Sequence record: ON528735
Source of the DNA: Shigella phage ESh25
DNA: 64,000 nucleotides
Strand: one strand, 5' to 3'
How positions within the stretch are numbered: the first letter of the stretch is position 1; each line of letters opens with the position of its first letter. The notes below the pieces were generated by a model. It was not told the origin of the DNA and made no database searches. It was given only the letters and a program-made list of their open reading frames with translations. A program made the translations under genes and the position numbers. This document shows, piece after piece, positions 1 through 64,000 of the stretch.

Positions 1-330
1 AAAATGATATAATGCAATAAACCACAATGGAATATAATTTTCAATTCGTGAATAATCTTTATTCCATTTAGTTTTAATAACATCATTAGCATTTTCAACT
101 AATAACTTATCATCGTGTGGAATAGGAATACTTTCATGGCTTTCATAATTATCGCTATGATGATGAAATGATGATGAATTAATACCACAAAATTTTAACC
201 AAGTTCGAGTTTTCATAGAATCAAATCCACGATAAGGAGTCGATTGGACGCATAACTCTTGCCTAATTTTCATTATACCACTATCATCATTTAATGCGCT
301 AAACGATGATTCAACACGATAAATTTTCAT
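1..330 (-). CDS. hypothetical early protein, N-terminal part only (gene runs past window start)
   Basis: Open frame from ATG at ~330 to position 1 with no stop; early promoter just upstream; not in ORF track because incomplete. Confidence 0.45.
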   Translation of the reverse strand, partial: MKIYRVESSFSALNDDSGIMKIRQELCVQSTPYRGFDSMKTRTWLKFCGINSSSFHHHSDNYESHESIPIPHDDKLLVENANDVIKTKWNKDYSRIENYIPLWFIALYHF

Positions 331-357
331 TTTATTATCCTCAGTAGCTATGGTGTT

Positions 358-387
358 ATAATACCACAACTAACCGAGGAAGTAAAC
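358..387 (-). promoter_or_regulatory. early promoter (-35 GTTTAC, -10 TATTAT on minus strand)
   Basis: Motif pair read on minus strand with ~17 nt spacer, followed by SD and ATG at 330. Confidence 0.5.
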
Positions 388-393
388 AACTTT

Positions 394-1077
394 TTATCGT
401 TTTGTTGGAAGAGATAGAGGATCGCATTCTTCCTCTGACGGAGCATCTTCAAGACCCATAGCATATCGCAAAGCATACTTCATCATCAGAATGTCTTTCG
501 CACAGTCATGAATAGAATCATGCGCAACGAATCCATCTAAAGTTCCCTTTGGAAGAGGACATGTGGTCATATCACGAACAAGCAGAAGTGCTTCAATTCT
601 GGTACGAATATCACGCTGATTCCAAAATTTACATGGTTCTAACTTAAATGTGTCAAGCTCATTCTCAGATACACCATTAAGACGCTGAATATCACGAATG
701 AGATCGACTAAAATTGGAAAATCAAATGACATTCCACGACACCAGCCTTGAGATTTCCAAGGATCGATATTATGTGCATTAATGTAATCATTAAATTTTG
801 CAATACCATCGATAGTGCTTACATCTTCATCGGATGGTGCAATATTTTTTCTAGCTTCAGGAGATTGATTCTTCCACCATTCGATAGTGCTTTTAGTAAA
901 AAGACGATGTCCTTTTTGGCTTTTTAAATCAAATTTGATTTTAATGCCACGTGAAACTAATTCATCAAATGTTTCAACTACTTCTGGGTTAGGGTCAAAA
1001 GCAATTACAGCCAAATCAATAACCGCTGCTTTTTCACCGCTTCCCATTGTTTCAAAATCTATAATAAAATCAAACAT
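394..1077 (-). CDS. dexA: exonuclease A (DexA)
   Basis: 227 aa; sequence recognised as T4 DexA; synteny next to dda. Confidence 0.9.
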   Translation of the reverse strand: MFDFIIDFETMGSGEKAAVIDLAVIAFDPNPEVVETFDELVSRGIKIKFDLKSQKGHRLFTKSTIEWWKNQSPEARKNIAPSDEDVSTIDGIAKFNDYINAHNIDPWKSQGWCRGMSFDFPILVDLIRDIQRLNGVSENELDTFKLEPCKFWNQRDIRTRIEALLLVRDMTTCPLPKGTLDGFVAHDSIHDCAKDILMMKYALRYAMGLEDAPSEEECDPLSLPTKR

Positions 1078-1334
1078 TAAATTTTCCTCGCTAAATCACG
1101 AATTTGACCTACAGTATAGTCTTGAATATAAACTTTATTGATAGGTTCATCAATAAATTTTGCCATAGATTCAATATCTTTTTGCATCTCTTCAAGACTG
1201 TATACTATCTTTAAAGCTTTTTCGCGAATAGTAACATTATCAGGTCCTGAATTTTCTTGAATGACAGCTTTAACATTTGCCATAAGAGATTTAAACTGGT
1301 ACCAACTCAACTCAATCATTAATAATCGCCTCAT
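1077..1334 (-). CDS. hypothetical protein (dexA.1-like position)
   Basis: 85 aa ORF, stop-start overlap with dexA; start unverified. Confidence 0.55.
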   Translation of the reverse strand: MRRLLMIELSWYQFKSLMANVKAVIQENSGPDNVTIREKALKIVYSLEEMQKDIESMAKFIDEPINKVYIQDYTVGQIRDLARKI

Positions 1335-1572
1335 AAAGATAGCTAATTTCGCCTAAAACATAATCACTGATTGTGACAGTTTTCACTTCACCACAAAAGA
1401 ATTCTAACGCAATTAAATCTCGTTCAATTTCTTCTAATTGAAGCATCAACTTACTAGATTCAATTTTTACAGTTTCACGATTTTTACCATGAGCAATTTC
1501 ATAAATTTCGCTAACTTTATCCTGAAGAAGATAAAACTGATCTTTAGTTATTTCCACGAATAGCTTCCTCAA
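1312..1572 (-). CDS. hypothetical protein (dexA.2-like position)
   Basis: 86 aa ORF in same-strand operon; start unverified. Confidence 0.5.
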   Translation of the reverse strand: MRKLFVEITKDQFYLLQDKVSEIYEIAHGKNRETVKIESSKLMLQLEEIERDLIALEFFCGEVKTVTISDYVLGEISYLYEAIIND

Positions 1573-1804
1573 ATTTAATTAGTAATTTACAGACACTTTC
1601 ATCTAGTGTAATTACCGTATCTGTATTACTGTGATATGATTGTTTTTCAATTCGTTTAATTGCTAATATAGTATCACTTATAAGATAAAGCTTGTGAAGG
1701 AGCTCAGCTCCTGTTACCATAACATCGAGATTATCTTGCTTATTAGTATGCTTCCTTATACCATCTATTAGACGATTTAAATATTTTGAATTGATGTTAA
1801 TCAT
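1544..1804 (-). CDS. hypothetical protein
   Basis: 86 aa ORF between dda and dexA. Confidence 0.5.
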   Translation of the reverse strand: MININSKYLNRLIDGIRKHTNKQDNLDVMVTGAELLHKLYLISDTILAIKRIEKQSYHSNTDTVITLDESVCKLLIKFEEAIRGNN

Positions 1805-1810
1805 ATAGCC

Positions 1811-3130
1811 TCACACATAAAACACATCATAACGACCACGGGTAACACCAACATAAAGAAGTTGTTGGGCCAATTCAGCATCTGCATAATGAATACAAGG
1901 CGTATAAATGAAAGCACGGTCTACAGACATACCCTGAGCTTTATGGAATGTTGATGCAGGAAGTGCTTTCACTTTACTAAACTGTGATTTAGCATCCCAA
2001 AAATCACTCCACGGAGCTTTTCCGCCTTTGTTCCAATTTTTATAAGTTTCTGCTGTTTTACCTAAAAACAGGTTAAACTTATATAGCTCTTCATCAGATG
2101 AAATTATTTTAATCTTTTCACGATAATATTCATCATCGCCGTAAGTTTCTACTGTTAAATCCCAATGACGAATTAAGTATTCTCCAGGAACACCACGGGC
2201 TTTAACAAACGTTGATGTATACTCTGCTTCTATAATACGAACTAATTGTCCGTTATTAAAAATAATTTCTGACACAGGCTTTCCATCAATTTTATATGTT
2301 TTAATTAATGGTTCCTGCATTACAATAATTTCACCGACAATAAAATCTTTATCAGTTTCAAAAATCTTTTTACGAATAATGCTATTTAACTTATCAACAG
2401 ATTTATTCGTAAATGCCATCACACGATTTTCAAACAAATCATCTAATGATTTAACAATTGAAAAATAATTTACCATAAAATCGCGTAAAGCGGTATCACC
2501 AGTAAATCCACGTACTCCATGCCCGTCAACAACTTTATCATAAATCCACTTACCGTTACGAACGTCAGTAGCTACATCAATAATAGGAGCATTACTGCGT
2601 TTAACTTCAGTGAGTTCACACTGATAAAAATCTTTATGTGTAAAGAATGGACTGATATAAGCAGTATTTTCTCCTGGGTCAACAGGTCTAATTTGCTTAT
2701 TATCCCCTATTCCAATTATAGTACACCACGGCGGGATAGTTGAAAGCAGAATTTTAAATAGCTTTCTATCATACATTGACACTTCATCGCAGATTAATAC
2801 CCTGCATTTAGCTAAATCTGGTACTTCTTTTTGTTCAAAAAGAACGTTTTCTTCATATGTTACCGGGTTAATTTTAAGAATACTGTGAATAGTACTCGCT
2901 TCTTTCCCCGACAGTTTTGAAAGAATCTTTTTAGCTGCATGAGTAGGAGCTGCTAAAATAATACCAGTTTCACCCGTAGATATTAAAGCTTCAATGATGA
3001 ACTTAGTAAGAGTAGTCTTACCAGTACCAGCAGGTCCATTAATAGTTACATGATGTTTCTTTTCTTTAATAGCCCTCATAACAATGTTAAAGGCATTTTT
3101 CTGGCCTTCGGTCAAATCATCAAATGTCAT
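1811..3130 (-). CDS. dda: Dda DNA helicase (SF1B)
   Basis: 439 aa; Walker A GPAGTGKT; near-identical to T4 Dda as I recall it. Confidence 0.95.
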   Translation of the reverse strand: MTFDDLTEGQKNAFNIVMRAIKEKKHHVTINGPAGTGKTTLTKFIIEALISTGETGIILAAPTHAAKKILSKLSGKEASTIHSILKINPVTYEENVLFEQKEVPDLAKCRVLICDEVSMYDRKLFKILLSTIPPWCTIIGIGDNKQIRPVDPGENTAYISPFFTHKDFYQCELTEVKRSNAPIIDVATDVRNGKWIYDKVVDGHGVRGFTGDTALRDFMVNYFSIVKSLDDLFENRVMAFTNKSVDKLNSIIRKKIFETDKDFIVGEIIVMQEPLIKTYKIDGKPVSEIIFNNGQLVRIIEAEYTSTFVKARGVPGEYLIRHWDLTVETYGDDEYYREKIKIISSDEELYKFNLFLGKTAETYKNWNKGGKAPWSDFWDAKSQFSKVKALPASTFHKAQGMSVDRAFIYTPCIHYADAELAQQLLYVGVTRGRYDVFYV

Positions 3131-3438
3131 CGGAAAGTCCCTGCAATTGGAATACTAACAATACGCCCAGTATCTAAAATTCGCTGATATAATCTTTGTG
3201 TGTCTACGTCAGGCTTAACATGTTTAACTTCTATTTTATTAAACCAAAATTTACGTGGAGTCTCAACTAATCTTGGAATTCCTTTACCTAAAGCTAGTCG
3301 ATACTGCTCTTTAAGAGTGGTAAATACTTTATCAGCAATCTTCCATTCAAAAAATACAGCAGGACGATGTTCATCAAGCGGAACTGGCGCCGTAAATCCG
3401 TCTTTGTCTCGGTAAACTATCGCATATACATAAACCAT
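3127..3438 (-). CDS. hypothetical protein (dda.1 position)
   Basis: 103 aa ORF overlapping dda start by 4 nt. Confidence 0.55.
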   Translation of the reverse strand: MVYVYAIVYRDKDGFTAPVPLDEHRPAVFFEWKIADKVFTTLKEQYRLALGKGIPRLVETPRKFWFNKIEVKHVKPDVDTQRLYQRILDTGRIVSIPIAGTFR

Positions 3439-3439
3439 A

Positions 3440-4186
3440 TTATCCTCGGATAAGTTTAAAAATTGAACAATTTAGCGGGTATCCTCTTTTCAGTTTAAGT
3501 TTATCAATAAAAGACAAGTTTTGATACCGCTCTACACCTTGAATAATTTTATCACACATGTCATATTGCATTTCTGCTTCTGACAACTTTTTCACAGTTT
3601 TCCAATCCGAGCCTTTAAGAAGAACGTTCAATTTAACAACTTCAGCGCCTTCTGCTATGCGAGAACCATCAATACGAGCTTTAAGTGCTATAATCGTTAG
3701 CTTAACGTCAGAAGTTTGTTTTGATTTAGAAAGCTGAGAAATGTGTTCAATTCGATTTTCACGTTTTTTCTGTATAGCTTTAATTTGATTATAAGTCTTT
3801 TTGATTTTAGCCCATTTCTTTTCATCTAAATTTAGTTTATGAACTTTTTTCGCAGATGAACGACCAATTCGCAAAGCAAATAAATCACGCTTTTCAATCA
3901 ACTCTTCTAAAGTATAATCAGAACGAAATGTATTATACTTTTTCTTTACTGCAATAACATTCCCTTTAATGTATCCAACGTTATTATCAAAACGTTCTAA
4001 TGATAATTTCTCTCCTTCAATACGATTATCAAAAGGTTCTCCCGAGTAAGCGCAAACTTTCTGATCTAAAATGTTCTTAATGTAATTGAAGTCTAAGTTA
4101 AAATCTTTAGAACGTCTTTTAGCAGATGCCTGAGTGTGCTCTAAACGACGTTTAATTTTACGAATTTGATTATTAGACAGTTTCAT
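3440..4186 (-). CDS. basic, Lys/Arg-rich protein; possibly Srd-like
   Basis: 248 aa; position between modA and dda where T4 has srd; assignment by synteny only. Confidence 0.45.
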   Translation of the reverse strand: MKLSNNQIRKIKRRLEHTQASAKRRSKDFNLDFNYIKNILDQKVCAYSGEPFDNRIEGEKLSLERFDNNVGYIKGNVIAVKKKYNTFRSDYTLEELIEKRDLFALRIGRSSAKKVHKLNLDEKKWAKIKKTYNQIKAIQKKRENRIEHISQLSKSKQTSDVKLTIIALKARIDGSRIAEGAEVVKLNVLLKGSDWKTVKKLSEAEMQYDMCDKIIQGVERYQNLSFIDKLKLKRGYPLNCSIFKLIRG

Positions 4187-4306
4187 ATTTTTCTCACATC
4201 TTACGGACGATTTAATACTTACTATAACATTTTTACCTTAACTTGTAAACAACTTTATGTAAAATGCTTTAAAAATTTCATGGTATAATGAATCTAAGTC
4301 CTTCCA

Positions 4307-4909
4307 TTATAGATTAAATCCTTCAAAATCAAGAGTATAGATAGTGTATGTTGAATACTTTTTATACTCATATCTATCTGCAATTCTAAATACACTTCCA
4401 GCTGGTATCATTACTTCTTGTTCATCTGAAACTAATTCCATATTACGATAACGATGGCTATCCGGAAACTTAAAGTTTGGATTGTATTCTTTACAGCGTA
4501 GAGCTTTTATAGCATACTCCTGGAAATTGAATACCATAGGAGCTTTGAATTCAAAAATAACTTGTGTGTTATACTCTAAACCGGAAGCAAAATGTAGAGC
4601 TATATTTTTATCATATGAAGCTGATACGACTTTATCAAATGTAATAATATCAATTCCTTGATTTAATACTTGCTTAGTCTCAGCTGGAACACCTCTCCAA
4701 AGAGGTTTATCGTTTGGAACCAAACGAGATTTGATTATTTCATTTAACCAAGTATGGTCATCTGGCTTATTAGTAATACAATGAATTAAAAGTTCAATTT
4801 CAGATAAATTAAACCCTTCAGAAAGCAATTCTTCACGAATAGAAGCACGCACCGATGCATCCATTGATTTTATTTTAAAATCTTTTAGTTGCATTACTGA
4901 GTATTTCAT
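4307..4909 (-). CDS. modA: ADP-ribosyltransferase ModA
   Basis: 200 aa; R...S...E(xE) ART-like motifs (LWRG, SASYD, EQEVMIP); paralog of adjacent ORF; T4 synteny. Confidence 0.75.
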   Translation of the reverse strand: MKYSVMQLKDFKIKSMDASVRASIREELLSEGFNLSEIELLIHCITNKPDDHTWLNEIIKSRLVPNDKPLWRGVPAETKQVLNQGIDIITFDKVVSASYDKNIALHFASGLEYNTQVIFEFKAPMVFNFQEYAIKALRCKEYNPNFKFPDSHRYRNMELVSDEQEVMIPAGSVFRIADRYEYKKYSTYTIYTLDFEGFNL

Positions 4910-5529
4910 TCAACTACCTCAATATCATAAACTTTAAATGTTCCAAATGAATCGTGTAATTTTTCTTTTGAAATAGAAGTTATTCTATACTTTCCAATTG
5001 GAATCATCCATTCTTGTTCATGTACAATCATCATTAAGTTATCAGTTCTTTCTGAATCTAACCCATCAGTATCTTCATACGTGTACTTAAACTCAGTATT
5101 AGGAGAAGAAAGTATAATATCGCTGATATGGTCAGAATAATTAAAAGCTTTATCAGTTTTTAAGCGAAGTACTATTTCAGTGAAATATTCAGCATAAGAA
5201 AAAGAACACGCTGTATGCAAACTAGTAGTAAATGAATCTACCCTGTTCGTTGAAAACACTTCTCCAACTTGCAAATCTTTAATAAGTTCTTTTGTCGATT
5301 TTGATATACCACGATATAATTGATAAGGCGATTTAGTTAAATGCTTTTTAATGATTTTATTCAACTGTCTGTGAAGAGCTTCATTCTTTTTTGCTTCCAT
5401 ACATTGCCAAAGAACAGACTGCTCAAAATCAGTAAATTTTTCACAGACCTTTTTATACATATCATATTGAAAATCAACGCTTTCAGCTTTTATAGATAAC
5501 TGTTCAACATCTGCAGGATTAATAATCAT
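4906..5529 (-). CDS. modB: ADP-ribosyltransferase ModB
   Basis: 207 aa; LYRG, FSTNR, EQEWMIP motifs; ATGA overlap with modA. Confidence 0.75.
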   Translation of the reverse strand: MIINPADVEQLSIKAESVDFQYDMYKKVCEKFTDFEQSVLWQCMEAKKNEALHRQLNKIIKKHLTKSPYQLYRGISKSTKELIKDLQVGEVFSTNRVDSFTTSLHTACSFSYAEYFTEIVLRLKTDKAFNYSDHISDIILSSPNTEFKYTYEDTDGLDSERTDNLMMIVHEQEWMIPIGKYRITSISKEKLHDSFGTFKVYDIEVVE

Positions 5530-5596
5530 GATAGCCTCCGTATACTTCAGAAGCTATCATATCATCGTTAGAAAGGAAAGTAAACAACTTTTTGAA

Positions 5597-5779
5597 TTAT
5601 TTTGCCCAGGGAGCCCAAGGCGGAGGGTCAAGATGGTATGAAGCTAGTTCTTCTAGAAGAGCATCTGGGGCTTCAATTCCATAATTCTGTAATACTATAC
5701 GGTACTCTTTCTTATAATCACTAGAATCATTCTGGATATTCGTAGAATGATTATCTTCTAACATCTCAAATAAATCCAT
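5597..5779 (-). CDS. hypothetical acidic protein
   Basis: 60 aa ORF. Confidence 0.4.
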   Translation of the reverse strand: MDLFEMLEDNHSTNIQNDSSDYKKEYRIVLQNYGIEAPDALLEELASYHLDPPPWAPWAK

Positions 5780-5787
5780 ATTAATTC

Positions 5788-6069
5788 CTAGCGATAAAAA
5801 CCAAATTGACGATTAGCTTCAATAATCTTTCTTTCTTCTTCGGACATTCTCCAGCGTAGTCCAACATCAAAATGAGCCCAGACCATCCTAACAAATGCAT
5901 TTATATCTTTAATATCTTCAATAATGAATGTTTTACTTTTAGAAGGTTGACTCGCTAATTTAACTTTATCGTCTTCAAACATGTCAAAAAGACCATATTC
6001 ATGAGCTCTTTTATAACCTTTAATAGTTAAAGCTTCAGAAGAAGAAAATGGTGAATCTGTATTCTGCAA
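5788..6069 (-). CDS. hypothetical protein
   Basis: 93 aa ORF. Confidence 0.5.
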   Translation of the reverse strand: MQNTDSPFSSSEALTIKGYKRAHEYGLFDMFEDDKVKLASQPSKSKTFIIEDIKDINAFVRMVWAHFDVGLRWRMSEEERKIIEANRQFGFYR

Positions 6070-6410
6070 AATATCTTCAGTATGCTTTATAATTAGAATA
6101 ACATTTTCTGGATATTTTCTTTCTTTTATATCTTTAATTAAAATATCCGGATTTTCTGCTAAAGGAATAATTAACGAGCATTTTTATCAAGTGTATTTAC
6201 TGATTTACCTTCTTTAGACATAAATCCTATTGAATACAGTTTTGCTACTTCAATCATGTGATTTCCTCTTGCCTACTAATGGACCACCAGGAATTTTGTT
6301 TTCCTGGATATATTTCTCATTTTCTTCCATCATTTTACTACCAATTTTAAGAAGCAAATCCATTGCTTCATTTGCTTTTGCTTTGGCCTCTTCTAACGTC
6401 ATATCTTTGC

Positions 6411-6614
6411 TCATGATTTATCACCGTAAATATCTCTCATTAATTTAAGAGCTGAGCGCTCTAATTTCTTTTCTTTCTCAGCACTAATCATTGATTTCAT
6501 CCATTCTTCCGATTCGTTCTGCATTTCTTTATTTGCCTGTTCAACCCAACCATCATCAATATACATTGAGTTTGGTCTATTGAACCATTCAAGCATTTTC
6601 TTCAGAACTTTCAT
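6411..6614 (-). CDS. hypothetical protein
   Basis: 67 aa ORF. Confidence 0.4.
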
Positions 6615-7086
6615 TTGTTTTACCTAAAACAATAGTAGGAGCATCGTCAAATTCATGAATTTTTAGCAATTTTGGATTTAAATTATTCCATACATAATAA
6701 ATAAAGTATGATAAAGCATCTTCACTCGCAATTATAAATTTATTTCCTTCATTTATTTTCCAGTCATATACTGAATCGTACGAATAAAAAGATAAAGGAT
6801 TACCATTATATTGTTCTGCGCTAACATTAATGTATTCGGATTTAGTAAATGCTTCAATTGCTCTAAACGGACTATTTGGCACAGTTTCAATAATTCCGAT
6901 CTTTTTAAGTTTTATTTCAACATCTTCTGGAACTGGCATTGAAACGAAATTTTCTACGAGATACATAGGGTTACAATAACCCTTATCAATCACTACGGCT
7001 ACAGTAATTGGAACATCTTTAGCAAACGACATGCTATTACTGCTAATATACATTTCAAACAAAATCGCTTCCATAATTTTCCTCAA
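6589..7086 (-). CDS. hypothetical protein
   Basis: 165 aa ORF. Confidence 0.5.
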
Positions 7087-7424
7087 TCACAAGATGTAGA
7101 TGAACAACTAGAATCACAAGAACTTCCACATGAATCACCTGCCCATACATGAACAGGAACATTGGTGTCATATGAATCAGAACTAGACTGTGTATTCTGT
7201 GCATTAGATGATATAGTAGGTACTGACCAGTGCCAAGGATTTTTATAATATTCTTGGGCTTCTTCATAAGTCATAGTAACTGCTTCTACTGTTCCATCTC
7301 CCATATAAACATATTCAACTACAGTTAAAGGAAGATAGTCATTTGAAATAGGAACTACACCTTCTCCCGGAGTTGTAGAGAAAAAATCTGTAAAGAAATT
7401 TTTAAACCAATTAAAGATAAACAT
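7083..7424 (-). CDS. hypothetical protein with hydrophobic N-terminus and Cys/Ser-rich C-terminal tail
   Basis: 113 aa; C-terminus [18 protein letters not shown]. Confidence 0.5.
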
Positions 7425-7636
7425 TACAAAAAGCCTCTTTGAAATTCGACTCTTTGAAATCCACCCCAGTCAGTATATCGCATTTCAGCATTGAACTCGA
7501 CTGAACCATCTGCATGCATCATGAATGAATGCGTGACGACATCACAATCCCAGCTTTTCATACCCCATTTATCAGAGATAGCTTTATCAAGAACCTTCTG
7601 AAGGTCTTCATTTGGTTTAATCCAACGATTTAACAT
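7424..7636 (-). CDS. hypothetical protein
   Basis: 70 aa ORF with early promoter upstream. Confidence 0.5.
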   Translation of the reverse strand: MLNRWIKPNEDLQKVLDKAISDKWGMKSWDCDVVTHSFMMHADGSVEFNAEMRYTDWGGFQRVEFQRGFL

Positions 7637-7662
7637 AGTGTTCTCCTCTATAAGATATTTTT

Positions 7663-7692
7663 ATTATACCACACTCATTTTGACATGTAAAC
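7663..7692 (-). promoter_or_regulatory. early promoter (-35 GTTTAC, -10 TATAAT)
   Basis: Consensus-like hexamers on minus strand upstream of ATG at 7636. Confidence 0.5.
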
Positions 7693-7705
7693 CATAAAAT
7701 GAAAA

Positions 7706-7727
7706 AAGGAATCCCGAAGGATTCCTT
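7706..7727 (-). terminator. intrinsic terminator hairpin (tetraloop)
   Basis: aaggaatcccgaaggattcctt inverted repeat just downstream of soc. Confidence 0.5.
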
Positions 7728-7734
7728 AAATTAT

Positions 7735-7992
7735 TTAACCACCTACACCTGGTGTAGGTGTAACAGTCCAAAGACCTTCATTAGCAGTGATCCATTCAGT
7801 ACGCTGATTTTCTTCATATACTGTAGAATATGCTGCTTTTTCAGAAGGGAATGTCTGATAATGAGCACCAGAAATTTTGTGAACATCAGAATAAAGAGGG
7901 AAAGCTACAGAAATTTCTTTACCCTGAATTGTACCACCATCAACTGCTTGGTCAAATGTTTTGATATTAACATAACCGCGAGTACTAGCCAT
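7735..7992 (-). CDS. soc: small outer capsid protein Soc
   Basis: 85 aa; MASTRGYVNIKTF...SVAFPLYSDVHKISGAHYQTFPSEKAAYSTVYEENQRTEW matches T4 Soc with a few substitutions. Confidence 0.9.
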   Translation of the reverse strand: MASTRGYVNIKTFDQAVDGGTIQGKEISVAFPLYSDVHKISGAHYQTFPSEKAAYSTVYEENQRTEWITANEGLWTVTPTPGVGG

Positions 7993-8008
7993 GTAATTCT
8001 CCTTTTAT

Positions 8009-8218
8009 TTAAATTACATGATTATTTATAATAAATTCTCGCGGAACGTTAAAATACCCGATTTTAGTTAATATAACAACATCGCCGTTAATAATTACCG
8101 GAGAATAATCTTCTGGAGCATTAAATTTCCAATGGGCTCTAATATTATATCCATCAGAACCAAATGCTCGCGTAGCTGGTCTCCCAGCTTTTTGCCATGC
8201 GTAGAAATCAAATTTCAT
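8009..8218 (-). CDS. hypothetical protein
   Basis: 69 aa ORF. Confidence 0.45.
   Translation of the reverse strand: MKFDFYAWQKAGRPATRAFGSDGYNIRAHWKFNAPEDYSPVIINGDVVILTKIGYFNVPREFIINNHVI
8023..8030 (-). promoter_or_regulatory. late promoter TATAAATA upstream of soc
   Basis: TATAAATA on minus strand ~30 nt upstream of soc ATG; soc is a late gene in T4. Confidence 0.5.
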
Positions 8219-8409
8219 TTTGAATGCTCTATAATTAATTTTAAAGCTTCTTCACTGACAAAAATTTCGTCAGGACCTTCTATAACTTCAACCATACGAA
8301 GTTGATTAGTTAAGAGCTCACATACGAGCTCCTTGTTATAATCTTTAAATAGCTGGTCAATACGTTTCTTATGGGCTTTCTTGAGCTGACGCTTATTTAA
8401 ACGAGCCAT
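8215..8409 (-). CDS. hypothetical basic protein
   Basis: 64 aa ORF, overlaps neighbours by 4 nt. Confidence 0.45.
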   Translation of the reverse strand: MARLNKRQLKKAHKKRIDQLFKDYNKELVCELLTNQLRMVEVIEGPDEIFVSEEALKLIIEHSK

Positions 8410-8927
8410 TAATAACCTCGGTCTTGACGAGCGAAGTTTTCAGCATTTTTCAGGTAATAAAGTTTAAAGATTTCTTCAGCTGACATTCCAAGAGCAATAA
8501 ATTTATTCATGAAAAAGTGAAATTGGTCAATCAGTTCAAATTTAATTTCAAGCTGATCTTCAGGAGATAAATCTTGAATTTTCTTGGATTGCATTTCAGA
8601 ATAACGTTTCTTCCAAGGTTTCCATACAGCAGAAGCTTCTTTTTCACCATTACTCATACCACCAAGAGAAGTATATAGCTCGCGAGTTTCATCTGCGATA
8701 TAATCGTCTTGGTTTCGCAACCAAGCAAGAACTTCTCCTGCAGTTTCAAGTGAATCAGGATGACGATTTGTTTCTGGTTTATCATTAGCCAAACGAATCT
8801 GTAGATGCCGCTGCATGTCAAGCATAACCTGCAGTGGGTCAATATTGTGCATAATATTCTCAGCATATGCACGATTTGCTTTATCAACACCTTCGATCAA
8901 ATGAGCGCATTCATTAAAGTAAGCCAT
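8409..8927 (-). CDS. 56: dCTPase/dUTPase (gp56)
   Basis: Track ORF (203 aa) trimmed to internal ATG giving 171 aa MAYFNECAHL..., the T4 gp56 length; T4 synteny. Confidence 0.8.
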   Translation of the reverse strand: MAYFNECAHLIEGVDKANRAYAENIMHNIDPLQVMLDMQRHLQIRLANDKPETNRHPDSLETAGEVLAWLRNQDDYIADETRELYTSLGGMSNGEKEASAVWKPWKKRYSEMQSKKIQDLSPEDQLEIKFELIDQFHFFMNKFIALGMSAEEIFKLYYLKNAENFARQDRGY

Positions 8928-8998
8928 TATTTTTCCTTTCAATTCATGGGTTAGTAGATTAATTATACAATAAATATATAAAGCAATAAGGAGGACAT

Positions 8999-9199
8999 AT
9001 GGTACAAAAATTAATGGCACTTGTTAATGCCATAAAAGGTAATAAAAAACGTATAGCTTTTACTATTTCTGCTATGGTAGGAATTTTACTCTGGAATTTT
9101 GTTTTATCACCAATTGCTATTGCTCATGGTGTTAATATTCCAGTAGTTACTCTTGATACATTTGTAGATTTAGCATTTGCTTTAGTTGGGTTGATTTAA
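8999..9199 (+). CDS. small two-helix membrane protein (plus strand)
   Basis: 66 aa; strong SD AAGGAGG 6 nt before ATG; hydrophobic segments; the only convincing plus-strand gene in the window. Confidence 0.5.
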   Translation: MVQKLMALVNAIKGNKKRIAFTISAMVGILLWNFVLSPIAIAHGVNIPVVTLDTFVDLAFALVGLI

Positions 9200-10224
9200 A
9201 TCTTAGCATATTTAGATAGCCGCATTTTAGCCATCAACCCCTGGGCAATATTATTTTTCATATATTCCATAATTTGTTCAGGGGTTGCACCTTCCTTTCT
9301 AATCATATCATTGACATCTTTTGATTTCCAGGGAGATTTATCCCAAAACATAACCCTTTCTCCTGCATCAACTAATTTAGTCATTCGTTTGATAGTGTCA
9401 GGGTGACGAGGTTCATTATCTAAAACCCACACTCGTCTATCTTTAAATGGAACAACTTCTAGGTCTAATTGACCACCTGTAATAGCTATACCATTTTCAA
9501 TAAAAAGTGAATCTATAGGTCCTTCTAGAACATATACATCACCATCTTTAACTCGTTCGACTCCATAGATTTTTGTTGCCTCAGGATAAGCTTTGATGGT
9601 GATATATTTTTGAGGAGCATCTTTCTTTAATGCACGCCCTTGAAAAGACTCAGCTTTTCCATTAGCATTATAAATTGGAATAACAAGACGAGGCTCAGGT
9701 ATTTCCTTTTTATATGTTCCCGGTGCTATGCTATTGACTAATTTAGGCCATTCGGTTGTAAACCAAAGAAATTTCCATTTATCCTTTGGAATACAACGAG
9801 CTTTTACATATTTTATAATTGGATGGTCTTCCGCCAATTTATCTAATCTAACACATGACGGAAGAGATTTAATTATTTTCTTCTCAGGTTGTTTAGGAAG
9901 TTCTTTAGGTTTTTCTACTGGACGACTTTTACCTTTTTCTTTTCTTATTTCAAAGATATACTCACGATATAAATCAGGTTCAAACTCCTTTAAATATATT
10001 CCGATTGGTGCATGATAGTTACAGTTATAACAATGAATATTTCCTTCATTATTATCACCATAATACCATCCACGAGCTTTATTCTGGTCGGTTTTTGAAT
10101 CTCCACAAACAGGGCATCTAAACCGCAATTTAAAAGTTGAACTATTATTTACTTGTGTGAATTTAGGTAAATGAGCTAGCGCACGATATGCAAACTCATT
10201 ATCAATCCAAGGTATTGATGACAT
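9196..10224 (-). CDS. 61: DNA primase (gp61)
   Basis: 342 aa; zinc ribbon CPVCGDSK...CYNC; T4 synteny. Confidence 0.95.
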   Translation of the reverse strand: MSSIPWIDNEFAYRALAHLPKFTQVNNSSTFKLRFRCPVCGDSKTDQNKARGWYYGDNNEGNIHCYNCNYHAPIGIYLKEFEPDLYREYIFEIRKEKGKSRPVEKPKELPKQPEKKIIKSLPSCVRLDKLAEDHPIIKYVKARCIPKDKWKFLWFTTEWPKLVNSIAPGTYKKEIPEPRLVIPIYNANGKAESFQGRALKKDAPQKYITIKAYPEATKIYGVERVKDGDVYVLEGPIDSLFIENGIAITGGQLDLEVVPFKDRRVWVLDNEPRHPDTIKRMTKLVDAGERVMFWDKSPWKSKDVNDMIRKEGATPEQIMEYMKNNIAQGLMAKMRLSKYAKI

Positions 10225-10226
10225 TT

Positions 10227-10391
10227 TTACTCTTCTTTTTCTTTAGATTCCTCTTTTTTCTTTTTAGGAATCTGTTCAGGACCTTTATTTACTACAGCGC
10301 CTGACGTTGTTCCAGTAGAGATATTTTCAGGATTACCACCTGAATCTCCAGCGACCATATCTTCTTTGATAAATTCTTTAAACGTTTTCAT
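10227..10391 (-). CDS. hypothetical small Gly/Lys-rich protein (61.1 position)
   Basis: 54 aa ORF below track threshold, found by manual translation; ATG one nt after upstream stop. Confidence 0.4.
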   Translation of the reverse strand: MKTFKEFIKEDMVAGDSGGNPENISTGTTSGAVVNKGPEQIPKKKKEESKEKEE

Positions 10392-10392
10392 A

Positions 10393-10749
10393 TTAACCTC
10401 TATTCATAAAAGCATTAAAAATTTGGTCATCAATAGATGGAATAGCAACTTTTTCTGCATCATTTAGCAAATCATTAATTTCATCAGATAGCATAACACA
10501 TGTACCTTTATTTCCTGTAATTGTTACTGCGCAATTACGAACGTTTTCTTTATTAAATTTTAGGTTAATATTTTCGTAATGAAAATCCTTTAATGCTGAA
10601 TATATTTTTAAAATAAAATTGTCTTTTACTACAATAAACCCAACCTCACTATTAAAACGTGGTTCATGGAAACTGTAATAAACCTTTTCATCTATAAAAT
10701 CGTATGAAATTTTTTCCATTTTTAAATATGAAAATTCAGAACTATACAT
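10393..10749 (-). CDS. hypothetical protein
   Basis: 118 aa ORF. Confidence 0.5.
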   Translation of the reverse strand: MYSSEFSYLKMEKISYDFIDEKVYYSFHEPRFNSEVGFIVVKDNFILKIYSALKDFHYENINLKFNKENVRNCAVTITGNKGTCVMLSDEINDLLNDAEKVAIPSIDDQIFNAFMNRG

Positions 10750-10761
10750 ATTAACCTCTAA

Positions 10762-11055
10762 TTACTCACCTACCACTTCAGCGATGATATTTTTATTATT
10801 AAAGTTTTTATCGCAATACAGAACATAATTATACTGCATTACACCACCAGACTTAAGCTGTTTTTGCACTTCAGCTTTCATTTCAGGGCGATCGCGCTCA
10901 ACGATATTCATAATATCTGCTTCAATTTGAGTTTCAACCTCGGTTTGATCAGCAGTCATAGACCATTCGCACAAATCTTTATCATAACCTGCCATAGCAG
11001 GCTGAGCAGCACAAGAAGCTAAAGCAAAAATTGTGGCAAAGATAAATTTTTTCAT
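10762..11055 (-). CDS. sp: spackle periplasmic protein (Sp)
   Basis: 97 aa with signal peptide MKKFIFATIFALASCAAQPAMA; T4 synteny between 61 and 41. Confidence 0.75.
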   Translation of the reverse strand: MKKFIFATIFALASCAAQPAMAGYDKDLCEWSMTADQTEVETQIEADIMNIVERDRPEMKAEVQKQLKSGGVMQYNYVLYCDKNFNNKNIIAEVVGE

Positions 11056-11115
11056 GATAATCTCCTCGGTAGTTTATGTTTATATAGTATCTCAATTTCC
11101 AACAAAAGTAAATAG

Positions 11116-11415
11116 TTATTTTAAAACTTCTGCGTAATCACATGTTACAAACTGTTTCTCTAGCTTGACGATTTTACGAAAGTATCTTTTGCATTGGCGA
11201 ATCTGCCTCTTCGTAGGACGTACAGCAAACTTAATAAATTCCACTCGACCAAATGGAGGACTTTCTTCTGCTGGAATATCTAACACCAATTCCCATGTAT
11301 CTGCAATAAGTGCTTTGAATTGCGTATTTTTCCTGACGTTATACGGAGTAGGTTTAAATAAAACAATATGCATATTATCCTCGGCAATCCACTTCACATA
11401 CTTTCTTGTCATCAA
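11116..11415 (-). CDS. hypothetical protein (61.4 position)
   Basis: 99 aa ORF. Confidence 0.5.
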   Translation of the reverse strand: MMTRKYVKWIAEDNMHIVLFKPTPYNVRKNTQFKALIADTWELVLDIPAEESPPFGRVEFIKFAVRPTKRQIRQCKRYFRKIVKLEKQFVTCDYAEVLK

Positions 11416-11557
11416 TGAAAGCTTTAACTAATGCTTTATTAACTTCAGCATACTGAGTAGTAGCCCATTGAACATCATCTTTCATCATTGTGGTTTCTTT
11501 AATAAACATGCTTTCATTCTTAAACCACCCCATAAAAACTACCTTTACCAATTCCAT
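11375..11557 (-). CDS. dmd: Dmd, discriminator of mRNA degradation
   Basis: 60 aa; size and position next to gene 41 as in T4. Confidence 0.7.
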   Translation of the reverse strand: MELVKVVFMGWFKNESMFIKETTMMKDDVQWATTQYAEVNKALVKAFIDDKKVCEVDCRG

Positions 11558-11586
11558 AACAATCTCCTCATTTAACCAACAAGACT

Positions 11587-11616
11587 ACTATACCATAGTC
11601 TTGTCAGCTTGTAAAC
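11587..11616 (-). promoter_or_regulatory. early promoter (-35 GTTTAC, -10 TATAGT) for dmd
   Basis: Hexamers with 17 nt spacer on minus strand, SD GAGGAG before dmd ATG. Confidence 0.5.
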
Positions 11617-13043
11617 TAAAATTTTAATTCATTTGCCAAAGCATCTAACTGAGCTCGAGCGGATTCGTTTCTTTGATAGCGATTCTGTTCAGCCTGAATC
11701 TGCTGTGAACCTGCTACTTCGTTCACTTCAGTTGGAGTAGAATCTTGTTCAATTTCTACCCATTTCTGATTTCCTTTTTGAACACCCATCAAAAACTTAT
11801 TCCATTTATTCTTATCACCGTATCGTGATTTGATTTGCTTAATGAGTTGTTGTTCAGCAGCTGCTAGCTCCTCGGTTTCAATGACCGCAAGCATAAAATC
11901 GGCTGTTGCTGGAAGGCCGGCAGATTCTGCAATATCGCTCATGTTAACATCAGAAGAATCCCAAGCTTGTTTACCAACCTGTGCTGCGGTCCAAAGAACA
12001 GTTTCGGTTTCAACAGCCAGAGCACGCAATTCCTCTGCGATAGCTTTAACAGTTGTGTAACTATTTTCTGAATAAACTCTAATGCGGCAAGATTTACAAA
12101 TACCCAGATAGTCAACAATAATGATTGTTGGAACAAAATTCTTCTTGAGCTTCAATTCATTCAAAAGAGAACGAAATGTATTAGCGTCTGCTCCACCGGT
12201 AGGATATTGTTTAACGATTAAACGGCCGAGAGTAGATTTCTCGCGCCATTTTTCCATTTTTCCTTTATACTCAGCGTAAGAAATATGCCCATCATCAATG
12301 TCATCAAGAGAAACATCAAGCATATTAGCGTCAATACGCTTAGCACAGACTTCTTCTGCCATTTCCATGGAAATGTAAAGAACATTATGTCCGAGCTGCA
12401 AATAATCTGCTGCCAATGAACACAGACCTAATGACTTACCGACGTTAACACCAGCCATTAAAACGTTCAGTGTTCCAGTTTCAGCTCCGCCTTTAGTAAT
12501 TTTATTTAGAATTTTGAGTTTAAATGGAACCTTACGAGCTTTATTCATATAAGATAGCCAACGTGCTTCGTAGTCATCCATCCAATCATGACCAACGTAA
12601 CTATCAAATGAAATTGATAATGCCTGACGCATGATGTCAGGAATAGCACCAACATCCGGCATTTTCTTATTTCGTTTTTCCAGAGGAAGCTCAGCATTAG
12701 TTTGAATTTCGATTATTTTAGACGTAGCATTAAACATCGCCCTTTGCTGAACATATTTTTCTGTTTCTTTTACTAACCAGCTGTGGTCTTCCGGAGAATC
12801 AGCCAGTTTTGAAATAAGTGTTTTTACACCAGAATATTCTGTTTCAGTAAATGAACTATTTTCTAATGCAACATTTAACGCATTAATAGATGGAACGCTA
12901 TGATACTCATTGACATGAGATTTAATTAATTTGAATGTATTTTTAGCTGGACCACTTTCAAAATATTCTGAATCCATATATGGCCAAACTTTTGAAAAAT
13001 AAGCTTGATCAAATATGAGATGAGAAAGAATAATTTCTACCAC
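11616..13043 (-). CDS. 41: replicative DNA helicase (gp41, DnaB-like)
   Basis: 475 aa; Walker A GVNVGKS; T4 synteny. Confidence 0.95.
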   Translation of the reverse strand: MVEIILSHLIFDQAYFSKVWPYMDSEYFESGPAKNTFKLIKSHVNEYHSVPSINALNVALENSSFTETEYSGVKTLISKLADSPEDHSWLVKETEKYVQQRAMFNATSKIIEIQTNAELPLEKRNKKMPDVGAIPDIMRQALSISFDSYVGHDWMDDYEARWLSYMNKARKVPFKLKILNKITKGGAETGTLNVLMAGVNVGKSLGLCSLAADYLQLGHNVLYISMEMAEEVCAKRIDANMLDVSLDDIDDGHISYAEYKGKMEKWREKSTLGRLIVKQYPTGGADANTFRSLLNELKLKKNFVPTIIIVDYLGICKSCRIRVYSENSYTTVKAIAEELRALAVETETVLWTAAQVGKQAWDSSDVNMSDIAESAGLPATADFMLAVIETEELAAAEQQLIKQIKSRYGDKNKWNKFLMGVQKGNQKWVEIEQDSTPTEVNEVAGSQQIQAEQNRYQRNESARAQLDALANELKF

Positions 13044-13052
13044 ACTTACTCC

Positions 13053-13397
13053 TTAAAAGAATTTAAATTTTTTCTTTGACCTTTTATTAAATGCATCTTG
13101 TAGTTGCATTGTAATACATTTTTCTACATGAGGAGCTAACTCAGCTTTTCTTTCTTGGTCAAGAACAGCAAAGTCCATTACAACCTTTCCATCAACCCAA
13201 TCCAGTTTAGTTACATACACTATATGTGTAGAACCATCTTCTAGTTTAATGACAATCTCCTGGATAACATTTTCCATGGCAGATTTAATTATCTTAAGAG
13301 ACTCGTTAAAAAGACGTTCTTTTCTTTCTTCTTCCCCCTCTTCGGAGGGGGATTCGTCGATAATTTCTAGATCTAAATCTAAATCATCTTTATTCAT
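13053..13397 (-). CDS. 40: gp40 head vertex assembly chaperone (probable)
   Basis: Position between uvsX and 41; track start is GTG, trimmed to ATG that overlaps uvsX stop; start uncertain. Confidence 0.6.
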   Translation of the reverse strand: MNKDDLDLDLEIIDESPSEEGEEERKERLFNESLKIIKSAMENVIQEIVIKLEDGSTHIVYVTKLDWVDGKVVMDFAVLDQERKAELAPHVEKCITMQLQDAFNKRSKKKFKFF

Positions 13398-14571
13398 TAA
13401 ATTCTTCCATATCACTTAACTGCTCGAGGTCAGTTTCTAAATCAGCAGCTGATTTACTTTTACTTTCTGGAGATTTAAATTTTTCAACCTTTGAGTTAAT
13501 CAATTCATCAACTTCAGCTTCAACAATTTCATTACTATCAATAGCACCTAATTGATAAGCACGTTTAATAGCATCTCGGAATGGTTGATGCTTAAATAAA
13601 GGACCCCAGAATGTAGTGCAGTTGGTATCTTTTGCACGCCAAGATTTTTCTTCGCGAATCATCTCACCGGTTTCTTCGTCAAGAAATTCACGAGCATACC
13701 AGCCATTTTTAGGTTTTACTACAAATCCTAATTCTAGAGCCATATCTAACAATCCAGAATAAGGATCGATACCACCGTCAAATTTAACATCAATAAAGAA
13801 TTTACTTTTTTCTTTAACGGTACGAGATTTTTCTACATTTAGAACAAATTGATATCCCTGAAGATCAGAACCATCTTTAATCTGACGTTTACCGATAATG
13901 AATACAGTATCAGCCGAATACATTACGCCTGTACCGCCTGTCATCACGGTTTTACTAAACATTTCAATTGTTTCAATTGTATGGTTAACCGCAACACATG
14001 GAATATTTTTAATGCTAAAGTAAGGAGTAACAATACGGAATAATGACTTCAGTGATTTAGCACGAGTCATATCTGCCACAGATTTTTCATTCAAGGCATC
14101 TTCCGTTTCTTTCTTAGAAGCCATATTACCGATTGAGTCGATGAATACAATAACCTTTTCACCACGCTCAATAGCTTCAAGCTGGTTCACCATATCAATT
14201 TTCAGCTGTTCAACTGACTGGATTGGTGTATGAATTACTCGTTCCGGGTCAACTCCCATAGATCGCAAATAAGCTGGAGTGATACCAAATTCGCTATCAT
14301 AGAATAGACAAACCGCGTCAGGATATTTGTTCAAATATGCCGCAACCATAGTCAAAGACATATTTGATTTAAAGTGTTTAGAAGGCCCTGCGAAAATAGT
14401 TAAACCAGACTGCATGCCGCCATCAATCGCACCAGAAATAGCAATATTAAGCATTGGGATTTTTGTACGGATTACATCCTTTTCATTAAAGAATTTAGAT
14501 GTAGTCAGTTCAGCAGTCATTTTAGAAGTTGAAGCTTTAATCAAACGGGATTTTAAATCTGCAATAGACAT
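13390..14571 (-). CDS. uvsX: UvsX recombinase (RecA-like)
   Basis: 393 aa; sequence recognised as T4 UvsX. Confidence 0.95.
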   Translation of the reverse strand: MSIADLKSRLIKASTSKMTAELTTSKFFNEKDVIRTKIPMLNIAISGAIDGGMQSGLTIFAGPSKHFKSNMSLTMVAAYLNKYPDAVCLFYDSEFGITPAYLRSMGVDPERVIHTPIQSVEQLKIDMVNQLEAIERGEKVIVFIDSIGNMASKKETEDALNEKSVADMTRAKSLKSLFRIVTPYFSIKNIPCVAVNHTIETIEMFSKTVMTGGTGVMYSADTVFIIGKRQIKDGSDLQGYQFVLNVEKSRTVKEKSKFFIDVKFDGGIDPYSGLLDMALELGFVVKPKNGWYAREFLDEETGEMIREEKSWRAKDTNCTTFWGPLFKHQPFRDAIKRAYQLGAIDSNEIVEAEVDELINSKVEKFKSPESKSKSAADLETDLEQLSDMEEFNE

Positions 14572-14648
14572 TCATTTTTTCCATAGGCATCATTATATTT
14601 TCCTCACTGGTTAAAGATAGAGTAATTATAACACAATAAATTTAGGCA

Positions 14649-15491
14649 TTAATCAACTGCTATTGGATGAATAGCATTAAACTTATGAAATGCTTCTGAT
14701 TTTTCTTTACGCGAAACACACATGCGAAGAACCTTTAATGGCTCGTCTTCTTCACCCAACGATTTTCGTTTTTCAATATTCGACGTTTTCCAACGAGCTT
14801 GCTCTGGAAACTCTCTATTGATTTGCTCAAGCGCTCTATTATGTTTAGAATTACTACGAATTGAACTACACCCACCAGGAGCTTGCGCTTTACCTGATAC
14901 AACCAGATATTTGAACAAGGCCAAATGCGGATAACCTTGATTAATTAAATTGAGAAATGCATACATATCTTCGCACAAATCAATTTTTCCATACCCAATT
15001 TGTTCTGTCGTAAGTTTTCCAAGGTCATACCATGTATTCGTGAATCCATATGAATTTTCACGATAATTACCCCAAGATGAAGTAATTTTAAAAATAGGTA
15101 GACGAGCATGGCCATGATAATACCCGCAATCCATGGCATCTTCAACGTATTGAATCAATTCATAGAACTGTTCATGAGTCAATTGATTGACTTTATCCAC
15201 ACAACGACGGTCATCTCTTTTTCGCATTGAACTCATACGAATAGTAGTATCATCGTCAATCATCCAGATTCGTTGGCCTGCATACATATCAGTAATTGCT
15301 TTACGAGTACCGGCAATTCCGTTTACATCATCAGGAATAGTTATAATTTTAGCTCTAGACCCATAGGCATCATAATAAGCTTTTTCTTCATGTTCACGCA
15401 CTACAATATGGGGTTCATAATCAGTCGGAAACATATCAAGGGCAGAAACTGCCCCGACCCGCTGATAACTTGGAATTACGAATTGAATCAT
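14649..15491 (-). CDS. DNA-modifying glycosyltransferase (not T4 beta-gt type)
   Basis: ~280 aa; DxD-like MIDDD motif; occupies the beta-gt locus between uvsX and 42 but is not the 351 aa T4 beta-glucosyltransferase; ATGA overlap with gene 42. Confidence 0.6.
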   Translation of the reverse strand: MIQFVIPSYQRVGAVSALDMFPTDYEPHIVVREHEEKAYYDAYGSRAKIITIPDDVNGIAGTRKAITDMYAGQRIWMIDDDTTIRMSSMRKRDDRRCVDKVNQLTHEQFYELIQYVEDAMDCGYYHGHARLPIFKITSSWGNYRENSYGFTNTWYDLGKLTTEQIGYGKIDLCEDMYAFLNLINQGYPHLALFKYLVVSGKAQAPGGCSSIRSNSKHNRALEQINREFPEQARWKTSNIEKRKSLGEEDEPLKVLRMCVSRKEKSEAFHKFNAIHPIAVD

Positions 15492-16228
15492 TTCCACTCA
15501 CCGTTATAATCTTTTTTCACAATATGAGTTTCGCCAGTATTCCACCAATGATCAACCAAGTAAAAATGACGAGAATATACATGAAGACTTCCGACATTCC
15601 ATATAATAGAACCTGCTTTATACTGACGAGATGAATCGCCGGCATTCAAATCAGATACTAATTTATCTAATACGTATTTTTGCCATGCATAATCATTACG
15701 GAATCCGAAGACCACGTCATTTGAGCGCATGCTTACTACTGCATTGACTTTCTTATCACGAATCAGGTACTGTACTGTATTAGTACACATGAAATCTGAC
15801 ATACCATCTTTATTGTAGTCAAATTGCATGGATGGACGAGTATAAATCATGATACCACGTCGAGAATCAGGATTTTGACCAAGTTCAGCTAAACACATAT
15901 CATACTGGGCATAGTTATCTTCTGACCAAATAGCCCAACCATAATTCGAGTTAATTTCGCCTTTAGAAGATGCTACCTGCTGCCAAATCTTTGGTGTTTC
16001 ACCTGGAATATCTTTAACAAACAAGCTCTTAGATTTATACCATTCAAGTTCGCGCTGAATGTATTCATCATTAAGAGCACCAAAAATAAACGGTTCATCT
16101 GCTACAAATGATGCGCCAATAATTTCAATAGTTTTAACACCAGTTTTATCAACTACGAAATCTTTTTCTTTTAATGCAAGCCCCAAATGAAGACGGATTT
16201 CTTCAACTGTCATAGAGTCACTAATCAT
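15488..16228 (-). CDS. 42: dCMP hydroxymethylase (gp42)
   Basis: 246 aa; thymidylate-synthase-like; T4 synteny. Confidence 0.95.
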   Translation of the reverse strand: MISDSMTVEEIRLHLGLALKEKDFVVDKTGVKTIEIIGASFVADEPFIFGALNDEYIQRELEWYKSKSLFVKDIPGETPKIWQQVASSKGEINSNYGWAIWSEDNYAQYDMCLAELGQNPDSRRGIMIYTRPSMQFDYNKDGMSDFMCTNTVQYLIRDKKVNAVVSMRSNDVVFGFRNDYAWQKYVLDKLVSDLNAGDSSRQYKAGSIIWNVGSLHVYSRHFYLVDHWWNTGETHIVKKDYNGEWK

Positions 16229-16381
16229 TTAAACCTCAATTGATACATTCATATTTAACTTGTAACAGTAATAAACCCCAACCTAAAATAATAGTTGGAA
16301 TCATAGCAGGAACTGTTACGCTATAGTATATACTTATTATAACCATCAAGATTAAAAGCAACACTGTTATAATTTTGCTTT

Positions 16382-16633
16382 TCATTCCTTCTCTCTGATG
16401 ATAATTACCTGATTTGGTTGTGCAGACTTTTTAGTTTCACCCGCAATTGACCAAATAAATGTAATAAACCAACCAATAATTGACCAGTTAAACAGTAAAG
16501 ATGTGAAAAAGATTCCTACTGTCGATTTTGACCCACGCATCAAGGCAATGAACCATGGAAGCATGTATATAATAATAGCCAACACACCTGAAACTAAAAC
16601 CATAAAAATTGAACCTGCTACTAAAGTTTCCAT
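16382..16633 (-). CDS. imm: immunity protein Imm
   Basis: 83 aa with two TM helices; T4 synteny. Confidence 0.85.
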   Translation of the reverse strand: METLVAGSIFMVLVSGVLAIIIYMLPWFIALMRGSKSTVGIFFTSLLFNWSIIGWFITFIWSIAGETKKSAQPNQVIIIREKE

Positions 16634-16640
16634 GTTTTCC

Positions 16641-17021
16641 TCACTTAGTCAAATTTTTTACACATGAATTATAAGAATTCACTACATACTCCATCGGAGC
16701 ATTTTTACCAGTACGCCATTGGTAATTATTAGCCCAATTAGCCCAAAGCTCGGCGCAGTAGTTTTCAATTTTTTCTTCGCGTGTAATTACATCAGAATTA
16801 CGATATGCTTGAGCAGATTCATCTGGACGAATAGCTTCGTCAAAATTCGCCTGCATTTGTTCGACTGTTTGATTTGGAGCTTCTTTATAACACTTGACAT
16901 TAGGATTATAAAATTTGCTTGAACAGTTTACAATTTTTCCTACATCAGACTGATTTACTACCGGTCCTTGAGCCACACAACCAGTAAGACCTAATGCAAT
17001 AACCAAAATAGCGATTTTCAT
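16641..17021 (-). CDS. lipoprotein (imm.1 position)
   Basis: Lipobox LTGC after signal peptide; track start is TTG inside the leader, real ATG 12 nt downstream. Confidence 0.55.
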   Translation of the reverse strand: MKIAILVIALGLTGCVAQGPVVNQSDVGKIVNCSSKFYNPNVKCYKEAPNQTVEQMQANFDEAIRPDESAQAYRNSDVITREEKIENYCAELWANWANNYQWRTGKNAPMEYVVNSYNSCVKNLTK

Positions 17022-17033
17022 TTCATTCTCCAA

Positions 17034-17110
17034 ATCCGTATCAGTAGTTGATATTGATATAGTACCATGGAAGAACAGTCTTGTAAACAGTTTTGTGAAA
17101 AATTTTTAGG
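17034..17110 (-). repeat. promoter-leader cassette copy A (early promoter + SD)
   Basis: Near-identical to 45385..45460 and 60146..60230: GTTTACA-17nt-TACTAT...tatcaactactgatac...ttGGAGAAnnAAATG. Confidence 0.6.
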
Positions 17111-17175
17111 GAATCCAAAGGGTCCAGAATCATCTGTTTTTCATAAGTATAGATTTATATTACTTGTGTGAAAAA

Positions 17176-17191
17176 GGGACCCGGAGGTCCC
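17176..17191 (-). terminator. intrinsic terminator hairpin
   Basis: gggacccggaggtccc downstream of gene 43. Confidence 0.5.
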
Positions 17192-17204
17192 TAGATTTAT
17201 TCTA

Positions 17205-19901
17205 TCAGCCAAACAGGAAGTCTAACGAAGCCTTTTCCTCATAGTCCATACCTGCCGATTCACACATACCCGCAAGCGGTTTAACAAACGATTTTTGGAA
17301 CAAAGTTGAGTAGTCAATCCAAGACAGTACGTCAGAACGAATTTCTTTTGGAAGTTCTGTACCCGACGGCCAAGCAATGCATTTGTCACCAAATGGATTT
17401 CCCTCACGTAATGGAAGAACCATTACCTTATTTCCATCCAAAATTGGAGCTACACCTAAACCGTTAACAGCTCGACGATAAGTTAGCACACCGCGAATAT
17501 GAAACGGACATTTAAATCCTGGCCAACCTTTATCATCATATTTCGCTATATCGTTCGCAGTTTTTACTTCAGCAATAACTTTATAGTCAAGTTGACGATA
17601 TTCTTTCTCGAAGTTCTTGTAATATTCTTGGACAGACTCTTCACCTTCCTGAAGAATACGACGAATACTTTCTTCGAGAGCTTCTTGTACTGCTTTTGGT
17701 GTTGAACTCTGCTGAGTTTCCATACCCATGATTTTTAGATGTGGTTCAGCAAATCGCTTATCTTCCATATCATAAACGTTCAGAGCATAACGCTTTTTCG
17801 CTTTCCAAAATCCACCAACGCCCTTTGAACCAAGCGGAGGGCAAGAAATAGCTTCACGGTCCATATGCATCAGATGCTCGCGGTTATTCATATAATCACA
17901 TAACTCACGATATGCAACATCAATCATAGGTTCCATCTTTTTCTTACCGAACTGATTCATGAATTCAACTAAATCGTTCTGCTCTTTGAATCGGTCAAGA
18001 CCAACTTTTTTAATAACTTTATCTACACAAACATATACCGAATCAGTATCACCTGCTGCGATGAAATCTTCATCATTAGTTCCGCATACTTTATTCAGAT
18101 ATTCATTAATTTTACGAGCAATCCACTGAATACCGACTTGACCAAAAATTGTGATAGCAGTAGCATTTCGCAAATCATAGTAACGGAAATGAATGTTACC
18201 AAGAGCACCATAAAGACTATTAATAAGAATTTTACGGTTCAGCTGATTTGTGTTAGCAAGTGTAGCTGCTTTTTCACATTCTTCAATCAAACTATTGAGA
18301 ACAGATTCAGTATAATTCGATAGTTCATTTAAGAAATCATCACTGAACTTAACATATCGTTCAACTTCAGGTTTAGTTGAACAAGACCCTGCGCCTTTCA
18401 TAATAATCTTTTTAATAGCTTCGGCATTCATTTCTTCAGCGAACATTTTCTTTTTCCAATCTTTACGCTGGAAAAATACTTTAGCGATTTCCTTTGGAAT
18501 GATACCTTCTTGATGCTTATCATACATCCATCCATTCGGAGAACAAGAATATTCATCACTCGGTTTAGGAGCTGTTCCTGCGATATATTCATGAATTGGA
18601 TGAACTTTAAATTGTCCACGAATAGTCTCAGGACTAATGTTAACCTGACGAATAATGCTCGGATACAGAGACGTCAAGTCAAAACTCATAATGTATCGAC
18701 GAGCAATTGGTTTAGGTTCAAACACAAATGCACCCGGAAAACTTTGTTTAACGTGCGAACCTTGTTGAGGAATAACCTTGTGTTCACCTTTCAATGAGTT
18801 AAAAATAATAGCATCCCAGGTTTTAATAGGACTCATTACACCAGAAAAAGGCATTTTAGCGTAATAAGACATACTTAAAACTAGATCGATAAACCCGCGA
18901 ATTTTATCAATTGCTTGAACTGATTCTACGTCAATGATGTTATAACTAATGTATCGTTGATGATTAGTCTCACGAAGTTTATTAATAGGACCATCATACG
19001 GTAATTTACCTTTTTTGGTTTCATGCTGAGCAACTGATTCCAAAGAGAATGACGGCAAATTAGTAAATGCGAATTTCTTATACAAATCTAAATAATCAAG
19101 AATAGATACGCCATCAATAGAATAAATTTCTTTGCTACCGTACATATTTTGGATAAGTTTAGATTTTACTCGACCGATTGGAGAGAAGCGTTTCATACTA
19201 CGTTCACCGAGAACCATTTTAACGCGATTCATGATATACGGAACGTCAAATCCCTCAATATTCCAACCAGTAAAAATAGCAGGTCGTTTCTGTTCCCAGA
19301 GATTGATATATTCCATGAGCATATCACGCTCATTATCGAATGGCATATAAATTACTCGGTCAAGAATTTCTTGAGGAACTTCATCACCACCTTCACAGTC
19401 AAGCTTAGCAGCTAACTTTGCATCCCATTTTGATACTGAACCATACATTGAATTCAAAAGGTCGAAAACATAAAAACGATCATCAATTGAATCGTAATGA
19501 GTGATAGCATCAATTTCATATTCAGCTTTCATTGGGTCAGGAAATTTATCACCAGTAACCTCAATGTCACAGTTAGCTACACGAACAAATTTTCGGTCAT
19601 AAACAATTTCTGAACCATATGTATCACTGATATAAGCGAGTTTAAAATCGTTCATACCGAGGGCTTCGAGACCGATGTCTTCCATTCGCTTCATCCAATC
19701 TCGTGCATCTTTCATTGATGGAAATTTTTGAGGAGCGCAGTTTTTACCGTAAATGTCTTTGTATTTTGATTCTTCCTTACAATGTCTAAACATAGTCGGA
19801 AGATATTCTACTTCGCGAGTACGTTCCTTTCCATTTTCGTCAATATAACGTTCAACAATATTATTTCCGACTGTTTCGATAGAGATATAAAATTCTTTCA
19901 T
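17205..19901 (-). CDS. 43: DNA polymerase (gp43, family B)
   Basis: 898 aa; exonuclease and polymerase motifs (DTDS); T4 synteny. Confidence 0.97.
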   Translation of the reverse strand: MKEFYISIETVGNNIVERYIDENGKERTREVEYLPTMFRHCKEESKYKDIYGKNCAPQKFPSMKDARDWMKRMEDIGLEALGMNDFKLAYISDTYGSEIVYDRKFVRVANCDIEVTGDKFPDPMKAEYEIDAITHYDSIDDRFYVFDLLNSMYGSVSKWDAKLAAKLDCEGGDEVPQEILDRVIYMPFDNERDMLMEYINLWEQKRPAIFTGWNIEGFDVPYIMNRVKMVLGERSMKRFSPIGRVKSKLIQNMYGSKEIYSIDGVSILDYLDLYKKFAFTNLPSFSLESVAQHETKKGKLPYDGPINKLRETNHQRYISYNIIDVESVQAIDKIRGFIDLVLSMSYYAKMPFSGVMSPIKTWDAIIFNSLKGEHKVIPQQGSHVKQSFPGAFVFEPKPIARRYIMSFDLTSLYPSIIRQVNISPETIRGQFKVHPIHEYIAGTAPKPSDEYSCSPNGWMYDKHQEGIIPKEIAKVFFQRKDWKKKMFAEEMNAEAIKKIIMKGAGSCSTKPEVERYVKFSDDFLNELSNYTESVLNSLIEECEKAATLANTNQLNRKILINSLYGALGNIHFRYYDLRNATAITIFGQVGIQWIARKINEYLNKVCGTNDEDFIAAGDTDSVYVCVDKVIKKVGLDRFKEQNDLVEFMNQFGKKKMEPMIDVAYRELCDYMNNREHLMHMDREAISCPPLGSKGVGGFWKAKKRYALNVYDMEDKRFAEPHLKIMGMETQQSSTPKAVQEALEESIRRILQEGEESVQEYYKNFEKEYRQLDYKVIAEVKTANDIAKYDDKGWPGFKCPFHIRGVLTYRRAVNGLGVAPILDGNKVMVLPLREGNPFGDKCIAWPSGTELPKEIRSDVLSWIDYSTLFQKSFVKPLAGMCESAGMDYEEKASLDFLFG

Positions 19902-19940
19902 AGATATTCCTTAGTTTATAGCCCGAGTTATTAGGCTCTT
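19902..19940 (-). promoter_or_regulatory. gene 43 translational operator hairpin
   Basis: RNA GAGCC-UAAUAACUC-GGGCU immediately 5' of SD and ATG; matches the classic gp43 autoregulatory operator. Confidence 0.7.
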
Positions 19941-19960
19941 GATATATTATACTCCAAATA

Positions 19961-19976
19961 AGGGGCCGAAGCCCCT
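19961..19976 (-). terminator. intrinsic terminator hairpin (UUCG loop)
   Basis: aggggccgaagcccct. Confidence 0.5.
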
Positions 19977-19979
19977 TGC

Positions 19980-20243
19980 TTAAATTAGTACTATTTGCCG
20001 GGTGAAAATTGTCAATCCATCTGCATTAATTGACTTAACGACTGCAGTAAAATGTTTTTGTTCTGGGTGAACTAGTTTTTGAAATTCTACTTGAAATTTT
20101 AGTTGGAGGTTTTCTGGTAAATCAAAAAGTGTTTCTGTCGCAGAAAGATTATATTTTTCTTTAAGAGACGCCATGTATTCTTGCGGAGTTATAGCAGTCA
20201 TATTAATTACCAATCGTATATTTAGGAACGAGTTTCCATTCAT
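19980..20243 (-). CDS. hypothetical protein between regA and 43
   Basis: 87 aa track ORF; alternative ATG at ~20201 overlapping regA stop gives 73 aa. Confidence 0.35.
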   Translation of the reverse strand: MNGNSFLNIRLVINMTAITPQEYMASLKEKYNLSATETLFDLPENLQLKFQVEFQKLVHPEQKHFTAVVKSINADGLTIFTRQIVLI

Positions 20244-20571
20244 GTTTTTGTTTAAAAGAAATAACTCGGAAGTTATTAGTTAAATCTTTCATAAAAGTTC
20301 TTTGTCCAGGAACGATTTCAATCAGTCCCCAATCTTCTAACAGCCATGCAATCGAATCACGACGAACTTCATCTTCTTCTGTCATTTCAACTTGACGGCC
20401 ATCCATACGAAGCATTTCTTTAAAATGAACGATATAGTATAGTCCTTTTTTCTGAAGAATATGACAGGACTGATACAGAACTTTATCTTTATTATTAGCA
20501 ATTCCCATACGAGTCAAAGTTTCTTTTACTTTCAGAAAATCTTCAGGTTTTTTAAGAGTAATTTCAATCAT
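20203..20571 (-). CDS. regA: translational repressor RegA
   Basis: 122 aa; T4 synteny after gene 62. Confidence 0.85.
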   Translation of the reverse strand: MIEITLKKPEDFLKVKETLTRMGIANNKDKVLYQSCHILQKKGLYYIVHFKEMLRMDGRQVEMTEEDEVRRDSIAWLLEDWGLIEIVPGQRTFMKDLTNNFRVISFKQKHEWKLVPKYTIGN

Positions 20572-20572
20572 T

Positions 20573-21136
20573 TTACCATTCCAATGCTAGTTTTTTGAGT
20601 TGTTTCTGTTCTTTTACGTTCTTAGTCACTTCTTTCAAAAAATCATCCGTGACTAATCCTTTAAGTTCTTTTAATACTAAAGGTAGTTTTCCATTTTTAG
20701 TAAGAATTGATTTATAGTTAATTGCATCATTTGTATTAACTTGATAACGCTTAGCAAGTAACTTAATAATCAATACTTCGGTAGAATCTTCTACCAGTTT
20801 TGCCCATTTACCATATCTTTTACCACGAGGAACTGCAGCCATTAGATAATTAAAATGAGCTTCATCACTTAAACCTGATCCAATTAAATTCATAGCATAT
20901 ACAGCTGGCATGCATTCAGGAAATTGTGATAATGCATTCTCAACCATGTATTTTGAATAATCTTTTTGAGCAATAGAGCATTTAGTTTTATTATTAATAG
21001 CTCCAATTATTTCAAAAAACTCATTTTCAGCTTTTTCTTTAAAAGAATCAGCAGCAGATTGGACAGCTGTCCAATCTTTTGAATACCAAGCAACTTGATG
21101 CTCGTTTAATTGAATATCATCTTCAAATAAGCTCAT
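20573..21136 (-). CDS. 62: clamp loader small subunit (gp62)
   Basis: 187 aa; T4 synteny. Confidence 0.9.
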
Positions 21137-21137
21137 A

Positions 21138-22097
21138 TCACTTCCACTGCATTTCGCATGCTAATTGAATGAAAAGATATGCTAAATGTAATTCCGTATT
21201 AGCCGCAATTCCATGATACTGGTTATTTTCACCAACAATTTCATACATACGAATAATACTTTGCGGAGTTACGCGTGTATAGATTTCTTCGGCAAGTTTA
21301 CCAACGAACCACGAATAATCAGCCGCATATTTTGGTGCTAAAGCTCTGAGTTGTTTAACATCTTTATTTTTGAGAGACTCAAGAACATCATCAATAGCAC
21401 CACGATCGTTAGTAACCAGTGATAAAATACCAGCATCCAAAACACCTTTAGACGAATAACTATCGAGCTCGCCAATAGTTTTACGAAAATCAGGAAAATT
21501 CTTTTTAACCAAAGCTGCTACAACTTTCATATCAGCTATAGCAATTCCTTCATGCTTACAGATTTCAGTCAATCGACGAATCATCTGCTTCATCATTTCA
21601 ATTTTATCTTCATCGGTCGGTTGACCGAACGTAATAACTCGGCAGCGTGACTGAAGTGGTTTAATAATACCATCAATATTATTAGCAGTAATAATAATAC
21701 TACAGTTTGAACTATAAGCTTCCATAAAGGAACGAAGATGTCGCTGAGACTCTGCTAATCCTGAGCGGTCAAATTCATCAATAACGATTACTTTTTGACG
21801 ACCATCAAATGAAGCGGCGCTGGCAAAATTAGTCAAAGGACCACGAACGAAATCAATTTTACAATCTGATCCATTCACAAACATCATATCAGCATTTACA
21901 TCATGACACAGTGCTTTTGCTACAGTTGTTTTACCTGTTCCTGGAGAAGGAGAATGAAGAATAATATGTGGAATCTTACCTTTACTTGTAATAGATTTAA
22001 AGGTTTCTTTATCAAAGGCGGGAAGAATACATTCATCGATAGTAGATGGACGATATTTCTGTTCAAGAATGTGTTCTTTTTCATTTACGGTAATCAT
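21138..22097 (-). CDS. 44: clamp loader ATPase (gp44)
   Basis: Track ORF trimmed to MITVNEKEH giving 319 aa; Walker A GTGKTT. Confidence 0.93.
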
Positions 22098-22131
22098 AAT
22101 TTCCTCATTCAAGTTTTAGTGTAAATTATAA

Positions 22132-22145
22132 AGGGCCGAAGCCCT
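22132..22145 (-). terminator. intrinsic terminator hairpin
   Basis: agggccgaagccct downstream of gene 45. Confidence 0.5.
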
Positions 22146-22148
22146 CTA

Positions 22149-22835
22149 TTAAAAATCGTGGGTAGAATCAGCTTCAAGAGCTACTACATAATTCGCATGT
22201 TCACCTTCAAATTTAGCAGCACCTTGTTTACCTTTTGCCCAGAGCAGAAGTTTATAATTTCCTGGTTGCATTTTCATATTTGCCATATTGATAATGAAAT
22301 TAAATGTATTTTCACCATCATAATCACCAAGAGTCAAAGAATATTTAACACGAGTCAAAGCAGAATCTTCTACTTTATTAAAACCGTTAATTATGATTTT
22401 ACCTTCTTTTACCGTGATAGCAATTGTATCAATTTGCAGACCACGAGATACACGCAGCAGTTGTTGAAGGTCTTCAGCTTTAATTTCAGTAACAACAGAT
22501 GCTACCGGAAATGGAATTGGTTTATTAGGAGCAACTACTGTACTCGGATCGGCTGCTGGCCAAAAAATTGTTGAGCGGGCATCAGCAATTTTAATATTTC
22601 CATCTTCTGACTGGGAAATTTCTGCATCATCATTAACTAAAGACAGAATACCGAGAAAACCGTTCAAATCGTAAATTGCTACATCAAAATCAATAACGTC
22701 AGAAATATTTGCTTCCGCATAAGTTGTACCATTAACTGCGCGAGTCATAATAAATTGACCTGATTTAAGCATAATGCCAGAGTTAATAGTAGCGAAATTT
22801 TTCAAAATATTCAGTGTGTCTTTAGATAATTTCAT
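22149..22835 (-). CDS. 45: sliding clamp (gp45)
   Basis: 228 aa; sequence recognised as T4 gp45. Confidence 0.95.
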   Translation of the reverse strand: MKLSKDTLNILKNFATINSGIMLKSGQFIMTRAVNGTTYAEANISDVIDFDVAIYDLNGFLGILSLVNDDAEISQSEDGNIKIADARSTIFWPAADPSTVVAPNKPIPFPVASVVTEIKAEDLQQLLRVSRGLQIDTIAITVKEGKIIINGFNKVEDSALTRVKYSLTLGDYDGENTFNFIINMANMKMQPGNYKLLLWAKGKQGAAKFEGEHANYVVALEADSTHDF

Positions 22836-23719
22836 TTCAATTTCCTATTTACATAATAGTTAGACCAGGACCGTACAGCACCCTGATAAGATTCGTCGTT
22901 AAACCCATTAGCTACTGCAATTTTACGAAATTTATTATAACTTGGTTTTCCGTAAGCATGCCATAAAGATTTTAATTCATCTTCATGTTCAATCCAAGTT
23001 CCTCTAGCTTTAGATTTTCTAAATTTTGATTTGAATTCCGGTAAATTATTTCTAACAGTTGCTTGAATTGAAGCTCTCTGTCTTCTTTCAGCATTATTCC
23101 ATAATTCTTTTTGAGATTTAGAAATTTTTGATCTTACACTTTCTGAATTCATTATATCACTAAACTTTTTAGCATAACTACAATCAAGATATTTCAATTT
23201 CATCTTATTTGAGAGTTTAAGCTTTTTCTCATCGGTCCAGTGATTCTTCATTGAATTAGATATTTTGTATTTTACTTCAGAACTATGTTTGTAACCTTTA
23301 CGAATACCGACATACTCAGGCGTAATTTCAGATTGCGAAAGCTTTACAATTTTTCCAGTTAAAACATTTTTATATGTTCCATATCCTTTAGCACCAATTA
23401 AAGTATTTTCATCTGCGTATGCTTTATTAAAATATTTTATATTACTTTTTGCTTTAACTTTTAATTGAAAAAATCTCTCCAATTTTCTTGGATCTAATAT
23501 AGTTTCAGCTAAAATTTTGACGGTATATTTAGTGGTTTTAATAAGTTCAAAATATTCATCGCTATAACTCGATGACACGCTTCCAGTATAAATCTTTCCA
23601 GCTGAATCAATTATATTTGTTCCATCGAAAATTGCGTTAATTTTTGAACCTATATAATAACACGGAAAAATATTTTTAGCTTCCCGCTCTGGAAAGCTAA
23701 TAAGATATACTAAATTCAT
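22832..23719 (-). CDS. GIY-YIG homing endonuclease (Seg-like)
   Basis: 295 aa; N-terminal VYLISFPE...CYYIGSK motif; C-terminal repeated basic Ser/Lys motifs (NUMOD-like); inserted between 45 and rpbA. Confidence 0.7.
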
Positions 23720-24105
23720 TTATTAAACTCGGCCACAATTGTTTCCGCAACAATTTGAGCAGCAACAATTAGACGTTCATCTGCATTACCACAATAATCA
23801 TCTTCAAGGCGTTCACCACATGAAGTCATAATAAATTTAGCACCGGCGTTTAGGGATTCTGTAGTATGTTTGCGCATTAGTTCAATCCATTTATTACTTA
23901 CTTCACGATCGATAGCTTCATAATACGCATGACGAGCAGGTGCAGATTTAATTTTGTTCTGAATAACTTCCATTGCGTTATCAGAAAGAGACAAAACCCA
24001 TGCTCGACGAATTTTATTTTGGTTTTGTGGATTTGATTCAGAACGCACGTGTTTTGGCTGAATATCTTTTACATCAACAGTATAATTCACAGTAATTTTA
24101 GTCAT
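23716..24105 (-). CDS. rpbA: RNA polymerase binding protein RpbA (probable)
   Basis: 129 aa; T4 synteny and size. Confidence 0.65.
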
Positions 24106-24114
24106 AATACACCT

Positions 24115-24303
24115 TTAGTCATAATAATCAGTAACAGTCCAAGCTTCATTTCTATTGGACATTATTTTTGTATATTCTGCTTTAAATGCATTCCTAAGCA
24201 TAGATTCAGTAACTATATGCTCTTCATTAGAAAAATTATTTCTCAGAATATATCGTTTTATTTCAGGAAAAGTTAATAGATGCTGTCCAGTTGAATATTC
24301 CAT
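24115..24303 (-). CDS. hypothetical protein (45.2 position)
   Basis: 62 aa ORF. Confidence 0.45.
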   Translation of the reverse strand: MEYSTGQHLLTFPEIKRYILRNNFSNEEHIVTESMLRNAFKAEYTKIMSNRNEAWTVTDYYD

Positions 24304-24358
24304 GTTTTTCCTCCATAGAGATTATACTCTAATAAATTAAAGCATAATCTCTTATAAA

Positions 24359-26041
24359 TTAAACCATTACAGTAAATCGACCAACTTTCTTCATTTGAAG
24401 ATGCTGACCATATTCTTGCGGGTCATGGTCTTTATGCGAAATTATAAAAACATTAGTGTTTTTCATTGAATTTATAATATTAGCTACACCTTTAATGCCT
24501 TCGGCGTCAAATGACCCATCAAACACTTCATCGAGTATTAATGTACTAATACTAACACCAGATACAATAGAAGCAATATCACGCCAAGTAAATAAAAGAG
24601 CAATATCAATTCTTGCCTTTTCACCTTCACTAAATGAAGCATAACTAAAATCTTCACGACCACGAGATTTAATTGTCTCATTAAATTCTTCATCTAATGT
24701 AAACACATAATCCGCTTCCATTATTTTAAGATAATGGTTAATCTGCTTATTAAATAATGGAATGTACTTTTTAATAATAGCACCTTTAATACCAGAATCT
24801 TTGAGCATATCAGTCAAAATTCCTCGGTGGTATTTTTCCATTACTAAATTAGTTTTTGTCTTAACAATTTTATCAAGTTCTTCTTGAAGCAGTGCTATTT
24901 CATCAGCATGGTCAATAAACTCAGAAGATGCTTTTTCTATAGCTGCTTTAACTTTTTTAGCTTTATCTACTGTCGTGATTAGAGATTGCTTTTTATTGCG
25001 AATATCATTTGCCAACGACTGCTGGGTTTTAATATTATCTCGGTATTCATCAACAAGAACTTTTAAATTATCACGATGTGTTGAAAGCTGTTCAAACGAA
25101 TGCGTACATTCAGAAACTTTATCTTTAATTTTAGAAACAACTTTATCACCTGAACTTAATTGTGACAAGCAGGTTGGACATAATCCACCTTCGTGATACA
25201 TATTAATGACTTTATTATACGAGTCAATTTTTGATTTAATTAAAACTGCTTCTTGACCGATTTTATTAAATGCATCAGTCGGGTCTTCATCTAAAACAAT
25301 ATTAACTAATCTTTCGTTAGCTTCTTCTATTTCCGATTTTAACGTTCTAGCTTCTTTTGCCAAATCATCATACATATTTTGCAGACGAGTAAGGTTGTCA
25401 CCCGTTAATTTTTTCTGGCGTTCAACGTTATCATTATATATTTTAATTTGTTGGATAATACTATCTTTTTTAACATCAAGCACTTGGTTCTGCGAATTTA
25501 ATTCACGTATTAGTGCTTTATTAAGCTTATCCATTTCAGCTAATGTTCCTACCTCAAGCAGGTCTTCCACAAGCTTTCTTCGCGCAGGGGTCGACAAACC
25601 CATGAAAGGGGTATACCCTGCTGTACCAAGGACAACAATCTGCTTGAAACTGGCATATGACATTCCGATAAGCTGTTCAAATTCTGCTTGGAAATCTTTA
25701 CTGCTGGCAGATTCATTAAGACGTGTACCGTTAACGGTGATTTCGAAAACGTTCGGTTTTTGTCCTCTTTTGATATAGTACTTTTTCTCATCATATTCCA
25801 TCCACAGTTCAACTAAAAGTTCTTTCTTATTTGTGCTGTTTATTAATTGACCTTTCTTTACATCACGAAATGGCTTACCAAAAAGCCCAAATGTGATGGC
25901 TTCTAACATAGTAGACTTACCACCGCCATTTCGTCCAGTAATAAGAGTTTTTTGAACCTTATCTAATTGAATGTCAATCCCATTTTGACCAACTGACATT
26001 ATATTTTTATATTTTACTCTATTAAGTTTAAAATTCTTCAC
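24359..26041 (-). CDS. 46: recombination nuclease subunit gp46 (Rad50/SbcC-like)
   Basis: 560 aa; Walker A GRNGGGKST, coiled coil, CxxC hook. Confidence 0.95.
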   Translation of the reverse strand: MKNFKLNRVKYKNIMSVGQNGIDIQLDKVQKTLITGRNGGGKSTMLEAITFGLFGKPFRDVKKGQLINSTNKKELLVELWMEYDEKKYYIKRGQKPNVFEITVNGTRLNESASSKDFQAEFEQLIGMSYASFKQIVVLGTAGYTPFMGLSTPARRKLVEDLLEVGTLAEMDKLNKALIRELNSQNQVLDVKKDSIIQQIKIYNDNVERQKKLTGDNLTRLQNMYDDLAKEARTLKSEIEEANERLVNIVLDEDPTDAFNKIGQEAVLIKSKIDSYNKVINMYHEGGLCPTCLSQLSSGDKVVSKIKDKVSECTHSFEQLSTHRDNLKVLVDEYRDNIKTQQSLANDIRNKKQSLITTVDKAKKVKAAIEKASSEFIDHADEIALLQEELDKIVKTKTNLVMEKYHRGILTDMLKDSGIKGAIIKKYIPLFNKQINHYLKIMEADYVFTLDEEFNETIKSRGREDFSYASFSEGEKARIDIALLFTWRDIASIVSGVSISTLILDEVFDGSFDAEGIKGVANIINSMKNTNVFIISHKDHDPQEYGQHLQMKKVGRFTVMV

Positions 26042-26301
26042 AAAAGATTCCTTTTAATGTATCTTTTAGACCATTCTATCATATCATCATAATCTAAAAA
26101 GTATTCATCAAATTCAGCCATGCAAACAACACCTTGTGCTGTTTTTGATGTAATATAAATTATTCCAACATATCTAGAATCTTCTTCGGTATAATCAATG
26201 TTTGCTATGAATTCATCATTAATGTCAAATGTCGAAAACTTCACAGTATGCATCCTTAATACAAGATACAGCCATATCTTGTAATGATTTAGGTGTGTCA
26301 T
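26038..26301 (-). CDS. hypothetical protein
   Basis: 87 aa ORF. Confidence 0.5.
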   Translation of the reverse strand: MTHLNHYKIWLYLVLRMHTVKFSTFDINDEFIANIDYTEEDSRYVGIIYITSKTAQGVVCMAEFDEYFLDYDDMIEWSKRYIKRNLL

Positions 26302-26488
26302 TATCTAAAATGTTGAAGTTAAAAGATACAGCCCAGTCAGTGCAGACCGTGACCTTTTTAATACAATTATCTTCAACTTCTAGTGGTTCAAACCAATATT
26401 CAATAATTTCTTTATGCCCAATATCATCTTTTACTTCGCATTCAAAATGCTGACTCATCATAACATTTTTAAATTCATCAAAAGTCAT
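26225..26488 (-). CDS. hypothetical protein
   Basis: 87 aa ORF. Confidence 0.5.
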   Translation of the reverse strand: MTFDEFKNVMMSQHFECEVKDDIGHKEIIEYWFEPLEVEDNCIKKVTVCTDWAVSFNFNILDNDTPKSLQDMAVSCIKDAYCEVFDI

Positions 26489-27504
26489 TGTGTTGCCTCT
26501 ACATATAGCTGATTTGCATATTGAATAAGTGCTTCACGGTCAGAATCAGTGATGTCTGGAATTGCATTAATGTATTCTTCCATCAATGTCTGAAGCGATT
26601 GAACTTCAACTTCTTCACTGTCATCTGACTCGACAGAGTTATCAATCTTTGACACAACTCGTAATGAATGCACAACTTTTTCTAGTTCAGATTCGAACTT
26701 CGTCAGATTTTTGTCTACTTCAGTTACTATAACACGTACTGATAGATTTGTAAAATCTTTATAGTCAATTTTTCCTTTAAATGGATAATGAATTCTACGA
26801 TGCCAGGTAGTATTGTTTGGAATAAATTCCATTCGTTCTGTTTCTGTATCAAACATCCAGAACCCACGAGGGTCATTCTCGTCACCTGCAGTTAGTGTCC
26901 ATGGTGTCCCAATATATCTGACGTTTGCAGCCTCAGAAATAGTATGGAAGTGACCAGACCACACTTCTTTATAAGTCTTAAGGAAATCAGGTTCAAGACC
27001 ATGAGATTTCATTCCTTTATAAAAATAAAATCCATTCAGTTCCCAGTGACCAACACAAAAAGAAGCAGATGAAGTTTTGATATGCTCAAGAATTTCACCA
27101 GTATTTTCTTCACACATCCAAGGAATTAAATCAATTAAACATCCGTCAAAATCTACTGTAGTAGGCTTATCATATACTTTAACATTAGGATATTTAGCCA
27201 AAAGCTCAGTAGAGGCATTTGGATGCATTACATTTTTATAGTGGAGATCGTGATTTCCTACAATAGTATGTAATGTGATTCCAGCACCATCAAGCATTTG
27301 AACTATTTCACGGGCAAACTCCATAGTTTTATGCGTGATTGCTTTTCGCACATCAAAAATATCACCATATTGAATCCATACAGTAATTCCATTTTTCTTA
27401 GAATATTCTATCGCTTGCTTAATTCCATCAATTTGAATACCGCGAATCCACTCATCATCAGCTTTAACGCCTAAATGCCAATCACCTAAATTTAAAATTT
27501 TCAT
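26485..27504 (-). CDS. 47: recombination nuclease subunit gp47 (Mre11/SbcD-like)
   Basis: 339 aa; phosphoesterase motifs (GDWH, GNHD, GHWE). Confidence 0.95.
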   Translation of the reverse strand: MKILNLGDWHLGVKADDEWIRGIQIDGIKQAIEYSKKNGITVWIQYGDIFDVRKAITHKTMEFAREIVQMLDGAGITLHTIVGNHDLHYKNVMHPNASTELLAKYPNVKVYDKPTTVDFDGCLIDLIPWMCEENTGEILEHIKTSSASFCVGHWELNGFYFYKGMKSHGLEPDFLKTYKEVWSGHFHTISEAANVRYIGTPWTLTAGDENDPRGFWMFDTETERMEFIPNNTTWHRRIHYPFKGKIDYKDFTNLSVRVIVTEVDKNLTKFESELEKVVHSLRVVSKIDNSVESDDSEEVEVQSLQTLMEEYINAIPDITDSDREALIQYANQLYVEATQ

Positions 27505-27641
27505 ATATCAAGAACCGTCATTGAAATGCAAAATAAAATTATTGAAATAAACCCATCTGGTGTGCTAAAGAACCCAATCCAACATGCTCTAGTGAATAGA
27601 TAAAATGCAAGAAAAAGTATCACATATCCAAGAAATATCAT
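27501..27641 (-). CDS. small hydrophobic protein (~46 aa)
   Basis: Manual translation MIFLGYVILFLAFYLF...; SD GGAG; its TGA overlaps the gene 47 ATG. Confidence 0.35.
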   Translation of the reverse strand: MIFLGYVILFLAFYLFTRACWIGFFSTPDGFISIILFCISMTVLDI

Positions 27642-27664
27642 TATATCAAACTCCGTATAAAGCT

Positions 27665-27683
27665 AAAGGGCCGAAGCCCTTTA
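27665..27683 (-). terminator. intrinsic terminator hairpin
   Basis: aaagggccgaagcccttt. Confidence 0.45.
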
Positions 27684-28883
27684 TTTTGTAATAATGTCAA
27701 ACTGTTCTTTAAAGCAGAAGCTTGAATCTTGGTGCTGATACAAAAATTCATATGCTTTTTCTCGCTCACGGTCATAAAGAGCTCGGTCAGATGACAGTTC
27801 TTTAATACGTTCAAATGTTGATTCCATATCATTTTCATCAAACCAAATGATACCGCTATCATGCGAGGTCAAAGGAGTATTATCAACACGGAATTTTAAA
27901 TTTTCGCCAGTAGATTTCCAAAATACCGGAATTGTTCCACATGCACCAAGCTCGAGATGAGTATATTCTAAAGAGCGCTGTAGATATTTTTTATCCAACT
28001 TACTCAACTGATAACCAAAACCGGATTTACTCATACGTTCAAGCATTTCGCTATTTACATAACGGTCAAGAATTTGCGTTGGCAAATTAGGAGCAATTTT
28101 AATTTGGTCTACTTGATGAAGACGATAATACTCGTATGGAATTCCTTTTTCTTTAATAGGAATGAACGCTGGAGAACGTTCCAGACCTTCCATAATAGTA
28201 CTTAGTCCTGCAGGTTTAAGATGTTTTTCGTGAAAATCAAACATCTGATAAAAACCTTTCCATGTAGTCGTACGACCAATCCAACGGTTGATATTCATAT
28301 TAATTTCAGAAACATCTTTCCAATAGGTTGATCGAACTTTCGCAATATCCATAGGAGGCTGAAAGTTATATACGGTCGGTGCTTCTTCAATATCATCAAA
28401 CAGAGAAACTGTTTCAGGATACCATTCTTTCATCAGAACTTTATTAAAATCACCATTATCAGAATGGCTAAAAATAACATCAGCTCGACGAACAGTTTCT
28501 TCTAATCCCAAATTTCGACGCAAAGAAAGAGAAGAATGGTCATGCTGATAAACTACAACACGAACAGAAGGTTTAATGTTATCAATAATTTTTTTATAGT
28601 TATTAATAGTGTCTTCTTCAACCGAAGTAGCAGGAACTGAATTGATAATTAGAATATCACAATCATTTACCAGCTTAAGTGTTTTATCGTATTCTTTTGC
28701 CAATAAAACCGGAATTGAAAATGATTTATAATCATGCGCGCAATTACGAGTAAATGATTTATCTTTAGCATAAACCAAAGTCACTTCATGACCATTTTTA
28801 ATAAACCAATCACGTTGCTCGAGTGAGAATTTTGTTACACCACAACCTTCAAGACCTCGAGCCATAAAAATACATACTTTCAT
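27681..28883 (-). CDS. agt: DNA alpha-glucosyltransferase
   Basis: 400 aa; sequence recognised as T4 alpha-gt. Confidence 0.93.
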   Translation of the reverse strand: MKVCIFMARGLEGCGVTKFSLEQRDWFIKNGHEVTLVYAKDKSFTRNCAHDYKSFSIPVLLAKEYDKTLKLVNDCDILIINSVPATSVEEDTINNYKKIIDNIKPSVRVVVYQHDHSSLSLRRNLGLEETVRRADVIFSHSDNGDFNKVLMKEWYPETVSLFDDIEEAPTVYNFQPPMDIAKVRSTYWKDVSEINMNINRWIGRTTTWKGFYQMFDFHEKHLKPAGLSTIMEGLERSPAFIPIKEKGIPYEYYRLHQVDQIKIAPNLPTQILDRYVNSEMLERMSKSGFGYQLSKLDKKYLQRSLEYTHLELGACGTIPVFWKSTGENLKFRVDNTPLTSHDSGIIWFDENDMESTFERIKELSSDRALYDREREKAYEFLYQHQDSSFCFKEQFDIITK

Positions 28884-28935
28884 TTAATATCCTCATTGTT
28901 TTGGTTTATTTTACCAAAAATTTATAAAGCAATAT

Positions 28936-28951
28936 AGGAGCCGAAGCTCCT
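28936..28951 (-). terminator. intrinsic terminator hairpin
   Basis: aggagccgaagctcct. Confidence 0.45.
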
Positions 28952-29126
28952 ATTCGCATAATACACCGTATAGAGGCTCATTAGAGCTTCTAAATTTTAT
29001 ACGCTTATATGTTATAGTTCCTTCTGCTTTAGCTTTATCATGAGACTCTTTAAAGCGTCTCATCATTTCCTCTTTAGAGGAACGAATTTTATTATAATCT
29101 ATTTCAGAAGTCTGGATGTTCATCTT

Positions 29127-29333
29127 TCATAACTGCCACCATTTTTTGACTTGATAAGAATCAACCCACACTTTCATATTAGGGTCTGCTCTTACAATAG
29201 GAGGATTAACTTCTTTAATTGAACTATCATGGTATTCTTTTTCAGAAATTTTCACACAAAGATGACCATTCAAAGATTCAGTAAATCCTGCATTAATTTT
29301 AAGACGCTTGAATTTTACGTGTGTAAGCATCAA
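29127..29333 (-). CDS. hypothetical protein
   Basis: 68 aa ORF. Confidence 0.45.
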   Translation of the reverse strand: MMLTHVKFKRLKINAGFTESLNGHLCVKISEKEYHDSSIKEVNPPIVRADPNMKVWVDSYQVKKWWQL

Positions 29334-29616
29334 TCATATCCTCAATCTGCGATCTAGTAGTCTTCCAAAGAATACTGATAAGTTCATCGTTATATGGCTG
29401 TTTTAGAATATCCCGACTTTTCTTGATAGCATATTCGTATTGAGCAAAATTATTATTTTCAGCCGCAATCTGAGCATGCTTATAAAGACGATTCAGTTCG
29501 CGTTTGTTTTTAGACAATAACTTATTTGCTTTTCTTTCTGCTTCAAGACGGTTCTTTTCTTCAATAGAAGAAATAAGCTTTTCCACTTCATCATTAATTT
29601 CGGGTTTATCAGTCAT
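29299..29616 (-). CDS. hypothetical protein
   Basis: 105 aa ORF. Confidence 0.5.
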   Translation of the reverse strand: MTDKPEINDEVEKLISSIEEKNRLEAERKANKLLSKNKRELNRLYKHAQIAAENNNFAQYEYAIKKSRDILKQPYNDELISILWKTTRSQIEDMIDAYTRKIQAS

Positions 29617-29617
29617 A

Positions 29618-29836
29618 TTATTTCTCTAATATAAAATAAAAATCATCATCTGTTAAATGATACCGATAGTTTAATTCTACACCATTAGATTTAAAAGCGG
29701 TATCATACGGATTTTCTGGATCAATATCAATGTCAAGAGCTAAAACTTCCCTGAGATACATTTTAAGTAAATAGGGAATAGCTTCAACTTCAGGTATTTC
29801 TTCCAAGAATCCGGAGAGGTTAATCGTTAGCCTCAT
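29618..29836 (-). CDS. hypothetical acidic protein
   Basis: 72 aa ORF. Confidence 0.45.
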
Positions 29837-30377
29837 ATAAAAAATCCAAACTAGGAGAATCGTCTACAACACTTTTCTTTTCAGCCCCCGGTGTTCTATA
29901 GGTTGATTCTTCGTAATGCGTCATTTTATCGTAGATGTCTTGAATAAAAGTTTCATCTACTAACGCAACCATATCGTCGTCACGGCTGTCATAGACATTG
30001 TGAACGAAGTAACTATATTTCTTTGCAACTTCCTTACGTTCTTTTTTAATACGTTGGACGAATGCATTAAAACAAGCTTGAGTTATATATGCATGTGGGT
30101 TTTTATATTTCGTTTCATCAAAATTATGAAGCCCCTTAATAGAAGCTTCTATACCATCTGCAATCATTTCTTGTTTCCAGGACTGGGTGTATCCTGAAAA
30201 GTTGAAACGTTTAGATAAGCCTTCTGCAATAAGCATAATGGCTAATCCGATAGTATCATTCTGACGAACTACTTTATTTGGGTCTTTATTATTTGCTAAT
30301 TCTGTTTTCCAATCAATAATAGCTTGTAAAAGCTCTTTATTGTTTACGTAATTATATTTAGGCTTAGTTTCTGACAT
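29820..30377 (-). CDS. 55: late sigma factor gp55
   Basis: Track ORF trimmed to [11 protein letters not shown] giving 185 aa, the T4 gp55 length. Confidence 0.9.
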
Positions 30378-30455
30378 TTTCACCTCTTAGCTCAATTCAT
30401 AGATCTATTATATCATAATATTTGAAGATCTATCTTAAAGCATAGAGGATATCAG

Positions 30456-30725
30456 TTATCTAAGTAAACAGTATGCTTGGAATACTTTTTCCATCATCTT
30501 TTTAAATTCATGAATATCTATATAATGACTAGTTAGATCAGCATGATATAAAAAGTCTAAAAACTTTTCATGTGTACTAACATATTCACTTTCATTTAAT
30601 TCAGAAACATGGCTTTCCCAATATCCAACACCAGTCTTATTTGGGAAAAATGAAATTTTCATGTATTGGTCAACATAGAAAATGCCATAATTTTCAATAG
30701 TAATAGAAATATTAATAAATTTCAT
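30456..30725 (-). CDS. hypothetical protein
   Basis: 89 aa ORF. Confidence 0.45.
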   Translation of the reverse strand: MKFINISITIENYGIFYVDQYMKISFFPNKTGVGYWESHVSELNESEYVSTHEKFLDFLYHADLTSHYIDIHEFKKMMEKVFQAYCLLR

Positions 30726-30937
30726 ACATTCATCAACTTAGCCGCTTCGAGAGCTGCATCTAGTGAATCAAATTGATCGACATATTCAATCAGTTTGCCG
30801 TAATTAGCGTATAACCACCATTGGCTAAATTCATACTCAAGGATAAATCCATTTCCTTCAATTTGAGTTAAACCAATGCCATTTGTATTTACTTCATACC
30901 CAGCAAGACGTAAATCGTTAATAAGAGCTTCGTTCAT
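30722..30937 (-). CDS. hypothetical protein
   Basis: 71 aa ORF. Confidence 0.45.
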   Translation of the reverse strand: MNEALINDLRLAGYEVNTNGIGLTQIEGNGFILEYEFSQWWLYANYGKLIEYVDQFDSLDAALEAAKLMNV

Positions 30938-30939
30938 AA

Positions 30940-31266
30940 TTATACCTTAGTAATTTTCAGGTCTACAAATTTTTTCTTGCGTTGATTTTTCATACGACGA
31001 ATAGTTTTATCGGAAATTTCATGCTTTTGATAAGCTTTAGATTCTACACCAAAAGCTTTAACATCAAATTCTGACAAGATATATTGAACCAACAATTCAC
31101 GGACAGTATTGCGTCCAATTTTCTGATCATTCTGTTTCATCGTCTGATGAAGCTCTTTTTCCCATTTATCCAAAATTTGAGGAGTTACAATATCGCCTTT
31201 TTCTAGCAAAGAAACTACTTTATCATATGCGTAAGAATTGATGGCGTTTTTAATTTGAATAGTCAT
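30940..31266 (-). CDS. hypothetical protein
   Basis: 108 aa ORF. Confidence 0.5.
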   Translation of the reverse strand: MTIQIKNAINSYAYDKVVSLLEKGDIVTPQILDKWEKELHQTMKQNDQKIGRNTVRELLVQYILSEFDVKAFGVESKAYQKHEISDKTIRRMKNQRKKKFVDLKITKV

Positions 31267-31304
31267 ACATTATCCTCAATTACGTTAAAATTTTATTATC
31301 CAAA

Positions 31305-31320
31305 AAGGGCCGAAGCCCTT
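31305..31320 (-). terminator. intrinsic terminator hairpin
   Basis: aagggccgaagccctt. Confidence 0.45.
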
Positions 31321-31519
31321 AGCTAAACTGTTTGGCACCCTTCCAGCCTTCGTACATCATTGCGACTGACAATGACAAAGCTCCTTCGCATGCTGCATAC
31401 TTATTATTCCAGAACCAATTTAGAAAAACTTCATCCTCAATACCATTGTGTTTCATGTTCTGGAAAAATTTGGCGCGTTCTTCACGAAGCTTTTGCGATA
31501 ACATAGATTCAGGATTCAT
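31319..31519 (-). CDS. hypothetical protein
   Basis: 66 aa ORF. Confidence 0.4.
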   Translation of the reverse strand: MNPESMLSQKLREERAKFFQNMKHNGIEDEVFLNWFWNNKYAACEGALSLSVAMMYEGWKGAKQFS

Positions 31520-31658
31520 TTAAATTTTCCAGTTACCGTTTTCATCAATAAATTTAATCCAGTCATTTACTGACCACTTAGTTGTATCGCCTTTTGGAGT
31601 AACATTTAAAGTATATAGCCCTTGCTTAAAAAGCATTCGTTTGATATTCATATTTTCC

Positions 31659-31991
31659 TCAGCTGTAACGATAGCACTCGTTTGATTTACGCTTAGCAAC
31701 TAGTTGAGAAGTATTATAATCAAAATCATCGTCAATGTAAACTGATTTTTTCAACTTTCTTACTTCACCACGTAATTGGCGATTTAGCTCATCTTTAACT
31801 TCTGAATCAATACCTTTCATTCTACGCCATTTATCTGAGCGAAAAATGTTTTCAACCATATCTTTATGACTTACACCGTCTGGAGCTTTACGCTTTCCAA
31901 AATAGTCATAATCACGCACTTTTAAGTCTTTACGACGATACGTTTTACCCATGGAGTTTAATTTCCTTAGCAACTGAACTAAATGCAGCAC
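31659..31991 (-). CDS. hypothetical basic protein
   Basis: 110 aa ORF. Confidence 0.45.
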   Translation of the reverse strand: MLHLVQLLRKLNSMGKTYRRKDLKVRDYDYFGKRKAPDGVSHKDMVENIFRSDKWRRMKGIDSEVKDELNRQLRGEVRKLKKSVYIDDDFDYNTSQLVAKRKSNECYRYS

Positions 31992-32285
31992 GATCGCAAA
32001 TCATGCGTTTATGTAACTTGAGTATAATATAGCAAACTTCAAAACTATTTACATGAGTAACACGAACAGCATTACCATTAATGAGATAATACTGTCCCTT
32101 TTTAATTTCTTTATCAACCACAACCATATCAAATCCTCAAAGGCAATTCATATGTTAATAATACCACGGTTTGAACTTGTTGTAAACAACTTTGTGAAAA
32201 ATATTTTAGGGAATGACAAGAAGGGAACGATAGCTTAGAATGGTAATATACAGAATGCGAGAAAGAAAGGCCCAGAGGGCCCGTC

Positions 32286-32609
32286 TTAATCTTCTATGAT
32301 ATCTCTATCATATCCAAGTGAAATGAGAGTTTCTTTGAAGTGTTTAATGTTCTTTTGTCTAGAATCATTAATGAAAATGACAGGATACCGAATATTAAGA
32401 GATGTGAATCCGGCGCGTTTGGCAAGAGATACAATCAGTGGACGATCATACTCAATCTTACCATTATTAGTAAGAACTTTATAAAAAGTAAAAGGAGCAT
32501 TGAGCTCCTTTAGAAGTTTTGTAACTGATTGACATCCAGGACAACGACCTACTTCATCTGGAATTCCATAGACTTCAATCTTATTCTTTAAGTTCGAGTT
32601 TTGTTCCAC
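32286..32609 (-). CDS. nrdH: NrdH-like glutaredoxin/thioredoxin-fold protein
   Basis: CPGC redox motif; lies 5' of nrdG/nrdD as nrdH does in T4; 150 aa track ORF starts at GTG with implausible N-terminus, so start placed at an internal GTG; start uncertain. Confidence 0.45.
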   Translation of the reverse strand: MEQNSNLKNKIEVYGIPDEVGRCPGCQSVTKLLKELNAPFTFYKVLTNNGKIEYDRPLIVSLAKRAGFTSLNIRYPVIFINDSRQKNIKHFKETLISLGYDRDIIED

Positions 32610-32892
32610 GAGAAATAATTCCTTGGTAAGCCCAATAAGGAGGATTAACAGAATCCTCACCAGAGTTTTCTTCAGGAAAATAAACCTGGATAACGAAGCC
32701 GGATTCATCAAAGGTAAAATAAACCGTAGGCAGTTCACCTAACAAATCGGCACGAGCGTTGATTTCTTCGAGGTCTTGTTCACGTCCAGTCCAGAAGCTT
32801 GGGTTCAGACTACATTCATAGAAATAATAGTCATTACCGAACATATCAAAACCATTCCAACTCTCTACTACATACCGCTCAAAACTAATCAT
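32581..32892 (-). CDS. hypothetical acidic protein
   Basis: 103 aa ORF. Confidence 0.45.
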   Translation of the reverse strand: MISFERYVVESWNGFDMFGNDYYFYECSLNPSFWTGREQDLEEINARADLLGELPTVYFTFDESGFVIQVYFPEENSGEDSVNPPYWAYQGIISRGTKLELKE

Positions 32893-33226
32893 AATTAATC
32901 CTTTTTATCAAGAACCGCATTCAGCTTGTTAGTAATTTTATCCAGACGCTCATTGAACTCACTAGAAGATAAGCCCTTTTCTGGAGAAATTAAACTAATC
33001 ACGAAAAATATAGCAATAAAAGGAATAAGGAAAATAGCTCTCCAACTGCCATAAACAGAAAGAATGTTACAGTTGTAAGAAAATCAGCTAAACCTTTACG
33101 AAATTTATACATATTTACCCTTAATTAATTAACCAAGCATTGATAAGCACTAAACTATATTGCGAATAAAATTCTGGACCAAAATGAAAAATCATATCAT
33201 TTATAGTATCCATAATGTAATTCAAT

Positions 33227-33697
33227 TTAATCATGTGTCCACACCCCATCGGTATTTGACCAAAGTCGTTGATTATCTGATCCTCGCCACAGCTTTTTGG
33301 TCGGAAGATTTTTCTCATACTTCCCATCAATAATAACATCAACATATTTAAGCATTTCTAGTTGTTTAATATCTTCAAACTTATATCCTGTCCACAACCA
33401 AATGCTTTTATTGGGATAAAGATTTTTAATAGTTTGAACCACAGAGTGAATCACGTCTCTGTTATCAGGATAAAGAGGGTCACCTCCGGTTATAGTTAAT
33501 CCTTCTATATAATCATTATTCAAACATTCAATTAATTGTTCTAATGTTTCACCGGTGAATGGAATACCATTTCTAGCATTCCATGTTGATTTATTATAAC
33601 ACCCTTCGCATTTATGCAAACACCCCGTAACGAAAAGAACTGTCCTGCATCCAGGACCATTAACAAAGCAGCACGGGTATATTCTGTCATAATTCAT
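33227..33697 (-). CDS. nrdG: anaerobic ribonucleotide reductase activase NrdG (radical SAM)
   Basis: 156 aa; cysteine cluster CLHKCEGC; follows nrdD. Confidence 0.9.
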   Translation of the reverse strand: MNYDRIYPCCFVNGPGCRTVLFVTGCLHKCEGCYNKSTWNARNGIPFTGETLEQLIECLNNDYIEGLTITGGDPLYPDNRDVIHSVVQTIKNLYPNKSIWLWTGYKFEDIKQLEMLKYVDVIIDGKYEKNLPTKKLWRGSDNQRLWSNTDGVWTHD

Positions 33698-34526
33698 TTA
33701 TATATTTCCAATTATAGCCTTCAACACTTTTACGTTCGCCATTTAAACATTTTAAAATATTTCCTTTGCTAGAAATATTAAAATATTTTGCTGCGTCTGG
33801 TATATAATTAAATGTTTTTAAAAGAACACCATCTTTATATGCGCCAAATAAATTAAGAGTATATTTTTCTCGAAGACGCTGATGTTTCCTTTTCATAACC
33901 TCAGGATTTGCATACGCCAACTTCAATGAATTTCTGTGTTTTTCTTTTACTTCAGGTTTTTGCATTGCTAACTTAGTTAGCCTGGAAATTTTATTTCTAA
34001 CTTCGTCAGTTTTCATTGCATTTGACAAATTTAATAAAGTTTTATTTCTAACTTCAGGTTTTTGCATTGCTAACTTAGTTAGTTCTCTATGTCTTTTTCT
34101 AAAATCGTCATCCTTCCATATATTTTTCGATAATTTTGACATAGAGCGGTGAAATAATTCCTTTTCACTGGAATACAATTTAAAAATTTCATCCAATTCA
34201 TCCGCATTAAATCTATCGGTATTCGAGTTTATCATTCTATGAAAGGCATAACACATTTTACTATTGCTTGTTTTAGCTAAATAGTAATGAGCTAACGCAT
34301 GGTCATAATATGACAAATTAACAATATTCCATTTATCTGTTTTATATTCAGGAAATATAGATTTGGGAAGCACGTGATGTGCTTCCGTTTTTCCTTTTAT
34401 TTTAGGATTATTATAATTTTTTGTTATCAAATCAACATATGACAATAGTAAATCATTATTTTCTTCAAATATTAAAGCTAATTTATCATTCACAAAATCG
34501 CAAGGATAAAATCTATCATAATTCAT
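33687..34526 (-). CDS. HNH homing endonuclease (Mob-like) fused to a duplicated nrdG 5' end
   Basis: 279 aa; HHVLPKS...N...H motif; first 14 residues MNYDRFYPCDFVND parallel nrdG MNYDRIYPCCFVNG. Confidence 0.7.
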   Translation of the reverse strand: MNYDRFYPCDFVNDKLALIFEENNDLLLSYVDLITKNYNNPKIKGKTEAHHVLPKSIFPEYKTDKWNIVNLSYYDHALAHYYLAKTSNSKMCYAFHRMINSNTDRFNADELDEIFKLYSSEKELFHRSMSKLSKNIWKDDDFRKRHRELTKLAMQKPEVRNKTLLNLSNAMKTDEVRNKISRLTKLAMQKPEVKEKHRNSLKLAYANPEVMKRKHQRLREKYTLNLFGAYKDGVLLKTFNYIPDAAKYFNISSKGNILKCLNGERKSVEGYNWKYINEL

Positions 34527-36340
34527 TGGTGTTTAACCCTATGCATGATTTCTTTATTTTTGCCAAGATTAAATCCGCGCTCGTTCGGATTTCCCAAATA
34601 ACCACATGTTCTTCTTATTGTGTTCATCTTTTTAGGATCAGTTTCTCCACAAATAGAACAAACAAATCCGTTTTCAGTAGGAGTCATTTCATGGGTACTT
34701 CCGCATGTAAAACACTTATCTACTGGCATATTAACACCAAAATAATCTAAATGCTGTGCAGCATAATCCCACACGGCCTCAAGACCTTTTAAGTTATTTT
34801 TCATATCAGGAAGTTCAACATAAGAAATGTGACCACCTGTCGCAATGAAATGATATGGCGCTTCACGAGAAATCTTTTCAAACGGAGTAATATTTTCTTC
34901 TACTGAAACATGGAAACTGTTAGTGTACCAGCCTTTATCAGTAACATCTTTTACGCTTCCATATTTTTCTGTATCGAGTTTACAGAAGCGATAACAAAGG
35001 TTTTCAGCAGGAGTCGAATATAAACTAAAAGCAAACCCAGTTCTTTCAGTCCACTGTTTAAGACGAGCATTCATTTTAGTTAAAATTTCTTGTCCAATAT
35101 CACGACCGACAAGAATATTCAATTCATGAATACCAATGTATCCTAAAGACACTGAACTTCTACCGTTTTTAAATAACTCAATTATGTCGTCATCAGGTTT
35201 AAGACGAACCCCGAATGCACCTTCTTGGTAAAGAATAGGAGCAACAGTCGCTTTAACTCCTTTTAAGGAACTAATTCTACACATCAAAGCTTCAAAACAT
35301 AAATCCATTCGTTCATTGAACAATTCGATAAATTTCTGTTCATTGAACTGTGTTCCAATATAAGAATCTAATGCGATACGAGGAAGATTCAGTGTTACAA
35401 CACCGAGATTATTACGTCCATCAAGAATTTCATTGCCAGTCGAATCTTTCCATACGCTCAAGAAACTACGACAACCCATTGGAGAAACAGGAATAGATGA
35501 GCCAGTGATAGCTTTATTGTTCTTAGCTGAAATAATATCAGGATACATTCTTTTGCTTGCGCACTCTAAAGCAAGTTGCTTAATGTCGTAATTCGGATCG
35601 TCTTTATAAAGATTAACGCCTTCTTCAACGAACATAACAAGCTTAGGGAAAATAGGAGTTATCCCATCACGACCAAGACCTTTAATACGATTTTTCAGAA
35701 TTGCTTTCTGAATCATTCGTTCAGTCCAGTCAGTTCCCGTACCAAATGTAATTGTTACAAAAGGCGTTTGTCCGTTTGAACTAAAGAGAGTGTTTACTTC
35801 ATATTCATAAGCTTGGAATGCATCGTATACATCTTTTTCTGTTTTAGATTGAGCATAATTTAACGCATCAGCGATTTGCCATTTTTCTGCATCCTCAATA
35901 TGTTTTGCATAGGTGCGTTTAACATAAGGAGAAAGTACTTTATCTACATTCGCAAAAGTCGTTCCGCCGTATTGGTGAGAAGCAACCTGTGCAGTAATTT
36001 GTGCCATAATTGCAGTAGCAACGCCAATTGATTTAGGAGTTTCAATCTGTGCATTACCAAGCTTAAATCCGTTCTCAAGCATTCCTTTTAAATCTACTAA
36101 ACAACAATTAGTAAATGGAAGAGCAGGGGAATAATCAATATCATGGAAATGAATAATTCCGCTTTCATGCGCTTTCATAATAAAAGACGGGACCATATTT
36201 TTGGCAATGTGTTTAGACACAATACCAGCCATAAGGTCCCGTTGAGTTGGAAAAACACGAGAATCTTTATTAGCATTCTCGTTTAAAAGGTCTTTATTAG
36301 TTTTATGAATCAATCCTTCAATTTCTTTTTCAATTGTCAT
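34523..36340 (-). CDS. nrdD: anaerobic ribonucleotide reductase NrdD, intron-less
   Basis: 605 aa continuous ORF with glycyl radical region and C-terminal Cys cluster. Confidence 0.95.
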   Translation of the reverse strand: MTIEKEIEGLIHKTNKDLLNENANKDSRVFPTQRDLMAGIVSKHIAKNMVPSFIMKAHESGIIHFHDIDYSPALPFTNCCLVDLKGMLENGFKLGNAQIETPKSIGVATAIMAQITAQVASHQYGGTTFANVDKVLSPYVKRTYAKHIEDAEKWQIADALNYAQSKTEKDVYDAFQAYEYEVNTLFSSNGQTPFVTITFGTGTDWTERMIQKAILKNRIKGLGRDGITPIFPKLVMFVEEGVNLYKDDPNYDIKQLALECASKRMYPDIISAKNNKAITGSSIPVSPMGCRSFLSVWKDSTGNEILDGRNNLGVVTLNLPRIALDSYIGTQFNEQKFIELFNERMDLCFEALMCRISSLKGVKATVAPILYQEGAFGVRLKPDDDIIELFKNGRSSVSLGYIGIHELNILVGRDIGQEILTKMNARLKQWTERTGFAFSLYSTPAENLCYRFCKLDTEKYGSVKDVTDKGWYTNSFHVSVEENITPFEKISREAPYHFIATGGHISYVELPDMKNNLKGLEAVWDYAAQHLDYFGVNMPVDKCFTCGSTHEMTPTENGFVCSICGETDPKKMNTIRRTCGYLGNPNERGFNLGKNKEIMHRVKHQ

Positions 36341-36810
36341 TTTAAACTCTTTCTAAGCTGCTTCTTAAATGAAGCTATTAATTGTGTTTTAGTGTCAGAT
36401 TCATTATATTCAAATCCTCTTTGAAGCATCTCAGCCATCATTTCCTCTTTTCCTAAACGAGAAAATTCCTTTGATTTATCTCCAACAAAGTTAGGGTGAA
36501 TATTATTTTGGGTGTAATCGGATTTTAAATAAGTAAGTAAATTTTCTAACCATTCAAGATAATCAACACCTTGCCCCTTTAAGCCAGAACGATTAAATTT
36601 ATGTTTCATTTGACCTTCTGCGGCATTGCAGAGATTACAAAGCAATCCACGTACCTTTCCTGCTTTTGGTCCATTTAATTCATGGTCATGGTCGAGGTGA
36701 TTAGCTTGAACATCAGGATTTAGTTCTCGTTGGCAAATTAAGCATTTACCGTTTTGTGCATCATAAAATTTCTGTTTTTCTTCTTTGTATAATTTGCCAG
36801 TCAATAGCAT
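36337..36810 (-). CDS. 49: endonuclease VII (gp49)
   Basis: 157 aa; HLDHDHELNGPKAGKVRGLLCNLCN motif. Confidence 0.9.
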   Translation of the reverse strand: MLLTGKLYKEEKQKFYDAQNGKCLICQRELNPDVQANHLDHDHELNGPKAGKVRGLLCNLCNAAEGQMKHKFNRSGLKGQGVDYLEWLENLLTYLKSDYTQNNIHPNFVGDKSKEFSRLGKEEMMAEMLQRGFEYNESDTKTQLIASFKKQLRKSLK

Positions 36811-36851
36811 AATAAACCCTTACCTTAAATAGATAAGGGTATTTATTATTT

Positions 36852-37355
36852 TCAAGTATTGTAAAACATTTGATTCAATCGCTTATATTGCCGAATCTTT
36901 TGGTCAGAAAAAGAAATTTGGGTTTCAAGCCATTCAATATATTCTGCCGCAGCTTGCATCAAATTTCCTTCATAGCCATCGTTATTTTCTTGTGCAGCTA
37001 ATTTAGCTAATGCGTATGAAATACGTTCACCTTGAAAATCAGCTTTAGGCTTCTGAACAACTTGATTAGTTCTATCTACAACTTCTTCAATTTCGCCATT
37101 TTCTACTGATTCAGTATTCCACAAGCACCAATACGTAATTGGCTTATCGTAGATGTTAATAATCTTTCCATCAGAAAGTTCAATTTCAATAATTCCAGTA
37201 TCAGGCTCTATATCATCTTCACATTCTTTTGCAAGTTCACGAACTTTAAAGACAGTACCTGCACTAAGTTCCGGCCAGTAATTACACAGCCCTTTATCAG
37301 CACGATTAATTCTAAACCACTTATCTACTGTAATCATGTCCCATCTCCATATCAA
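36852..37355 (-). CDS. hypothetical protein
   Basis: 167 aa ORF. Confidence 0.5.
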   Translation of the reverse strand: MIWRWDMITVDKWFRINRADKGLCNYWPELSAGTVFKVRELAKECEDDIEPDTGIIEIELSDGKIINIYDKPITYWCLWNTESVENGEIEEVVDRTNQVVQKPKADFQGERISYALAKLAAQENNDGYEGNLMQAAAEYIEWLETQISFSDQKIRQYKRLNQMFYNT

Positions 37356-37460
37356 TTATGTCATTTATTGTAGGTTCATTATATACTGTTTCTTCATCAG
37401 TGTAAACCGGTTCTTCCGGCTCTGGCTCTACTGTTCCCCATCTAGCCGCCCACCAAGGTT

Positions 37461-37781
37461 TTATAGCGTAATCCATTCTCGTATTGTCTGAGTTACTACA
37501 CGTTCACGGGGCTCGACTAGTTCAACAGTCGGAACTGCATAATACCAGTCAGAATGGTAAGAACCTGAGCGAGATTCATTTACAGACACATGTACGTTAT
37601 GTTTTGGACTAAAATAAACGCACTGCCGATATTGGCATTTGCCATCTTGTACCCAATCTTCTATTTCGACAGGTTTAAGATAATCCGAAAAATCGAAATC
37701 ATAATTTTCTGAAAATGCATCATGGTCTTCGATGATTTCGCTCAGAACTGCATCAACATCTAATTTATTTTCAATATTCAT
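37461..37781 (-). CDS. hypothetical acidic protein
   Basis: 106 aa ORF. Confidence 0.5.
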   Translation of the reverse strand: MNIENKLDVDAVLSEIIEDHDAFSENYDFDFSDYLKPVEIEDWVQDGKCQYRQCVYFSPKHNVHVSVNESRSGSYHSDWYYAVPTVELVEPRERVVTQTIREWITL

Positions 37782-37791
37782 TTTTCACCAA

Positions 37792-38001
37792 TTAATTTCG
37801 CAATTTATTAAGTTCTTCATCATCAATCCAGGATTCTAGTCCTGATGGCAGGTCACATTCAATTTCCCAAAGAAGTTCTTCAATTTTCTGAAGACGATCT
37901 AATTCTTCGGCTGGAATAGTAACCATTGACGGAGTTCTTGATACACTAATATCGTAAATCATATTTACCCCAGTTTGACCATGCAATCGCCATATTTCCA
38001 T
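37792..38001 (-). CDS. hypothetical protein
   Basis: 69 aa ORF. Confidence 0.45.
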   Translation of the reverse strand: MEIWRLHGQTGVNMIYDISVSRTPSMVTIPAEELDRLQKIEELLWEIECDLPSGLESWIDDEELNKLRN

Positions 38002-38180
38002 TTAGAAATAGACTTTTCACCGTTAGAATAATAAACTTCGAGTTTAGCACGATTATTTTTAATTTGAATAACCTTTGCTGTCATCAAAGTTCCATACCCG
38101 TAATAAACTGCAACCTCATCACCTACATATACCGCGCTTCCGCGGTAGTCATGGATATAATCAGTTCCTTCGAGCATCAT
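37965..38180 (-). CDS. hypothetical protein
   Basis: 71 aa ORF. Confidence 0.45.
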   Translation of the reverse strand: MMLEGTDYIHDYRGSAVYVGDEVAVYYGYGTLMTAKVIQIKNNRAKLEVYYSNGEKSISKWKYGDCMVKLG

Positions 38181-38440
38181 TTAAAGTATTCCCGCAATTG
38201 GTCAAATCCACCAATATGACTTCCATCAGGAGCAAATACCTGGGGCATTGTTAAGCCGATTTGAGTATCACGACCTAGTTTAGTCAGAAGCTCAGCGATT
38301 TTCTCATCATCAAAAACACCTTTTTCCGGCATAATGTTGATAAATTCAAACGGCTGTTTCTTCACGGTCAAAAGACGTTTTGCATTATCGCAATACACGC
38401 ATTTATGAATGTTGCTATCATAACCATATACTTTAAACAT
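38177..38440 (-). CDS. nrdC: glutaredoxin/thioredoxin NrdC
   Basis: 87 aa; CVYC active site. Confidence 0.85.
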   Translation of the reverse strand: MFKVYGYDSNIHKCVYCDNAKRLLTVKKQPFEFINIMPEKGVFDDEKIAELLTKLGRDTQIGLTMPQVFAPDGSHIGGFDQLREYFK

Positions 38441-38441
38441 A

Positions 38442-38699
38442 TTATTCCTTAATTCCTAGTACTTGTTTAAAAGTCTCGTCGTAATCAAGACTTTGGCCCG
38501 TTTGTTCTTTATGTTTGTATATAATATCACTTACTTCTGATAGCATATTTTTATATGAACGAGTTAAAGCAGATTTAAGCACGCTGTATCTATCAGGAAA
38601 TTTACCATGTTCATTATAATAAGCTATTGCTAATTCACGGACTGCTTTTTCAGCAGCCTCCATATATTCTTTACGCTTGGTCATTTTCTTCTCGGTCAA
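38442..38699 (-). CDS. hypothetical protein
   Basis: 85 aa ORF. Confidence 0.45.
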
Positions 38700-38988
38700 A
38701 TCGGTGTTTACAATGGCGACATTTATAACGAAGATTACTAGTCTGCCAATGAACTAATTGTACCTGTTCAGTACCGCATTCAGGACATTTAGGAACGTTT
38801 TTAGAAGCCCTTTCGCGACGTTCAACCATAACCATAATGGCATCCCAAGCAGGAGGTTTAAAGTCTAAATCGTCACAACCATGAATCTTTCCACGCATTT
38901 CTAGATCGTCTTCTTCACCAGCCATAATAATTTTAATTAAACTGGAATTACTTGAAGCTGCAATGTCTTCTAATAGACGCTTTTTCAT
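38671..38988 (-). CDS. zinc-ribbon protein
   Basis: 105 aa; CPECG...CRHCKH. Confidence 0.5.
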
Positions 38989-39914
38989 TTCAATACCTCA
39001 ATAGCATTACGTAAACCATTTGCTTTTGCATTAAGAGCTTTTAACAATTTGGTGTGTTCGGCAATATGGGCTTCAACTTCAATCAAACGAGCATTGAGAT
39101 ATTCGCGTTCTTCGCTCAGATTATCAACCTTTTCTACTTTAGGCTCTTTTACAACTGTCTTATATGTATTAGGGTTCTTCAGTTTAATTAGAATGCGTGA
39201 ACTATATAACATTGAACCGTTATCTTCGGTTTCGTCATACATTTCTACTACGTCCATGATTTTTAACATCATGCGAAGTTTATAAGACAACGAACGAATA
39301 GTTTTGTTGTGCTTATTAATTTCTTTAGCTGTCATGGTGCCGAGATTACGTGAGTAATAATAAGGAACCTGGATATTAATTAATACTGATGAACCACCTG
39401 GCTTGTGTGTTACTTCATCAGCAATAACCCAGTCCTTAACGTGAACTGTATTTGTACGGTCATCGCCCGCGGTAAATAGTTTGCGAGCATGCTTAAAAAG
39501 CATATTCACTTGGTCATTGAATTGACAAGCAAATTTATCAGCAAATTTAGTTTCAGGAATGGTAGATAACCAATCAGCCAAATGGGTCTTTTTAACATCG
39601 TTAACAACAGTAAATTCAACCAAATCGGTTATAGATGTCTCAGATTTAATGAAGCTTGGCTTCATAAAGTTTTTAATGTTATCACGAGCTACAGTAGAAG
39701 ATAACATACGAGAACGTTTAAACCATTCAAGCAAATTACCTGACGAATGAGAATAAGCGTTTTGAGTATCTTTACAGATATGATTTTCCTGACCAACATA
39801 TTGAAGGAAATCACGAAGAATATTATTGATTACTGCTCTGTGTCCGATCTGATAATTACGGTGTTTAGTAATAAGACTGTCAAAATAATCAATATAATGT
39901 TTACGAGTTTTCAT
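38985..39914 (-). CDS. coiled-coil tail protein, family member 1
   Basis: 309 aa; N-terminus MKTR...; C-terminal ~50 aa heptad-rich. Confidence 0.55.
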   Translation of the reverse strand: MKTRKHYIDYFDSLITKHRNYQIGHRAVINNILRDFLQYVGQENHICKDTQNAYSHSSGNLLEWFKRSRMLSSTVARDNIKNFMKPSFIKSETSITDLVEFTVVNDVKKTHLADWLSTIPETKFADKFACQFNDQVNMLFKHARKLFTAGDDRTNTVHVKDWVIADEVTHKPGGSSVLINIQVPYYYSRNLGTMTAKEINKHNKTIRSLSYKLRMMLKIMDVVEMYDETEDNGSMLYSSRILIKLKNPNTYKTVVKEPKVEKVDNLSEEREYLNARLIEVEAHIAEHTKLLKALNAKANGLRNAIEVLK

Positions 39915-39966
39915 GTTCTTCTCACTTGGTTAATGATTTATACTCCGAGCCATCCTTGGCTTTAAA

Positions 39967-40968
39967 TTACTTAATTAACTGTAAAGCTTGTTCAAGACGA
40001 TCAAGACGATTAACAGATTCTTCCCAAATCCTTTTAGCCTGCTCATATTCTTTCTGCGCTTTATTAGAAATTTCTAGAACTTCTTTATAAGCTTTTTCTA
40101 ATGCAATAACTTCTGGACGAATTTCTACCGGTTCAGGTGAATCGTCAAGATTATCCATTAGTTCCTCAAGGGTAGTTTCTTCTTTAGGAGTATTCACAAT
40201 TTCATCACATTTTTGCTGGTAAATTTCTTTATCAGTCGGTGAGCACGCACACTTTACTTCACGAAGGCTAATTATAATTTTATATCCTTCCCAACCACAC
40301 ATATTTTTGAAAGGATATGTATGAATACTTTTTACAGTTTCCATACAGCCCAAAACCGCCTCTAATTGATAAGTTATAGTGCTAGCAATTGAGAAAAATT
40401 TATTAATATTCTTTTGGTTAGCGTTTGGTGTAAAAAATCCATAATTCACAAAAATAGCTACTTTATTTTCATCAAGCTCATATTCTTTTACGATAATCAT
40501 ATCAGAAGCCAAAGGATGAATTTGACGATAATCGCCATAACATAATTTAGAAGCTGATTTTAGAATTTGTCCTTTGAAAAGTCTGAAATTACTAATCCAA
40601 CGACGAGTAAAAATATTCTTAGGGTCTTCTTTGGTATTAAGATGATAAGAATTAACATCACCGAACCAATTGTATCCTATTACACCTTTAGTTCGTTTAA
40701 TTTCTTTCCCAAAATTACCAAGAATATCCCGATTAACCAAATATGAAAGAAGACGAGACCCTTTAAAGATTATCTTAATATCATCTTTATCTACACGGCT
40801 AGAAATTTCACGAACTTCATGAATAAATTTACTGGAAGAAACAATACTTGCATCAATACTGCTGAGCCATTGATTGATAATAGAAAGAACAGCGTTCTGA
40901 CTAGACATGGGTTTAACTTTATCATCAATAACGCTATTGAATGATTTGATATATTCGTTACGAGTCAT
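39967..40968 (-). CDS. coiled-coil tail protein, family member 2
   Basis: Track ORF trimmed to ATG (MTRNEY...) preceded by GAGGAG SD and early promoter; C-terminal coiled coil. Confidence 0.55.
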   Translation of the reverse strand: MTRNEYIKSFNSVIDDKVKPMSSQNAVLSIINQWLSSIDASIVSSSKFIHEVREISSRVDKDDIKIIFKGSRLLSYLVNRDILGNFGKEIKRTKGVIGYNWFGDVNSYHLNTKEDPKNIFTRRWISNFRLFKGQILKSASKLCYGDYRQIHPLASDMIIVKEYELDENKVAIFVNYGFFTPNANQKNINKFFSIASTITYQLEAVLGCMETVKSIHTYPFKNMCGWEGYKIIISLREVKCACSPTDKEIYQQKCDEIVNTPKEETTLEELMDNLDDSPEPVEIRPEVIALEKAYKEVLEISNKAQKEYEQAKRIWEESVNRLDRLEQALQLIK

Positions 40969-41025
40969 ATTAATCTCCTCAGTAGAAAGTAAGAACATTA
41001 TACCACATCCTTGTGGTAAAGTAAA

Positions 41026-42045
41026 CTAGTTTAGTGCATTTAGTGCGTTGTTCAGTTTAGAACGTTGCTTCGTGAGATTTTTGACTTTTTCTTGTGCTTT
41101 TTCTAGCATCTTTTCAGCTTCTAACACTTCATTGGTCGCTTTAACGAGTTCATCATCTACTGCCTTAAGGGACTTCTCAATCGCATCCGCGTGCCATTTT
41201 TCAACAGGTTTAAGACTCGGATTTTCAATAGGAAGAAAATTCACTTTATTAAATTTCCATGCATCTTTATTACCTGAGCTATACATCCAAAATTTAGGAT
41301 CGTTTGATAAGCAATTAGATAAATTTAAGTTATCTTGCACTTCCTGCTTTTTCTCTTGCGGGACTTCGTCCTTTCTCAAAAAATCATATTTAAATGAAAC
41401 AACCATATCAAGTTCATATGTTGTTGTGTCTAATTTAAATCGTTCAAAACGAGGTAAAATCTTAGATTGAACAGCAGCAACAACATCCATATACTTAAAT
41501 GCTTCTGTCAGCTGTGATTTAAGGCATTCACAAATTGAAAGAGAATTTTTTGTATTAGGTTTAAAGCTAATTCGTGCAGTTCTATTATTTTCTTTTAACG
41601 GTCTTACTTCCATCTGAAGAGTATAACCATCAAATTTCAGGTTCTTTAAGTTAATGTCAGAACCTTTTAATCGACTAGCCGTCGACAAAATTTGCTTTAA
41701 TTGTTTACGGAATAGAGCAATAAATCTCCATTCAAGACGGTAATGATTTGGATTAAAAAATCCTGTTGATAAATCAACCTTACTCTGACCAACGCCTTGA
41801 ACAAATAGAGGATTTTTATAATCAATAGTTTTACAGAAATCGGTGAGCTGTTCGCGAGCAGTCATTTGCGTAATATATCCAGCTTTATCAAAATGTCGCA
41901 GCCATTCACTGCTATTCATATACTTAAAGTGAATGGAACTATTAACTCTATCAGGGTCTAAATTATTTTGGCACAAAAATGTCATAACATCACGAGTATA
42001 GCTGGCATTACGAACCATATCTTCAATTTGAGAACGAGTTTTCAT
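41026..42045 (-). CDS. coiled-coil tail protein, family member 3
   Basis: 339 aa; MKTRSQ...; C-terminal coiled coil. Confidence 0.55.
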   Translation of the reverse strand: MKTRSQIEDMVRNASYTRDVMTFLCQNNLDPDRVNSSIHFKYMNSSEWLRHFDKAGYITQMTAREQLTDFCKTIDYKNPLFVQGVGQSKVDLSTGFFNPNHYRLEWRFIALFRKQLKQILSTASRLKGSDINLKNLKFDGYTLQMEVRPLKENNRTARISFKPNTKNSLSICECLKSQLTEAFKYMDVVAAVQSKILPRFERFKLDTTTYELDMVVSFKYDFLRKDEVPQEKKQEVQDNLNLSNCLSNDPKFWMYSSGNKDAWKFNKVNFLPIENPSLKPVEKWHADAIEKSLKAVDDELVKATNEVLEAEKMLEKAQEKVKNLTKQRSKLNNALNALN

Positions 42046-42053
42046 GGTGTTCC

Positions 42054-42941
42054 TTAAGATTTAAGTAAATCAACAATTTTAATTAATTTTTCACGTTCAG
42101 ATTTAGCTTTACTACTCAATCCAGATAGTCTGAATATTTCATCATCATATTGTTGAATAGAAATATTTAGCTCTTCAATTTGCTTATTAAAATAATCAAT
42201 TTGTTCAGAATGTTTTTCGTTACTACGAACTGGTACAGGTTTTGTAGGTAATTTAGATGAACTGGATTCATCCGGGCGATAAATTAAAATACAACTTGAA
42301 CCAATTGGACATTTTGCACCAGATGAATATTCTAATGTTCCGGCTTCTTTTAAAACTTCAAAAGCTAAACAGAGATGATGCCCCATATTAACATAATCTG
42401 TAGAGCGAGCTCTGACGTAATAATCATCTCCACGAGTGCTAAATTTAAAGCATTTAAGGTCTTCTGTATTATTGGTCTTAAAAATCATTTGTTTATCTAG
42501 ACCTTTAGCTAATCGAGCGCCTAATGCTAATAATCGTCGTTGATTTTCCCACAAATCCTCAATCATTTGATCGAATGATAATTTTGGCATTAGTCGACCA
42601 TAAAGGTCATATCCTTTATTATAATTGCGAAGAATTTCACTTGCATTAATACGAGACAATGCTCCAATTTTATTAAGGGCTTTCATAATGCGATTAGATA
42701 AACCCATTCCAGACCCGTTTGTTCGCTGTAAATGTTTTTCTAATCCAAATCCAATATCAACTTTAAATTTATCTAAAATTTCAGCATGAACATCTCTGTC
42801 AATAACATTCAAATCCAAAGTTGGGTTAAATCTATGAAAAAATTTATCTGGCTCTCCACGACGAAGTACAGTCCATTCATTCAATTTTTTATTAACTAAA
42901 GATTTAATTACTGCATTGACATTATTAATTACTACTGACAT
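42054..42941 (-). CDS. coiled-coil tail protein, family member 4
   Basis: Track ORF (TTG start) trimmed to ATG with GAGGA SD; C-terminal coiled coil. Confidence 0.55.
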   Translation of the reverse strand: MSVVINNVNAVIKSLVNKKLNEWTVLRRGEPDKFFHRFNPTLDLNVIDRDVHAEILDKFKVDIGFGLEKHLQRTNGSGMGLSNRIMKALNKIGALSRINASEILRNYNKGYDLYGRLMPKLSFDQMIEDLWENQRRLLALGARLAKGLDKQMIFKTNNTEDLKCFKFSTRGDDYYVRARSTDYVNMGHHLCLAFEVLKEAGTLEYSSGAKCPIGSSCILIYRPDESSSSKLPTKPVPVRSNEKHSEQIDYFNKQIEELNISIQQYDDEIFRLSGLSSKAKSEREKLIKIVDLLKS

Positions 42942-42948
42942 ATTTTCC

Positions 42949-43356
42949 TCACTCAATTTCAATTTTACTAAATATACAGAATAAGATGGAACAGACTATA
43001 TAAGCACCACACACAGATTGAACTAATACCATTCCAAAGAACCAAACGATATTATCAAACAATGTCTGTTTTACGTCGAAAGGACGTAAACTTACAGTAA
43101 TATTATCACCTTTTTCTATTGATGAATACATCTCTGGGGAAATATATTCACTAAATCTATAACCGTCTTTGAGTTCATATACGGCAATAAACGATAAACT
43201 AGACCCCTTTCCTTGAGTTCCTGTAAGGGTATTAACTACAGTAACATCATAATCTTTATAATGCATATAATCATTAATTGCGTAATAACCATATGCAATT
43301 ACTACGCATAAACAACATATCAATAAATTCAATCTTTTAATTATCAACTGTTTCAT
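42949..43356 (-). CDS. membrane protein
   Basis: 135 aa with N- and C-terminal hydrophobic helices. Confidence 0.5.
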   Translation of the reverse strand: MKQLIIKRLNLLICCLCVVIAYGYYAINDYMHYKDYDVTVVNTLTGTQGKGSSLSFIAVYELKDGYRFSEYISPEMYSSIEKGDNITVSLRPFDVKQTLFDNIVWFFGMVLVQSVCGAYIVCSILFCIFSKIEIE

Positions 43357-43411
43357 AATAATCTCAATTAAAAGGGCTTAGAACCATTATACCATCCTTG
43401 GTATAAAGCGG

Positions 43412-43939
43412 TTATGCGAGTACCGTCTTTAACCGTTCTTCAAACTTCCGAAGAGTATTTTGGCGTTCAGCTCTTTGCTTTTTGTAAGTTTCAATACGCT
43501 CTGAAATGAGAGTATATCGTTCATTTACTGATTCTTTCATAAAATCAGGAATTTCACGAGAAGCTTTAATCTCGTCAAATTTATCAATAACAACTTGCTC
43601 TTCAGCAATTAAGTTATCATACATCAAAATATCTTTCTTGATGAACTCAATATCTTCTTGAGTTACACGAGATAATTTAGATGCTTTATCCTTTTTGTAC
43701 TGTTCGTTAGTATCACGAGACCAGTGTAATGTACGATTTTTATTCGTATTCTTGTAAATTTCTACAATACCAATCTCATCGATAATAACGATCCAATTCC
43801 AACGGGATTTGTAAATTTGTCCTCCATCAACAGTGATTTCACCTCCGATTGAGATGTCATTAAAGAACTTGCTTTGTGCTTCTGATTTAAATTTACCATC
43901 GTTGTAATTTACCAGGTTGAAAATATCTTTAGCATTCAT
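43412..43939 (-). CDS. hypothetical protein
   Basis: Track ORF trimmed to MNAKDIF...; the first 20 track codons lie inside a promoter cassette. Confidence 0.55.
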   Translation of the reverse strand: MNAKDIFNLVNYNDGKFKSEAQSKFFNDISIGGEITVDGGQIYKSRWNWIVIIDEIGIVEIYKNTNKNRTLHWSRDTNEQYKKDKASKLSRVTQEDIEFIKKDILMYDNLIAEEQVVIDKFDEIKASREIPDFMKESVNERYTLISERIETYKKQRAERQNTLRKFEERLKTVLA

Positions 43940-44010
43940 TTTCTGTTCCTCCGTAGTTGATAGTTGTATAGTACCACAGAGGAACGGTCTTGTAAACAAC
44001 TAAAAGAAAC
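43940..44010 (-). repeat. promoter-leader cassette (second type)
   Basis: Shares ...tatcaactacGGAGGA... leader with 63597..63660 and the cassette in 63925..64000. Confidence 0.5.
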
Positions 44011-44314
44011 TTCTTTCACAATTTTTTCCACTGAACCAAGCGCTCACTGCTTTCTTAGTCTCAGGAGCAGTGTTATCCATAAACCATTCAAAGGCAGCCT
44101 TTTTATGATTCTGGAGGGCTTCTCGGGCTTTAATCTGCTCACGGTCTATTAACACTAACATATGAGCCTTTCTTGTCACCATGGGCTTCTTATGATTTTT
44201 TGAATACTCCCAATCATTTGTCCATCGCATCGTTGTTGCGAACTGAAATACTGCTTCTTTAATTTTAGTTTCATAAATTTCACGAGCCTTTGAGTATAAC
44301 ATCATTACCTCCAT
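44000..44314 (-). CDS. hypothetical basic protein
   Basis: 104 aa ORF. Confidence 0.45.
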   Translation of the reverse strand: MEVMMLYSKAREIYETKIKEAVFQFATTMRWTNDWEYSKNHKKPMVTRKAHMLVLIDREQIKAREALQNHKKAAFEWFMDNTAPETKKAVSAWFSGKNCERSFF

Positions 44315-44403
44315 TTACCAGTTTAATTCTAGTCATCTTTTTGATGGCAGTCCATATAATCTATTTCTGAACTGCCTTTTTGTCATAGAAGACCTCTTAT
44401 GAA

Positions 44404-45372
44404 TTATTTCAGAAGAGTAACCTCAGCGATTTCTTCCCAACCGTTTTTGTCGGTCATAATAAAGTCAGCAAGATAAAGAGCAGTACGCAGTGAAACATTG
44501 CGTAAACGATTAACATTGACTTTCATCCATGATAATGCTTTATAAGTTTCTTCATCAGAAAGACCGCGCTTTTGCATCATGTCAGTTGAAAGAATAACAT
44601 CTTCAACCCTGACCATAATTTCTTCATTAGCGTGAACACCCAAATCCAAATAAACTGAGCGGGACACTAATGCTTGTAAATGTGGAGCAAGTTTAGTACC
44701 ACGGTCTAATTCGCGGTCAATGTCAACGTTTGTGATAAAAACAATCGTTCCTTTAAATTCAAACTCACGCTCAATGCCTTTTTCTTCTAAATAAGAAGAT
44801 GCAGTGCTCCAGCAGACTTTACGGGTCTCTCCAGTGTCCAGAGCAGCTTTTAGAAGATTAAGAATGTCCATATCAGAGAAAACATCCACATCATCAATCA
44901 AAAGGACAGAATTCGCTTCACGATTATTCCAAAGCTGCTCATAAAGACCAATACCAGAGATTTTACCGTTAATGCTTTTATATTCAATGTATCCATTATC
45001 ATTTGCTTTATTTAAAGCTTTATCTAAAGAATACGTTTTACCAATACCTGCTGCACCAGAGATAATTAATGAACGAATGTTTCCGTTAATAATACCATTC
45101 GTCATCATTCCCATAACATTAAATCTTTTATTAATGCGGGTTTTCATATCTTCATATGATTCTTTAACTTCTTCAACTTTTACACCATCATATGAAATGT
45201 CTGATTTGTAAACCCAAACACCGCGACGTTTACCGTCAATTTCAACAAAAACTTTACCATCTCCTTGTGCATCTACCGGAGCATTATCAGGGAACCACTC
45301 ACCTAAGAGTTCAAAAGTTCCAGAGATTTCTTTACCGAAGTAGATACCCTTATTAATAGTTACAGTTTTCAT
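44404..45372 (-). CDS. AAA+/P-loop ATPase
   Basis: Walker A GAAGIGKT and Walker B LLIDDVD; track TTG start trimmed to ATG. Confidence 0.65.
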   Translation of the reverse strand: MKTVTINKGIYFGKEISGTFELLGEWFPDNAPVDAQGDGKVFVEIDGKRRGVWVYKSDISYDGVKVEEVKESYEDMKTRINKRFNVMGMMTNGIINGNIRSLIISGAAGIGKTYSLDKALNKANDNGYIEYKSINGKISGIGLYEQLWNNREANSVLLIDDVDVFSDMDILNLLKAALDTGETRKVCWSTASSYLEEKGIEREFEFKGTIVFITNVDIDRELDRGTKLAPHLQALVSRSVYLDLGVHANEEIMVRVEDVILSTDMMQKRGLSDEETYKALSWMKVNVNRLRNVSLRTALYLADFIMTDKNGWEEIAEVTLLK

Positions 45373-45384
45373 TTTATTCTCCAA

Positions 45385-45460
45385 ATCCGTATCAGTTGAT
45401 AGTTGTATAGTACTATAAAGCTTTATGCTTGTAAACCGTTTTGTGAAAAATTTTTGAAAT
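45385..45460 (-). repeat. promoter-leader cassette copy B
   Basis: See 17034..17110. Confidence 0.6.
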
Positions 45461-45466
45461 AAAAAA

Positions 45467-45484
45467 GGGAGCCCGAAGGCTCCC
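45467..45484 (-). terminator. intrinsic terminator hairpin
   Basis: gggagcccgaaggctccc. Confidence 0.5.
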
Positions 45485-45486
45485 TA

Positions 45487-46500
45487 TCATTTATAATAAC
45501 TTCGGTGGTTTTCAAGATAGACCTTCTCAAGGAAGTCATCCCAGAAACTCATGTCTACTTTTTGCTGCATACCGTTCTTAGAAGCTTCAGTAGATGCTGC
45601 TTCTACTTGATCGACCACATCTTCCAAAAACTCTTGAACTGTTTTAAATGGATGTTTACCCAACTTCACGTCGAGAATAAATGGAGCATCTTTGAGTGGA
45701 TAAACCAAGTCACCAGTTTTGTAAATTTCCAATAGTTGGAGTCCACCACGGCAAGCATGACTCAGAGCTTTCCAGTCAATACCTTCATTGGCTTCGGCCT
45801 TACGAGCACGTTCACCATATTCAGCATCTAATTTGTTCAGTGACTGCTTAAGCTCAATAAGAGAAAGCGTTGTCTGATATTTACGACCCAACACAGTGTA
45901 GAACGTTTGTGGGCCTGTTTTCTCATGATTATGGAACACCCATTCACAGAATTCGTTTTCTGGAAGACGATGCTTAATATCTTCAACTTTATTTCGACGC
46001 TGCTTAATGGAACCGTCTTCTTGGTAATCAACCCATTGCTCAGGGATTTGATTAACTACTTTCAATACATCACGTAATGCAGCCAAACGAGAACCCTTGA
46101 CACCGTATTTAGAAGCTTGCTTGCGGACATATCCTAAATAGGATTTCATGTTAGTCGTATAAAAACGAGAACGGTTGTCTTGGATAAATTTCCATACATC
46201 AGGCAAATCAGATTTAACCACTAGTTCAGGCGGAGTGTGAAGCATATCCAATGCTACAGTTTCACCATCTGCTGCTAATTTAAAGAAATACTTAAGACTG
46301 TATAGTTCATGGTCAATATCATCTTTAGTGTTTTTAGATGATGTGTTGTTAGTGTTTTTACTCATGTGCTCTTTGACATTTCCGATAAGAATATCGCGAG
46401 CAGGAGGAACAAAGATTTCTTTAAAATCTACATCAGATTCTGGGGTAGAAGTTCCATAAAGATGACTACCAAAATAGCTTTTCATTACTGTTTTCATCAT
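45487..46500 (-). CDS. nucleotidyltransferase-fold protein (pol-beta superfamily-like)
   Basis: 337 aa; N-terminal GSHLYGTSTPESDVDF matches G[SG]...D.D NTase signature. Confidence 0.55.
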   Translation of the reverse strand: MMKTVMKSYFGSHLYGTSTPESDVDFKEIFVPPARDILIGNVKEHMSKNTNNTSSKNTKDDIDHELYSLKYFFKLAADGETVALDMLHTPPELVVKSDLPDVWKFIQDNRSRFYTTNMKSYLGYVRKQASKYGVKGSRLAALRDVLKVVNQIPEQWVDYQEDGSIKQRRNKVEDIKHRLPENEFCEWVFHNHEKTGPQTFYTVLGRKYQTTLSLIELKQSLNKLDAEYGERARKAEANEGIDWKALSHACRGGLQLLEIYKTGDLVYPLKDAPFILDVKLGKHPFKTVQEFLEDVVDQVEAASTEASKNGMQQKVDMSFWDDFLEKVYLENHRSYYK

Positions 46501-46970
46501 TCAGCCTTATATTCAATAACAGGACATACTTTAGCTTTACGAGCTTTTAAAAATTCAACGATAACCGATTTCTTGGGTTGAATAGGAGGTAAACCTTTAT
46601 ACGCCCTATCAATATTTTCTACGTGTAAAGCATAATCCTTTTTCCATTTATAATCTTTATATTTTTCACGCAAATGTGCAGGAATAACAAATGAACCGAT
46701 AATAAGTAAAACAACCAAAAGCGCAAGTATAAATGCTGATGGAAGAAGAGTCCATAAACTACCGAAAATAAGCCAACGTTGTAGGCTTTCTGCACAAATA
46801 ATTGTTAGACCTGCGAGTATAGTACATCCGAAAAAAGAAACGAAAAATGTAGGGATAACAATAGACCAAAAGTATGCACACAGTGTCTTAGGTCGTTTCC
46901 ATTCGTCGTTAAACAGTTTGAATAATTTATAGTGCCAAGAGTTTTCATTAATAATCATAATTATAATCAT
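46497..46970 (-). CDS. membrane protein (multi-pass)
   Basis: 157 aa with several hydrophobic helices; ATGA coupling to the nucleotidyltransferase gene. Confidence 0.5.
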   Translation of the reverse strand: MIIIMIINENSWHYKLFKLFNDEWKRPKTLCAYFWSIVIPTFFVSFFGCTILAGLTIICAESLQRWLIFGSLWTLLPSAFILALLVVLLIIGSFVIPAHLREKYKDYKWKKDYALHVENIDRAYKGLPPIQPKKSVIVEFLKARKAKVCPVIEYKAE

Positions 46971-47488
46971 CCTTTCATTGAAGGTGTAACAGTTGTTAAA
47001 TACTTAATCATAGCCTCAGCTTCTGATTTTGATAATGAAATTTCTCCATTGTTTTGACGAATAGAAATAAAATCCGGATGACGGTCACCACCAGCTTTTA
47101 AAACACACATATAAGTATCAGTTTCATCTTCAATATTTGAAATGATTGAAGCAGTTCCACATGAATGCGGTTTTTGATAAATCAATACAGCTTTTCTTCC
47201 GCCATTTGACTGTTCATAAACTTTTAATACATCAAACAAATCACTTCTTTTATCAATAGCTAAAATGTTATTTTCATCTTCAACGTTAAATCCTTCGGAT
47301 ACTTCATAAAGTGTTACCCATAAATCGCCAATATCAATAACAGCGTTCACTTTTCCATGACTTTCAAGAGCATGACAAATTTTCTTGATTTCGTCATAAC
47401 TCATTTTAATAATATCATCTCCTTGAATAAGAAAGATGTCATTTTTAAATTCAACACGAATTAAACCACTTCCACTTGAAATAAACAT
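46967..47488 (-). CDS. hypothetical protein, paralog pair member
   Basis: 173 aa; C-terminus ...SKSEAEAMIKYLTTVTPSM similar to next ORF. Confidence 0.5.
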   Translation of the reverse strand: MFISSGSGLIRVEFKNDIFLIQGDDIIKMSYDEIKKICHALESHGKVNAVIDIGDLWVTLYEVSEGFNVEDENNILAIDKRSDLFDVLKVYEQSNGGRKAVLIYQKPHSCGTASIISNIEDETDTYMCVLKAGGDRHPDFISIRQNNGEISLSKSEAEAMIKYLTTVTPSMKG

Positions 47489-47494
47489 ATTTCC

Positions 47495-48049
47495 TCACTT
47501 TGAAATCATAGTTGGAATGACAGAATCAAGATAATTCTTTAGCGCAATAGCTTCGTCTTTGGTAAATGTGACAATATGTGCTCGAGAATCATCATTTTGG
47601 CGAACAAGTACGACATCGCCATCTTCATAAGAAGTCTTGACATCCAAAGTCGTAGTATAGTTTGCAGCTACTGGATTAATAATGCTAGCACCGCGATCTT
47701 TAGCCCATTGAAGTTTAACCTTTTCGGGTGTTTCGACTGTTTCAGATTCCAAGAATTCTTTCACCTTGGCAACGAATGTTGCCCAATTGTTGATAGAAAG
47801 ACACATAAATTCAGTTTCAATATTACCGCCGTAAAGGCCACGATAAAAACGAACTTGGAGGTCGCCTGTAATATTAGTTACACCGGTAACTCCTGAGGGA
47901 GCATAAGATAAAATCGCAGCCAGTTCCATAGGAAGAATAGTAATACTATCGTCTTCCTGCGTCAGAACGTATACATTATCACGTTTTTCGATAACCAGGT
48001 CACCGAACAAATCAGTTGTTTCAATTACAGCTTTCATATTATTTACCAA
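47495..48049 (-). CDS. hypothetical protein, paralog pair member
   Basis: 184 aa; C-terminus ...TKDEAIALKNYLDSVIPTM. Confidence 0.5.
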   Translation of the reverse strand: MVNNMKAVIETTDLFGDLVIEKRDNVYVLTQEDDSITILPMELAAILSYAPSGVTGVTNITGDLQVRFYRGLYGGNIETEFMCLSINNWATFVAKVKEFLESETVETPEKVKLQWAKDRGASIINPVAANYTTTLDVKTSYEDGDVVLVRQNDDSRAHIVTFTKDEAIALKNYLDSVIPTMISK

Positions 48050-48224
48050 TTAAAGTTTCAATATAAGAATCAAGATTTACTTTAGCTTCTTCCATAAGAA
48101 TTTTGTATTTAATCTTGTTAGCATGTCCGGAGAAAGCTGATTCATCAATAATTGTTGATGTATGAACAGCTCTACTATACGTCTCAATTAATTCTCTTAA
48201 TTTAAAAGCCTGCTCACTTGTCAT
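48039..48224 (-). CDS. small helical protein, family member
   Basis: 61 aa; MTSEQAFKLRELIE... Confidence 0.45.
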   Translation of the reverse strand: MTSEQAFKLRELIETYSRAVHTSTIIDESAFSGHANKIKYKILMEEAKVNLDSYIETLIGK

Positions 48225-48387
48225 TACATACTCCTTTGAACCATATCAATAATGTTATTCACCAGATTATAAGTAAACATTGGGTAATTATATTGAATCA
48301 TCACATACACAACAAACAAAACTTTCATTCTCTTCTCCTTGGCAGTTGACAAGATTACTATACCATAACCTTGCCAACTTGTAAACC

Positions 48388-48561
48388 ATTAAATGGCGTT
48401 TTCAATAAAATTCTGAAGCTTTGTGTGAGCATCAACCATGATTTTCATTTCTTCTTTGGCGAAAGCTGTACCTCTTTCCCGAGAAGAACATTCATAGTCA
48501 GAAACTGCATTAGCATATTCTTCAATTAGTTTCATTAAAAACATCTGCTTTTCAGTTTTCA
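48388..48561 (-). CDS. small helical protein, family member
   Basis: 57 aa by manual translation (MKTEKQMFLMKLIEEY...); below track threshold. Confidence 0.4.
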
Positions 48562-48746
48562 TTATTCCACCTAATCATTTCAAGATATTGAACTAACTTA
48601 GCTTTAGATTTATCCAAATCCTTTTTAGCTGTTGCTATACCGTCGTATGAATATCCTTCACAATGCTCAACTGCTAATTGGTATGAATCTATTTCAATAT
48701 CACGTGCTAATTTAATGATTTTTTCAAACTGTTCACGTGTTAGCAT
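48552..48746 (-). CDS. small helical protein, family member
   Basis: 64 aa; MLTREQFEKIIKLARD... Confidence 0.45.
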   Translation of the reverse strand: MLTREQFEKIIKLARDIEIDSYQLAVEHCEGYSYDGIATAKKDLDKSKAKLVQYLEMIRWNNEN

Positions 48747-48748
48747 AC

Positions 48749-48952
48749 TTAAGCTCTCGTATTATGATCAATAATTTCATCAAGAAACATATCTAACGCT
48801 TCTATAGCATTATCCACTTTAGTTTCAAAGTCTTTAATGCCTTTATTCGAAATACCCGATGAATACCAAGCAAAGTCAATCAGCTCTTCATCTGCTTTAC
48901 GAATTGAAGCCACTAATTCCTTGATTTTATCTGCTTGCTCTATACTAATCAT
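48749..48952 (-). CDS. small helical protein, family member
   Basis: Track ORF trimmed to [14 protein letters not shown]... Confidence 0.45.
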   Translation of the reverse strand: MISIEQADKIKELVASIRKADEELIDFAWYSSGISNKGIKDFETKVDNAIEALDMFLDEIIDHNTRA

Positions 48953-49140
48953 TATTCCACCACATATGACAGAGAGAATATTGCACACGCCATGTGAGTT
49001 GCAACTTCATCACACATATTATAACGTTTCTTAAGAAGTTCTACAAGTTCTTCACTAGTAACTTCATCCATGTCGACGAAAAAATCACCATTAATGATGA
49101 CGTAGATATTTCCTTCTTGATTAAGTGCTTCAATTTTCAT
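48952..49140 (-). CDS. hypothetical acidic protein
   Basis: Track ORF trimmed to MKIEALNQ... after SD AAAGAGGAG; upstream track codons lie in promoter/leader. Confidence 0.45.
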
Positions 49141-49214
49141 GATGTTCTCCTCTTTATCTAATAGTTGTATAGTATCACGGCTCAAACGAAAAGTAAACCG
49201 GTAAAATGAAAAAA

Positions 49215-49230
49215 GTCTCCCGAAGGAGAC
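49215..49230 (-). terminator. intrinsic terminator hairpin
   Basis: gtctcccgaaggagac. Confidence 0.45.
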
Positions 49231-49235
49231 TAATG

Positions 49236-49622
49236 CTATTCGAGGGAAAGAAGATATTTACTTTGGTAAAACATTCCAGTAATATCATCTATCGTGCTTT
49301 GGATGGCTGGAGGCATTTCTTTATAAATGCTGTTAGATTGGTCTAGTATGCGATCAATCATTTTAATTGTGTCGGTAGGAAGTTTACTGGCATCTGGAAT
49401 TGAAGGCGTGTATTTTCTACCAGAATACCCCAAATATTGCTCACCAAATTTATCAATCAAATCTGGCAACTCGGAGAAAATAAAATCGTATGCTTTGTGT
49501 CTAGCATAACTTTTAGTTTCAAAATGTGCAGAATGAAAATAAGCTTGTGCAGCCATTAATAAACCTAAGTATTCATCTGCCTTTGAAGGTTTTCCACTTT
49601 GTGAAAAGTCGCTGAATTTCAT
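49236..49622 (-). CDS. hypothetical protein (rI.-1 position)
   Basis: 128 aa ORF. Confidence 0.5.
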
Positions 49623-49912
49623 TCAGTCTCCAATTTAATGTTCATAATTCTAGCGTATGATTGTGCCATCTCCGCGCCTCGTTCTATACATTCAAAATCA
49701 GAAGAGCACGGGTCATTTTTATAGGTCGTTCTCATAAAACTATAGAACTGTTCAGATGATTCTACGCTTTTATTTTCAAAAAGCATATAAACATGTCTAA
49801 TACCAGATTCCATAAATTTATCAAAATGAGGATCGACATTCGCTTCAATTGGTGGAGATAAAGCAAATGACAATCCTAGCATGGCAAAAAGTGCCGTTGC
49901 TTTTAAGGCCAT
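49619..49912 (-). CDS. rI: lysis inhibition regulator RI
   Basis: 97 aa; signal-anchor MALKATALFAMLGLSFALSPPIEA; recognised as T4 RI. Confidence 0.85.
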   Translation of the reverse strand: MALKATALFAMLGLSFALSPPIEANVDPHFDKFMESGIRHVYMLFENKSVESSEQFYSFMRTTYKNDPCSSDFECIERGAEMAQSYARIMNIKLETE

Positions 49913-49924
49913 AAAGGCCTCCTA

Positions 49925-50137
49925 TCATTTTTGTCCTGTATTTACTTTATGCCGATGCACGGCCTTAACTTTATCAAGGTATTTTTCAAAATTTCGCAAT
50001 CTAGTATAGTCTGCCGGAGATTGGTTGAGTGATACTTCTCGACGCAAAGCTGAAATGATATTTCCAACTTCCCTACGAATTTCATCTAATTGAAGCACAG
50101 TAAGATTGCGAAGTTGCTTTTCAGTTAATTGTAGCAT
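49925..50137 (-). CDS. hypothetical protein (rI.1 position)
   Basis: 70 aa ORF. Confidence 0.45.
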
Positions 50138-50179
50138 ATATACCCCTTTAGTTAGATAAACCTATTTATAACTTTTGCA

Positions 50180-50761
50180 CTAACCGAGCTTTTTAGTTAA
50201 TTCATTCCAATGTTTTCTGCACAAAGAAACATAAATTTCATCACCAATACAGATTTGATTACCTTCTTTAACCGGTGTTCCATCTTCCATTAATCGAGCT
50301 GTCATAATAGCCTTTTTACCACAATGACAAACTGCCTTTAGTTCAATAAGTTTATCTGCAATCGCCAAAAGTTCTTTAGAACCTTCAAATAATTTTCCAG
50401 CGAAATCAGTCCTTAGCCCATAAGCCATAACAGGAACATTATATGTATCAACAATTCGACTTAATTGATGCACCTGTTCAGTTTTTAAAAACTGAGCTTC
50501 ATCTACAAATACACAATGAATATCTTTTTGTGCTTCAGCCCATTTATAGAACTCGAAAATATCCATATCATCTGTAATAATATTCGCTTCCTGTTTAATT
50601 CCAATGCGAGAAACGACTTCACAGACAGAATCACGAGTATCAATAGCAGGCTTAAGAACTAATACACCCATTCCGCGTTCTTTATAATTATGTGCAGCAG
50701 TCAAAAGAGAAGCAGATTTTCCAGCATTCATTGCTGCGTAAGTAAAAATTAAACTCGCCAT
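50180..50761 (-). CDS. tk: thymidine kinase
   Basis: 193 aa; P-loop AMNAGKS, C-terminal Zn ribbon CHCG...C. Confidence 0.9.
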   Translation of the reverse strand: MASLIFTYAAMNAGKSASLLTAAHNYKERGMGVLVLKPAIDTRDSVCEVVSRIGIKQEANIITDDMDIFEFYKWAEAQKDIHCVFVDEAQFLKTEQVHQLSRIVDTYNVPVMAYGLRTDFAGKLFEGSKELLAIADKLIELKAVCHCGKKAIMTARLMEDGTPVKEGNQICIGDEIYVSLCRKHWNELTKKLG

Positions 50762-50770
50762 ATCACCTTC

Positions 50771-50956
50771 TTAAAGCGTATTCACATAAGCTATTAATTC
50801 GTTTTCTTTCTTATCAAACCGATCAGCAAATTCTTCTTGCTGATCGGGAGATAGCGGGCCGTATTCATCATAAAAGGTGTTTGCTTCTGTATGCTCATCT
50901 AGAAGTTCATGGATAAGCTCAAACAATTTATCTTTTTGTTCTTTACTCAGACTCAT
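50771..50956 (-). CDS. hypothetical acidic protein
   Basis: 61 aa ORF. Confidence 0.45.
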   Translation of the reverse strand: MSLSKEQKDKLFELIHELLDEHTEANTFYDEYGPLSPDQQEEFADRFDKKENELIAYVNTL

Positions 50957-51122
50957 ATATTAATTTCCAGGAGTTTTAAAATAATTCGCTTTTGCTTAAA
51001 TATTTCCATAGTTAAATGACCAGTATCTTTTTGACCGATTCCAATGGCAAAACCTTTATTGACAGCGAGTTCAATTAAATTATCAAGCTCACGTAACACT
51101 TCATATTGTAACTCAAAACTAT

Positions 51123-51350
51123 TCATTTCGGTTTACCTTCTTTAACGAAATCAGGATAAGGATAAAATCCTGAATAAAATCCTTCACCTTTATGATTGAT
51201 GCATCCTTTATTAGAACAATAGCACCAATAATCGAAATCACAAGCCATTTCATCATTACATAAAGCAAAAACAACTGGCCATTCACACTTTTCGCAGTGG
51301 GCATTTTTAAGAATACTAGTTTGGCTCATAACCATGTAACCTTTAAACAA
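51123..51350 (-). CDS. Cys-rich small protein
   Basis: 75 aa; HCEKCEW...C...CYC...C; start unverified. Confidence 0.45.
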   Translation of the reverse strand: MFKGYMVMSQTSILKNAHCEKCEWPVVFALCNDEMACDFDYWCYCSNKGCINHKGEGFYSGFYPYPDFVKEGKPK

Positions 51351-51538
51351 TATTCTTCTACATGTTGTTTACGACCTTTCCTATCAATAAAGGTATATTC
51401 AACGAATGTTCCAATATAGTCTTTATCTACATCATGTGGACTATTAATTGGGCATTTAGTACGGCAAATGCGTTCCCATTGACGAATAATTTCCACTTTG
51501 TTTTTAGGATCAAACGGATGCGGGTAATGTACTTTCAT
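51326..51538 (-). CDS. hypothetical protein
   Basis: 70 aa ORF. Confidence 0.45.
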   Translation of the reverse strand: MKVHYPHPFDPKNKVEIIRQWERICRTKCPINSPHDVDKDYIGTFVEYTFIDRKGRKQHVEEYCLKVTWL

Positions 51539-51989
51539 AATCCACCACTATTAAATCAATATCAGGAGTAAACATGTCGATTAATTTAGAAACCTTATCC
51601 CAATCGCCGCCAGCAATACCGCAACCTATGCGTGGAATGTAAATTACTGGTTTAAACAAAAGGGTTTCTGCCTGTAGATTTAATTCTATCATGCAGTTTA
51701 CTAAAGCACCATAATCAAGATTAGGACCCGGTTCGTATTGTGTATACAGGTTATAGCATATACCAAATCCCGTAGGACTATGTTTAAAAACAATAGACAT
51801 ATCGCCTAATTTATCACGAGAACCGTACTCGGTAGTGGTTTTATCTATTTCTAAAATTTTGGGATAGGCTCTTGCTAATTGACCCGCTACGCCAGAGCCC
51901 ATTGTGTGGAAGCAATTGCACCCGTGCGCAATAATATTACCTTGAAGAAATAGGGCGACAATATCGCCCTTGATATATTTTACAATCAT
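51510..51989 (-). CDS. macro-domain protein (ADP-ribose binding/processing)
   Basis: 159 aa; GCNCFHTMGSGVAGQL motif typical of macro domains. Confidence 0.6.
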   Translation of the reverse strand: MIVKYIKGDIVALFLQGNIIAHGCNCFHTMGSGVAGQLARAYPKILEIDKTTTEYGSRDKLGDMSIVFKHSPTGFGICYNLYTQYEPGPNLDYGALVNCMIELNLQAETLLFKPVIYIPRIGCGIAGGDWDKVSKLIDMFTPDIDLIVVDYESTLPASV

Positions 51990-52327
51990 CTAGTACTCAA
52001 TCCTCGATTATAAGAATCTACTAAACGGTCAACCATTGAATGACAAGCGGCTTTATCTTTCTCCTCCGCAACTGAACATTCTAAAGTATTCCACTTTTTA
52101 GCATATCGTTTTAACAATGTATCATTTTTATATCTGCTTGATTTATCTCTTTCTCCGTCTTTATATGCATATATTAATTTCTGCGCAAATTCAGCTTGGC
52201 ATGCTTTATTTTTCCCACAATAATCCGCGGCAGTACGGTTTACATACTCTCTAATTTCAGTATATGATGTATCTGCTAACACAGAAAATGAAATTAATCC
52301 TATACATAAAACCAAAATTTTAGTCAT
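51986..52327 (-). CDS. secreted protein (vs-region)
   Basis: 113 aa with signal peptide. Confidence 0.5.
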   Translation of the reverse strand: MTKILVLCIGLISFSVLADTSYTEIREYVNRTAADYCGKNKACQAEFAQKLIYAYKDGERDKSSRYKNDTLLKRYAKKWNTLECSVAEEKDKAACHSMVDRLVDSYNRGLSTR

Positions 52328-52865
52328 TTACTATTTCCAAAAGTTTATTATTTTTAAGGTAATTAGCCTTTTCTAGGACTTCAGAAGCATATTTAGAACC
52401 TGCTTTAACATTCCATCCCGAATTATAAGAGGATATTGCTTTTCTTATATCGCCCTTATGTATATTTAACCAATAAGAAAGTTCAATGTACGCCCAGGAA
52501 GCTGAATTGGACCGTTTATTCAACATTCTTTTTATTTCAGCATCGGTCATATTATAACCAAGTTCCTTAACTCTTGCTCGCATAGTAGGCAAATAATTTT
52601 GGAACATTCCATAAGCGTGATGCTTTGGTTTAGATTTTAAATTAACTCCGCCAGAGCTTTCTTGCCATAAAATAGCAGCCATTATATGACCTAATCCGCT
52701 CTTGTGGATATTTTTGTGTGTTTTATATTTTCCATCCTTAGAAAATTGTTCCCCGAATTGATACGCGTAACGCATGTTATCGAGTTGGACATTACTGAAA
52801 GTATGCTCGGAGCTATGTGCCATCATTGAAATGGCCAATAGACCAGCGAGTAGTGCTTTTCTCAT
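52320..52865 (-). CDS. secreted lytic transglycosylase-like protein
   Basis: 181 aa; signal peptide; QESSGG motif. Confidence 0.5.
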   Translation of the reverse strand: MRKALLAGLLAISMMAHSSEHTFSNVQLDNMRYAYQFGEQFSKDGKYKTHKNIHKSGLGHIMAAILWQESSGGVNLKSKPKHHAYGMFQNYLPTMRARVKELGYNMTDAEIKRMLNKRSNSASWAYIELSYWLNIHKGDIRKAISSYNSGWNVKAGSKYASEVLEKANYLKNNKLLEIVND

Positions 52866-52872
52866 GCTTACC

Positions 52873-53334
52873 TCATTGAGTTTTAATTACTGCTTTAGAA
52901 GCCTTTCCTGGTAAACGACGACTGTTGATAATTGCCATCCTACATTGAAGTGACGGGTTTTTGAACTTCTCATTAGGTTTACAAACCGTAAATCCAAGCC
53001 AAAGATTTCCATCTGTAATTTCCAAACGCCCAGGACGATATTCAACCCCATCAATAAAATCCTCGTCAATGTCAGGACGTGGAGGCATACTCAGGAATTC
53101 ATTAACTTCTAAAACATGGTCTTTTATTTTATGGAATAATTCAAAAACGTATGTCTCATCAATCTCCCGTTGAATTGCGCGATCAAGAAGATGTTGAGAA
53201 TATTTTAGATGAAACGATGAGACCCCTGCTGCTTTTGATGCCTCACGAATCTCATTGTTAATTTGACGAAACTCCGACTCAAAGTGACGACGGAGCTTAT
53301 TTCGACGGATAAAAACTTCTGTGTTGATAGTCAT
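52873..53334 (-). CDS. regB: endoribonuclease RegB
   Basis: 153 aa; T4 synteny and size. Confidence 0.8.
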   Translation of the reverse strand: MTINTEVFIRRNKLRRHFESEFRQINNEIREASKAAGVSSFHLKYSQHLLDRAIQREIDETYVFELFHKIKDHVLEVNEFLSMPPRPDIDEDFIDGVEYRPGRLEITDGNLWLGFTVCKPNEKFKNPSLQCRMAIINSRRLPGKASKAVIKTQ

Positions 53335-53361
53335 GTTATTCTCCTCTTAACTGATAGAAAA

Positions 53362-53391
53362 ATTATACCACAGTCAAGAGGAAAAGTAAAC
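53362..53391 (-). promoter_or_regulatory. early promoter (-35 GTTTAC, -10 TATAAT) for regB
   Basis: Consensus hexamers, then SD GAGGAG and regB ATG. Confidence 0.55.
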
Positions 53392-53393
53392 AG

Positions 53394-53672
53394 TTATTCT
53401 TTAAATCTAATCAATTTATTCATAGACTTTGAAACTTCTGCACGAACCTCATGTAAGTTTTTAAGCTGTTCAAGACGCTGCTCATAGTAAGCAATTTCAT
53501 CTTCTTCGAGACAGTCCTGTGAATCTTCTTTAAGATAACGTGCATAGTCCTGAAAAGCTTTACGGACTACTTCCTGGAAGTCATCAAGACTTTGAATTTT
53601 CTTAGGAGCGGCAGATACACGACGAGGTGCAGTATAATACTCATAACCAAACCCTGCACTTAATTGAGCCAT
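53394..53672 (-). CDS. hypothetical protein
   Basis: Track ORF trimmed to MAQLSAG... (TAATG overlap with upstream gene). Confidence 0.45.
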
Positions 53673-53935
53673 TAGTATTTTTCCTCTGGTTGGAACACTG
53701 CACGACAAGCCCACATACTGGCTTCTTTGAGTTTCGTTTTAGCAATAGTTAACTGATCGAGGCTTTCAGCATAATTCTTCGCGAGTTCATCATCTTCACA
53801 ATTATCTAGTGCTTCCCAGAATTCATCGTATAAAGCGTCAAAGATAAGTCCTAAACGAACTTCAGCGTCTTTAATAGCATTTACTTTACCGATTTTTTTC
53901 GTCGGTATGTGGCTTATAACCTTTAATATCTTCAA
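53672..53935 (-). CDS. hypothetical protein
   Basis: 87 aa ORF. Confidence 0.45.
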
Positions 53936-54153
53936 TCATATTTGACTTCCTCACCAGTACATAAATCATATTCAACTAAACGAATAGGTTCATGAATGCC
54001 ATATCCTTGAACAGAAATTTCTGTCGTAGGATAAATTCCATTAATATCACCCATATTCCAGGCTTCATTAAATTGCTGTTCGCCTGAATTACTAAACCAC
54101 TCGGCGAAAGCATTTAGCACATCTTTAGAACCTTCAATAATTATCTTTGCCAT
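53932..54153 (-). CDS. hypothetical protein
   Basis: 73 aa ORF. Confidence 0.45.
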   Translation of the reverse strand: MAKIIIEGSKDVLNAFAEWFSNSGEQQFNEAWNMGDINGIYPTTEISVQGYGIHEPIRLVEYDLCTGEEVKYD

Positions 54154-54515
54154 TACAAACTCTCAGTAAAGGTACGAGCAATAACGTCGCGCTGCTGTTC
54201 CGGAGTCAGAGAGTTAAAGCGAACTGCATAACCGGATACACGGATGGTCAGCTGCGGATATTTTTCCGGATGCTTAACTGCATCTTCCAGAGTTTCGCGA
54301 CGCAGAACGTTAACGTTCAGGTGTTGACCACCTTCAATTTTAACTGTAGGCTGTTGCTCAATTTCAATTTCACGGGCATGCAAACCATAGAAAATTTCTG
54401 GGTCTACAAAAGAGTCCTCTTTAAAGGTTTTAGAGACAATAATTCGTGCTTGAATACCATCTTCAAAATAAATAGTACCTTTATGTGTGCCTTCAAGAAT
54501 TTGATATGCTTTCAT
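54153..54515 (-). CDS. autonomous glycyl-radical cofactor-like protein (GrcA/YfiD-like)
   Basis: 120 aa; C-terminal [25 protein letters not shown] glycyl radical signature. Confidence 0.65.
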
Positions 54516-54522
54516 ATAAACC

Positions 54523-54903
54523 TCAATTAGAAAATAAATTTATCCAAGATTGTTCTTTAATTAAAAATGGCTCAGAATCATATGCCATTAAACTTTGGGT
54601 GATTAGTCCTTTAAAAGGCCCATCAATAAATTCCATGGTAAAATATGGAATTTTATTCATTAGCCGTGCATTAGGAGCAGTACACAAAACTCTGCATCCT
54701 TTGAATACGCCTTTTTGTAATTTGTATTGCTTGGGATAAAATTCGCTCAAAATGTTATTATTTGCTAAAATTTCAAAATGATTCACCAATTTATTTTTAA
54801 TAGTTTTTGGCGAAAAATAAAGATATTCGAAAAGCTGAGTGTCTGTCATCATTGCATTCCGATTACGAAAAACTGTGGACGAGTAATACCACCAATGCAA
54901 CAT
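54523..54903 (-). CDS. hypothetical protein
   Basis: 126 aa track ORF; start probably internal. Confidence 0.45.
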
Positions 54904-55436
54904 TTAATATTACAGCAGCAGTGTACAGTGTCAATATGGACACTATAAATCTTATCCATATCAGGAGATTTGACAGGCTCATCAATTATATACAAAATTC
55001 GCGAAAGCGATAAACCTCTGAACTTGCTTCCTTTATTACCAATAAAACTGCGCACAGAATCAGTAAATAAACGAAAACGTATATCATCATTAGAATAACG
55101 CGAAAATTCCTTTTTAATATTATCTGCGGAAATTTTAGCGTAAGCTGAAGTATTAGAAAGAACAATAACTGTTCCACCGTCATACAACCAATTAGCGGCA
55201 AAATTAGTTACTGCAGTTGATTTACCAGATTGGCGTCCACCATCTAGTCGAAGTGTACAATATTGTTTAAGCAAGTCTTCAAATGGTGGGATATAATCGT
55301 TTTTACAAATTTCTTCTACTCTAGCATCAGAATGGTGTGTAAAAGCATTCATCAGGGATAGATAAGGACCAGTTAAAAATGTTCTCATTTTATTCTCTCT
55401 AAATTTGGGCCATTCCATGGCGCATGAATTGTCCAT
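54849..55436 (-). CDS. P-loop protein
   Basis: GGRQSGKST Walker A; start probably internal (MRTFLTG...). Confidence 0.45.
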   Translation of the reverse strand: MDNSCAMEWPKFRENKMRTFLTGPYLSLMNAFTHHSDARVEEICKNDYIPPFEDLLKQYCTLRLDGGRQSGKSTAVTNFAANWLYDGGTVIVLSNTSAYAKISADNIKKEFSRYSNDDIRFRLFTDSVRSFIGNKGSKFRGLSLSRILYIIDEPVKSPDMDKIYSVHIDTVHCCCNIKCCIGGITRPQFFVIGMQ

Positions 55437-55533
55437 TTCTGTATTTACCCATTACCGCACTTGGGCTCGACCTTATTACAGGTTGGCGGGAATCCCTCAC
55501 AGAATCATGAGGTCCAGGTTATTCCCATGTTAT

Positions 55534-55950
55534 TTAAATGTAAATATTTTTGCCGTAATACTTATACCAGTGTGGCTTCATTAAAATTTTTTCATCGAGT
55601 CGTTGTTGACTCAACTTAATAGCTGATTTGCATGGATTATAATCATTTTTCCATTCTACTGGAATATCGCTGATGTCAGGAACTTCAGTATCTTTTATAC
55701 TGAACCCGCGTTTTAAGCATTCCGTTATAATGTCCGATTGACGCTTTCGCAAAAATTCTAACTTATCGTAAAAGAAAGTAACATGACCAGAACCTAAAAT
55801 AAATTTAGAAGATATTTTAAAATCTTTAACGCGCTTACCGTTTGCCACATGCTTACGAACTATACCAAAAACACGCGGCAATTCACGGTATTCTGCGATT
55901 AAATGTTGATCAGCAAGTTCAGATACTAAAGTCAAATTAATACGAGTCAT
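55534..55950 (-). CDS. denV: endonuclease V (pyrimidine dimer glycosylase)
   Basis: 138 aa; recognised as T4 DenV. Confidence 0.9.
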
Positions 55951-55975
55951 TTTATCCCTCCAAGTAACTGTGAAT

Positions 55976-56005
55976 ATACTATCACAATTCTAGGAGAAAG
56001 TAAAC
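55976..56005 (-). promoter_or_regulatory. early promoter for denV
   Basis: GTTTAC -35 and TAGTAT -10, then SD GGAGGG. Confidence 0.5.
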
Positions 56006-56009
56006 AACT

Positions 56010-56540
<531 letters not shown>

Positions 56541-56996
56541 TTAAAAGAGGCTGTTCATTATTCGGTAAAGTGAAGGACCCATCACATATTGCCACTGAGT
56601 ACGAGGAATAAGAGCAAAAGCATCCATCTCTGGAATCATAACACCATCTTTATTTTCAAAATAAGACTCGCAATGGCAATTTCTAAACATCTCATGCTCT
56701 ACTGGAATCGTATAATAAAACAGCTGTAAGTCTTTATTACTAGAATATTTAAATACACCTAGGTCTTCTAGAAGGTCTGGATTATAATTGCTAAAACCGG
56801 TCTCTTCTAAGCATTCTCTTCGTGCTGCATCTAGTGCGCTCAAATCAGAATTTTCTACACGGCCTTTTGGAATATCCCAGCGATGTGCCATCATTCCAGG
56901 CTTACGAGAACCAGTAACCCGTCCCATGAATAAATCTTTATCTTCTGTCATAAAGATAATACCAGCTGATAATGTTTTCATTTTAATTTCCTGCAT
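56541..56996 (-). CDS. nudE: Nudix hydrolase NudE
   Basis: 151 aa; Nudix box GRVENSDLSALDAARRECLEETGF. Confidence 0.8.
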   Translation of the reverse strand: MQEIKMKTLSAGIIFMTEDKDLFMGRVTGSRKPGMMAHRWDIPKGRVENSDLSALDAARRECLEETGFSNYNPDLLEDLGVFKYSSNKDLQLFYYTIPVEHEMFRNCHCESYFENKDGVMIPEMDAFALIPRTQWQYVMGPSLYRIMNSLF

Positions 56997-57376
56997 TCGG
57001 TGATAAAATTATTTAAATTTTGAGTATATTTCTTTTCATCAAAAATCTTTTGCTGCCTACGTAAACGCCATGGCATTTCAATGAACGTGTACCATATCCC
57101 AGATAATATTGCTGCTGTAAAAATATTAACAAGTATGGTTAAAATAATCCAATCTCCCGTTCTGTCTACTGGACTTTCTCCAAAGAAGCAAAATACAAAT
57201 GATGTCACAGGAAAACTAATAATATACCACAGAATCATAATCTTATCTGTGAACCAATCAGTGTTCGTTAATTTAGCGCGACCATTATGAATACACACGA
57301 ATTTATCATCTGTTGCAGTAGATGGCTTAACTGGTTGATATCCCATTCTAAACTCCCTAATCAGCAAATTTTTCAT
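56978..57376 (-). CDS. membrane protein
   Basis: 132 aa with TM helices. Confidence 0.5.
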   Translation of the reverse strand: MKNLLIREFRMGYQPVKPSTATDDKFVCIHNGRAKLTNTDWFTDKIMILWYIISFPVTSFVFCFFGESPVDRTGDWIILTILVNIFTAAILSGIWYTFIEMPWRLRRQQKIFDEKKYTQNLNNFITECRKLK

Positions 57377-57462
57377 ATCTTCGGAACAGCCATTCTAGTC
57401 AACTCTATCAACTGAAATGCCATCATCCCCATCATCTAAATCATACCAGCGAGTTTTTAAAA

Positions 57463-57837
57463 TCATTTGATTTTCCTACAATCATTCACGAATTCTTTCA
57501 TTGATTCATTTTCAATATAAGACATGTAGTTATTATATTCTTTTAATTGTATTTTGTAATCCTTTTTTCTTTGCCAATTTATTTTAAAATTATCATAATG
57601 AAAATATAAAATAATACCAAAGAATGAAAATAATGAAATCGCTATAGTATAATGAAGTTCACTCCAAACTTCTATTATATCTACTATACCGCTGACATTA
57701 CTGCGGATGTTTAAAATAATACAGTCAATCATTAATCCAATAAGACTACCAGCAAGAGCTGCAGCCAACGCCACAGCAAAAATTAAAAATGACTCAGAAA
57801 AAGAATATTTGACTTTATTTAGTTTTGGCTTTTGCAT
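57463..57837 (-). CDS. membrane protein
   Basis: 124 aa with TM helices. Confidence 0.5.
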   Translation of the reverse strand: MQKPKLNKVKYSFSESFLIFAVALAAALAGSLIGLMIDCIILNIRSNVSGIVDIIEVWSELHYTIAISLFSFFGIILYFHYDNFKINWQRKKDYKIQLKEYNNYMSYIENESMKEFVNDCRKIK

Positions 57838-58232
57838 CGTGATTCCTTAACAAATTTCATAATTTCGTTAAATTCATGCATATCTAATTTAAGCTGGTGT
57901 TCCTTTTTAATCTTTTTACACTGAGCTTTCCATTCACGTACACGTTTACGATAATGCCTTCCTTGATACCAATATCCTACCCAATTTACAGGTACCAATA
58001 AAAATGGAACTACTAATGGAAGAATTAATACTAACAAAAATATTACGCCAGATTCAATATCAGTCATAAAGTCTATAACCATTCCAACAACCAATAGAAT
58101 TACAAATGATATAGCTGTCACAGGACCTATTAATACATCAGTAGGAATTAGCTGACGCTTTAGTTCATACTTCACAGGTTTACTTGGAAGGTATAGTGAT
58201 GGCTTTGACATATTCTCTACATTCCTTAACAA
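57819..58232 (-). CDS. membrane protein
   Basis: 137 aa with TM helices. Confidence 0.5.
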   Translation of the reverse strand: MLRNVENMSKPSLYLPSKPVKYELKRQLIPTDVLIGPVTAISFVILLVVGMVIDFMTDIESGVIFLLVLILPLVVPFLLVPVNWVGYWYQGRHYRKRVREWKAQCKKIKKEHQLKLDMHEFNEIMKFVKESRCKSQN

Positions 58233-58785
58233 ATTTTTCTAATAATAAATCGCTTTCAAAATTAGGATTTTCCACGAATTTATCAAAAAGATCATCAACG
58301 ATAGTTAAGATATTCTTTTTATTAAGAATACGCTTATTTTCATATTTTGTTTCAGAGTCAACTATAAGAGTAAAGAAATATTTCTTTCCCTGAAATTTTA
58401 CCGTAGTATCAATATAGAACAAATTTGACTTTTGTAAATTACGTTTAAACCATGCGTCACTTAAACTGTAAACGCCAAGATAATCATAATCGTCGTTTAA
58501 ATAACATACTGTCCATTCAGGAGAAATGAAATCAGTAAATTCAACATCAAAATCACATGTTAATGAATGAATTGATTCAATACTGTTAATAAGTATTCCA
58601 GGACGTATTAAAGACTTTTTACCTTTATAAAATCCAGAAAGACTTTCATCAGTTTCATATGAAGAACCCCAATAATAATTACGTCCTTCTGCCATACGTT
58701 TAAGAGCATTTAATAATTGGTCTGGAACATCAACTTGTCTTTGGAATTCTTCAAACATTGAATTGAAATCACTTTGCATTTTCAT
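58180..58785 (-). CDS. hypothetical protein
   Basis: 201 aa ORF. Confidence 0.5.
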   Translation of the reverse strand: MKMQSDFNSMFEEFQRQVDVPDQLLNALKRMAEGRNYYWGSSYETDESLSGFYKGKKSLIRPGILINSIESIHSLTCDFDVEFTDFISPEWTVCYLNDDYDYLGVYSLSDAWFKRNLQKSNLFYIDTTVKFQGKKYFFTLIVDSETKYENKRILNKKNILTIVDDLFDKFVENPNFESDLLLEKFVKECREYVKAITIPSK

Positions 58786-58806
58786 TCCTATTTACTCCAA
58801 GTAATA

Positions 58807-58820
58807 GGGGCCGAAGCCCC
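58807..58820 (-). terminator. intrinsic terminator hairpin
   Basis: ggggccgaagcccc. Confidence 0.5.
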
Positions 58821-58827
58821 TTTATCA

Positions 58828-59421
58828 TTATTTCAGAGAATTAATGTATTCCTGAACATCAGCAGAGGTAGTTTCAACCCCAGAAATATTGCCATTAAAG
58901 GTTTCAACTCGGGCAAGAGTATCTTCAATATCAACCTTAGTCAGCGCTGCAATTTCAACTACATCATCAGCAGTACTAATTCCGAGGGCATTAGCGGCGC
59001 GAGTTTCACGGATATATTCCAATTTAACTGCAAGTTCTTGGCGAGCATCATCTAACTCAACTACTTTCTTGGCGATTTCAATTCGCATTTCAGCATAACC
59101 ATCAGCTTTAGTAGTCAACTGCTCAGCTGTTCGACGATATAGTAAACCGAGTTTAGCATGCATTGTTACATCTTGACCTTCCGAAAGAAGCTTGCGAATT
59201 TCACGCTCTTTTGATTCGGCCTGCTTATTCTTTTCGACAATAAGTTCACGAATACGCTTTTCTTCATTAATAGATTTAACAGAAGCAGTTTTTAGATCTT
59301 TAATCTTATCAAGTAGTTTTGCTGCTGCAGCAGTATACTGTTCTTCAACAGATAGATTTTTAGCCATAGCAGAACCAAGTTTAGTGCGAATAAACTCAAC
59401 AATTTTCTTCAGTGTGTTCAT
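58828..59421 (-). CDS. coiled-coil protein
   Basis: 197 aa; long heptad-rich helices. Confidence 0.45.
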
Positions 59422-59477
59422 AGTATTTCCTTAGGTTGGTATAATTAGATAATATCACGTTTTAATAGATTGTAAAC

Positions 59478-59813
59478 TTATTCTTCGTCTAGCTCATCGA
59501 TAAAGACGTTGATGGCCTCGATAACGGCATCATTGATAGCCAATAAAATAAAATCATCGTCAGTACCTTTAGAAGATTCTAAAGCATTGATATATGCTTG
59601 GTTGGCGAGTTCCCAAGCCTTTTTAAAATAAGGAGCTTCATCATCGGGGCCAACGAAACGTACGCCTTCAAAGATACGTTTGGCATAATCTAACACCCAT
59701 TGTACAGGCATGTTTTGAGAACGTTCGTTAAACTCTTTAAAGTCCTTAGATTCAAAAAGCTCTTCAGGATAATTATTTCTATTACAAAAAGCTTTACTAA
59801 AGTTACGTTTCAT
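59478..59813 (-). CDS. hypothetical protein
   Basis: 111 aa ORF. Confidence 0.45.
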   Translation of the reverse strand: MKRNFSKAFCNRNNYPEELFESKDFKEFNERSQNMPVQWVLDYAKRIFEGVRFVGPDDEAPYFKKAWELANQAYINALESSKGTDDDFILLAINDAVIEAINVFIDELDEE

Positions 59814-59869
59814 AATGTTTTCCTCATTTGTATAGGCTCATAATATCTCAATCATGAGCCTATGTAAAC

Positions 59870-60133
59870 TTATTTCATATTATTGAAATATTCTTCTGCG
59901 ATTTCGTCGTTATCATGGTAAACTTTAGAAGACAGTTTAACATAACTTTCAGCAGTGAACATGTTAATCACAACCTTTACAGTATACCACTGACCGTCTT
60001 CATTGCCCATTACCGCATAAGTTTCAAACATCGGATGATCAGGACCGATAACTTTAATATCATTCACTGTACGACCGAAATCTTCTGAAACACATTTCAT
60101 AAAGAAGTTGAACAGTTCGCCGTAATTATCCAT
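59870..60133 (-). CDS. hypothetical protein
   Basis: Track TTG start trimmed to ATG (MDNYGELF...). Confidence 0.45.
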   Translation of the reverse strand: MDNYGELFNFFMKCVSEDFGRTVNDIKVIGPDHPMFETYAVMGNEDGQWYTVKVVINMFTAESYVKLSSKVYHDNDEIAEEYFNNMK

Positions 60134-60145
60134 TTCGTTCTCCAA

Positions 60146-60230
60146 GTTGTTTTCTGTATCAGTAGTTGATAGTTGTATAGTACCATGGAAGAACAGGGAT
60201 GTAAACAGTTTTGTGAAAAAATTTTTAAAA
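60146..60230 (-). repeat. promoter-leader cassette copy C
   Basis: See 17034..17110. Confidence 0.6.
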
Positions 60231-60343
60231 AGTTTTAGGGAATTCTAGGGTCAGGAGGGGCAATTAAAAGATAGGATAATATATTATAAAGGGTAGAAAC
60301 TAAATGATGCCTAGAGAGGCCCGGAAAGGCCTAGATACCAAAA

Positions 60344-60367
60344 AGCCCCAACCTTTTGGTCGGGGCT
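60344..60367 (-). terminator. intrinsic terminator hairpin (8 bp stem)
   Basis: agccccaaccttttggtcggggct. Confidence 0.55.
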
Positions 60368-60374
60368 AAGAATG

Positions 60375-60848
60375 TTATTTGATTTGTTTAGCAGACCAAA
60401 TGTGGTCTTTAATAATTTTTTGGATGTCTTCAACATACTCTAGGTCATGAGCATGTGGGTTATCTTTGAAACTATAAGCACGAGCTAGCTTTTGGCCTTC
60501 AGTTTTGATTACTAAAAGCTCTTTAAGGATAGCTTCATATTTAGAGATAATTCCTTTAACAATATTTTTTTCTTGTGTAGTTTTAGGGTCTGCTTTAGGA
60601 GCAGGTTTACCCGAAGCCTTTGCAAAAGCAGCGCCAGTAGCAACCAAACTTTTCCAGGCCATACTAACTGCATTCCCTGTAAATCCTTCGGCTTTCATAT
60701 CACGAGCAAATTGGAATCGTGATTCATCGGAAGCATCTTTATAGGAATATTTACCCGCGGCAATGGCTGCTTTTGCGACAGCTTGAATTTCGGTGCTAGA
60801 TGCTTCATTTAACACCGCTTCATTTAAAAATTGAGCATATGATTTCAT
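60375..60848 (-). CDS. protein with capsid-targeting-like N-terminus (candidate internal protein)
   Basis: 157 aa; N-terminus MKSYAQFLNE resembles the T4 internal-protein targeting sequence MKTYQEFIAE; Ala/Lys-rich. Confidence 0.5.
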   Translation of the reverse strand: MKSYAQFLNEAVLNEASSTEIQAVAKAAIAAGKYSYKDASDESRFQFARDMKAEGFTGNAVSMAWKSLVATGAAFAKASGKPAPKADPKTTQEKNIVKGIISKYEAILKELLVIKTEGQKLARAYSFKDNPHAHDLEYVEDIQKIIKDHIWSAKQIK

Positions 60849-60898
60849 CTTATTTCCTGTTTTAATTCGTGGTTTTAATATACTTATTTATACCAAAA

Positions 60899-60922
60899 AG
60901 CCCCAACCTTTCGGTCGGGGCT
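60899..60922 (-). terminator. intrinsic terminator hairpin at end of tRNA operon
   Basis: agccccaacctttcggtcggggct, near-duplicate of hairpin at 60344. Confidence 0.55.
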
Positions 60923-60969
60923 AAGCCTTGCGGCAACCTTGTCGGGGTTCCACCTGCTAAGGCAAGTGT

Positions 60970-61066
60970 TTGTACGAAACGCCGGGATTCGAACCCGGTT
61001 ATTAAGCAGTTGACGCTACTTAATATTTTTAAAAGGCCATATCTCGACCATATCCGAACGTTCCGT
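60970..61066 (-). ncRNA. tRNA-like stable RNA (acceptor stem + T-arm, enlarged interior, no encoded CCA)
   Basis: ACGGAAC...GTTTCGT acceptor pairing and CCGGG-TTCGAAT-CCCGG T-arm; reminiscent of T4 small stable RNAs. Confidence 0.35.
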
Positions 61067-61238
61067 CAAAAACGCTACTCGGCTTACGGCAAAGATATTT
61101 CCTCGAATCGATAATTCGGTGCGCCGTTTCTGCTGTGATATAAGGGGACATTAACAAAACATAAAGATTTATTAATGCCAGTCCTTAAACAGGGAACATC
61201 AGTCCGACGACTTACCGGTAGCGACCCGGCTTCTTGTT

Positions 61239-61314
61239 TGGTCGAGGCAGTAGGAATCGAACCTACGACCTAGGACTTAGAAGGTCCTTGCTCTTCCTTC
61301 TGAGCTATGCCTCG
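61239..61314 (-). tRNA. tRNA-Arg (anticodon UCU)
   Basis: Manual fold: 7 bp acceptor, D and T arms, loop CTTCTAA, encoded CCA. Confidence 0.75.
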
Positions 61315-61318
61315 GATT

Positions 61319-61393
61319 TGGCGGACGTGATAGGATTCGAACCTATAACCAATCGCTTAACAGGCGATCGCTCTGCCATTGAGCTACACATCC
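61319..61393 (-). tRNA. tRNA-Asn (anticodon GUU)
   Basis: Manual fold: loop CTGTTAA, GGTTCGAAT T-loop, encoded CCA. Confidence 0.7.
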
Positions 61394-61397
61394 AAAT

Positions 61398-61484
61398 TGG
61401 TGGGGAGTGGTGGAGTCGAACCACCCGAGTCGCAATGACAATGGATTTACAGTCCACACCGCTACCTCTACGGGATAACTCCCC
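61398..61484 (-). tRNA. type II tRNA-like, possibly tRNA-Tyr (GUA)
   Basis: 87 nt; acceptor GGGGAGT/ACTCCCC, T-arm GGTGG-TTCGACT-CCACC, long variable arm, candidate loop CTGTAAA; D-arm irregular. Confidence 0.45.
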
Positions 61485-61493
61485 AAATTAATT

Positions 61494-61568
61494 TGGTGGC
61501 CCTGGGTGGAATTGAACCACCATCTGGCGATTATGAGTCGCTTGCTTGAACCTTCCAGCTACAGGGCC
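61494..61568 (-). tRNA. tRNA-Ile/Met type (anticodon CAU)
   Basis: Manual fold: loop CTCATAA, encoded CCA. Confidence 0.75.
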
Positions 61569-61569
61569 T

Positions 61570-61645
61570 TGGTGCTGATTGACGGAATCGAACCGCCGAC
61601 CTTCTCATTACAAGTGAGTTGCTCTACCTACTGAGCTAAATCAGC
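61570..61645 (-). tRNA. tRNA-Thr (anticodon UGU)
   Basis: Manual fold: loop CTTGTAA, encoded CCA. Confidence 0.75.
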
Positions 61646-61650
61646 AAAAC

Positions 61651-61740
61651 TGGCGGAGGCGATAGGATTTGAACCTATGAGTCGCCGGAGCGACTGCCGG
61701 TTTTCAAGACCGGTGCATTAAACCACTCTGCCACGCCTCC
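61651..61740 (-). tRNA. tRNA-Ser (anticodon UGA), type II
   Basis: Manual fold: long variable arm, loop CTTGAAA, encoded CCA. Confidence 0.75.
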
Positions 61741-61743
61741 AAA

Positions 61744-61751
61744 TATTTATA
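61744..61751 (-). promoter_or_regulatory. possible late promoter TATAAATA at segB 3' end
   Basis: Exact 8-mer on minus strand overlapping last segB codons, a few nt 5' of tRNA-Ser; could be chance in AT-rich DNA. Confidence 0.3.
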
Positions 61752-62355
61752 TATTGTTAATTTGATTTAGAATTCTTTTTGCTTGAGTATGACTTACGCC
61801 AATATGCTTAGCATATTTAGATAATTCACCCCGCTTAGAAAAATCATATAATTTAGAAATTTCTATTCTTCTTTTTCTTTCATCCGCAGAAACTTTTGCT
61901 TCGTTTGCTTTTGCTATTTTACGTTTAGCTTCTTGAGAATGAGTTTTACCAGCAAAGCCATTTTTCATTAATCCATTTGAAGACCATCCTTTTAATTTTC
62001 CGTTAGAATGTGCCTTTTTAACACCCAATGAAATTAATTCGCGTTGCTGATCTGTCATAGGATAATTATTTATATGATCCCATCCACCTTCACCTCCAAG
62101 TTTTAAATTATACACATCTGGTCTATTTAAAAACTCTTCTGTGACAATATTTTTCTCGGCTTCAAGCATAGATTCTTTATCATCAAAATACTCTAATATT
62201 TCTTTAGAAAAATTTTCTATGCCATATTTATCTTGGGCTCTTTTTAATAATTTACCAGAACCCATATATCCATCATCTAAATTTTCGGTAGAATGCACAC
62301 CAATATAAATTTTATTATTAATTTTATTTGTTATTTTATAAAGATAAAAATGCAT
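61747..62355 (-). CDS. segB: GIY-YIG homing endonuclease SegB
   Basis: FYLYKITNK...IYIGV motif; embedded in the tRNA cluster as in T4; track ORF starts at ATG 62397 (216 aa), I prefer ATG 62355 next to the motif. Confidence 0.8.
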   Translation of the reverse strand: MHFYLYKITNKINNKIYIGVHSTENLDDGYMGSGKLLKRAQDKYGIENFSKEILEYFDDKESMLEAEKNIVTEEFLNRPDVYNLKLGGEGGWDHINNYPMTDQQRELISLGVKKAHSNGKLKGWSSNGLMKNGFAGKTHSQEAKRKIAKANEAKVSADERKRRIEISKLYDFSKRGELSKYAKHIGVSHTQAKRILNQINNI

Positions 62356-62401
62356 ATCAGTCCCTAATAAAGAACTGAGCGTCTCACGACGAGTCATAAA
62401 T

Positions 62402-62475
<74 letters not shown>

Positions 62476-62480
62476 AAATT

Positions 62481-62567
62481 TGGTGCGAGAAGTGGGACTC
62501 GAACCCACAAGGAAATCATTCCGCAGCATTTTAAGTGCTGTGCCTTTACCAATTTGACCATTCTCGC
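62481..62567 (-). tRNA. tRNA-Leu (anticodon UAA), type II
   Basis: Manual fold: long variable arm, loop CTTAAAA, encoded CCA. Confidence 0.75.
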
Positions 62568-62568
62568 G

Positions 62569-62641
62569 CTGGGAATAAAGGACTCGAACCTTTGCATCTA
62601 GCAGTCAAAGTGCTATGCCTTACCAACTTGGCTAATTCCCA
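62569..62641 (-). tRNA. tRNA-Gln (anticodon UUG), no encoded CCA
   Basis: Manual fold: loop CTTTGAC; abuts tRNA-Leu (dimeric precursor arrangement). Confidence 0.7.
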
Positions 62642-62738
62642 ATTATTAACAAAGGCTCTCAAACAAGAACCCTTGATGATAGAGGGTATTAATCAGTGCG
62701 GTATGAGTTAATAATAACAAATAGTTCTTAAAGCATAT

Positions 62739-63026
62739 TTAACATTTATGATAATACATATTTACGATGCATTCAAGACCCAAAGGATTCTTGAAAATAT
62801 CATATTCAAGAAGACCTTTTTCTGTTTCAATAAAGAAATCAAAATTTACTGTATTAAATTTACGGTCTTCCTTCACTAATTTAACTTGAGAAGATGAACG
62901 GTCAATGTAAACTTTTTCAACTTCAAAACATGTTAAAATGCCATAATCATCAATCAAGGCTTTAGCTGCTTCTTGATCATATTTATATCCATTTTCAATG
63001 GATGATACTTTTGCATAAAAAATCAT
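62739..63026 (-). CDS. hypothetical protein
   Basis: 95 aa ORF. Confidence 0.45.
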   Translation of the reverse strand: MIFYAKVSSIENGYKYDQEAAKALIDDYGILTCFEVEKVYIDRSSSQVKLVKEDRKFNTVNFDFFIETEKGLLEYDIFKNPLGLECIVNMYYHKC

Positions 63027-63028
63027 TA

Positions 63029-63418
63029 TCAGCCTTCATCAACAATAGTATGAGTGTGGGCATTTACAATTTGCCACCAATCAAAGCGATTAGAACCATA
63101 CATTGGTTTGTTCTCATTTTCTTTGATAATGTCACGGAGTTCATCTTCGGTAGCGGCTTTCGCGATTAAATCAGCATATCCACCGCGAGGATAATAATTA
63201 TCACCTGCAAAAAGTAAAAAGTTTGGTTTAATGTTATTGAACTCTTCAAGAGTAATAACTGTTCCACCAGGTTGAACAATATCTACATAACTATATCCTA
63301 ATTTTTGAGCAGCATCTACTGCTTCAAGCAAGGTATCATGAGCCCATCCAATTTGGCAATCTGGCTTTTCAGATGGATTAGCCTGATAATCTGCATATAC
63401 TTTATACATTTTACTCAC
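63029..63418 (-). CDS. hypothetical protein
   Basis: 129 aa ORF. Confidence 0.5.
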   Translation of the reverse strand: MSKMYKVYADYQANPSEKPDCQIGWAHDTLLEAVDAAQKLGYSYVDIVQPGGTVITLEEFNNIKPNFLLFAGDNYYPRGGYADLIAKAATEDELRDIIKENENKPMYGSNRFDWWQIVNAHTHTIVDEG

Positions 63419-63596
63419 CTTTAGAAATTTTATCCATAACGATAGCGATTAAACCAATTAAAAATGCTACTACAAGCGAAAACACATTTTCTGCTGTAGT
63501 TAATAATCCGCATATAAATCCAACAAACATTGAAAAACTAAAAGCAGAAGCAGAAATTGCAATAGCAACATTTCGAATTAATTCACAGCGTTTCAT
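63411..63596 (-). CDS. small membrane protein
   Basis: Track ORF trimmed to MKRCELIRNV...; two hydrophobic helices. Confidence 0.45.
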   Translation of the reverse strand: MKRCELIRNVAIAISASAFSFSMFVGFICGLLTTAENVFSLVVAFLIGLIAIVMDKISKGE

Positions 63597-63660
63597 TTTA
63601 TTCTCCTCAGTAGTTGATAGGGTAATAGTATCACTACTAAAACCCCGTGTAAACAACTTT
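63597..63660 (-). repeat. promoter-leader cassette (second type)
   Basis: GTTTACA-17nt-TACTAT...tatcaactactGAGGAGAAtaaaATG; partner of the cassette in 63925..64000 and related to 43940..44010. Confidence 0.5.
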
Positions 63661-63666
63661 GTGAAA

Positions 63667-63924
63667 TTATTTTAAATCTTCTAATCGTTTCTTCATCTTA
63701 GAACCATTTTTAGCGATTTCTCCTGCGTCAGAGCATAATGCTAAAAGTGCTTTAACTTTAGTTTGGTCTCCTTTAAAAGACGAAGGATCGACTGCAGCAG
63801 CAAGTTCTTTAATACGAGAGAAAAGACGCTCAGCTTCAGCTAAAGCCATTCCAAGCTTTACTTCCATACCATGAGAAGATTCAGTGATAATAGTTTCTGT
63901 AGCAAACTCTTTATAAGTTTTCAT
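63667..63924 (-). CDS. candidate internal protein with capsid-targeting-like N-terminus (IPI-locus position)
   Basis: 85 aa; N-terminus MKTYKEFATE resembles MKTYQEFIAE; sits just past the tRNA cluster where T4 has ipI. Confidence 0.5.
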   Translation of the reverse strand: MKTYKEFATETIITESSHGMEVKLGMALAEAERLFSRIKELAAAVDPSSFKGDQTKVKALLALCSDAGEIAKNGSKMKKRLEDLK

Positions 63925-64000
63925 TTTTATTTTCCTAATTAATTTTGATGAGGTAATAGTATCACTACCTCATCAGTGTGTAAACAACTTTGTGAAATTA
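63925..64000 (-). promoter_or_regulatory. early promoter plus leader for the IP-like gene
   Basis: GTTTACA...TACTAT hexamers and SD before ATG 63924. Confidence 0.5.

What the first reader, a model, noticed from the sequence alone, without database searches (positions are those of the whole stretch)
17034..17110. Three near-identical promoter-leader cassettes scattered through the window
Copies at 17034..17110, 45385..45460 and 60146..60230 share an early promoter (GTTTACA, ~17 nt, TACTAT), a conserved leader (...caactatcaactactgatac...) and the SD and start context ttGGAGAAnnAAATG. Each is preceded by a terminator hairpin and drives an unrelated gene (a lipoprotein, the AAA+ ATPase, a small protein). 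The ORF track begins these genes at an in-leader TTG, which gives artefactual shared N-termini MEN(E/K)M. Such hairpin-promoter modules have been described in T4-type phages as mobile regulatory cassettes that mediate gene shuffling.
Basis: partly seen in the sequence, partly recalled or inferred. Interest (0 to 1): 0.55.

Follow-up and report, generated by a model that had tools for sequence, protein, structure and literature searches.

The report
Repeated T4 early promoter–leader cassettes
The three look-alike segments are real copies of a known class of strong early promoters with attached 5' leaders in a T4-type phage; related genomes gain and lose genes next to them, so the finding is correct but ordinary.

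Summary
The window is a Tequatrovirus (about 96% identical to T4 and collinear with it). All three copies lie on the minus strand and align over about 100 nt, from the A/T-rich UP region to the start codon, at 70-76% pairwise identity. Shuffled sequence gives no such matches. They drive the homologues of T4 imm.1, nrdC.10 and e.8. The same cassettes sit at the same loci in T4 and in about 550 phage records, at 6-9 places per genome. The window holds at least five full or partial further members.

Each has a UP element, -35 GTTTACA, a TGn (lost in one copy), -10 TACTAT, an unstructured leader and a Shine-Dalgarno context that matches the published RegB/S1 cleavage site (GGAGAAUAAAA).

The terminator hairpins are real. 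They are unrelated to one another, lie 30-138 nt upstream and are not part of the repeat.

Related genomes carry gene insertions or deletions bounded by these cassettes at the imm.1 and nrdC.11/nrdC.10 loci, and the window differs from T4 in the same way at the internal-protein loci. The crossover points are scattered, which suggests homology-driven exchange.

This is the T4 early-promoter / PeSL class already described (Arbiol 2010; Comeau 2014). Novelty is low.

The parts
17175..17192 (-). Terminator hairpin after gene 43 (AGGGACC-TCCG-GGTCCCT followed by a T run), 87 nt upstream of the -35. Not part of the repeat.
17019..17114 (-). Cassette 1 (P17088), in transcription order: distal ATTCCCTAAAA 17104-17114; UP/TTTTTCACAAAACT 17089-17102; -35 GTTTAC 17083-17088; TGn and -10 TACTAT 17059-17064; leader 17034-17058; RegB-like GGAGAATGAAA 17021-17031; ATG 17019-17021.
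16641..17021 (-). imm.1 homologue (126 aa, DUF5481, lipobox LTGC). The true start is ATG 17021; the ORF-list TTG at 17033 is an artefact.
45466..45485 (-). Terminator hairpin after the nrdC.11 homologue (UUCG tetraloop plus T6), 30 nt upstream of the -35.
45370..45462 (-). Cassette 2 (P45436), in transcription order: UP ATTTCAAAAATTTTTCACAAAACG; -35 GTTTAC 45431-45436; -10 TACTAT 45407-45412 (TGn is mutated to TAG here; T4 has TGG); leader 45385-45406 (3-nt deletion relative to the other two); perfect RegB/S1 site GGAGAATAAAA 45372-45382; ATG 45370-45372.
44404..45372 (-). nrdC.10 homologue (322 aa, sub-threshold P-loop/AAA matches). The TTG at 45384 is an artefact.
60344..60367 (-). Terminator hairpin (3' end of the rnaC region), 138 nt upstream of the -35. 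It is one arm of a 36-nt direct repeat (60335-60370 and 60890-60925) that flanks an inserted ORF.
60131..60243 (-). Cassette 3 (P60206), in transcription order: ATTCCCTAAAA 60233-60243; UP with an 11-nt insertion; -35 GTTTAC 60201-60206; TGn and -10 TACTAT 60177-60182; leader 60146-60176 with a 6-nt AAAACA insertion; GGAGAACGAAA 60133-60143; ATG 60131-60133.
59870..60133 (-). e.8 homologue (87 aa, no Pfam match). The TTG at 60145 is an artefact.
63593..63673 (-). Further full member, P63654 (trna.4 homologue): AATTTCACAAAGTTGTTTACA..TGATACTATtaCCCTATCAACTACTGAGGAGAATAAAATG. Homology to T4 ends at 63672, at its 5' edge.
63915..64000 (-). Partial member P63985, cut by the window end. It drives an 85-aa internal-protein-like gene (63667-63924) that replaces T4 ipI.
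43937..44016 (-). Partial member P43997 (nrdC.8 homologue). It shares the spacer, TACTAT and ACAACTATCAACTAC, but has a different UP region.
32140..32214 (-). Partial member P32187 (55.6 homologue). It shares ATTCCCTAAAA and TTTTTCACAAAGTT upstream only.

Best explanation
These are paralogous copies of one subclass of T4-type early promoter, each fused to a 5'-UTR.

How each copy is built. An A/T-rich UP element, -35 GTTTACA, TGn and -10 TACTAT recruit unmodified host sigma-70 RNA polymerase right after infection. The transcript probably starts at the A of cTAtcaac, 7 nt after the -10 (inferred). It has a short, unstructured, C/A-rich leader and a GGAG Shine-Dalgarno in the context GGAGAAYRAAAUG. 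That context serves translation initiation and matches the RegB/S1 endonuclease site that inactivates early mRNAs a few minutes into infection (inferred from the published consensus).

Why the copies are so alike. The core (-35, -10 and the start-site motif CTATCAA(C)) is under selection. It survives in other genera beside genes that have diverged to 32% protein identity. The rest (spacer, distal upstream element, 3' leader) is shared because of common descent and ectopic exchange between copies. This produces the mosaic pattern.

The side effect. About 50-100 nt of repeated homology at gene starts gives the phage's own recombination system places to delete, insert or swap promoter-led gene modules. 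This is the PeSL model. The cassettes are not autonomously mobile.
For: Anatomy:
- Searches give the promoter elements and the alignment.

Conservation and expression:
- The same cassettes sit at orthologous T4 positions: -35 at 27080, 55384 and 70696.
- 551 phage records match, at 6-9 places each, nearly all Tequatrovirus.
- T4 imm.1, nrdC.10, e.8 and nrdC.8 are classed early at both RNA and protein level (PMC9697503 supplement).
- T4 early promoters are described as UP/-35/TGn/-10 promoters with extra consensus regions (PMC2988021).

RegB site and leader:
- The published strong-site consensus is GGAGRAYARAA, with T4 optimum GGAGAAUAAAA (PMC3014915, PMC1702504).
- P45436 and P63654 match it exactly. 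P17088 and P60206 match 10 of 11. T4's e.8 copy matches exactly.
- The leaders are predicted to be unstructured, with z-scores about 0.

Shared descent rather than convergence:
- The spacer, which has no recognised sequence-specific role in polymerase binding, is 15/18 identical between P17088 and P60206.
- Three separate features (TTTCACAAA, TACTAT, CTATCAAC) co-occur in the same 4 of 19 promoters.

Selection on the core:
- Mosigvirus imm.1 (32% amino-acid identity) keeps GTTTACa-N17-TACTAT-N4-CTATCAACTAC.
- Mosigvirus nrdC.8 and Dhakavirus e.8 keep the same core.

Recombination at the cassettes:
- imm.1 locus: 23 of the 25 best-matching relatives show a split match about 245 nt longer. In the one examined (D5505) this is an extra 78-aa ORF between the cassette and imm.1, with the junction at ATGAAAAT.
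- nrdC.11/nrdC.10 locus: at least 4 allelic states were sequenced, and inserts of about 260 to 1100 nt fall into about five size classes. Inserted modules are bounded by duplicated terminator+UP+-35 on one side and by ..ttggagaataaaATG on the other.
- The window/T4 leader at nrdC.10 (ctgatacggattt) is derived. It equals the imm.1-locus leader, whereas Mosigvirus and the insert-bearing Tequatroviruses keep aaacaaatg.gaaatt.
- Window P56005 is a chimera of T4's ipIII promoter and the denV leader, with ipII and ipIII absent.
- ipI is replaced between P63985 and P63654.
Against: - There are no transcript 5'-end, promoter-activity or RegB-cleavage data for this phage. These functions are inferred from T4 orthologues and published consensus sequences.
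- Cassettes account for only a minority of rearrangements. Only 2 of about 15 window-versus-T4 breakpoints lie at early-promoter cassettes; most of the others involve mob/seg/intron genes.
- The e.8 cassette shows almost no junctions: 511 of 534 records are contiguous across it.
- The imm.1-locus indel is not flanked by two cassettes. It uses 8-nt microhomology between two translation-initiation regions.
- P45436 has lost its TGn in this genome.
- The reason the start-site motif is conserved across genera is not explained.
Confidence: 0.85

Rival explanations
1. Pure functional convergence. The copies look alike only because each independently approaches the optimal early-promoter and ribosome-binding consensus, with no common descent or exchange between them.
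For: All 19 scored minus-strand early promoters share a weak extended consensus beyond the hexamers: tttcA.AaA.tt GTTTAC .. tgTGg TAttAT a...cTAt.a. The core motifs recur in other genera beside diverged genes.
Against: The spacer is 15/18 identical between P17088 and P60206. A 27-nt block is exact in P60206 and matches P17088 with 3 mismatches, against 0.00 expected. ATTCCCTAAAA sits at the same offset in three copies. The independent features are linked in the same promoters. From the -10 to the start codon, the nrdC.10-locus copy and the imm.1-locus copy of D5505 are identical apart from one 3-nt indel.
Confidence: 0.07
2. Dedicated site-specific recombination sites (integron attC-like), recognised by a phage recombinase that moves gene cassettes.
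For: Inserted modules at nrdC.11/nrdC.10 are bounded by repeated cassette sequence. The PeSL authors raised the idea of a helper protein (PMC2839356).
Against: Junctions fall at different places in the cassette:
- at the ATG;
- after TACTATacaactatcaa and before ttggagaataaaATG;
- inside the spacer;
- at about +12 to +20 of the leader;
- about 18 nt upstream of the -35.
No conserved crossover core or inverted-repeat recombinase site lies within the unit. The copies are positionally stable across about 550 records.
Confidence: 0.04
3. The conserved leader is a structured cis-regulatory RNA (attenuator, riboswitch, thermosensor) or encodes a small RNA.
For: A 20-40 nt 5'-UTR is conserved in front of unrelated genes.
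Against: Minimum free energies are -2.5 to -4.5 kcal/mol with z-scores of -0.10 to +0.16 against shuffles. The only small hairpin (UAUCA..UGAUA) is destroyed by the 3-nt deletion in P45436. No Rfam family matches there.
Confidence: 0.03
4. A distinct regulon. The TTTCACAAA upstream element and/or the start-site motif AUCAACUAC is read by a specific phage factor, which sets this subclass apart from other early promoters. Candidates are an Alt-dependent boost or the still-unexplained early-promoter shut-off.
For: The start-site motif is conserved across genera beside a 32%-identical protein and at nrdC.8. TTTCACAAAGTTGTTTACA is conserved in the Dhakavirus e.8 promoter. Reviews state that some early promoters respond to Alt and that the shut-off mechanism is not understood (PMC2988021, PMC3014915).
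Against: No factor or differential kinetics is known for these particular genes, which are simply classed 'early'. The motifs grade into the general early-promoter consensus. RB69 uses a different repeated subfamily.
Confidence: 0.1

Closest known systems
Bacteriophage T4 early promoters ('uber' UP/-35/TGn/-10 sigma-70 promoters; Hinton 2010 review, PMC2988021)
   Same: -35 GTTTAC(A), 17-nt spacer, TGn, -10 TAnnnT, A/T-rich UP element and additional consensus regions. The three cassettes are the direct orthologues of the T4 promoters upstream of imm.1, nrdC.10 and e.8, and those genes are early in T4.
   Different: Nothing essential differs. This genome's nrdC.10 copy has lost the TG of the extended -10, and the imm.1 copy has two extra substitutions after the -10.
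PeSL (promoter-early stem-loop) cassettes of T4-type phages (Arbiol et al. 2010, PMC2839356; Comeau et al. 2014, PMC4122927, which includes the PST/T4 pair)
   Same: A composite intergenic unit: an AT-rich region, an early promoter, and an SD plus ATG at the 3' end, with a stem-loop nearby. Homology spans about 100 bp. The units are associated with gene indels or replacements, with crossovers at several points inside the unit.
   Different: In these three copies the stem-loop is a separate upstream terminator. Its distance varies (30-138 nt), its sequence differs between copies, and it is not within the repeat. Other promoters in the window (P11616, P48386, P63654, P63985, P56005) do have inverted repeats spanning the -10, read by eye. 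Mini-circle formation could not be tested.
Conserved promoter elements flanking the hypervariable internal-protein loci of T-even phages (Repoila et al. 1994, as cited in PMC2839356 and PMC4122927)
   Same: Family members P63985 and P63654 flank a replaced ipI gene. P56005 is a promoter chimera left where ipII and ipIII are absent.
   Different: The three copies in the finding are at other loci (imm.1, nrdC.10, e.8), not at the IP loci.
RegB/S1 endoribonuclease target sites in T4 early translation-initiation regions (Durand et al. 2006, PMC1702504)
   Same: An intergenic, single-stranded GGAG followed by an A-rich tract. GGAGAATAAAA in P45436 and P63654 equals the T4 optimum. The other two copies match 10 of 11 positions.
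   Different: Cleavage at these particular sites was not verified here. The list of tested sites in that paper's figure is not held in the library. Only nrdC.8 is named in the text, as moderately cleaved.
Morons and integron cassettes (gene units that carry their own promoter and terminator)
   Same: Inserted modules at nrdC.11/nrdC.10 arrive with their own terminator and promoter. The modB-like gene in ACG-C40 is an example.
   Different: No integrase or attC is present. Exchange appears to be homology-driven between the repeated promoter cassettes themselves.

Membership tests
T4-type early (sigma-70) promoter | -35 GTTTAC/TTTACA, 17-nt spacer, -10 TAnnnT | tested here: met
   All three copies: TTTACA-17-TACTAT.
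T4-type early (sigma-70) promoter | Extended -10 TGn | tested here: met
   Present in P17088 and P60206. Absent in P45436 of this genome (TAG), but present (TGG) in the T4 orthologue.
T4-type early (sigma-70) promoter | A/T-rich UP element upstream of the -35 | tested here: met
   AAAAATTTTT(T)CACAAAAC immediately upstream in all three copies.
T4-type early (sigma-70) promoter | Transcription immediately after infection by unmodified host RNA polymerase | not testable with these tools
   Indirect only: the T4 orthologous genes are classed early at RNA and protein level.
PeSL cassette | Early promoter with an AT-rich upstream region, and an SD plus start codon at the 3' end, in an intergenic space | tested here: met
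PeSL cassette | Stable stem-loop within or directly adjoining the element (just upstream of the promoter in the PST/T4 type) | tested here: inconclusive
   G+C-rich hairpins exist, but they lie 30, 87 and 138 nt upstream, are unrelated in sequence, and are outside the repeated unit. No G+C-rich hairpin shared by the three copies lies inside the repeat.
PeSL cassette | Association with insertions, deletions or replacements between close relatives, with junctions inside the element | tested here: met
   Met at the imm.1 locus and the nrdC.11/nrdC.10 locus, and by family members at the IP loci. Not seen at e.8.
PeSL cassette | Recombination between neighbouring copies yields excised mini-circles | not testable with these tools
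   Needs inverse PCR on infected cells.
RegB/S1 cleavage site | 11-nt GGAGRAYARAA in an intergenic region of an early transcript | tested here: met
   P45436 matches exactly. P17088 (GGAGAATGAAA) and P60206 (GGAGAACGAAA) match 10 of 11 positions, with G instead of A at position 8.
RegB/S1 cleavage site | The site is single-stranded | tested here: met
   The predicted folds leave GGAG unpaired in P17088 and P45436. In P60206 only a weak 3-bp helix, absent from the centroid structure, touches it. MFE is -2.5 to -4.5 kcal/mol and z is about 0. This is a prediction only.
RegB/S1 cleavage site | RegB-dependent cut between G and A in vivo | not testable with these tools
   Needs primer extension in regB+ and regB- infections.
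Autonomous mobile element (IS, MITE or homing element) | Variable genomic positions, terminal inverted repeats or target-site duplications, or an associated transposase or endonuclease | tested here: not met
   The positions are orthologous in T4 and about 550 records. No terminal inverted repeats were found. The flanking genes are ordinary phage genes.

The most novel reading that the evidence does not exclude
The part of the cassette that survives across genera next to strongly diverged genes may be a specific regulatory signal, not merely a strong-promoter consensus. That part is the start-site motif (C)TATCAACTAC, giving a 5' end AUCAACUAC, sometimes together with TTTCACAAAGTT upstream of the -35. 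It could mark a subclass of early transcripts for a phage factor. Candidates are the still-unexplained shut-off of early promoters, Alt-dependent stimulation, or 5'-end-dependent RNA fate. Together with the RegB-optimal SD, it would form a portable 'express hard, then silence' module that any gene acquires by recombining behind it.
Probability: 0.12. Interest if true: 0.5.

Novelty: already known. Interest (0 to 1): 0.18.

Why it matters
For annotation: several genes here are given false N-termini (MENEM, MENKM and longer ones) because ORF callers start at TTG codons inside the leader or promoter. The true starts are the ATGs 6 nt after the GGAG tract.

For phage genomics: the locus set gives clean, sequence-level examples of how repeated promoter/5'-UTR cassettes let T4-type phages add, drop or swap early genes without disturbing their neighbours. 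One example is a modB-like ADP-ribosyltransferase module inserted between nrdC.11 and nrdC.10 in phage ACG-C40.

It also shows that the same ~13 nt serves as both Shine-Dalgarno context and RegB/S1 site, so a gene recombined behind a cassette would acquire both its expression signals and a predicted RegB cleavage site. None of this changes current understanding.

Tried and rejected
- Structured-RNA reading of the leader: rejected. The folds are no better than shuffles and no Rfam family matches.
- Stem-loop inside the repeated unit: searched for and not found.
- Recent duplication within this genome: rejected, because T4 and about 550 records carry the same copies at the same loci.
- Junction at the e.8 cassette: the one candidate (phage SP21535, match ending in the -35) turned out to be a ~30-nt deletion that removes the UP element and -35. 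It is not a shuffling junction.
- Simple-deletion origin of the window/T4 nrdC.10 leader: rejected. A crossover between the two cassettes of the insert-bearing state would give ...ctatcaaaacaaatgtgaaattggag, not the observed ...ctatcaactgatacggatttggag.
- Technical limit: several fetched loci (L003, L005, L007-L010, L013, L014) never appeared in the script sandbox. RB69 and some relatives were therefore examined with pattern searches and by reading sequence, not with scripted scans.

Full report
**What the window is.** Megablast of two stretches finds about 500 Tequatrovirus genomes at 95-99% identity. The window is collinear with T4 over the stretch compared, T4 25.5-73.6 kb, at 85-98% identity, interrupted by about 15 indel or replacement breakpoints. 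The early genes, and all the elements discussed here, are on the minus strand.

**Checking the observation.** Read on the minus strand, the three segments are as described. Each has an A/T-rich stretch ending in TTTTTCACAAAAC(T/G), then GTTTACA, 17 nt, TACTAT, then (A)CAACTATCAACTACTGATAC(G/A)G, then (A/C)TTTGGAGAA(T/C)(G/A)AAATG.
- In MAFFT alignments the pairwise matches are 81/106, 76/100 and 74/106.
- The long motifs never occur in dinucleotide-preserving shuffles: expected 0.00 against 2 and 7 hits.
- The minus strand carries 20 GTTTAC-N18-TAnnnT promoters, 19 of which could be scored. Among them the three copies are far more alike than typical pairs in the upstream 30 nt, the spacer and the first 20 transcribed nt.

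**Corrections to the observation.**
- The family is larger. P63654 carries all three signature features (TTTCACAAA upstream, TACTAT, CTATCAAC downstream). P43997, P32187, P49198 and P63985 are partial members.
- The copies are mosaics. P17088 shares its spacer (15/18) and a distal ATTCCCTAAAA box with P60206. Its leader, SD and ATGAAAA are those of P45436.
- The G+C-rich hairpins are real terminator-like structures, two of them with UNCG tetraloops. They lie 87, 30 and 138 nt upstream of the -35, have unrelated sequences, and are outside the repeated unit. No G+C-rich stem-loop shared by the three copies lies inside the repeat.

**Genes and start codons.** The cassettes drive the homologues of three T4 genes:
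- imm.1: 126 aa, DUF5481, with a lipobox LTGC read directly from the sequence;
- nrdC.10: 322 aa, with only sub-threshold P-loop/AAA matches;
- e.8: 87 aa, with no family match.

The mechanical ORF list begins each at TTG GAG AA(T/C) (G/A)AA ATG, which gives MENEM or MENKM. T4 annotates imm.1 from the ATG. The same artefact affects the nrdC.8 and trna.4 homologues, whose listed ORFs start inside their promoters.

**How the cassette works.**

*Shown.* All the recognised elements of a T4 early promoter are present: UP region, -35, TGn and -10. The exception is TGn in P45436, where this genome has TAG and T4 has TGG. A review describes T4 early promoters as exactly this UP/-35/TGn/-10 type with further consensus regions (PMC2988021). 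The orthologous T4 genes are early at both RNA and protein level (PMC9697503 supplement). The leaders are predicted to be unstructured, with z-scores about 0, and no Rfam family matches.

*Inferred.* Transcription starts about 7 nt after TACTAT, at the A of cTAtcaac. The published strong RegB/S1 site is GGAGRAYARAA, with T4 optimum GGAGAAUAAAA (PMC3014915, PMC1702504). P45436 and P63654 match it exactly. P17088 and P60206 match 10 of 11 positions, and the T4 e.8 copy is exact. The cassette would therefore supply strong early transcription, efficient initiation, and a built-in site for RegB-mediated inactivation.

**Why the copies are alike.** Two layers can be separated.

*Selection on a core.*
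- In Mosigvirus 'moskry' the imm.1 protein is only 32% identical, yet its promoter keeps GTTTACa-N17-TACTAT-N4-CTATCAACTAC.
- The Mosigvirus p000v nrdC.8 promoter keeps CCTATCAACTACTGGAGG.
- Dhakavirus IME08 e.8 keeps AATTTCACAAAGTTGTTTACA..TACTATagaCCTATCAA.

*Common descent and exchange for the rest.*
- The spacer and the 3' leader are not conserved across genera, yet they are nearly identical between paralogues within Tequatrovirus.
- The independent features are linked in the same promoters.
- RB69 has its own repeated subfamily, GTTTACA..ATAGGACTATGTTATAGTAGTCCTATCAAA, with a stem-loop over the -10.
- The leader at nrdC.10 in the window and T4 (ctgatacggattt) is derived. Mosigvirus and the insert-bearing Tequatroviruses have aaac(a/g)aatg.g.aaatt there. 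The window/T4 version equals the imm.1-locus cassette of phage D5505 from the -10 to ATGAAAA, apart from a 3-nt indel. This points to transfer of sequence between loci 28 kb apart.

*imm.1 locus.* In 23 of the 25 best-matching genomes the match is split and about 245 nt longer. In the one examined, D5505, the extra DNA is a 78-aa ORF between the cassette and imm.1. The window and T4 lack it. The junction is the 8-nt ATGAAAAT shared by the two translation-initiation regions.

*nrdC.11/nrdC.10 locus.* In an evenly spaced sample of the hits, 11 of the 29 near-full-length rows (at least 96% of the query covered) carry inserts of about 260, 480, 620, 740 or 1100 nt. Four states were read:
- window/T4: a single cassette;
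- DalCa and G3F8: cassette, a 49-aa ORF plus a DUF4031 gene, a short promoter, then nrdC.10;
- KAW1E185: cassette, a 66-aa ORF, an RB69-type element, then nrdC.10;
- ACG-C40: two tandem copies of terminator+UP+-35, the first driving a modB-like gene.

*e.8 locus.* This locus is stable. 511 of 534 records are contiguous across it, and the one apparent break is a small promoter deletion.

*Within the window relative to T4.* P56005 is a chimera of T4's ipIII promoter and the denV leader, with ipII and ipIII absent. ipI is replaced by another internal-protein-like gene between P63985 and P63654, with homology to T4 ending at the 5' edge of P63654.

*Interpretation of the junctions.* Crossovers fall at the ATG, in the leader, in the spacer and upstream of the UP region. 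They are therefore homology- or microhomology-driven, not site-specific. Only 2 of about 15 window-versus-T4 breakpoints lie at early-promoter cassettes. Most of the rest coincide with mob/seg homing-endonuclease genes or the nrdD intron.

**Comparison with what is known.** The elements are orthologues of known T4 early promoters. [quoted passage not shown] That concept was extended to the PST/T4 pair with the consensus TTTACW-N17-TAYWAT (PMC2839356, PMC4122927). The IP-locus cases match what those papers attribute to Repoila et al. 1994. The only imperfect membership feature is the stem-loop, which here is a separate upstream terminator and not part of the repeat.

**Verdict.** The kind of element is already known, so interest is low.

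The residual open point is why the start-site motif is conserved across genera next to strongly diverged genes. A specific regulatory role for it is not excluded, but nothing here requires one.

Noticed in passing
window 60375-60848 (-), flanked by 60335-60370 and 60890-60925: An extra 157-aa ORF is absent from T4. Its N-terminus (MKSYAQFLNEA) resembles those of the internal-protein genes in the window and T4 (MKTYKEF.., MKTFKEF..). TATAAATA, which matches the T4 late-promoter consensus as I recall it, lies at 60885-60892. The ORF is bracketed by a 36-nt direct repeat (97%) of the rnaC-region terminator hairpin. Here the duplicated flank is a terminator, not a promoter. Shigella phage SP21535 has the same insert.
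   Followed up: partly
window 55925-56065 (-): The promoter P56005 that drives denV is a chimera. It equals the T4 ipIII promoter up to about +15, then joins the denV SD. T4's ipII and ipIII (about 1.1 kb) are absent.
   Followed up: yes
window 63667-63924 (-): An 85-aa internal-protein-like gene (MKTYKEFATETIITE...) replaces T4 ipI. Only the N-terminal ~10 residues resemble IPI. It lies between family members P63985 and P63654.
   Followed up: yes
window 11579-11616 and 48349-48386 (-): Two early promoters share a 38-nt repeat (87%). Their spacers are complementary to the sequence just after the -10 (CAAGACTA..TAGTCTTG), a stem-loop over the -10 as in classic PeSLs. P63654, P63985 and P56005 show similar inverted repeats around the -10. 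These were read by eye and not folded.
   Followed up: partly
window 61239-62641 (-): There are nine tRNA genes (Arg, Asn, Tyr, Met, Thr, Ser, Gly, Leu, Gln) against eight in T4. Asn, Tyr and Met are present; Ile and Pro are absent. Nine is the number reported for Yersinia phage PST. A 275-nt stretch (62067-62341) matches part of T4 segB.
   Followed up: no
window 19984-20202, 22847-23721, 30451-30710, 32586-32909: These stretches have no counterpart at the collinear T4 position (between gene 43 and regA, between gene 45 and rpbA, near 55.1, near nrdH). Similar GGGCCGAAGCCC-type hairpins recur at 19958, 22128, 31302 and 58803.
   Followed up: no
window 28874-28899, 33719-34506, 35802-35805, 46501-47470: The T4 homing-endonuclease gene mobB and the nrdD intron with I-TevII are absent. 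The mobC and mobD regions are replaced by unrelated sequence. These account for several of the larger differences from T4.
   Followed up: no
window 45413-45415 (-): The extended -10 TG of the nrdC.10 promoter is TAG here and TGG in T4 and most relatives. This point change would be expected to weaken the promoter.
   Followed up: partly
L007 (phage ACG-C40) 1225-1710; L009 (KAW1E185) 630-690: At the nrdC.11/nrdC.10 hotspot, ACG-C40 carries an inserted 161-aa gene annotated as a ModB-type ADP-ribosyltransferase, with its own terminator and cassette. KAW1E185 carries an RB69-type promoter element (TAGGACTATGTTATAGTAGTCCTATCAAA), which suggests import from a Mosigvirus-like phage.
   Followed up: partly

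Follow-up and report, generated by a model that had tools for sequence, protein, structure and literature searches.

The junction between rpbA and gene 45, the sliding clamp gene, in Shigella phage ESh25 (sequence record ON528735) raises the question of what kind of gene has settled there, how it is maintained, and what it does to its essential neighbour. "The window" refers here to the whole stretch of 64,000 nucleotides that was analysed. A preliminary description had seen an ORF of 295 aa wedged between the two genes with 4-nt overlaps on both sides. Both points hold: the ORF at 22832-23719 runs on the minus strand from ATG to TGA over 295 codons, and its neighbours, identified by Pfam, meet it in an ATGA at each end. 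The features of the junction are as follows.

22832..23719, minus strand: the probable endonuclease gene, free-standing and seg-like; 295 aa, ATG start, TGA stop, intact.
22149..22835, minus strand: gene 45 (sliding clamp), the downstream host gene; Pfam gp45-slide_C 2.4e-51, DNA_PPF 7e-33.
23716..24105, minus strand: rpbA, the upstream host gene; Pfam PF10789, 6e-42.
23716..23721, minus strand: upstream junction; the last rpbA codon and stop, CGT TAA in T4, have become AAA TGA, which creates the ATGA overlap.
22832..22849, minus strand: downstream junction; the final endonuclease codons N-R-K-L-K-stop hold the gene 45 ribosome-binding site and the ATGA overlap.

The rpbA stop and the endonuclease start are fused in the 4 nt at 23716-23719, and the endonuclease stop and the gene 45 start in those at 22832-22835. 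In the wider order, gp45.2 and gp46 are encoded upstream of rpbA, and gp44, gp62 and RegA downstream of gene 45; gp45 of the window is 97.8% identical in amino acids to T4 gp45. T4 indeed carries no endonuclease at this position: in NC_000866 an ORF-free spacer of 55 nt separates gene 45 (31917-32603) from rpbA (32659-33048). The endonuclease gene is free-standing: it sits between two complete genes, in neither an intron nor an intein context, and an Rfam search of 21000-25500 (E ≤ 1) returned zero families, which indicates that a group I intron is absent around it. Its GC content is 29%, versus 34.4% for the window. The ORF is probably a homing endonuclease gene, free-standing and belonging to the SegG branch of the GIY-YIG superfamily, and the evidence for this begins with the N-terminal domain.

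23405..23719, minus strand: SegG-type GIY-YIG catalytic domain, aa 1-105; Y5, Y22, G24, Y44, S47 and N98 are invariant in the family, K26 and E81 near-invariant.

The N-terminal GIY-YIG-type motif noticed earlier is present as the pair V4-Y5 (strand 2-8) and Y22-I23-G24 (strand 21-26). Relatives were collected by an exhaustive HMMER scan of 1.84 billion cluster representatives, used instead of a word-indexed homologue search that gave just 5 proteins; it returned 265, of which 126 were taken into the family alignment. In this alignment V4, P19, I23, S25, K26, E81 and F97 show conservation of 90% or more, and every family-invariant residue is kept in the ESh25 endonuclease. The Pfam model PF01541 gave no match to the ORF at E ≤ 1 and matched 0 of the 126 relatives, and an NCBIfam scan of the ORF gave nothing; PF19835 (SegE_GIY-YIG) is matched by 7 of the 126, and the below-threshold Pfam matches of the ORF are DUF7132 (0.0097) and NUMOD3 (0.11). 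In a control, T4 SegG and SegF also gave zero Pfam matches, while SegA, SegB and I-TevI do match. Since SegG and SegF are both listed as active GIY-YIG enzymes in the Edgell 2010 review (PMC2988022), the PF01541 negative is uninformative.

The GIY-YIG domain is nevertheless detected by more sensitive comparisons, so that its identification in the preliminary description stands. Over residues 1-102, identity to the T4 SegG N-terminal domain is 40% (BLASTP pairwise E 1e-16), and tblastn of the endonuclease against T4 finds SegG at 3e-9. An HMM built from the N-terminal part of the 126-member family matches SegG (2.8e-36), the query (1.3e-30) and I-TevII (6e-4). Alignment of the family profile by hhalign with an alignment of SegA/B/C/F and I-TevI/II spans the full domain (probability 93.6%, E 2e-7): VY is paired with GIY, YIG with YIG or YYG, and Y-x-G-S with the Y-M-G-S-G of Seg proteins, while E81 (conserved in at least 90%) and the invariant N98 are matched to the Glu and Asn of SegA and I-TevI, in the latter the metal-binding E75 and the structural N90. 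The alpha/beta fold of the superfamily (beta-beta-alpha-beta-alpha) is found in the endonuclease, and the protein is assigned to PHROG 655 'homing endonuclease' (4e-33); a phmmer and shallow-profile search of PDB sequences gave no match.

No conserved Arg matching I-TevI R27 was found across the 126-sequence alignment; instead of a post-YIG Arg, the family shows the near-invariant K26 and the invariant Y44-x-G-S47. SegA, SegB and SegC reach the Pfam threshold, yet in the hhalign alignment they are without Arg at the R27 place and share the Y-x-G-S. Failure at the Pfam threshold is seen in characterised Seg enzymes too, and so, as far as the alignment can tell, is the lack of a conserved Arg. 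Judging from the alignment, K26 or Y-x-G-S may substitute for I-TevI R27.

23012..23299, minus strand: NUMOD3-like basic helical repeats, aa 141-236, presumed extended DNA-binding linker; weak Pfam NUMOD3 match at aa 142-158.
22847..23002, minus strand: helical module at the C-terminal end, aa 240-291, similar to the C-termini of T4 SegA and SegF.

The basic Ser/Lys repeats described earlier for the C-terminal half are NUMOD3-like. The match of the query itself is weak (E 0.11), but NUMOD3 is matched by 88 of the 126 family members, and a match at 1.6e-4 links the family profile to the NUMOD3 segment within the DNA-binding domain of I-TevI (1i3j). The AF2 model shows six successive helices over aa 147-235, followed by a small helical module (helices 240-289). 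A first AF2 model, made from a 6-sequence alignment, was set aside (pLDDT 68; Foldseek matches meaningless). BLASTP of aa 136-295 against the T4 Seg proteins (a 7-sequence set, without composition correction) gave SegA at 4e-8 and SegF at 3e-4. The C-terminal module is presumed to be a DNA-binding domain of the helix-turn-helix type. The protein is therefore modular in build, with a SegG-type nuclease domain, NUMOD3-like basic helices and a SegA-like helical tail.

Among characterised enzymes, T4 SegG has the most similar catalytic domain (the 40% identity extends over 102 aa, with the same invariant residues and the same HMMER family). Both genes are free-standing and lie upstream of an essential replication gene; promoters for that gene, gene 32, are embedded in segG (PMC2988022), and candidate ones lie inside the ESh25 ORF. 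However, segG occupies the gene 32/59 junction rather than rpbA/45, SegG has 210 aa rather than 295, and its target is gene 32, whereas gene 45 is the predicted target of the ESh25 enzyme. The C-terminal halves of the two are without detectable similarity, the ESh25 protein having NUMOD3-like repeats and a SegA-like tail. That half aligns with T4 SegA, including a NUMOD3 unit and the tail W..IW..GK....K.A...GF..SY, and less strongly with T4 SegF; the order GIY-YIG, NUMOD3, helical tail is common to all three proteins. The catalytic domain differs from that of SegA and SegF: it belongs to the SegG type and has YIG and Y-x-G-S separated by a long insertion, and SegA reaches the Pfam GIY-YIG threshold whereas the ESh25 protein does not. 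I-TevI, the td intron endonuclease and structural archetype, is similar in fold and in NUMOD3. Unlike the free-standing ESh25 gene it is intron-encoded, and the ESh25 protein has no zinc finger or NUMOD1 match; the R27 equivalent is not conserved in the ESh25 family, and sequence identity is about 21%.

Comparison of the 45-rpbA junction across T-even genomes revealed a sporadic gene. A megablast search with the 2.4-kb region returned 625 phage records, of which 24 span it all and about 600 match in the flanks only. The 24 carrier records are of Tequatrovirus type, with 97.6-100% amino-acid identity. The rpbA and gene 45 matches are spaced by 883 nt in 9/9 sampled carriers and by 58 nt in 10/10 sampled non-carriers, and the 295 codons are intact in all nine of these carrier genomes. 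Polymorphic codons among the nine intact copies are synonymous-only in 26 cases versus 12 with an amino-acid change, a bias that suggests purifying selection on these copies. With intact copies, this synonymous bias and 265 relatives, the ORF is not a chance reading frame. Alleles with 54-60% identity occupy the same junction in Mosigvirus (AV114), in Gaprivervirus (VR26) and in a metagenomic T4-like lineage (L033); the insertion point is identical in the four diverged lineages, and AV114, VR26 and L033 have the same ATGA join to gene 45 as the window. Among records with Mosigvirus-type flanks, the gene is found in about 10 of 154 and is missing from about 144. The carrier frequency is 4-6% among near-identical relatives, and the flanks of carriers and non-carriers are otherwise 98-99% identical. 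The copies of AV115 and AV111 are frameshifted. Fourteen loci were recovered in an IMG/VR scan with gp45; the endonuclease gene was present in none of them, and they served as empty-site controls. Annotation of two further genomes, JM17 and FL18, suggests frameshifted copies there too.

The preliminary description had called the gene a probable lineage-specific Seg-like insertion; Seg-like is right, and lineage-specific is too narrow for a gene found sporadically (24/625) and in at least three other T-even lineages. Seg gene content is well known to differ among close T4 relatives (PMC2993671; PMC2988022). Sporadic occurrence, an exact site and decaying copies are together, as far as the genomes compared can tell, the signature expected of a homing endonuclease gene. 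Between genera, the endonuclease diverges (54-60% amino-acid identity) about as deeply as the flanking genes (gp45 59-79%, RpbA 45-49%), so there is no sign of recent cross-genus transfer. This comparable depth, and the filling of the same junction in four lineages, would also be expected of a gene that was resident at rpbA/45 in the T-even ancestor and was then lost many times with no homing. Such a history is highly improbable here, as gene-less genomes show a well-formed spacer with a promoter-like element and not deletion scars, the boundaries are sharp and identical, presence is restricted to just 4-6% of near-identical relatives, the GC content is lower, and the protein is homologous to the Seg-type homing endonuclease family.

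Insertion has also altered the putative expression signals of gene 45. The rpbA-45 spacer of T4 holds ATTGCTTTA-N-TAAAAT, which resembles a middle promoter with a MotA box and overlaps the rpbA stop; one endonuclease-less record annotates a promoter at this place, and the element was not found in the window. The cassette took the place of the spacer (about 55 nt) of T4-type genomes, with its promoter-like element. At the downstream junction, the gene 45 Shine-Dalgarno sequence AGGAAA (22841-22846) lies inside the endonuclease ORF, and AATAGGAAA...AAATGA is common to all four diverged alleles. Three promoter-like sites bear on transcription.

22934..22962, minus strand: candidate middle promoter for gene 45 inside the endonuclease ORF, position -126 relative to the gene 45 ATG; GGCATGCTTACGGAAAACCAAGTTATAAT, by consensus only.
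23151..23177, minus strand: second candidate promoter inside the ORF, position -342 relative to the same ATG; TTATGCTAAAAAGTTTAGTGATATAAT, with extended -10, by consensus only.
24319..24346, minus strand: MotA-type middle promoter-like site before 45.2; TATGCTTTAATTTATTAGAGTATAATCT, identical in the window and T4.

The site before 45.2 probably drives a 45.2-rpbA-endonuclease-45 transcript. The endonuclease gene has no obvious promoter of its own and no clear Shine-Dalgarno sequence upstream, the latter suggesting that its translation is coupled to that of rpbA via the ATGA. At -126, the window has a degenerate box (TGCTTAC, 12 nt, TATAAT), and AV114, VR26 and L033 have a perfect one (TGCTTTA, 12 nt, TATATT). 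At -342 the box is perfect in AV114 (TGCTTTA, 11 nt, TATAAT) and in VR26; that of the window reads TGCTAAA and is followed by an extended -10, and the L033 allele has none. Third-codon-position identity among the four alleles is 0.19 overall, 0.4-0.5 at the promoter-like sites and 0.6 over the last codons. On this comparison of sequences, the sites at -126 and -342 are candidate promoters for gene 45, and the captured signals parallel the gene 32 promoters within segG (PMC2988022). A generic sigma-70 promoter scan found no excess (12 sites versus 12.2 in shuffled sequence), and no T4 late promoter (TATAAATA) was found within the ORF.

These signals are also what would be seen if the gene were a domesticated or 'addictive' remnant, in which homing has been lost, the protein is inactive or merely binds DNA, and the gene is kept for the gene 45 ribosome-binding site and the replacement promoters, so that its deletion would hurt expression of an essential gene. 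The native promoter-like spacer has gone and promoter-like sites lie within the ORF, the last endonuclease codons encode the gene 45 Shine-Dalgarno sequence, frameshifted copies stay in place and are not deleted, no conserved Arg was found in the family alignment, and embedded promoters favour retention according to PMC2988022. This explanation is nonetheless unlikely. All family-invariant residues, N98 included, are kept together with E81, and SegG, which is active according to PMC2988022, has the same residue set. Moreover, amino-acid changes are under-represented in the nine intact copies, and sporadic occurrence on varied flank haplotypes, with recoding of gene 45 in two genera, is expected under ongoing nuclease pressure. 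This recoding also predicts where the enzyme would cleave.

22803..22835, minus strand: recoded 5' end of gene 45, predicted immunity allele, from the comparison of carriers with non-carriers.

The Tequatrovirus comparison covered 9 carriers and 10 non-carriers, with 600 nt of upstream and 1300 nt of downstream sequence. Only two places show fixed differences, namely the last 6 nt of rpbA (at -6, -5, -4 and -2) and gene 45 +7, +9 and +18. The gene 45 changes are all synonymous (CTG to TTA, GAT to GAC) and are clustered, with 3 within 18 nt versus 0 within 1280 nt (Fisher p 2e-6). At gene 45 +21..+33, an allele encoding TLNIL instead of TTALL is present in 9/9 carriers and in 4/10 of the non-carriers sampled. 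The whole collection comprises about 426 records with the T4-type junction, about 51 with TLNIL and no endonuclease, and 24 with the endonuclease; TLNIL alone is therefore not carrier-specific, being present in about 10% of endonuclease-less genomes. All carrier-linked differences lie within -6..+33 of the insertion; across the 600 nt upstream and 1300 nt downstream, nothing carrier-specific was found outside -13..+33.

For Mosigvirus and Gaprivervirus, an initial set of comparators (L014-L017) had about 70% nucleotide identity, too little to be informative, and was dropped in favour of closer relatives; close empty-site comparators were available for Mosigvirus, and none for VR26 or L033. Between Mosigvirus AV114 and close relatives without the endonuclease, 16 differences fall in the first 57 nt of gene 45 and 6 in the remaining 630 nt (Fisher p 3e-14). 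The start of gene 45 in endonuclease-less phages of several lineages has ATGAAACTGTCTAAAGATACT in common. In the Mosigvirus, Gaprivervirus and L033 carriers, AGY CGT stands in place of TCT AAA; TCT to AGY is a switch of Ser codon family, and AAA to CGT replaces Lys by Arg. The unrecoded 21-mer was not found in the window, even with 3 mismatches allowed.

The predicted target is accordingly the gene 45 5' end (ATGAAACTGTCTAAAGATACT...) of genomes without the endonuclease, and carriers would be immunised by the recoding plus the insertion itself. That this particular copy is active and that its target is the gene 45 5' end has, in our estimate, slightly better than an even chance of being correct. 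The target could instead lie far from the endonuclease gene, or in an unrelated genome (competitor phage or host), with the gene 45 recoding a hitch-hiking polymorphism. By the title of a paper of Liu et al. from 2003, SegG reportedly acts from a 'distant cleavage site', and the TLNIL allele occurs without the endonuclease. Against this, the absence of carrier-specific differences outside -13..+33 means that a protected distant site is not visible within the compared range (600 nt upstream, 1300 nt downstream), and the recoding was repeated independently in Mosigvirus; a target elsewhere is thus improbable.

With gene 45 as the target, the element would work as follows. The endonuclease gene would be a promoterless passenger of the 45.2-rpbA-45 transcript, with final codons that would provide the gene 45 ribosome-binding site and with candidate replacement promoters inside the ORF. 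In a mixed infection with a gene-less relative, the enzyme would cut both strands of the relative's DNA, at the 5' end of gene 45 or close to it. T4-type recombination-dependent repair would then transfer the endonuclease gene, along with a short stretch of flanking sequence, from the carrier. Such a transfer would amount to intronless homing, alias marker exclusion. The carrier would be shielded because the site would be abolished by the insertion together with the recoding, for the most part synonymous, of codons 3-11 in gene 45. The homing mechanism is proposed by analogy with the family. More tentatively, and in our view less likely than not, the rpbA/45 element may be an old, site-faithful Seg lineage. 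It would have followed a single target, the first 30 or so nt of gene 45, through four or more T-even lineages, and the repeated changes in the gp45 N-terminal codons, synonymous or conservative (TCT AAA to AGY CGT), would be its doing. By capturing the ribosome-binding site and the promoters of gene 45, it would also have ensured that dead copies stay. Were this so, the TLNIL allele in about 10% of endonuclease-less Tequatroviruses would be a nuclease-selected resistance allele.

The T4 table in PMC2988022 has no Seg or Mob gene at rpbA/45, and a full-text literature search found no paper characterising an rpbA/45 endonuclease. In GenBank, several records label the product '(putative) homing endonuclease' and many label it 'hypothetical protein'. 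The Pfam GIY-YIG model misses the entire SegG branch, which matters for annotation. The gene is an uncharacterised new member of the Seg type, of a kind that is itself well known; what is added here is its fidelity to one site in several lineages, its capture of signals for gene 45 expression and a specific prediction of the site that it targets. Seg-type homing endonucleases shape marker survival in co-infection by T4-like phages and contribute to mosaicism near essential genes. Across two genera the locus provides alleles that are sensitive, recoded or decayed, a natural series that would make a compact system for the study of target immunity, of the length of co-conversion tracts and of how selfish genes are retained via captured regulatory signals.

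23676..23700, minus strand: 10-bp hairpin over endonuclease codons 7-15, possible attenuator of endonuclease expression.

Near the place of this hairpin, the VR26 and L033 alleles have hairpins of other sequence, and AV114 is without one. A role as attenuator is possible, and support for it is weak because the fold z-scores (-1.0 to -1.6) are unimpressive. Terminators at the 5' end are described inside segF and mobE (PMC2988022).

The endonuclease gene between rpbA and gene 45 is still in place, in disrupted form, in the Mosigvirus phages AV115 and AV111:

L039 801-1695, broken endonuclease copy of AV115, with frameshifts or premature stops
L042 1002-1890, broken endonuclease copy of AV111, with frameshifts or premature stops

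The 5' end of gene 45 (the predicted immunity allele of carriers) is recoded in both phages. The frameshifts or stops themselves may be sequencing errors. Three of the four diverged alleles bear a stable hairpin 20-60 nt inside the endonuclease ORF, each formed by a different sequence:

Window 23676..23700 (-), hairpin of the window allele
L004 about 2531-2560, hairpin at the locus matching the VR26 allele
L033 about 2524-2548, hairpin of the metagenomic allele

These hairpins recall the internal 5' terminators reported for segF and mobE (PMC2988022); the whole-segment fold z-scores of the segments bearing them are weak.

Further genes of endonuclease type occur in the window, in another carrier phage and in metagenomic contigs:

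Window 61747..62397 (-), SegB-like ORF of 216 aa, phrog_314 at 1.5e-55
L029 3859-4575 (+), HNH endonuclease annotated at the 45.2/gene 46 junction of Escherichia phage N2 (ON645936)
L036 and L037 (metagenomic T4-like contigs) 1532-3995, interval with SegG-family relative P0005, 322 aa

Residues 15-108 of the SegB-like ORF are nearly identical to T4 SegB 1-94, whereas its C-terminal half is unrelated to that protein, so that by sequence it looks like a Seg endonuclease with an exchanged DNA-binding half. Phage N2 carries both the rpbA/45 endonuclease and the HNH gene, the latter on the opposite strand and overlapping the annotated start of gene 46. P0005 has an ORF of RecA_N type on one side and one that matches the UvsX C-terminus on the other; uvsX thus appears to be divided by the endonuclease gene. 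The downstream fragment has a weak intein-splicing Pfam match.

Two smaller ORFs of the window differ from T4:

Window 19980..20243 (-), ORF of 87 aa at the regA/gene 43 junction, phrog_3826 match (function unknown)
Window 26038..26301 (-), 46.1 homologue, called at 87 aa

The former has no counterpart in T4, where regA and gene 43 are separated by a 78-nt gap; a hypothetical protein is annotated at this interval in PaulHMueller (Bas45). The called start of the latter is probably too far upstream, because the PHROG match spans only residues 20-87 and T4 46.1 has 68 aa.

What the first reader, a model, noticed from the sequence alone, without database searches (positions are those of the whole stretch)
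33653..34540. HNH homing endonuclease gene fused to a duplicated nrdG start
The 279 aa HNH ORF sits between nrdD and nrdG. Its first ~14 codons (MNYDRFYPCDFVND, atgaattatgatagattttatccttgcgattttgtg) are a diverged duplicate of the nrdG start (MNYDRIYPCCFVNG, atgaattatgacagaatatacccgtgctgctttgtt). The endonuclease appears to have taken over the original nrdG initiation region, while a second copy of the 5' end restores nrdG, whose start overlaps the endonuclease stop by 11 nt. This is a clear footprint of intron-less homing into a gene start.
Basis: seen in the sequence. Interest (0 to 1): 0.6.

Follow-up and report, generated by a model that had tools for sequence, protein, structure and literature searches.

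The report
Homing endonuclease inserted in nrdG start
A selfish endonuclease gene (a relative of phage T4 mobC) sits inside the first 14 codons of the phage nrdG gene: it uses nrdG's original start for itself and brings a differently spelled copy of those codons that keeps nrdG intact. This is a tidy but not unprecedented way for mobile DNA to live inside a gene without an intron.

Summary
On the minus strand, a 279-aa ORF (33687..34526) lies between nrdD and nrdG. Its first 40 nt match the first 40 nt of nrdG at 31/40. The next-best 40-mer in the window scores 24/40.

The window is a Tequatrovirus. In insert-free relatives, nrdG begins with exactly the 40 nt that now start the endonuclease ORF, and similarity stops after nt 40. 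So an 829-nt element entered nrdG after nt 40. It consists of 789 nt of unique sequence plus its own nrdG 5' end, which encodes MNYDRIYPCCFVN (the "CC allele").

Klebsiella Jiaodavirus phages carry an 86%-identical ortholog at the same position. There it is fused to their own native nrdG start and is again followed by the CC allele.

The ORF is under purifying selection (dN/dS 0.08) and has diverged less than its flanks. T4 MobC is only 27% identical but has the same layout.

The CC allele also occurs in segH-carrying phages and in a few insert-free phages. I infer that it is a cleavage-immune allele, but this is untested.

Verdict: a real, ordinary-to-interesting member of the mobC-like HNH homing endonucleases. 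Its layout mirrors fungal mitochondrial endonuclease ORFs that carry replacement gene ends.

The parts
34523..36340 (-). nrdD, anaerobic ribonucleotide reductase large subunit (605 aa, intron-less). Its stop overlaps the endonuclease ATG by 4 nt (ATGA).
   Evidence: ORF list; Pfam NRDD E 1e-171. The same ATGA overlap joins nrdD directly to nrdG in insert-free R5505.
34487..34526 (-). Copy 1: the native nrdG nt 1-40 ('FD allele', MNYDRFYPCDFVN). It now supplies the start codon and first 13 codons of the endonuclease ORF.
   Evidence: 40/40 identical to the nrdG start of insert-free R5505. The junction probe matches ~580 records only up to this point.
33698..34486 (-). Unique part of the inserted element (789 nt), covering endonuclease codons 14-276. 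It contains neither the ORF's start codon nor its stop codon.
   Evidence: Absent from R5505, ESh24 and U5 at an otherwise collinear junction. 85% identical to the Klebsiella-phage ortholog.
33687..34526 (-). Whole mobC-like HNH endonuclease ORF (279 aa).
   Evidence: ORF list; phrog_655 E 7e-37; annotated mobC in Yersinia phage PST; dN/dS 0.08 against Klebsiella-phage orthologs.
34275..34394 (-). HNH catalytic motif region (aa 45-84: GKTEAHHVLPKSIFPEY...WNIVNLSYYDHALAHYYL).
   Evidence: Invariant H50, H51, N67, H76, H80. phrog_12434 HNH E 7e-15. Aligns to the Pfam-HNH stretch of T4 MobC. The model shows strand 47-51, strand 68-72, helix 73-84, which is the beta-beta-alpha order.
33939..34082 (-). 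Internal repeats encoding the LTKLAMQKPEV(R/K)xK helical (NUMOD3-like) units.
   Evidence: the repeat finder D5 and D8. A 242-aa natural variant, P0002, lacks one 37-aa unit.
33711..33824 (-). C-terminal NUMOD1 / I-HmuI NUMOD-like putative DNA-binding module (aa 235-272).
   Evidence: Pfam PF22083 E 2.4e-4 and PF07453 E 5.7e-3, both below the cut-off. Four of 7 homologs match, best E 1.9e-7.
33658..33697 (-). Copy 2: the element-borne nrdG nt 1-40 ('CC allele', MNYDRIYPCCFVN). It supplies the working start of nrdG, and its out-of-frame TGA (nt 9-11) is the endonuclease stop codon.
   Evidence: The same allele precedes nrdG in Klebsiella-phage mob+ genomes.
33227..33697 (-). nrdG, anaerobic RNR activase (156 aa). 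Intact, as a chimera of element-borne nt 1-40 and resident nt 41-471.
   Evidence: Pfam Fer4_12 E 1e-48. nt 41-471 are 95-99% identical to insert-free R5505, while nt 1-40 are 78%.
33642..33657 (-). Short hairpin (GTCCTG-GATG-CAGGAC) at nrdG nt 41-56, directly 3' of the insertion point. Its relevance is unknown.
   Evidence: Terminator-like hit. R5505 has GCCCTG...CAGGGC at the same place.

Best explanation
This is a free-standing HNH homing-endonuclease element of the T4 mobC type. It resides inside the nrdG coding sequence, not between genes.

Shown:
- An 829-nt element lies after nt 40 of nrdG.
- Its 789-nt unique part is read in frame from the resident nrdG ATG, so the endonuclease inherits nrdG's start codon and its ATGA overlap with the nrdD stop.
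- The element ends with its own version of nrdG nt 1-40 (the CC allele). This rebuilds a full-length nrdG and also supplies the endonuclease's stop codon.
- The same element sits at the same nucleotide in Tequatrovirus and in Klebsiella Jiaodavirus phages.
- In each genus the upstream copy is the local native allele, and the downstream copy is the CC allele.
- The ORF is under purifying selection and has diverged less than its flanking host genes.

Inferred:
- The enzyme cuts or nicks insert-free nrdG near nt 40.
- Repair copies the element from a mob+ co-infecting genome. The resident nt 1-40 plus nrdD serve as the left homology arm, and nrdG nt 41 onward as the right arm.
- The carrier genome is immune for two reasons. 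Copy 1 has lost the right half of the site. The rebuilt site differs at nt 24 and nt 28-30 (Asp10 GAT to Cys TGC).
- Nine mismatches in 40 nt between the copies also limit loss by repeat recombination.
For: - Left junction. R5505 nrdG nt 1-40 equal copy 1 at 40/40. 21 records carry the mob junction, and ~580 others match only through nrdG nt 40, 281 of them at >=99%.
- Two genera. Klebsiella-phage orthologs (86% aa identity) start MNFDRIYPSDFVN. That is the nrdG start of insert-free KpV477. Their own nrdG starts MNYDRIYPCCFVN.
- All 21 Tequatrovirus mob+ records keep FD-type copy 1, at >=96.3% over the 110-nt probe.
- Relative divergence between the window and Klebsiella phages. The mob unique part is 85% identical (dS 0.9, dN 0.07). 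nrdG is 54-84% identical by segment (dS 1.6-1.8, dN 0.25), and the nrdD 3' end is 78%.
- Co-conversion. In Roth04, UTI-K1 and KP01, nrdG stays Tequatrovirus-like to about nt 95 (read by eye from the alignment). In SmallBear it does not.
- Family. PHROG hits, the relation to T4 MobC, and invariant HNH residues.
- The leader is not part of the family. Relatives found outside this fusion have unrelated N-termini, and similarity starts at about residue 20-45.
- Immunity inference. Both invaded alleles share T24 and G28/A29, and no mob+ nrdG does. Of the 60 best records carrying the CC allele, only ESh24 and U5 were confirmed to lack any endonuclease gene or remnant next to nrdG. Two further rows are the PD112 segH remnant, and one unannotated record was not read.
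- T4 MobC has the same start (MNYDRIY) and the same end (...WKY.DEL, 11-nt overlap with nrdG).
Against: - No cleavage site, nicking activity or homing frequency is known for this protein or for T4 MobC. The 2010 review lists MobC activity as not determined and its target as unknown.
- Some free-standing endonucleases act away from where their gene sits. MobE nicks inside nrdB, not at its own insertion point between nrdA and nrdB. So the target need not lie at nt 40.
- The CC allele also exists in insert-free phages (ESh24, U5) and in all segH+ phages examined. It may simply be the allele of the lineage where the element arose, not one selected for immunity.
- Pfam HNH models do not match this protein. 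Fold searches with two models gave no HNH structure.
- Use of the copy-1 ATG is inferred from frame conservation only.
Confidence: 0.7

Rival explanations
1. The target and the immunity determinant lie elsewhere. The element is a mobile HNH endonuclease gene, but the CC copy is only the neutral nrdG allele of the lineage in which the element first formed. The duplication exists solely because an insertion inside nrdG had to keep the gene working. The enzyme cuts at a distance, as MobE does, and immunity depends on other polymorphisms.
For: The CC allele occurs natively in insert-free ESh24 and U5 and next to the unrelated endonuclease SegH. MobE nicks inside nrdB, away from its own insertion point between nrdA and nrdB.
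Against: - Asp10 GAT to Cys TGC changes all three bases of a codon in an otherwise highly conserved 40 nt. The 70-nt junction is 100% identical in the 24 insert-free records listed, including RB69.
- The CC allele is almost always linked to an endonuclease gene.
- Copy 1 is never CC in the 21 mob+ records. That is what one expects if CC genomes cannot be invaded.
Confidence: 0.2
2. Target-site duplication followed by divergence in place. The insertion duplicated 40 nt of nrdG, and the two initially identical copies then drifted apart within this lineage.
For: A direct repeat flanking an insert is the classic signature of a target-site duplication.
Against: - Copy 1 is 40/40 identical to insert-free relatives, while copy 2 differs at 9 of 40 positions. 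The surrounding DNA is 95-99% identical to those relatives.
- In Klebsiella phages, copy 1 is the Klebsiella-native allele and copy 2 is again CC.
- The CC allele exists independently of the insert.
- Drift in place cannot produce this pattern.
Confidence: 0.03
3. The fusion is an annotation artefact or a relic. Copy 1 is just a dead 5' stump of nrdG that happens to be in frame, and the endonuclease is translated from an internal start or is no longer made.
For: The 2010 review doubts several T4 endonuclease start sites and notes no good ribosome-binding site for mobC. The first ten residues of the model have low confidence (block mean pLDDT 64-67, residues 1-3 below 50).
Against: - There is no ATG between codon 1 and Met91, which lies downstream of the two catalytic histidines (sequence).
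- Homologs need about 40-50 residues before the HH motif.
- The frame is kept in three lineages, apparently including an in-frame 3-nt deletion in T4's copy.
- dN/dS of 0.08 shows the ORF is translated and selected.
- The ATGA overlap with nrdD is the same coupling arrangement that nrdG uses in insert-free phages.
Confidence: 0.07

Closest known systems
Phage T4 MobC (free-standing HNH endonuclease gene between nrdD and nrdG)
   Same: - Same locus and same layout.
- The ATG overlaps the nrdD stop by 4 nt.
- The N-terminus copies the nrdG start (MNYDRIY...VN).
- The C-terminus ...GY(T/N)WKY.(D/N)EL ends on the TGA inside nrdG, giving an 11-nt overlap.
- It has an HNH motif followed by a C-terminal NUMOD-like module.
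   Different: - Only 27% identical overall. BLASTP similarity is confined to the ~60-aa HNH stretch.
- 210 aa against 279 aa.
- T4's copy 1 has decayed, apparently with a 3-nt deletion.
- T4's nrdG start is a third allele (MNYDRIYPCDFVNG), not CC.
- T4 nrdG nt 41-300 are Jiaodavirus-like.
SegH (GIY-YIG endonuclease that replaces mobC in T6, PP01, RB3-group phages)
   Same: It occupies the same nrdD/nrdG junction and is linked to the same CC allele of the nrdG start.
   Different: - An unrelated catalytic family (GIY-YIG).
- It has its own start (MHRYYIIYKITN) and is not fused to nrdG codons.
- It lies upstream of the nrdG ATG (4-nt overlap) and comes with a respelled nrdD 3' end of about 60 nt rather than a duplicated nrdG start.
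Fungal mitochondrial mobile endonuclease ORFs carrying a foreign gene end (Allomyces macrogynus atp6; Glomus atp6, atp9, cox2, nad3)
   Same: - An endonuclease ORF is inserted inside a host coding sequence.
- It brings a diverged replacement copy of the gene end that keeps the host gene whole.
- The native copy is displaced and remains nearly identical to insert-free relatives.
- The ORF is often in phase with the host gene (PMC3630166).
   Different: - Those replace the 3' (C-terminal) end; this one replaces the 5' end.
- Those are LAGLIDADG or GIY-YIG enzymes in organelles; this is an HNH enzyme in a lytic phage.
- Here the displaced native piece is not a dead remnant. It serves as the endonuclease's own start.
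T4 MobE and 'intron-less homing' endonucleases (SegF, SegG)
   Same: Free-standing endonuclease genes next to ribonucleotide reductase or other conserved genes. They are co-transcribed and translationally coupled with the upstream gene, and they spread with co-conversion of flanking markers.
   Different: They sit between genes and cut a neighbouring gene, with immunity from scattered polymorphisms. Here the element interrupts the target gene itself.
Aeromonas phage Aeh1 mobE insertion in nrdA, and the T4 MobA / gene 60 cassette
   Same: An HNH mob-type gene inserted within a coding sequence of a nucleotide-metabolism or replication gene, with host function preserved without an intron or intein.
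   Different: Those leave the host protein split into two polypeptides, with added interaction tails or a translational bypass. Here the host protein stays a single full-length chain.

Membership tests
HNH (beta-beta-alpha-metal) endonucleases | Conserved His-His / Asn / His motif | tested here: met
   EAHHVLP...WNIVNL...DHALAH. H50, H51, N67, H76 and H80 are invariant in alignments A1 and A5. phrog_12434 'HNH endonuclease' E 7e-15. The stretch aligns to T4 MobC's above-threshold Pfam HNH segment.
HNH (beta-beta-alpha-metal) endonucleases | Match to a curated Pfam HNH model above its cut-off | tested here: not met
   No HNH family at E<0.1 for this protein. One distant homolog of 7 reaches PF01844 at E 0.01.
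HNH (beta-beta-alpha-metal) endonucleases | Beta-beta-alpha fold similar to solved HNH enzymes such as I-HmuI | tested here: inconclusive
T4 mobC-type elements at the nrdD/nrdG junction | Same insertion point and the same overlaps with nrdD and nrdG | tested here: met
   4-nt and 11-nt overlaps in both phages. Both ORFs begin with nrdG-derived codons and end on nrdG's internal TGA.
T4 mobC-type elements at the nrdD/nrdG junction | Orthology to T4 MobC over the full protein length | tested here: not met
   27% identity. Significant BLASTP similarity is limited to about 60 aa. This is a distinct sub-lineage, although PST annotates it as mobC.
Homing endonuclease genes (mobile by break repair) | Presence/absence polymorphism at one exact site among close relatives | tested here: met
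   The window and R5505 are 95-99% identical on both sides of a clean 829-nt difference. 30 of 835 matching records carry the element.
Homing endonuclease genes (mobile by break repair) | Horizontal spread independent of the host genome | tested here: met
   The same element occurs in Tequatrovirus and Jiaodavirus. It has dS 0.9, against 1.6-1.8 for the adjacent nrdG.
Homing endonuclease genes (mobile by break repair) | Co-conversion of flanking markers, with variable tract length | tested here: inconclusive
   Roth04, UTI-K1 and KP01 carry Tequatrovirus-like nrdG to about nt 95, while SmallBear does not. The tracts are short, few genomes were compared, and the boundary was read by eye.
Homing endonuclease genes (mobile by break repair) | Site-specific cleavage of the empty allele and super-Mendelian inheritance in crosses | not testable with these tools
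   Needs enzyme assays and phage crosses. The literature lists MobC activity as not determined.
Gene-end-replacing mobile endonuclease ORFs (fungal mitochondrial type) | The element carries a diverged copy of the host gene's end, and the displaced native copy matches insert-free relatives | tested here: met
   Copy 1 is 40/40 identical to R5505, and copy 2 shares 31/40 with copy 1. The literature description is in PMC3630166. Here the 5' end is replaced, not the 3' end.

The most novel reading that the evidence does not exclude
Replacing the 5' end of a gene may be a distinct and so far undescribed way for phage homing endonucleases to live inside a coding sequence without an intron or intein.

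- The element has no start or stop codon of its own. It takes both from the target gene.
- Its two 40-nt nrdG copies would act at once as a homology arm, an immunity determinant and a translational coupling device.
- The shared CC allele (Asp10 to Cys) would be a common immunity allele fought over by two unrelated endonucleases, SegH and this Mob.
- Insert-free CC phages such as ESh24 and U5 would be resistant survivors. They could arise by excision across the 11-nt identical stretch ATGAATTATGA.
Probability: 0.35. Interest if true: 0.6.

Novelty: new member of a known kind. Interest (0 to 1): 0.45.

Why it matters
MobC has been listed for two decades as a putative T4 homing endonuclease with no known activity or target. 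This anatomy turns that into a sharp experiment.

- It predicts the target: insert-free nrdG around nt 20-45.
- It predicts the bases that confer immunity: nt 24 and nt 28-30.
- It predicts which natural phages should be susceptible (FD allele) or resistant (CC allele).

It also shows that a phage endonuclease gene can occupy a coding sequence without an intron, an intein or a split host protein. It does so by swapping in a replacement gene end, the mirror image of what mobile ORFs do in fungal mitochondria.

Practically, the fused leader misleads annotation. The ortholog in phage UTI-K1 is labelled as a second NrdG activase.

Tried and rejected
- **Solved structures by sequence.** A PDB search with the protein and with a 7-sequence profile gave nothing meaningful.
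- **IMG/VR search.** A search for relatives returned only native nrdG starts and one weak partial hit. The element is essentially confined to cultured Tequatrovirus and Jiaodavirus records.
- **Large protein search.** It found only 8 clusters, too few for a deep alignment.
- **Primary paper.** Sandegren, Nord and Sjoberg 2005 (NAR 33:6203) describes the mobC/segH locus but is not in the held library. I therefore cannot say whether it already describes the duplicated nrdG start or where SegH cuts. Other papers that mention mobC do not describe the duplication.
- **Promoter and terminator scan.** The promoter-like count in 33100..34900 is at the shuffle expectation. The only nearby hit on the coding strand is a short terminator-like hairpin at nrdG nt 41-56.
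- **Rejected readings.** Target-site duplication with divergence in place, and chance similarity.
Full report
**What is in the window**

All the genes concerned are on the minus strand.

| Feature | Coordinates | Notes |
|---|---|---|
| nrdD | 34523..36340 | 605 aa, uninterrupted; Pfam NRDD E 1e-171 |
| Endonuclease ORF | 33687..34526 | 279 aa |
| nrdG | 33227..33697 | 156 aa; Pfam Fer4_12 E 1e-48 |

The ORF's ATG overlaps the nrdD stop (ATGA). Its stop overlaps the nrdG start by 11 nt.

The first 40 nt of the ORF (34487..34526) and of nrdG (33658..33697) share 31 of 40 bases. Similarity stops at nt 40/41. The next-best of all ~128,000 40-mers in the window scores 24/40. The repeat finder reports the pair on its own, with 829-nt spacing (D6).

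**Identity of the genome and the gene**

The region is 99.9% identical to Salmonella phage vB_SenS_Jbel, a Tequatrovirus. 835 phage records match it, and 30 of them cover at least 80% of the probe and so include the ORF. Yersinia phage PST annotates the same gene as mobC.

T4 itself has mobC (210 aa) in the same position, with the same 4-nt and 11-nt overlaps.

Pfam finds no HNH domain in the window protein. It returns only sub-threshold NUMOD1 and I-HmuI NUMOD-like hits at aa 235-272. Other evidence supports an HNH assignment:

- PHROGs gives 'homing endonuclease' at E 7e-37 and 'HNH endonuclease' at E 7e-15 for aa 23-103.
- Residues 42-101 align to T4 MobC 22-79 (E 1e-7). That stretch contains T4's above-threshold Pfam HNH match.
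- H50, H51, N67, H76 and H80 are invariant.
- A model of aa 1-130 (pLDDT 89) has strand, strand, helix in the order expected for the HNH core.

Fold searches returned only helical proteins and are uninformative.

**The decisive comparison**

In insert-free phage R5505, nrdD overlaps nrdG directly by ATGA. Its nrdG begins ATGAATTATGATAGATTTTATCCTTGCGATTTTGTGAATGG. The first 40 nt are identical to the start of the window's endonuclease ORF.

A 110-nt probe across the nrdD/ORF junction gives two classes of match:

- 21 records match over essentially its full length (98-100% of the probe).
- About 580 records match only through nrdG nt 40. Of these, 281 are at >=99% identity, and they include RB69.

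So an 829-nt element lies after nt 40 of nrdG. It is 789 nt of unique sequence plus a second, differently spelled nrdG nt 1-40 encoding MNYDRIYPCCFVN. I call this the CC allele; the common native one (MNYDRFYPCDFVN) is the FD allele.

The unique part contains neither the start nor the stop of the endonuclease ORF. The ATG comes from copy 1. The TGA is nt 9-11 of copy 2, read out of frame.

**The two copies are alleles, not drifted twins**

Klebsiella Jiaodavirus phages (Roth04, UTI-K1, SmallBear, KP01) carry an 86%-identical ortholog at the same nucleotide.

- Their ortholog starts MNFDRIYPSDFVN. That is exactly the nrdG start of the insert-free Klebsiella phage KpV477.
- Their own nrdG starts MNYDRIYPCCFVN.

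In both genera, copy 1 is the recipient's native DNA and copy 2 travels with the element. All 21 Tequatrovirus records keep FD-type copy 1.

Around the element, the window is 95-99% identical to R5505, but copy 2 is only 78%.

**Mobility and selection**

Window compared with Klebsiella phages:

| Region | Nucleotide identity | dS | dN |
|---|---|---|---|
| mob unique part | 85% | 0.9 | 0.07 |
| nrdG (by segment) | 54-84% | 1.6-1.8 | 0.25 |
| nrdD 3' end | 78% | not computed | not computed |

dN/dS for the endonuclease ORF is 0.08. The element crossed between genera after the host genes diverged, and it encodes a protein still under selection.

Downstream tracts vary. By eye in the alignment, Roth04, UTI-K1 and KP01 are Tequatrovirus-like to about nrdG nt 95, and SmallBear is not. 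This is suggestive of co-conversion.

Relatives of the protein found outside this fusion have their own N-termini, and similarity begins at about residue 20-45. The 13-residue leader is therefore not part of the endonuclease family.

**The CC allele has a wider story**

It also heads nrdG in the phages carrying the GIY-YIG endonuclease SegH at this junction: PP01, RB10 and CE1 by sequence, and T6 by BLAST match plus annotation. Those phages also carry a respelled last ~60 nt of nrdD.

It occurs in PD112, which holds an internally deleted segH remnant. It occurs in two truly insert-free phages, ESh24 and U5.

Of the 60 best CC-allele records, only ESh24 and U5 were confirmed to have no endonuclease gene or remnant beside nrdG. 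Two further rows are the PD112 remnant, and one record with only hypothetical annotations (SP21535) was not read.

Both invaded alleles share T24 and G28/A29, and no mob+ nrdG has those bases. Asp10 GAT has become Cys TGC, a change at all three positions.

The longest identical run between the copies is the first 11 nt. Recombination there would produce exactly the ESh24/U5 arrangement. This is an inference.

**How it most likely works**

Shown: the anatomy, the exact junction, the allele pattern in two genera, purifying selection, and lower divergence than the flanks.

Inferred:

- The enzyme cuts or nicks empty nrdG near nt 40.
- Break repair copies the element from a co-infecting carrier. 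nrdD plus nrdG nt 1-40 serve as the left arm, and nrdG nt 41 onward as the right arm.
- The carrier is immune because copy 1 lacks the right half-site and the rebuilt site is respelled.
- Translation of the endonuclease is coupled to nrdD, and translation of nrdG is coupled to the endonuclease.

The main rival is that the CC allele is merely the founder lineage's allele, and that the target lies elsewhere, as with MobE, which nicks inside nrdB and not at its own insertion point. Duplication with drift in place is excluded by the allele pattern. An internal start is unlikely for four reasons. There is no ATG before Met91. Homologs need 40-50 residues ahead of the HH motif. The frame is kept in three lineages. 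dN/dS is low.

**Comparison with what is known**

- *T4 MobC* is the closest relative by layout, but it is only 27% identical. It has a decayed copy 1 and a different nrdG start allele.
- *Fungal mitochondrial mobile endonuclease ORFs* are the closest analogue by mechanism. They carry a foreign C-terminal end of atp6, atp9, cox2 or nad3 and displace the native end (PMC3630166). Here the 5' end is replaced, and the displaced piece is reused as the endonuclease's start.
- *Classic intron-less homing genes* sit between genes. This one does not.
- *The Aeh1 nrdA and T4 gene 60 cases* split the host protein. This one leaves it whole.

The 2010 review lists MobC activity as not determined and its target as unknown. 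The primary 2005 paper on this locus could not be read, so an earlier description of the duplication cannot be excluded.

**Verdict**

The finding is correct and its interpretation is supported, with refinements. The gene is a new sub-lineage of a known kind, the mobC-like HNH homing endonucleases, and is already annotated as such in several genomes. The value lies in the clean definition of the element and in a testable prediction of target and immunity. Interest is moderate.

Noticed in passing
L004 (T4, NC_000866) 2447-2917, minus strand: T4 nrdG looks like a chimera. nt 41-300 are 94-99% identical to Klebsiella Jiaodavirus phages (SmallBear, KpV477) but only 56-74% to other Tequatroviruses. 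nt 301-471 are 99% Tequatrovirus. This looks like a ~260-nt co-conversion tract acquired together with T4 mobC. HP3.2 shares it.
   Followed up: partly
L018 (PP01) 2964-3030; also L019 (RB10), L021 (CE1), L024 (PD112); alignment A4 columns 236-300: Phages carrying segH have a respelled last ~60 nt of nrdD in addition to the CC allele of nrdG. The segH cassette therefore seems to replace gene ends on both sides.
   Followed up: partly
L024 (PD112, MH837626) 1262-1500: A ~240-nt remnant of segH (5' ~130 nt joined to 3' ~100 nt) lies between nrdD and a CC-allele nrdG. This is an endonuclease gene caught in decay.
   Followed up: partly
L022 (ESh24) 1501-1560 and L023 (U5) 2526-2585: These are insert-free phages with a native nrdD end but the CC allele of nrdG. 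They could be resistant survivors of element loss across the 11-nt identical stretch, or the ancestral source of the allele.
   Followed up: partly
L014 (UTI-K1) 1877-2713; L019 (RB10) 768-1969: Annotation errors apparently caused by this layout. The UTI-K1 endonuclease is labelled as a second 'class III RNR activating protein'. RB10 calls segH 'segD' and annotates a truncated nrdG (393 nt), although the full 471-nt ORF is present.
   Followed up: no
window 34497-34556, and matches: The 70 nt spanning the last 30 nt of nrdD and the first 40 nt of nrdG are 100% identical in the 24 insert-free records listed, including the distant RB69. 281 records are at >=99%. This is unusually strong nucleotide conservation, of the kind homing endonucleases tend to target.
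   Followed up: no
window 33642-33657 (minus strand): A hairpin (GTCCTG-GATG-CAGGAC) lies at nrdG nt 41-56, directly after the insertion point. R5505 has GCCCTG...CAGGGC, a change on both sides of the stem. ESh24 breaks the pair, so conservation is not strict.
   Followed up: no
L013 (Roth04) 2736-2969; L017 (KpV477) 1411-1629: Jiaodavirus phages have an extra 72-77-aa ORF between nrdD and nrdG. Its last 29 nt overlap the nrdG start (or copy 1 in mob+ phages), so copy 1 there also encodes the end of an upstream gene.
   Followed up: no
P0002 (protein cluster); window 33939-34082: A 242-aa natural variant of the endonuclease lacks one 37-aa repeat unit. This is consistent with recombination between the internal 42-nt repeats.
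   Followed up: no
window 34523-36340: nrdD here has no group I intron, whereas T4 and PST carry the I-TevII intron in nrdD. The two mobile elements of this locus assort independently.
   Followed up: no
window 60335-64000: This stretch holds repeat families with tRNA-like ends (61239-62425), a near-identical 36-nt hairpin repeat (60335-60370 and 60890-60925) and a 56-nt repeat (63614-64000). It is probably the tRNA gene cluster and its terminators.
   Followed up: no
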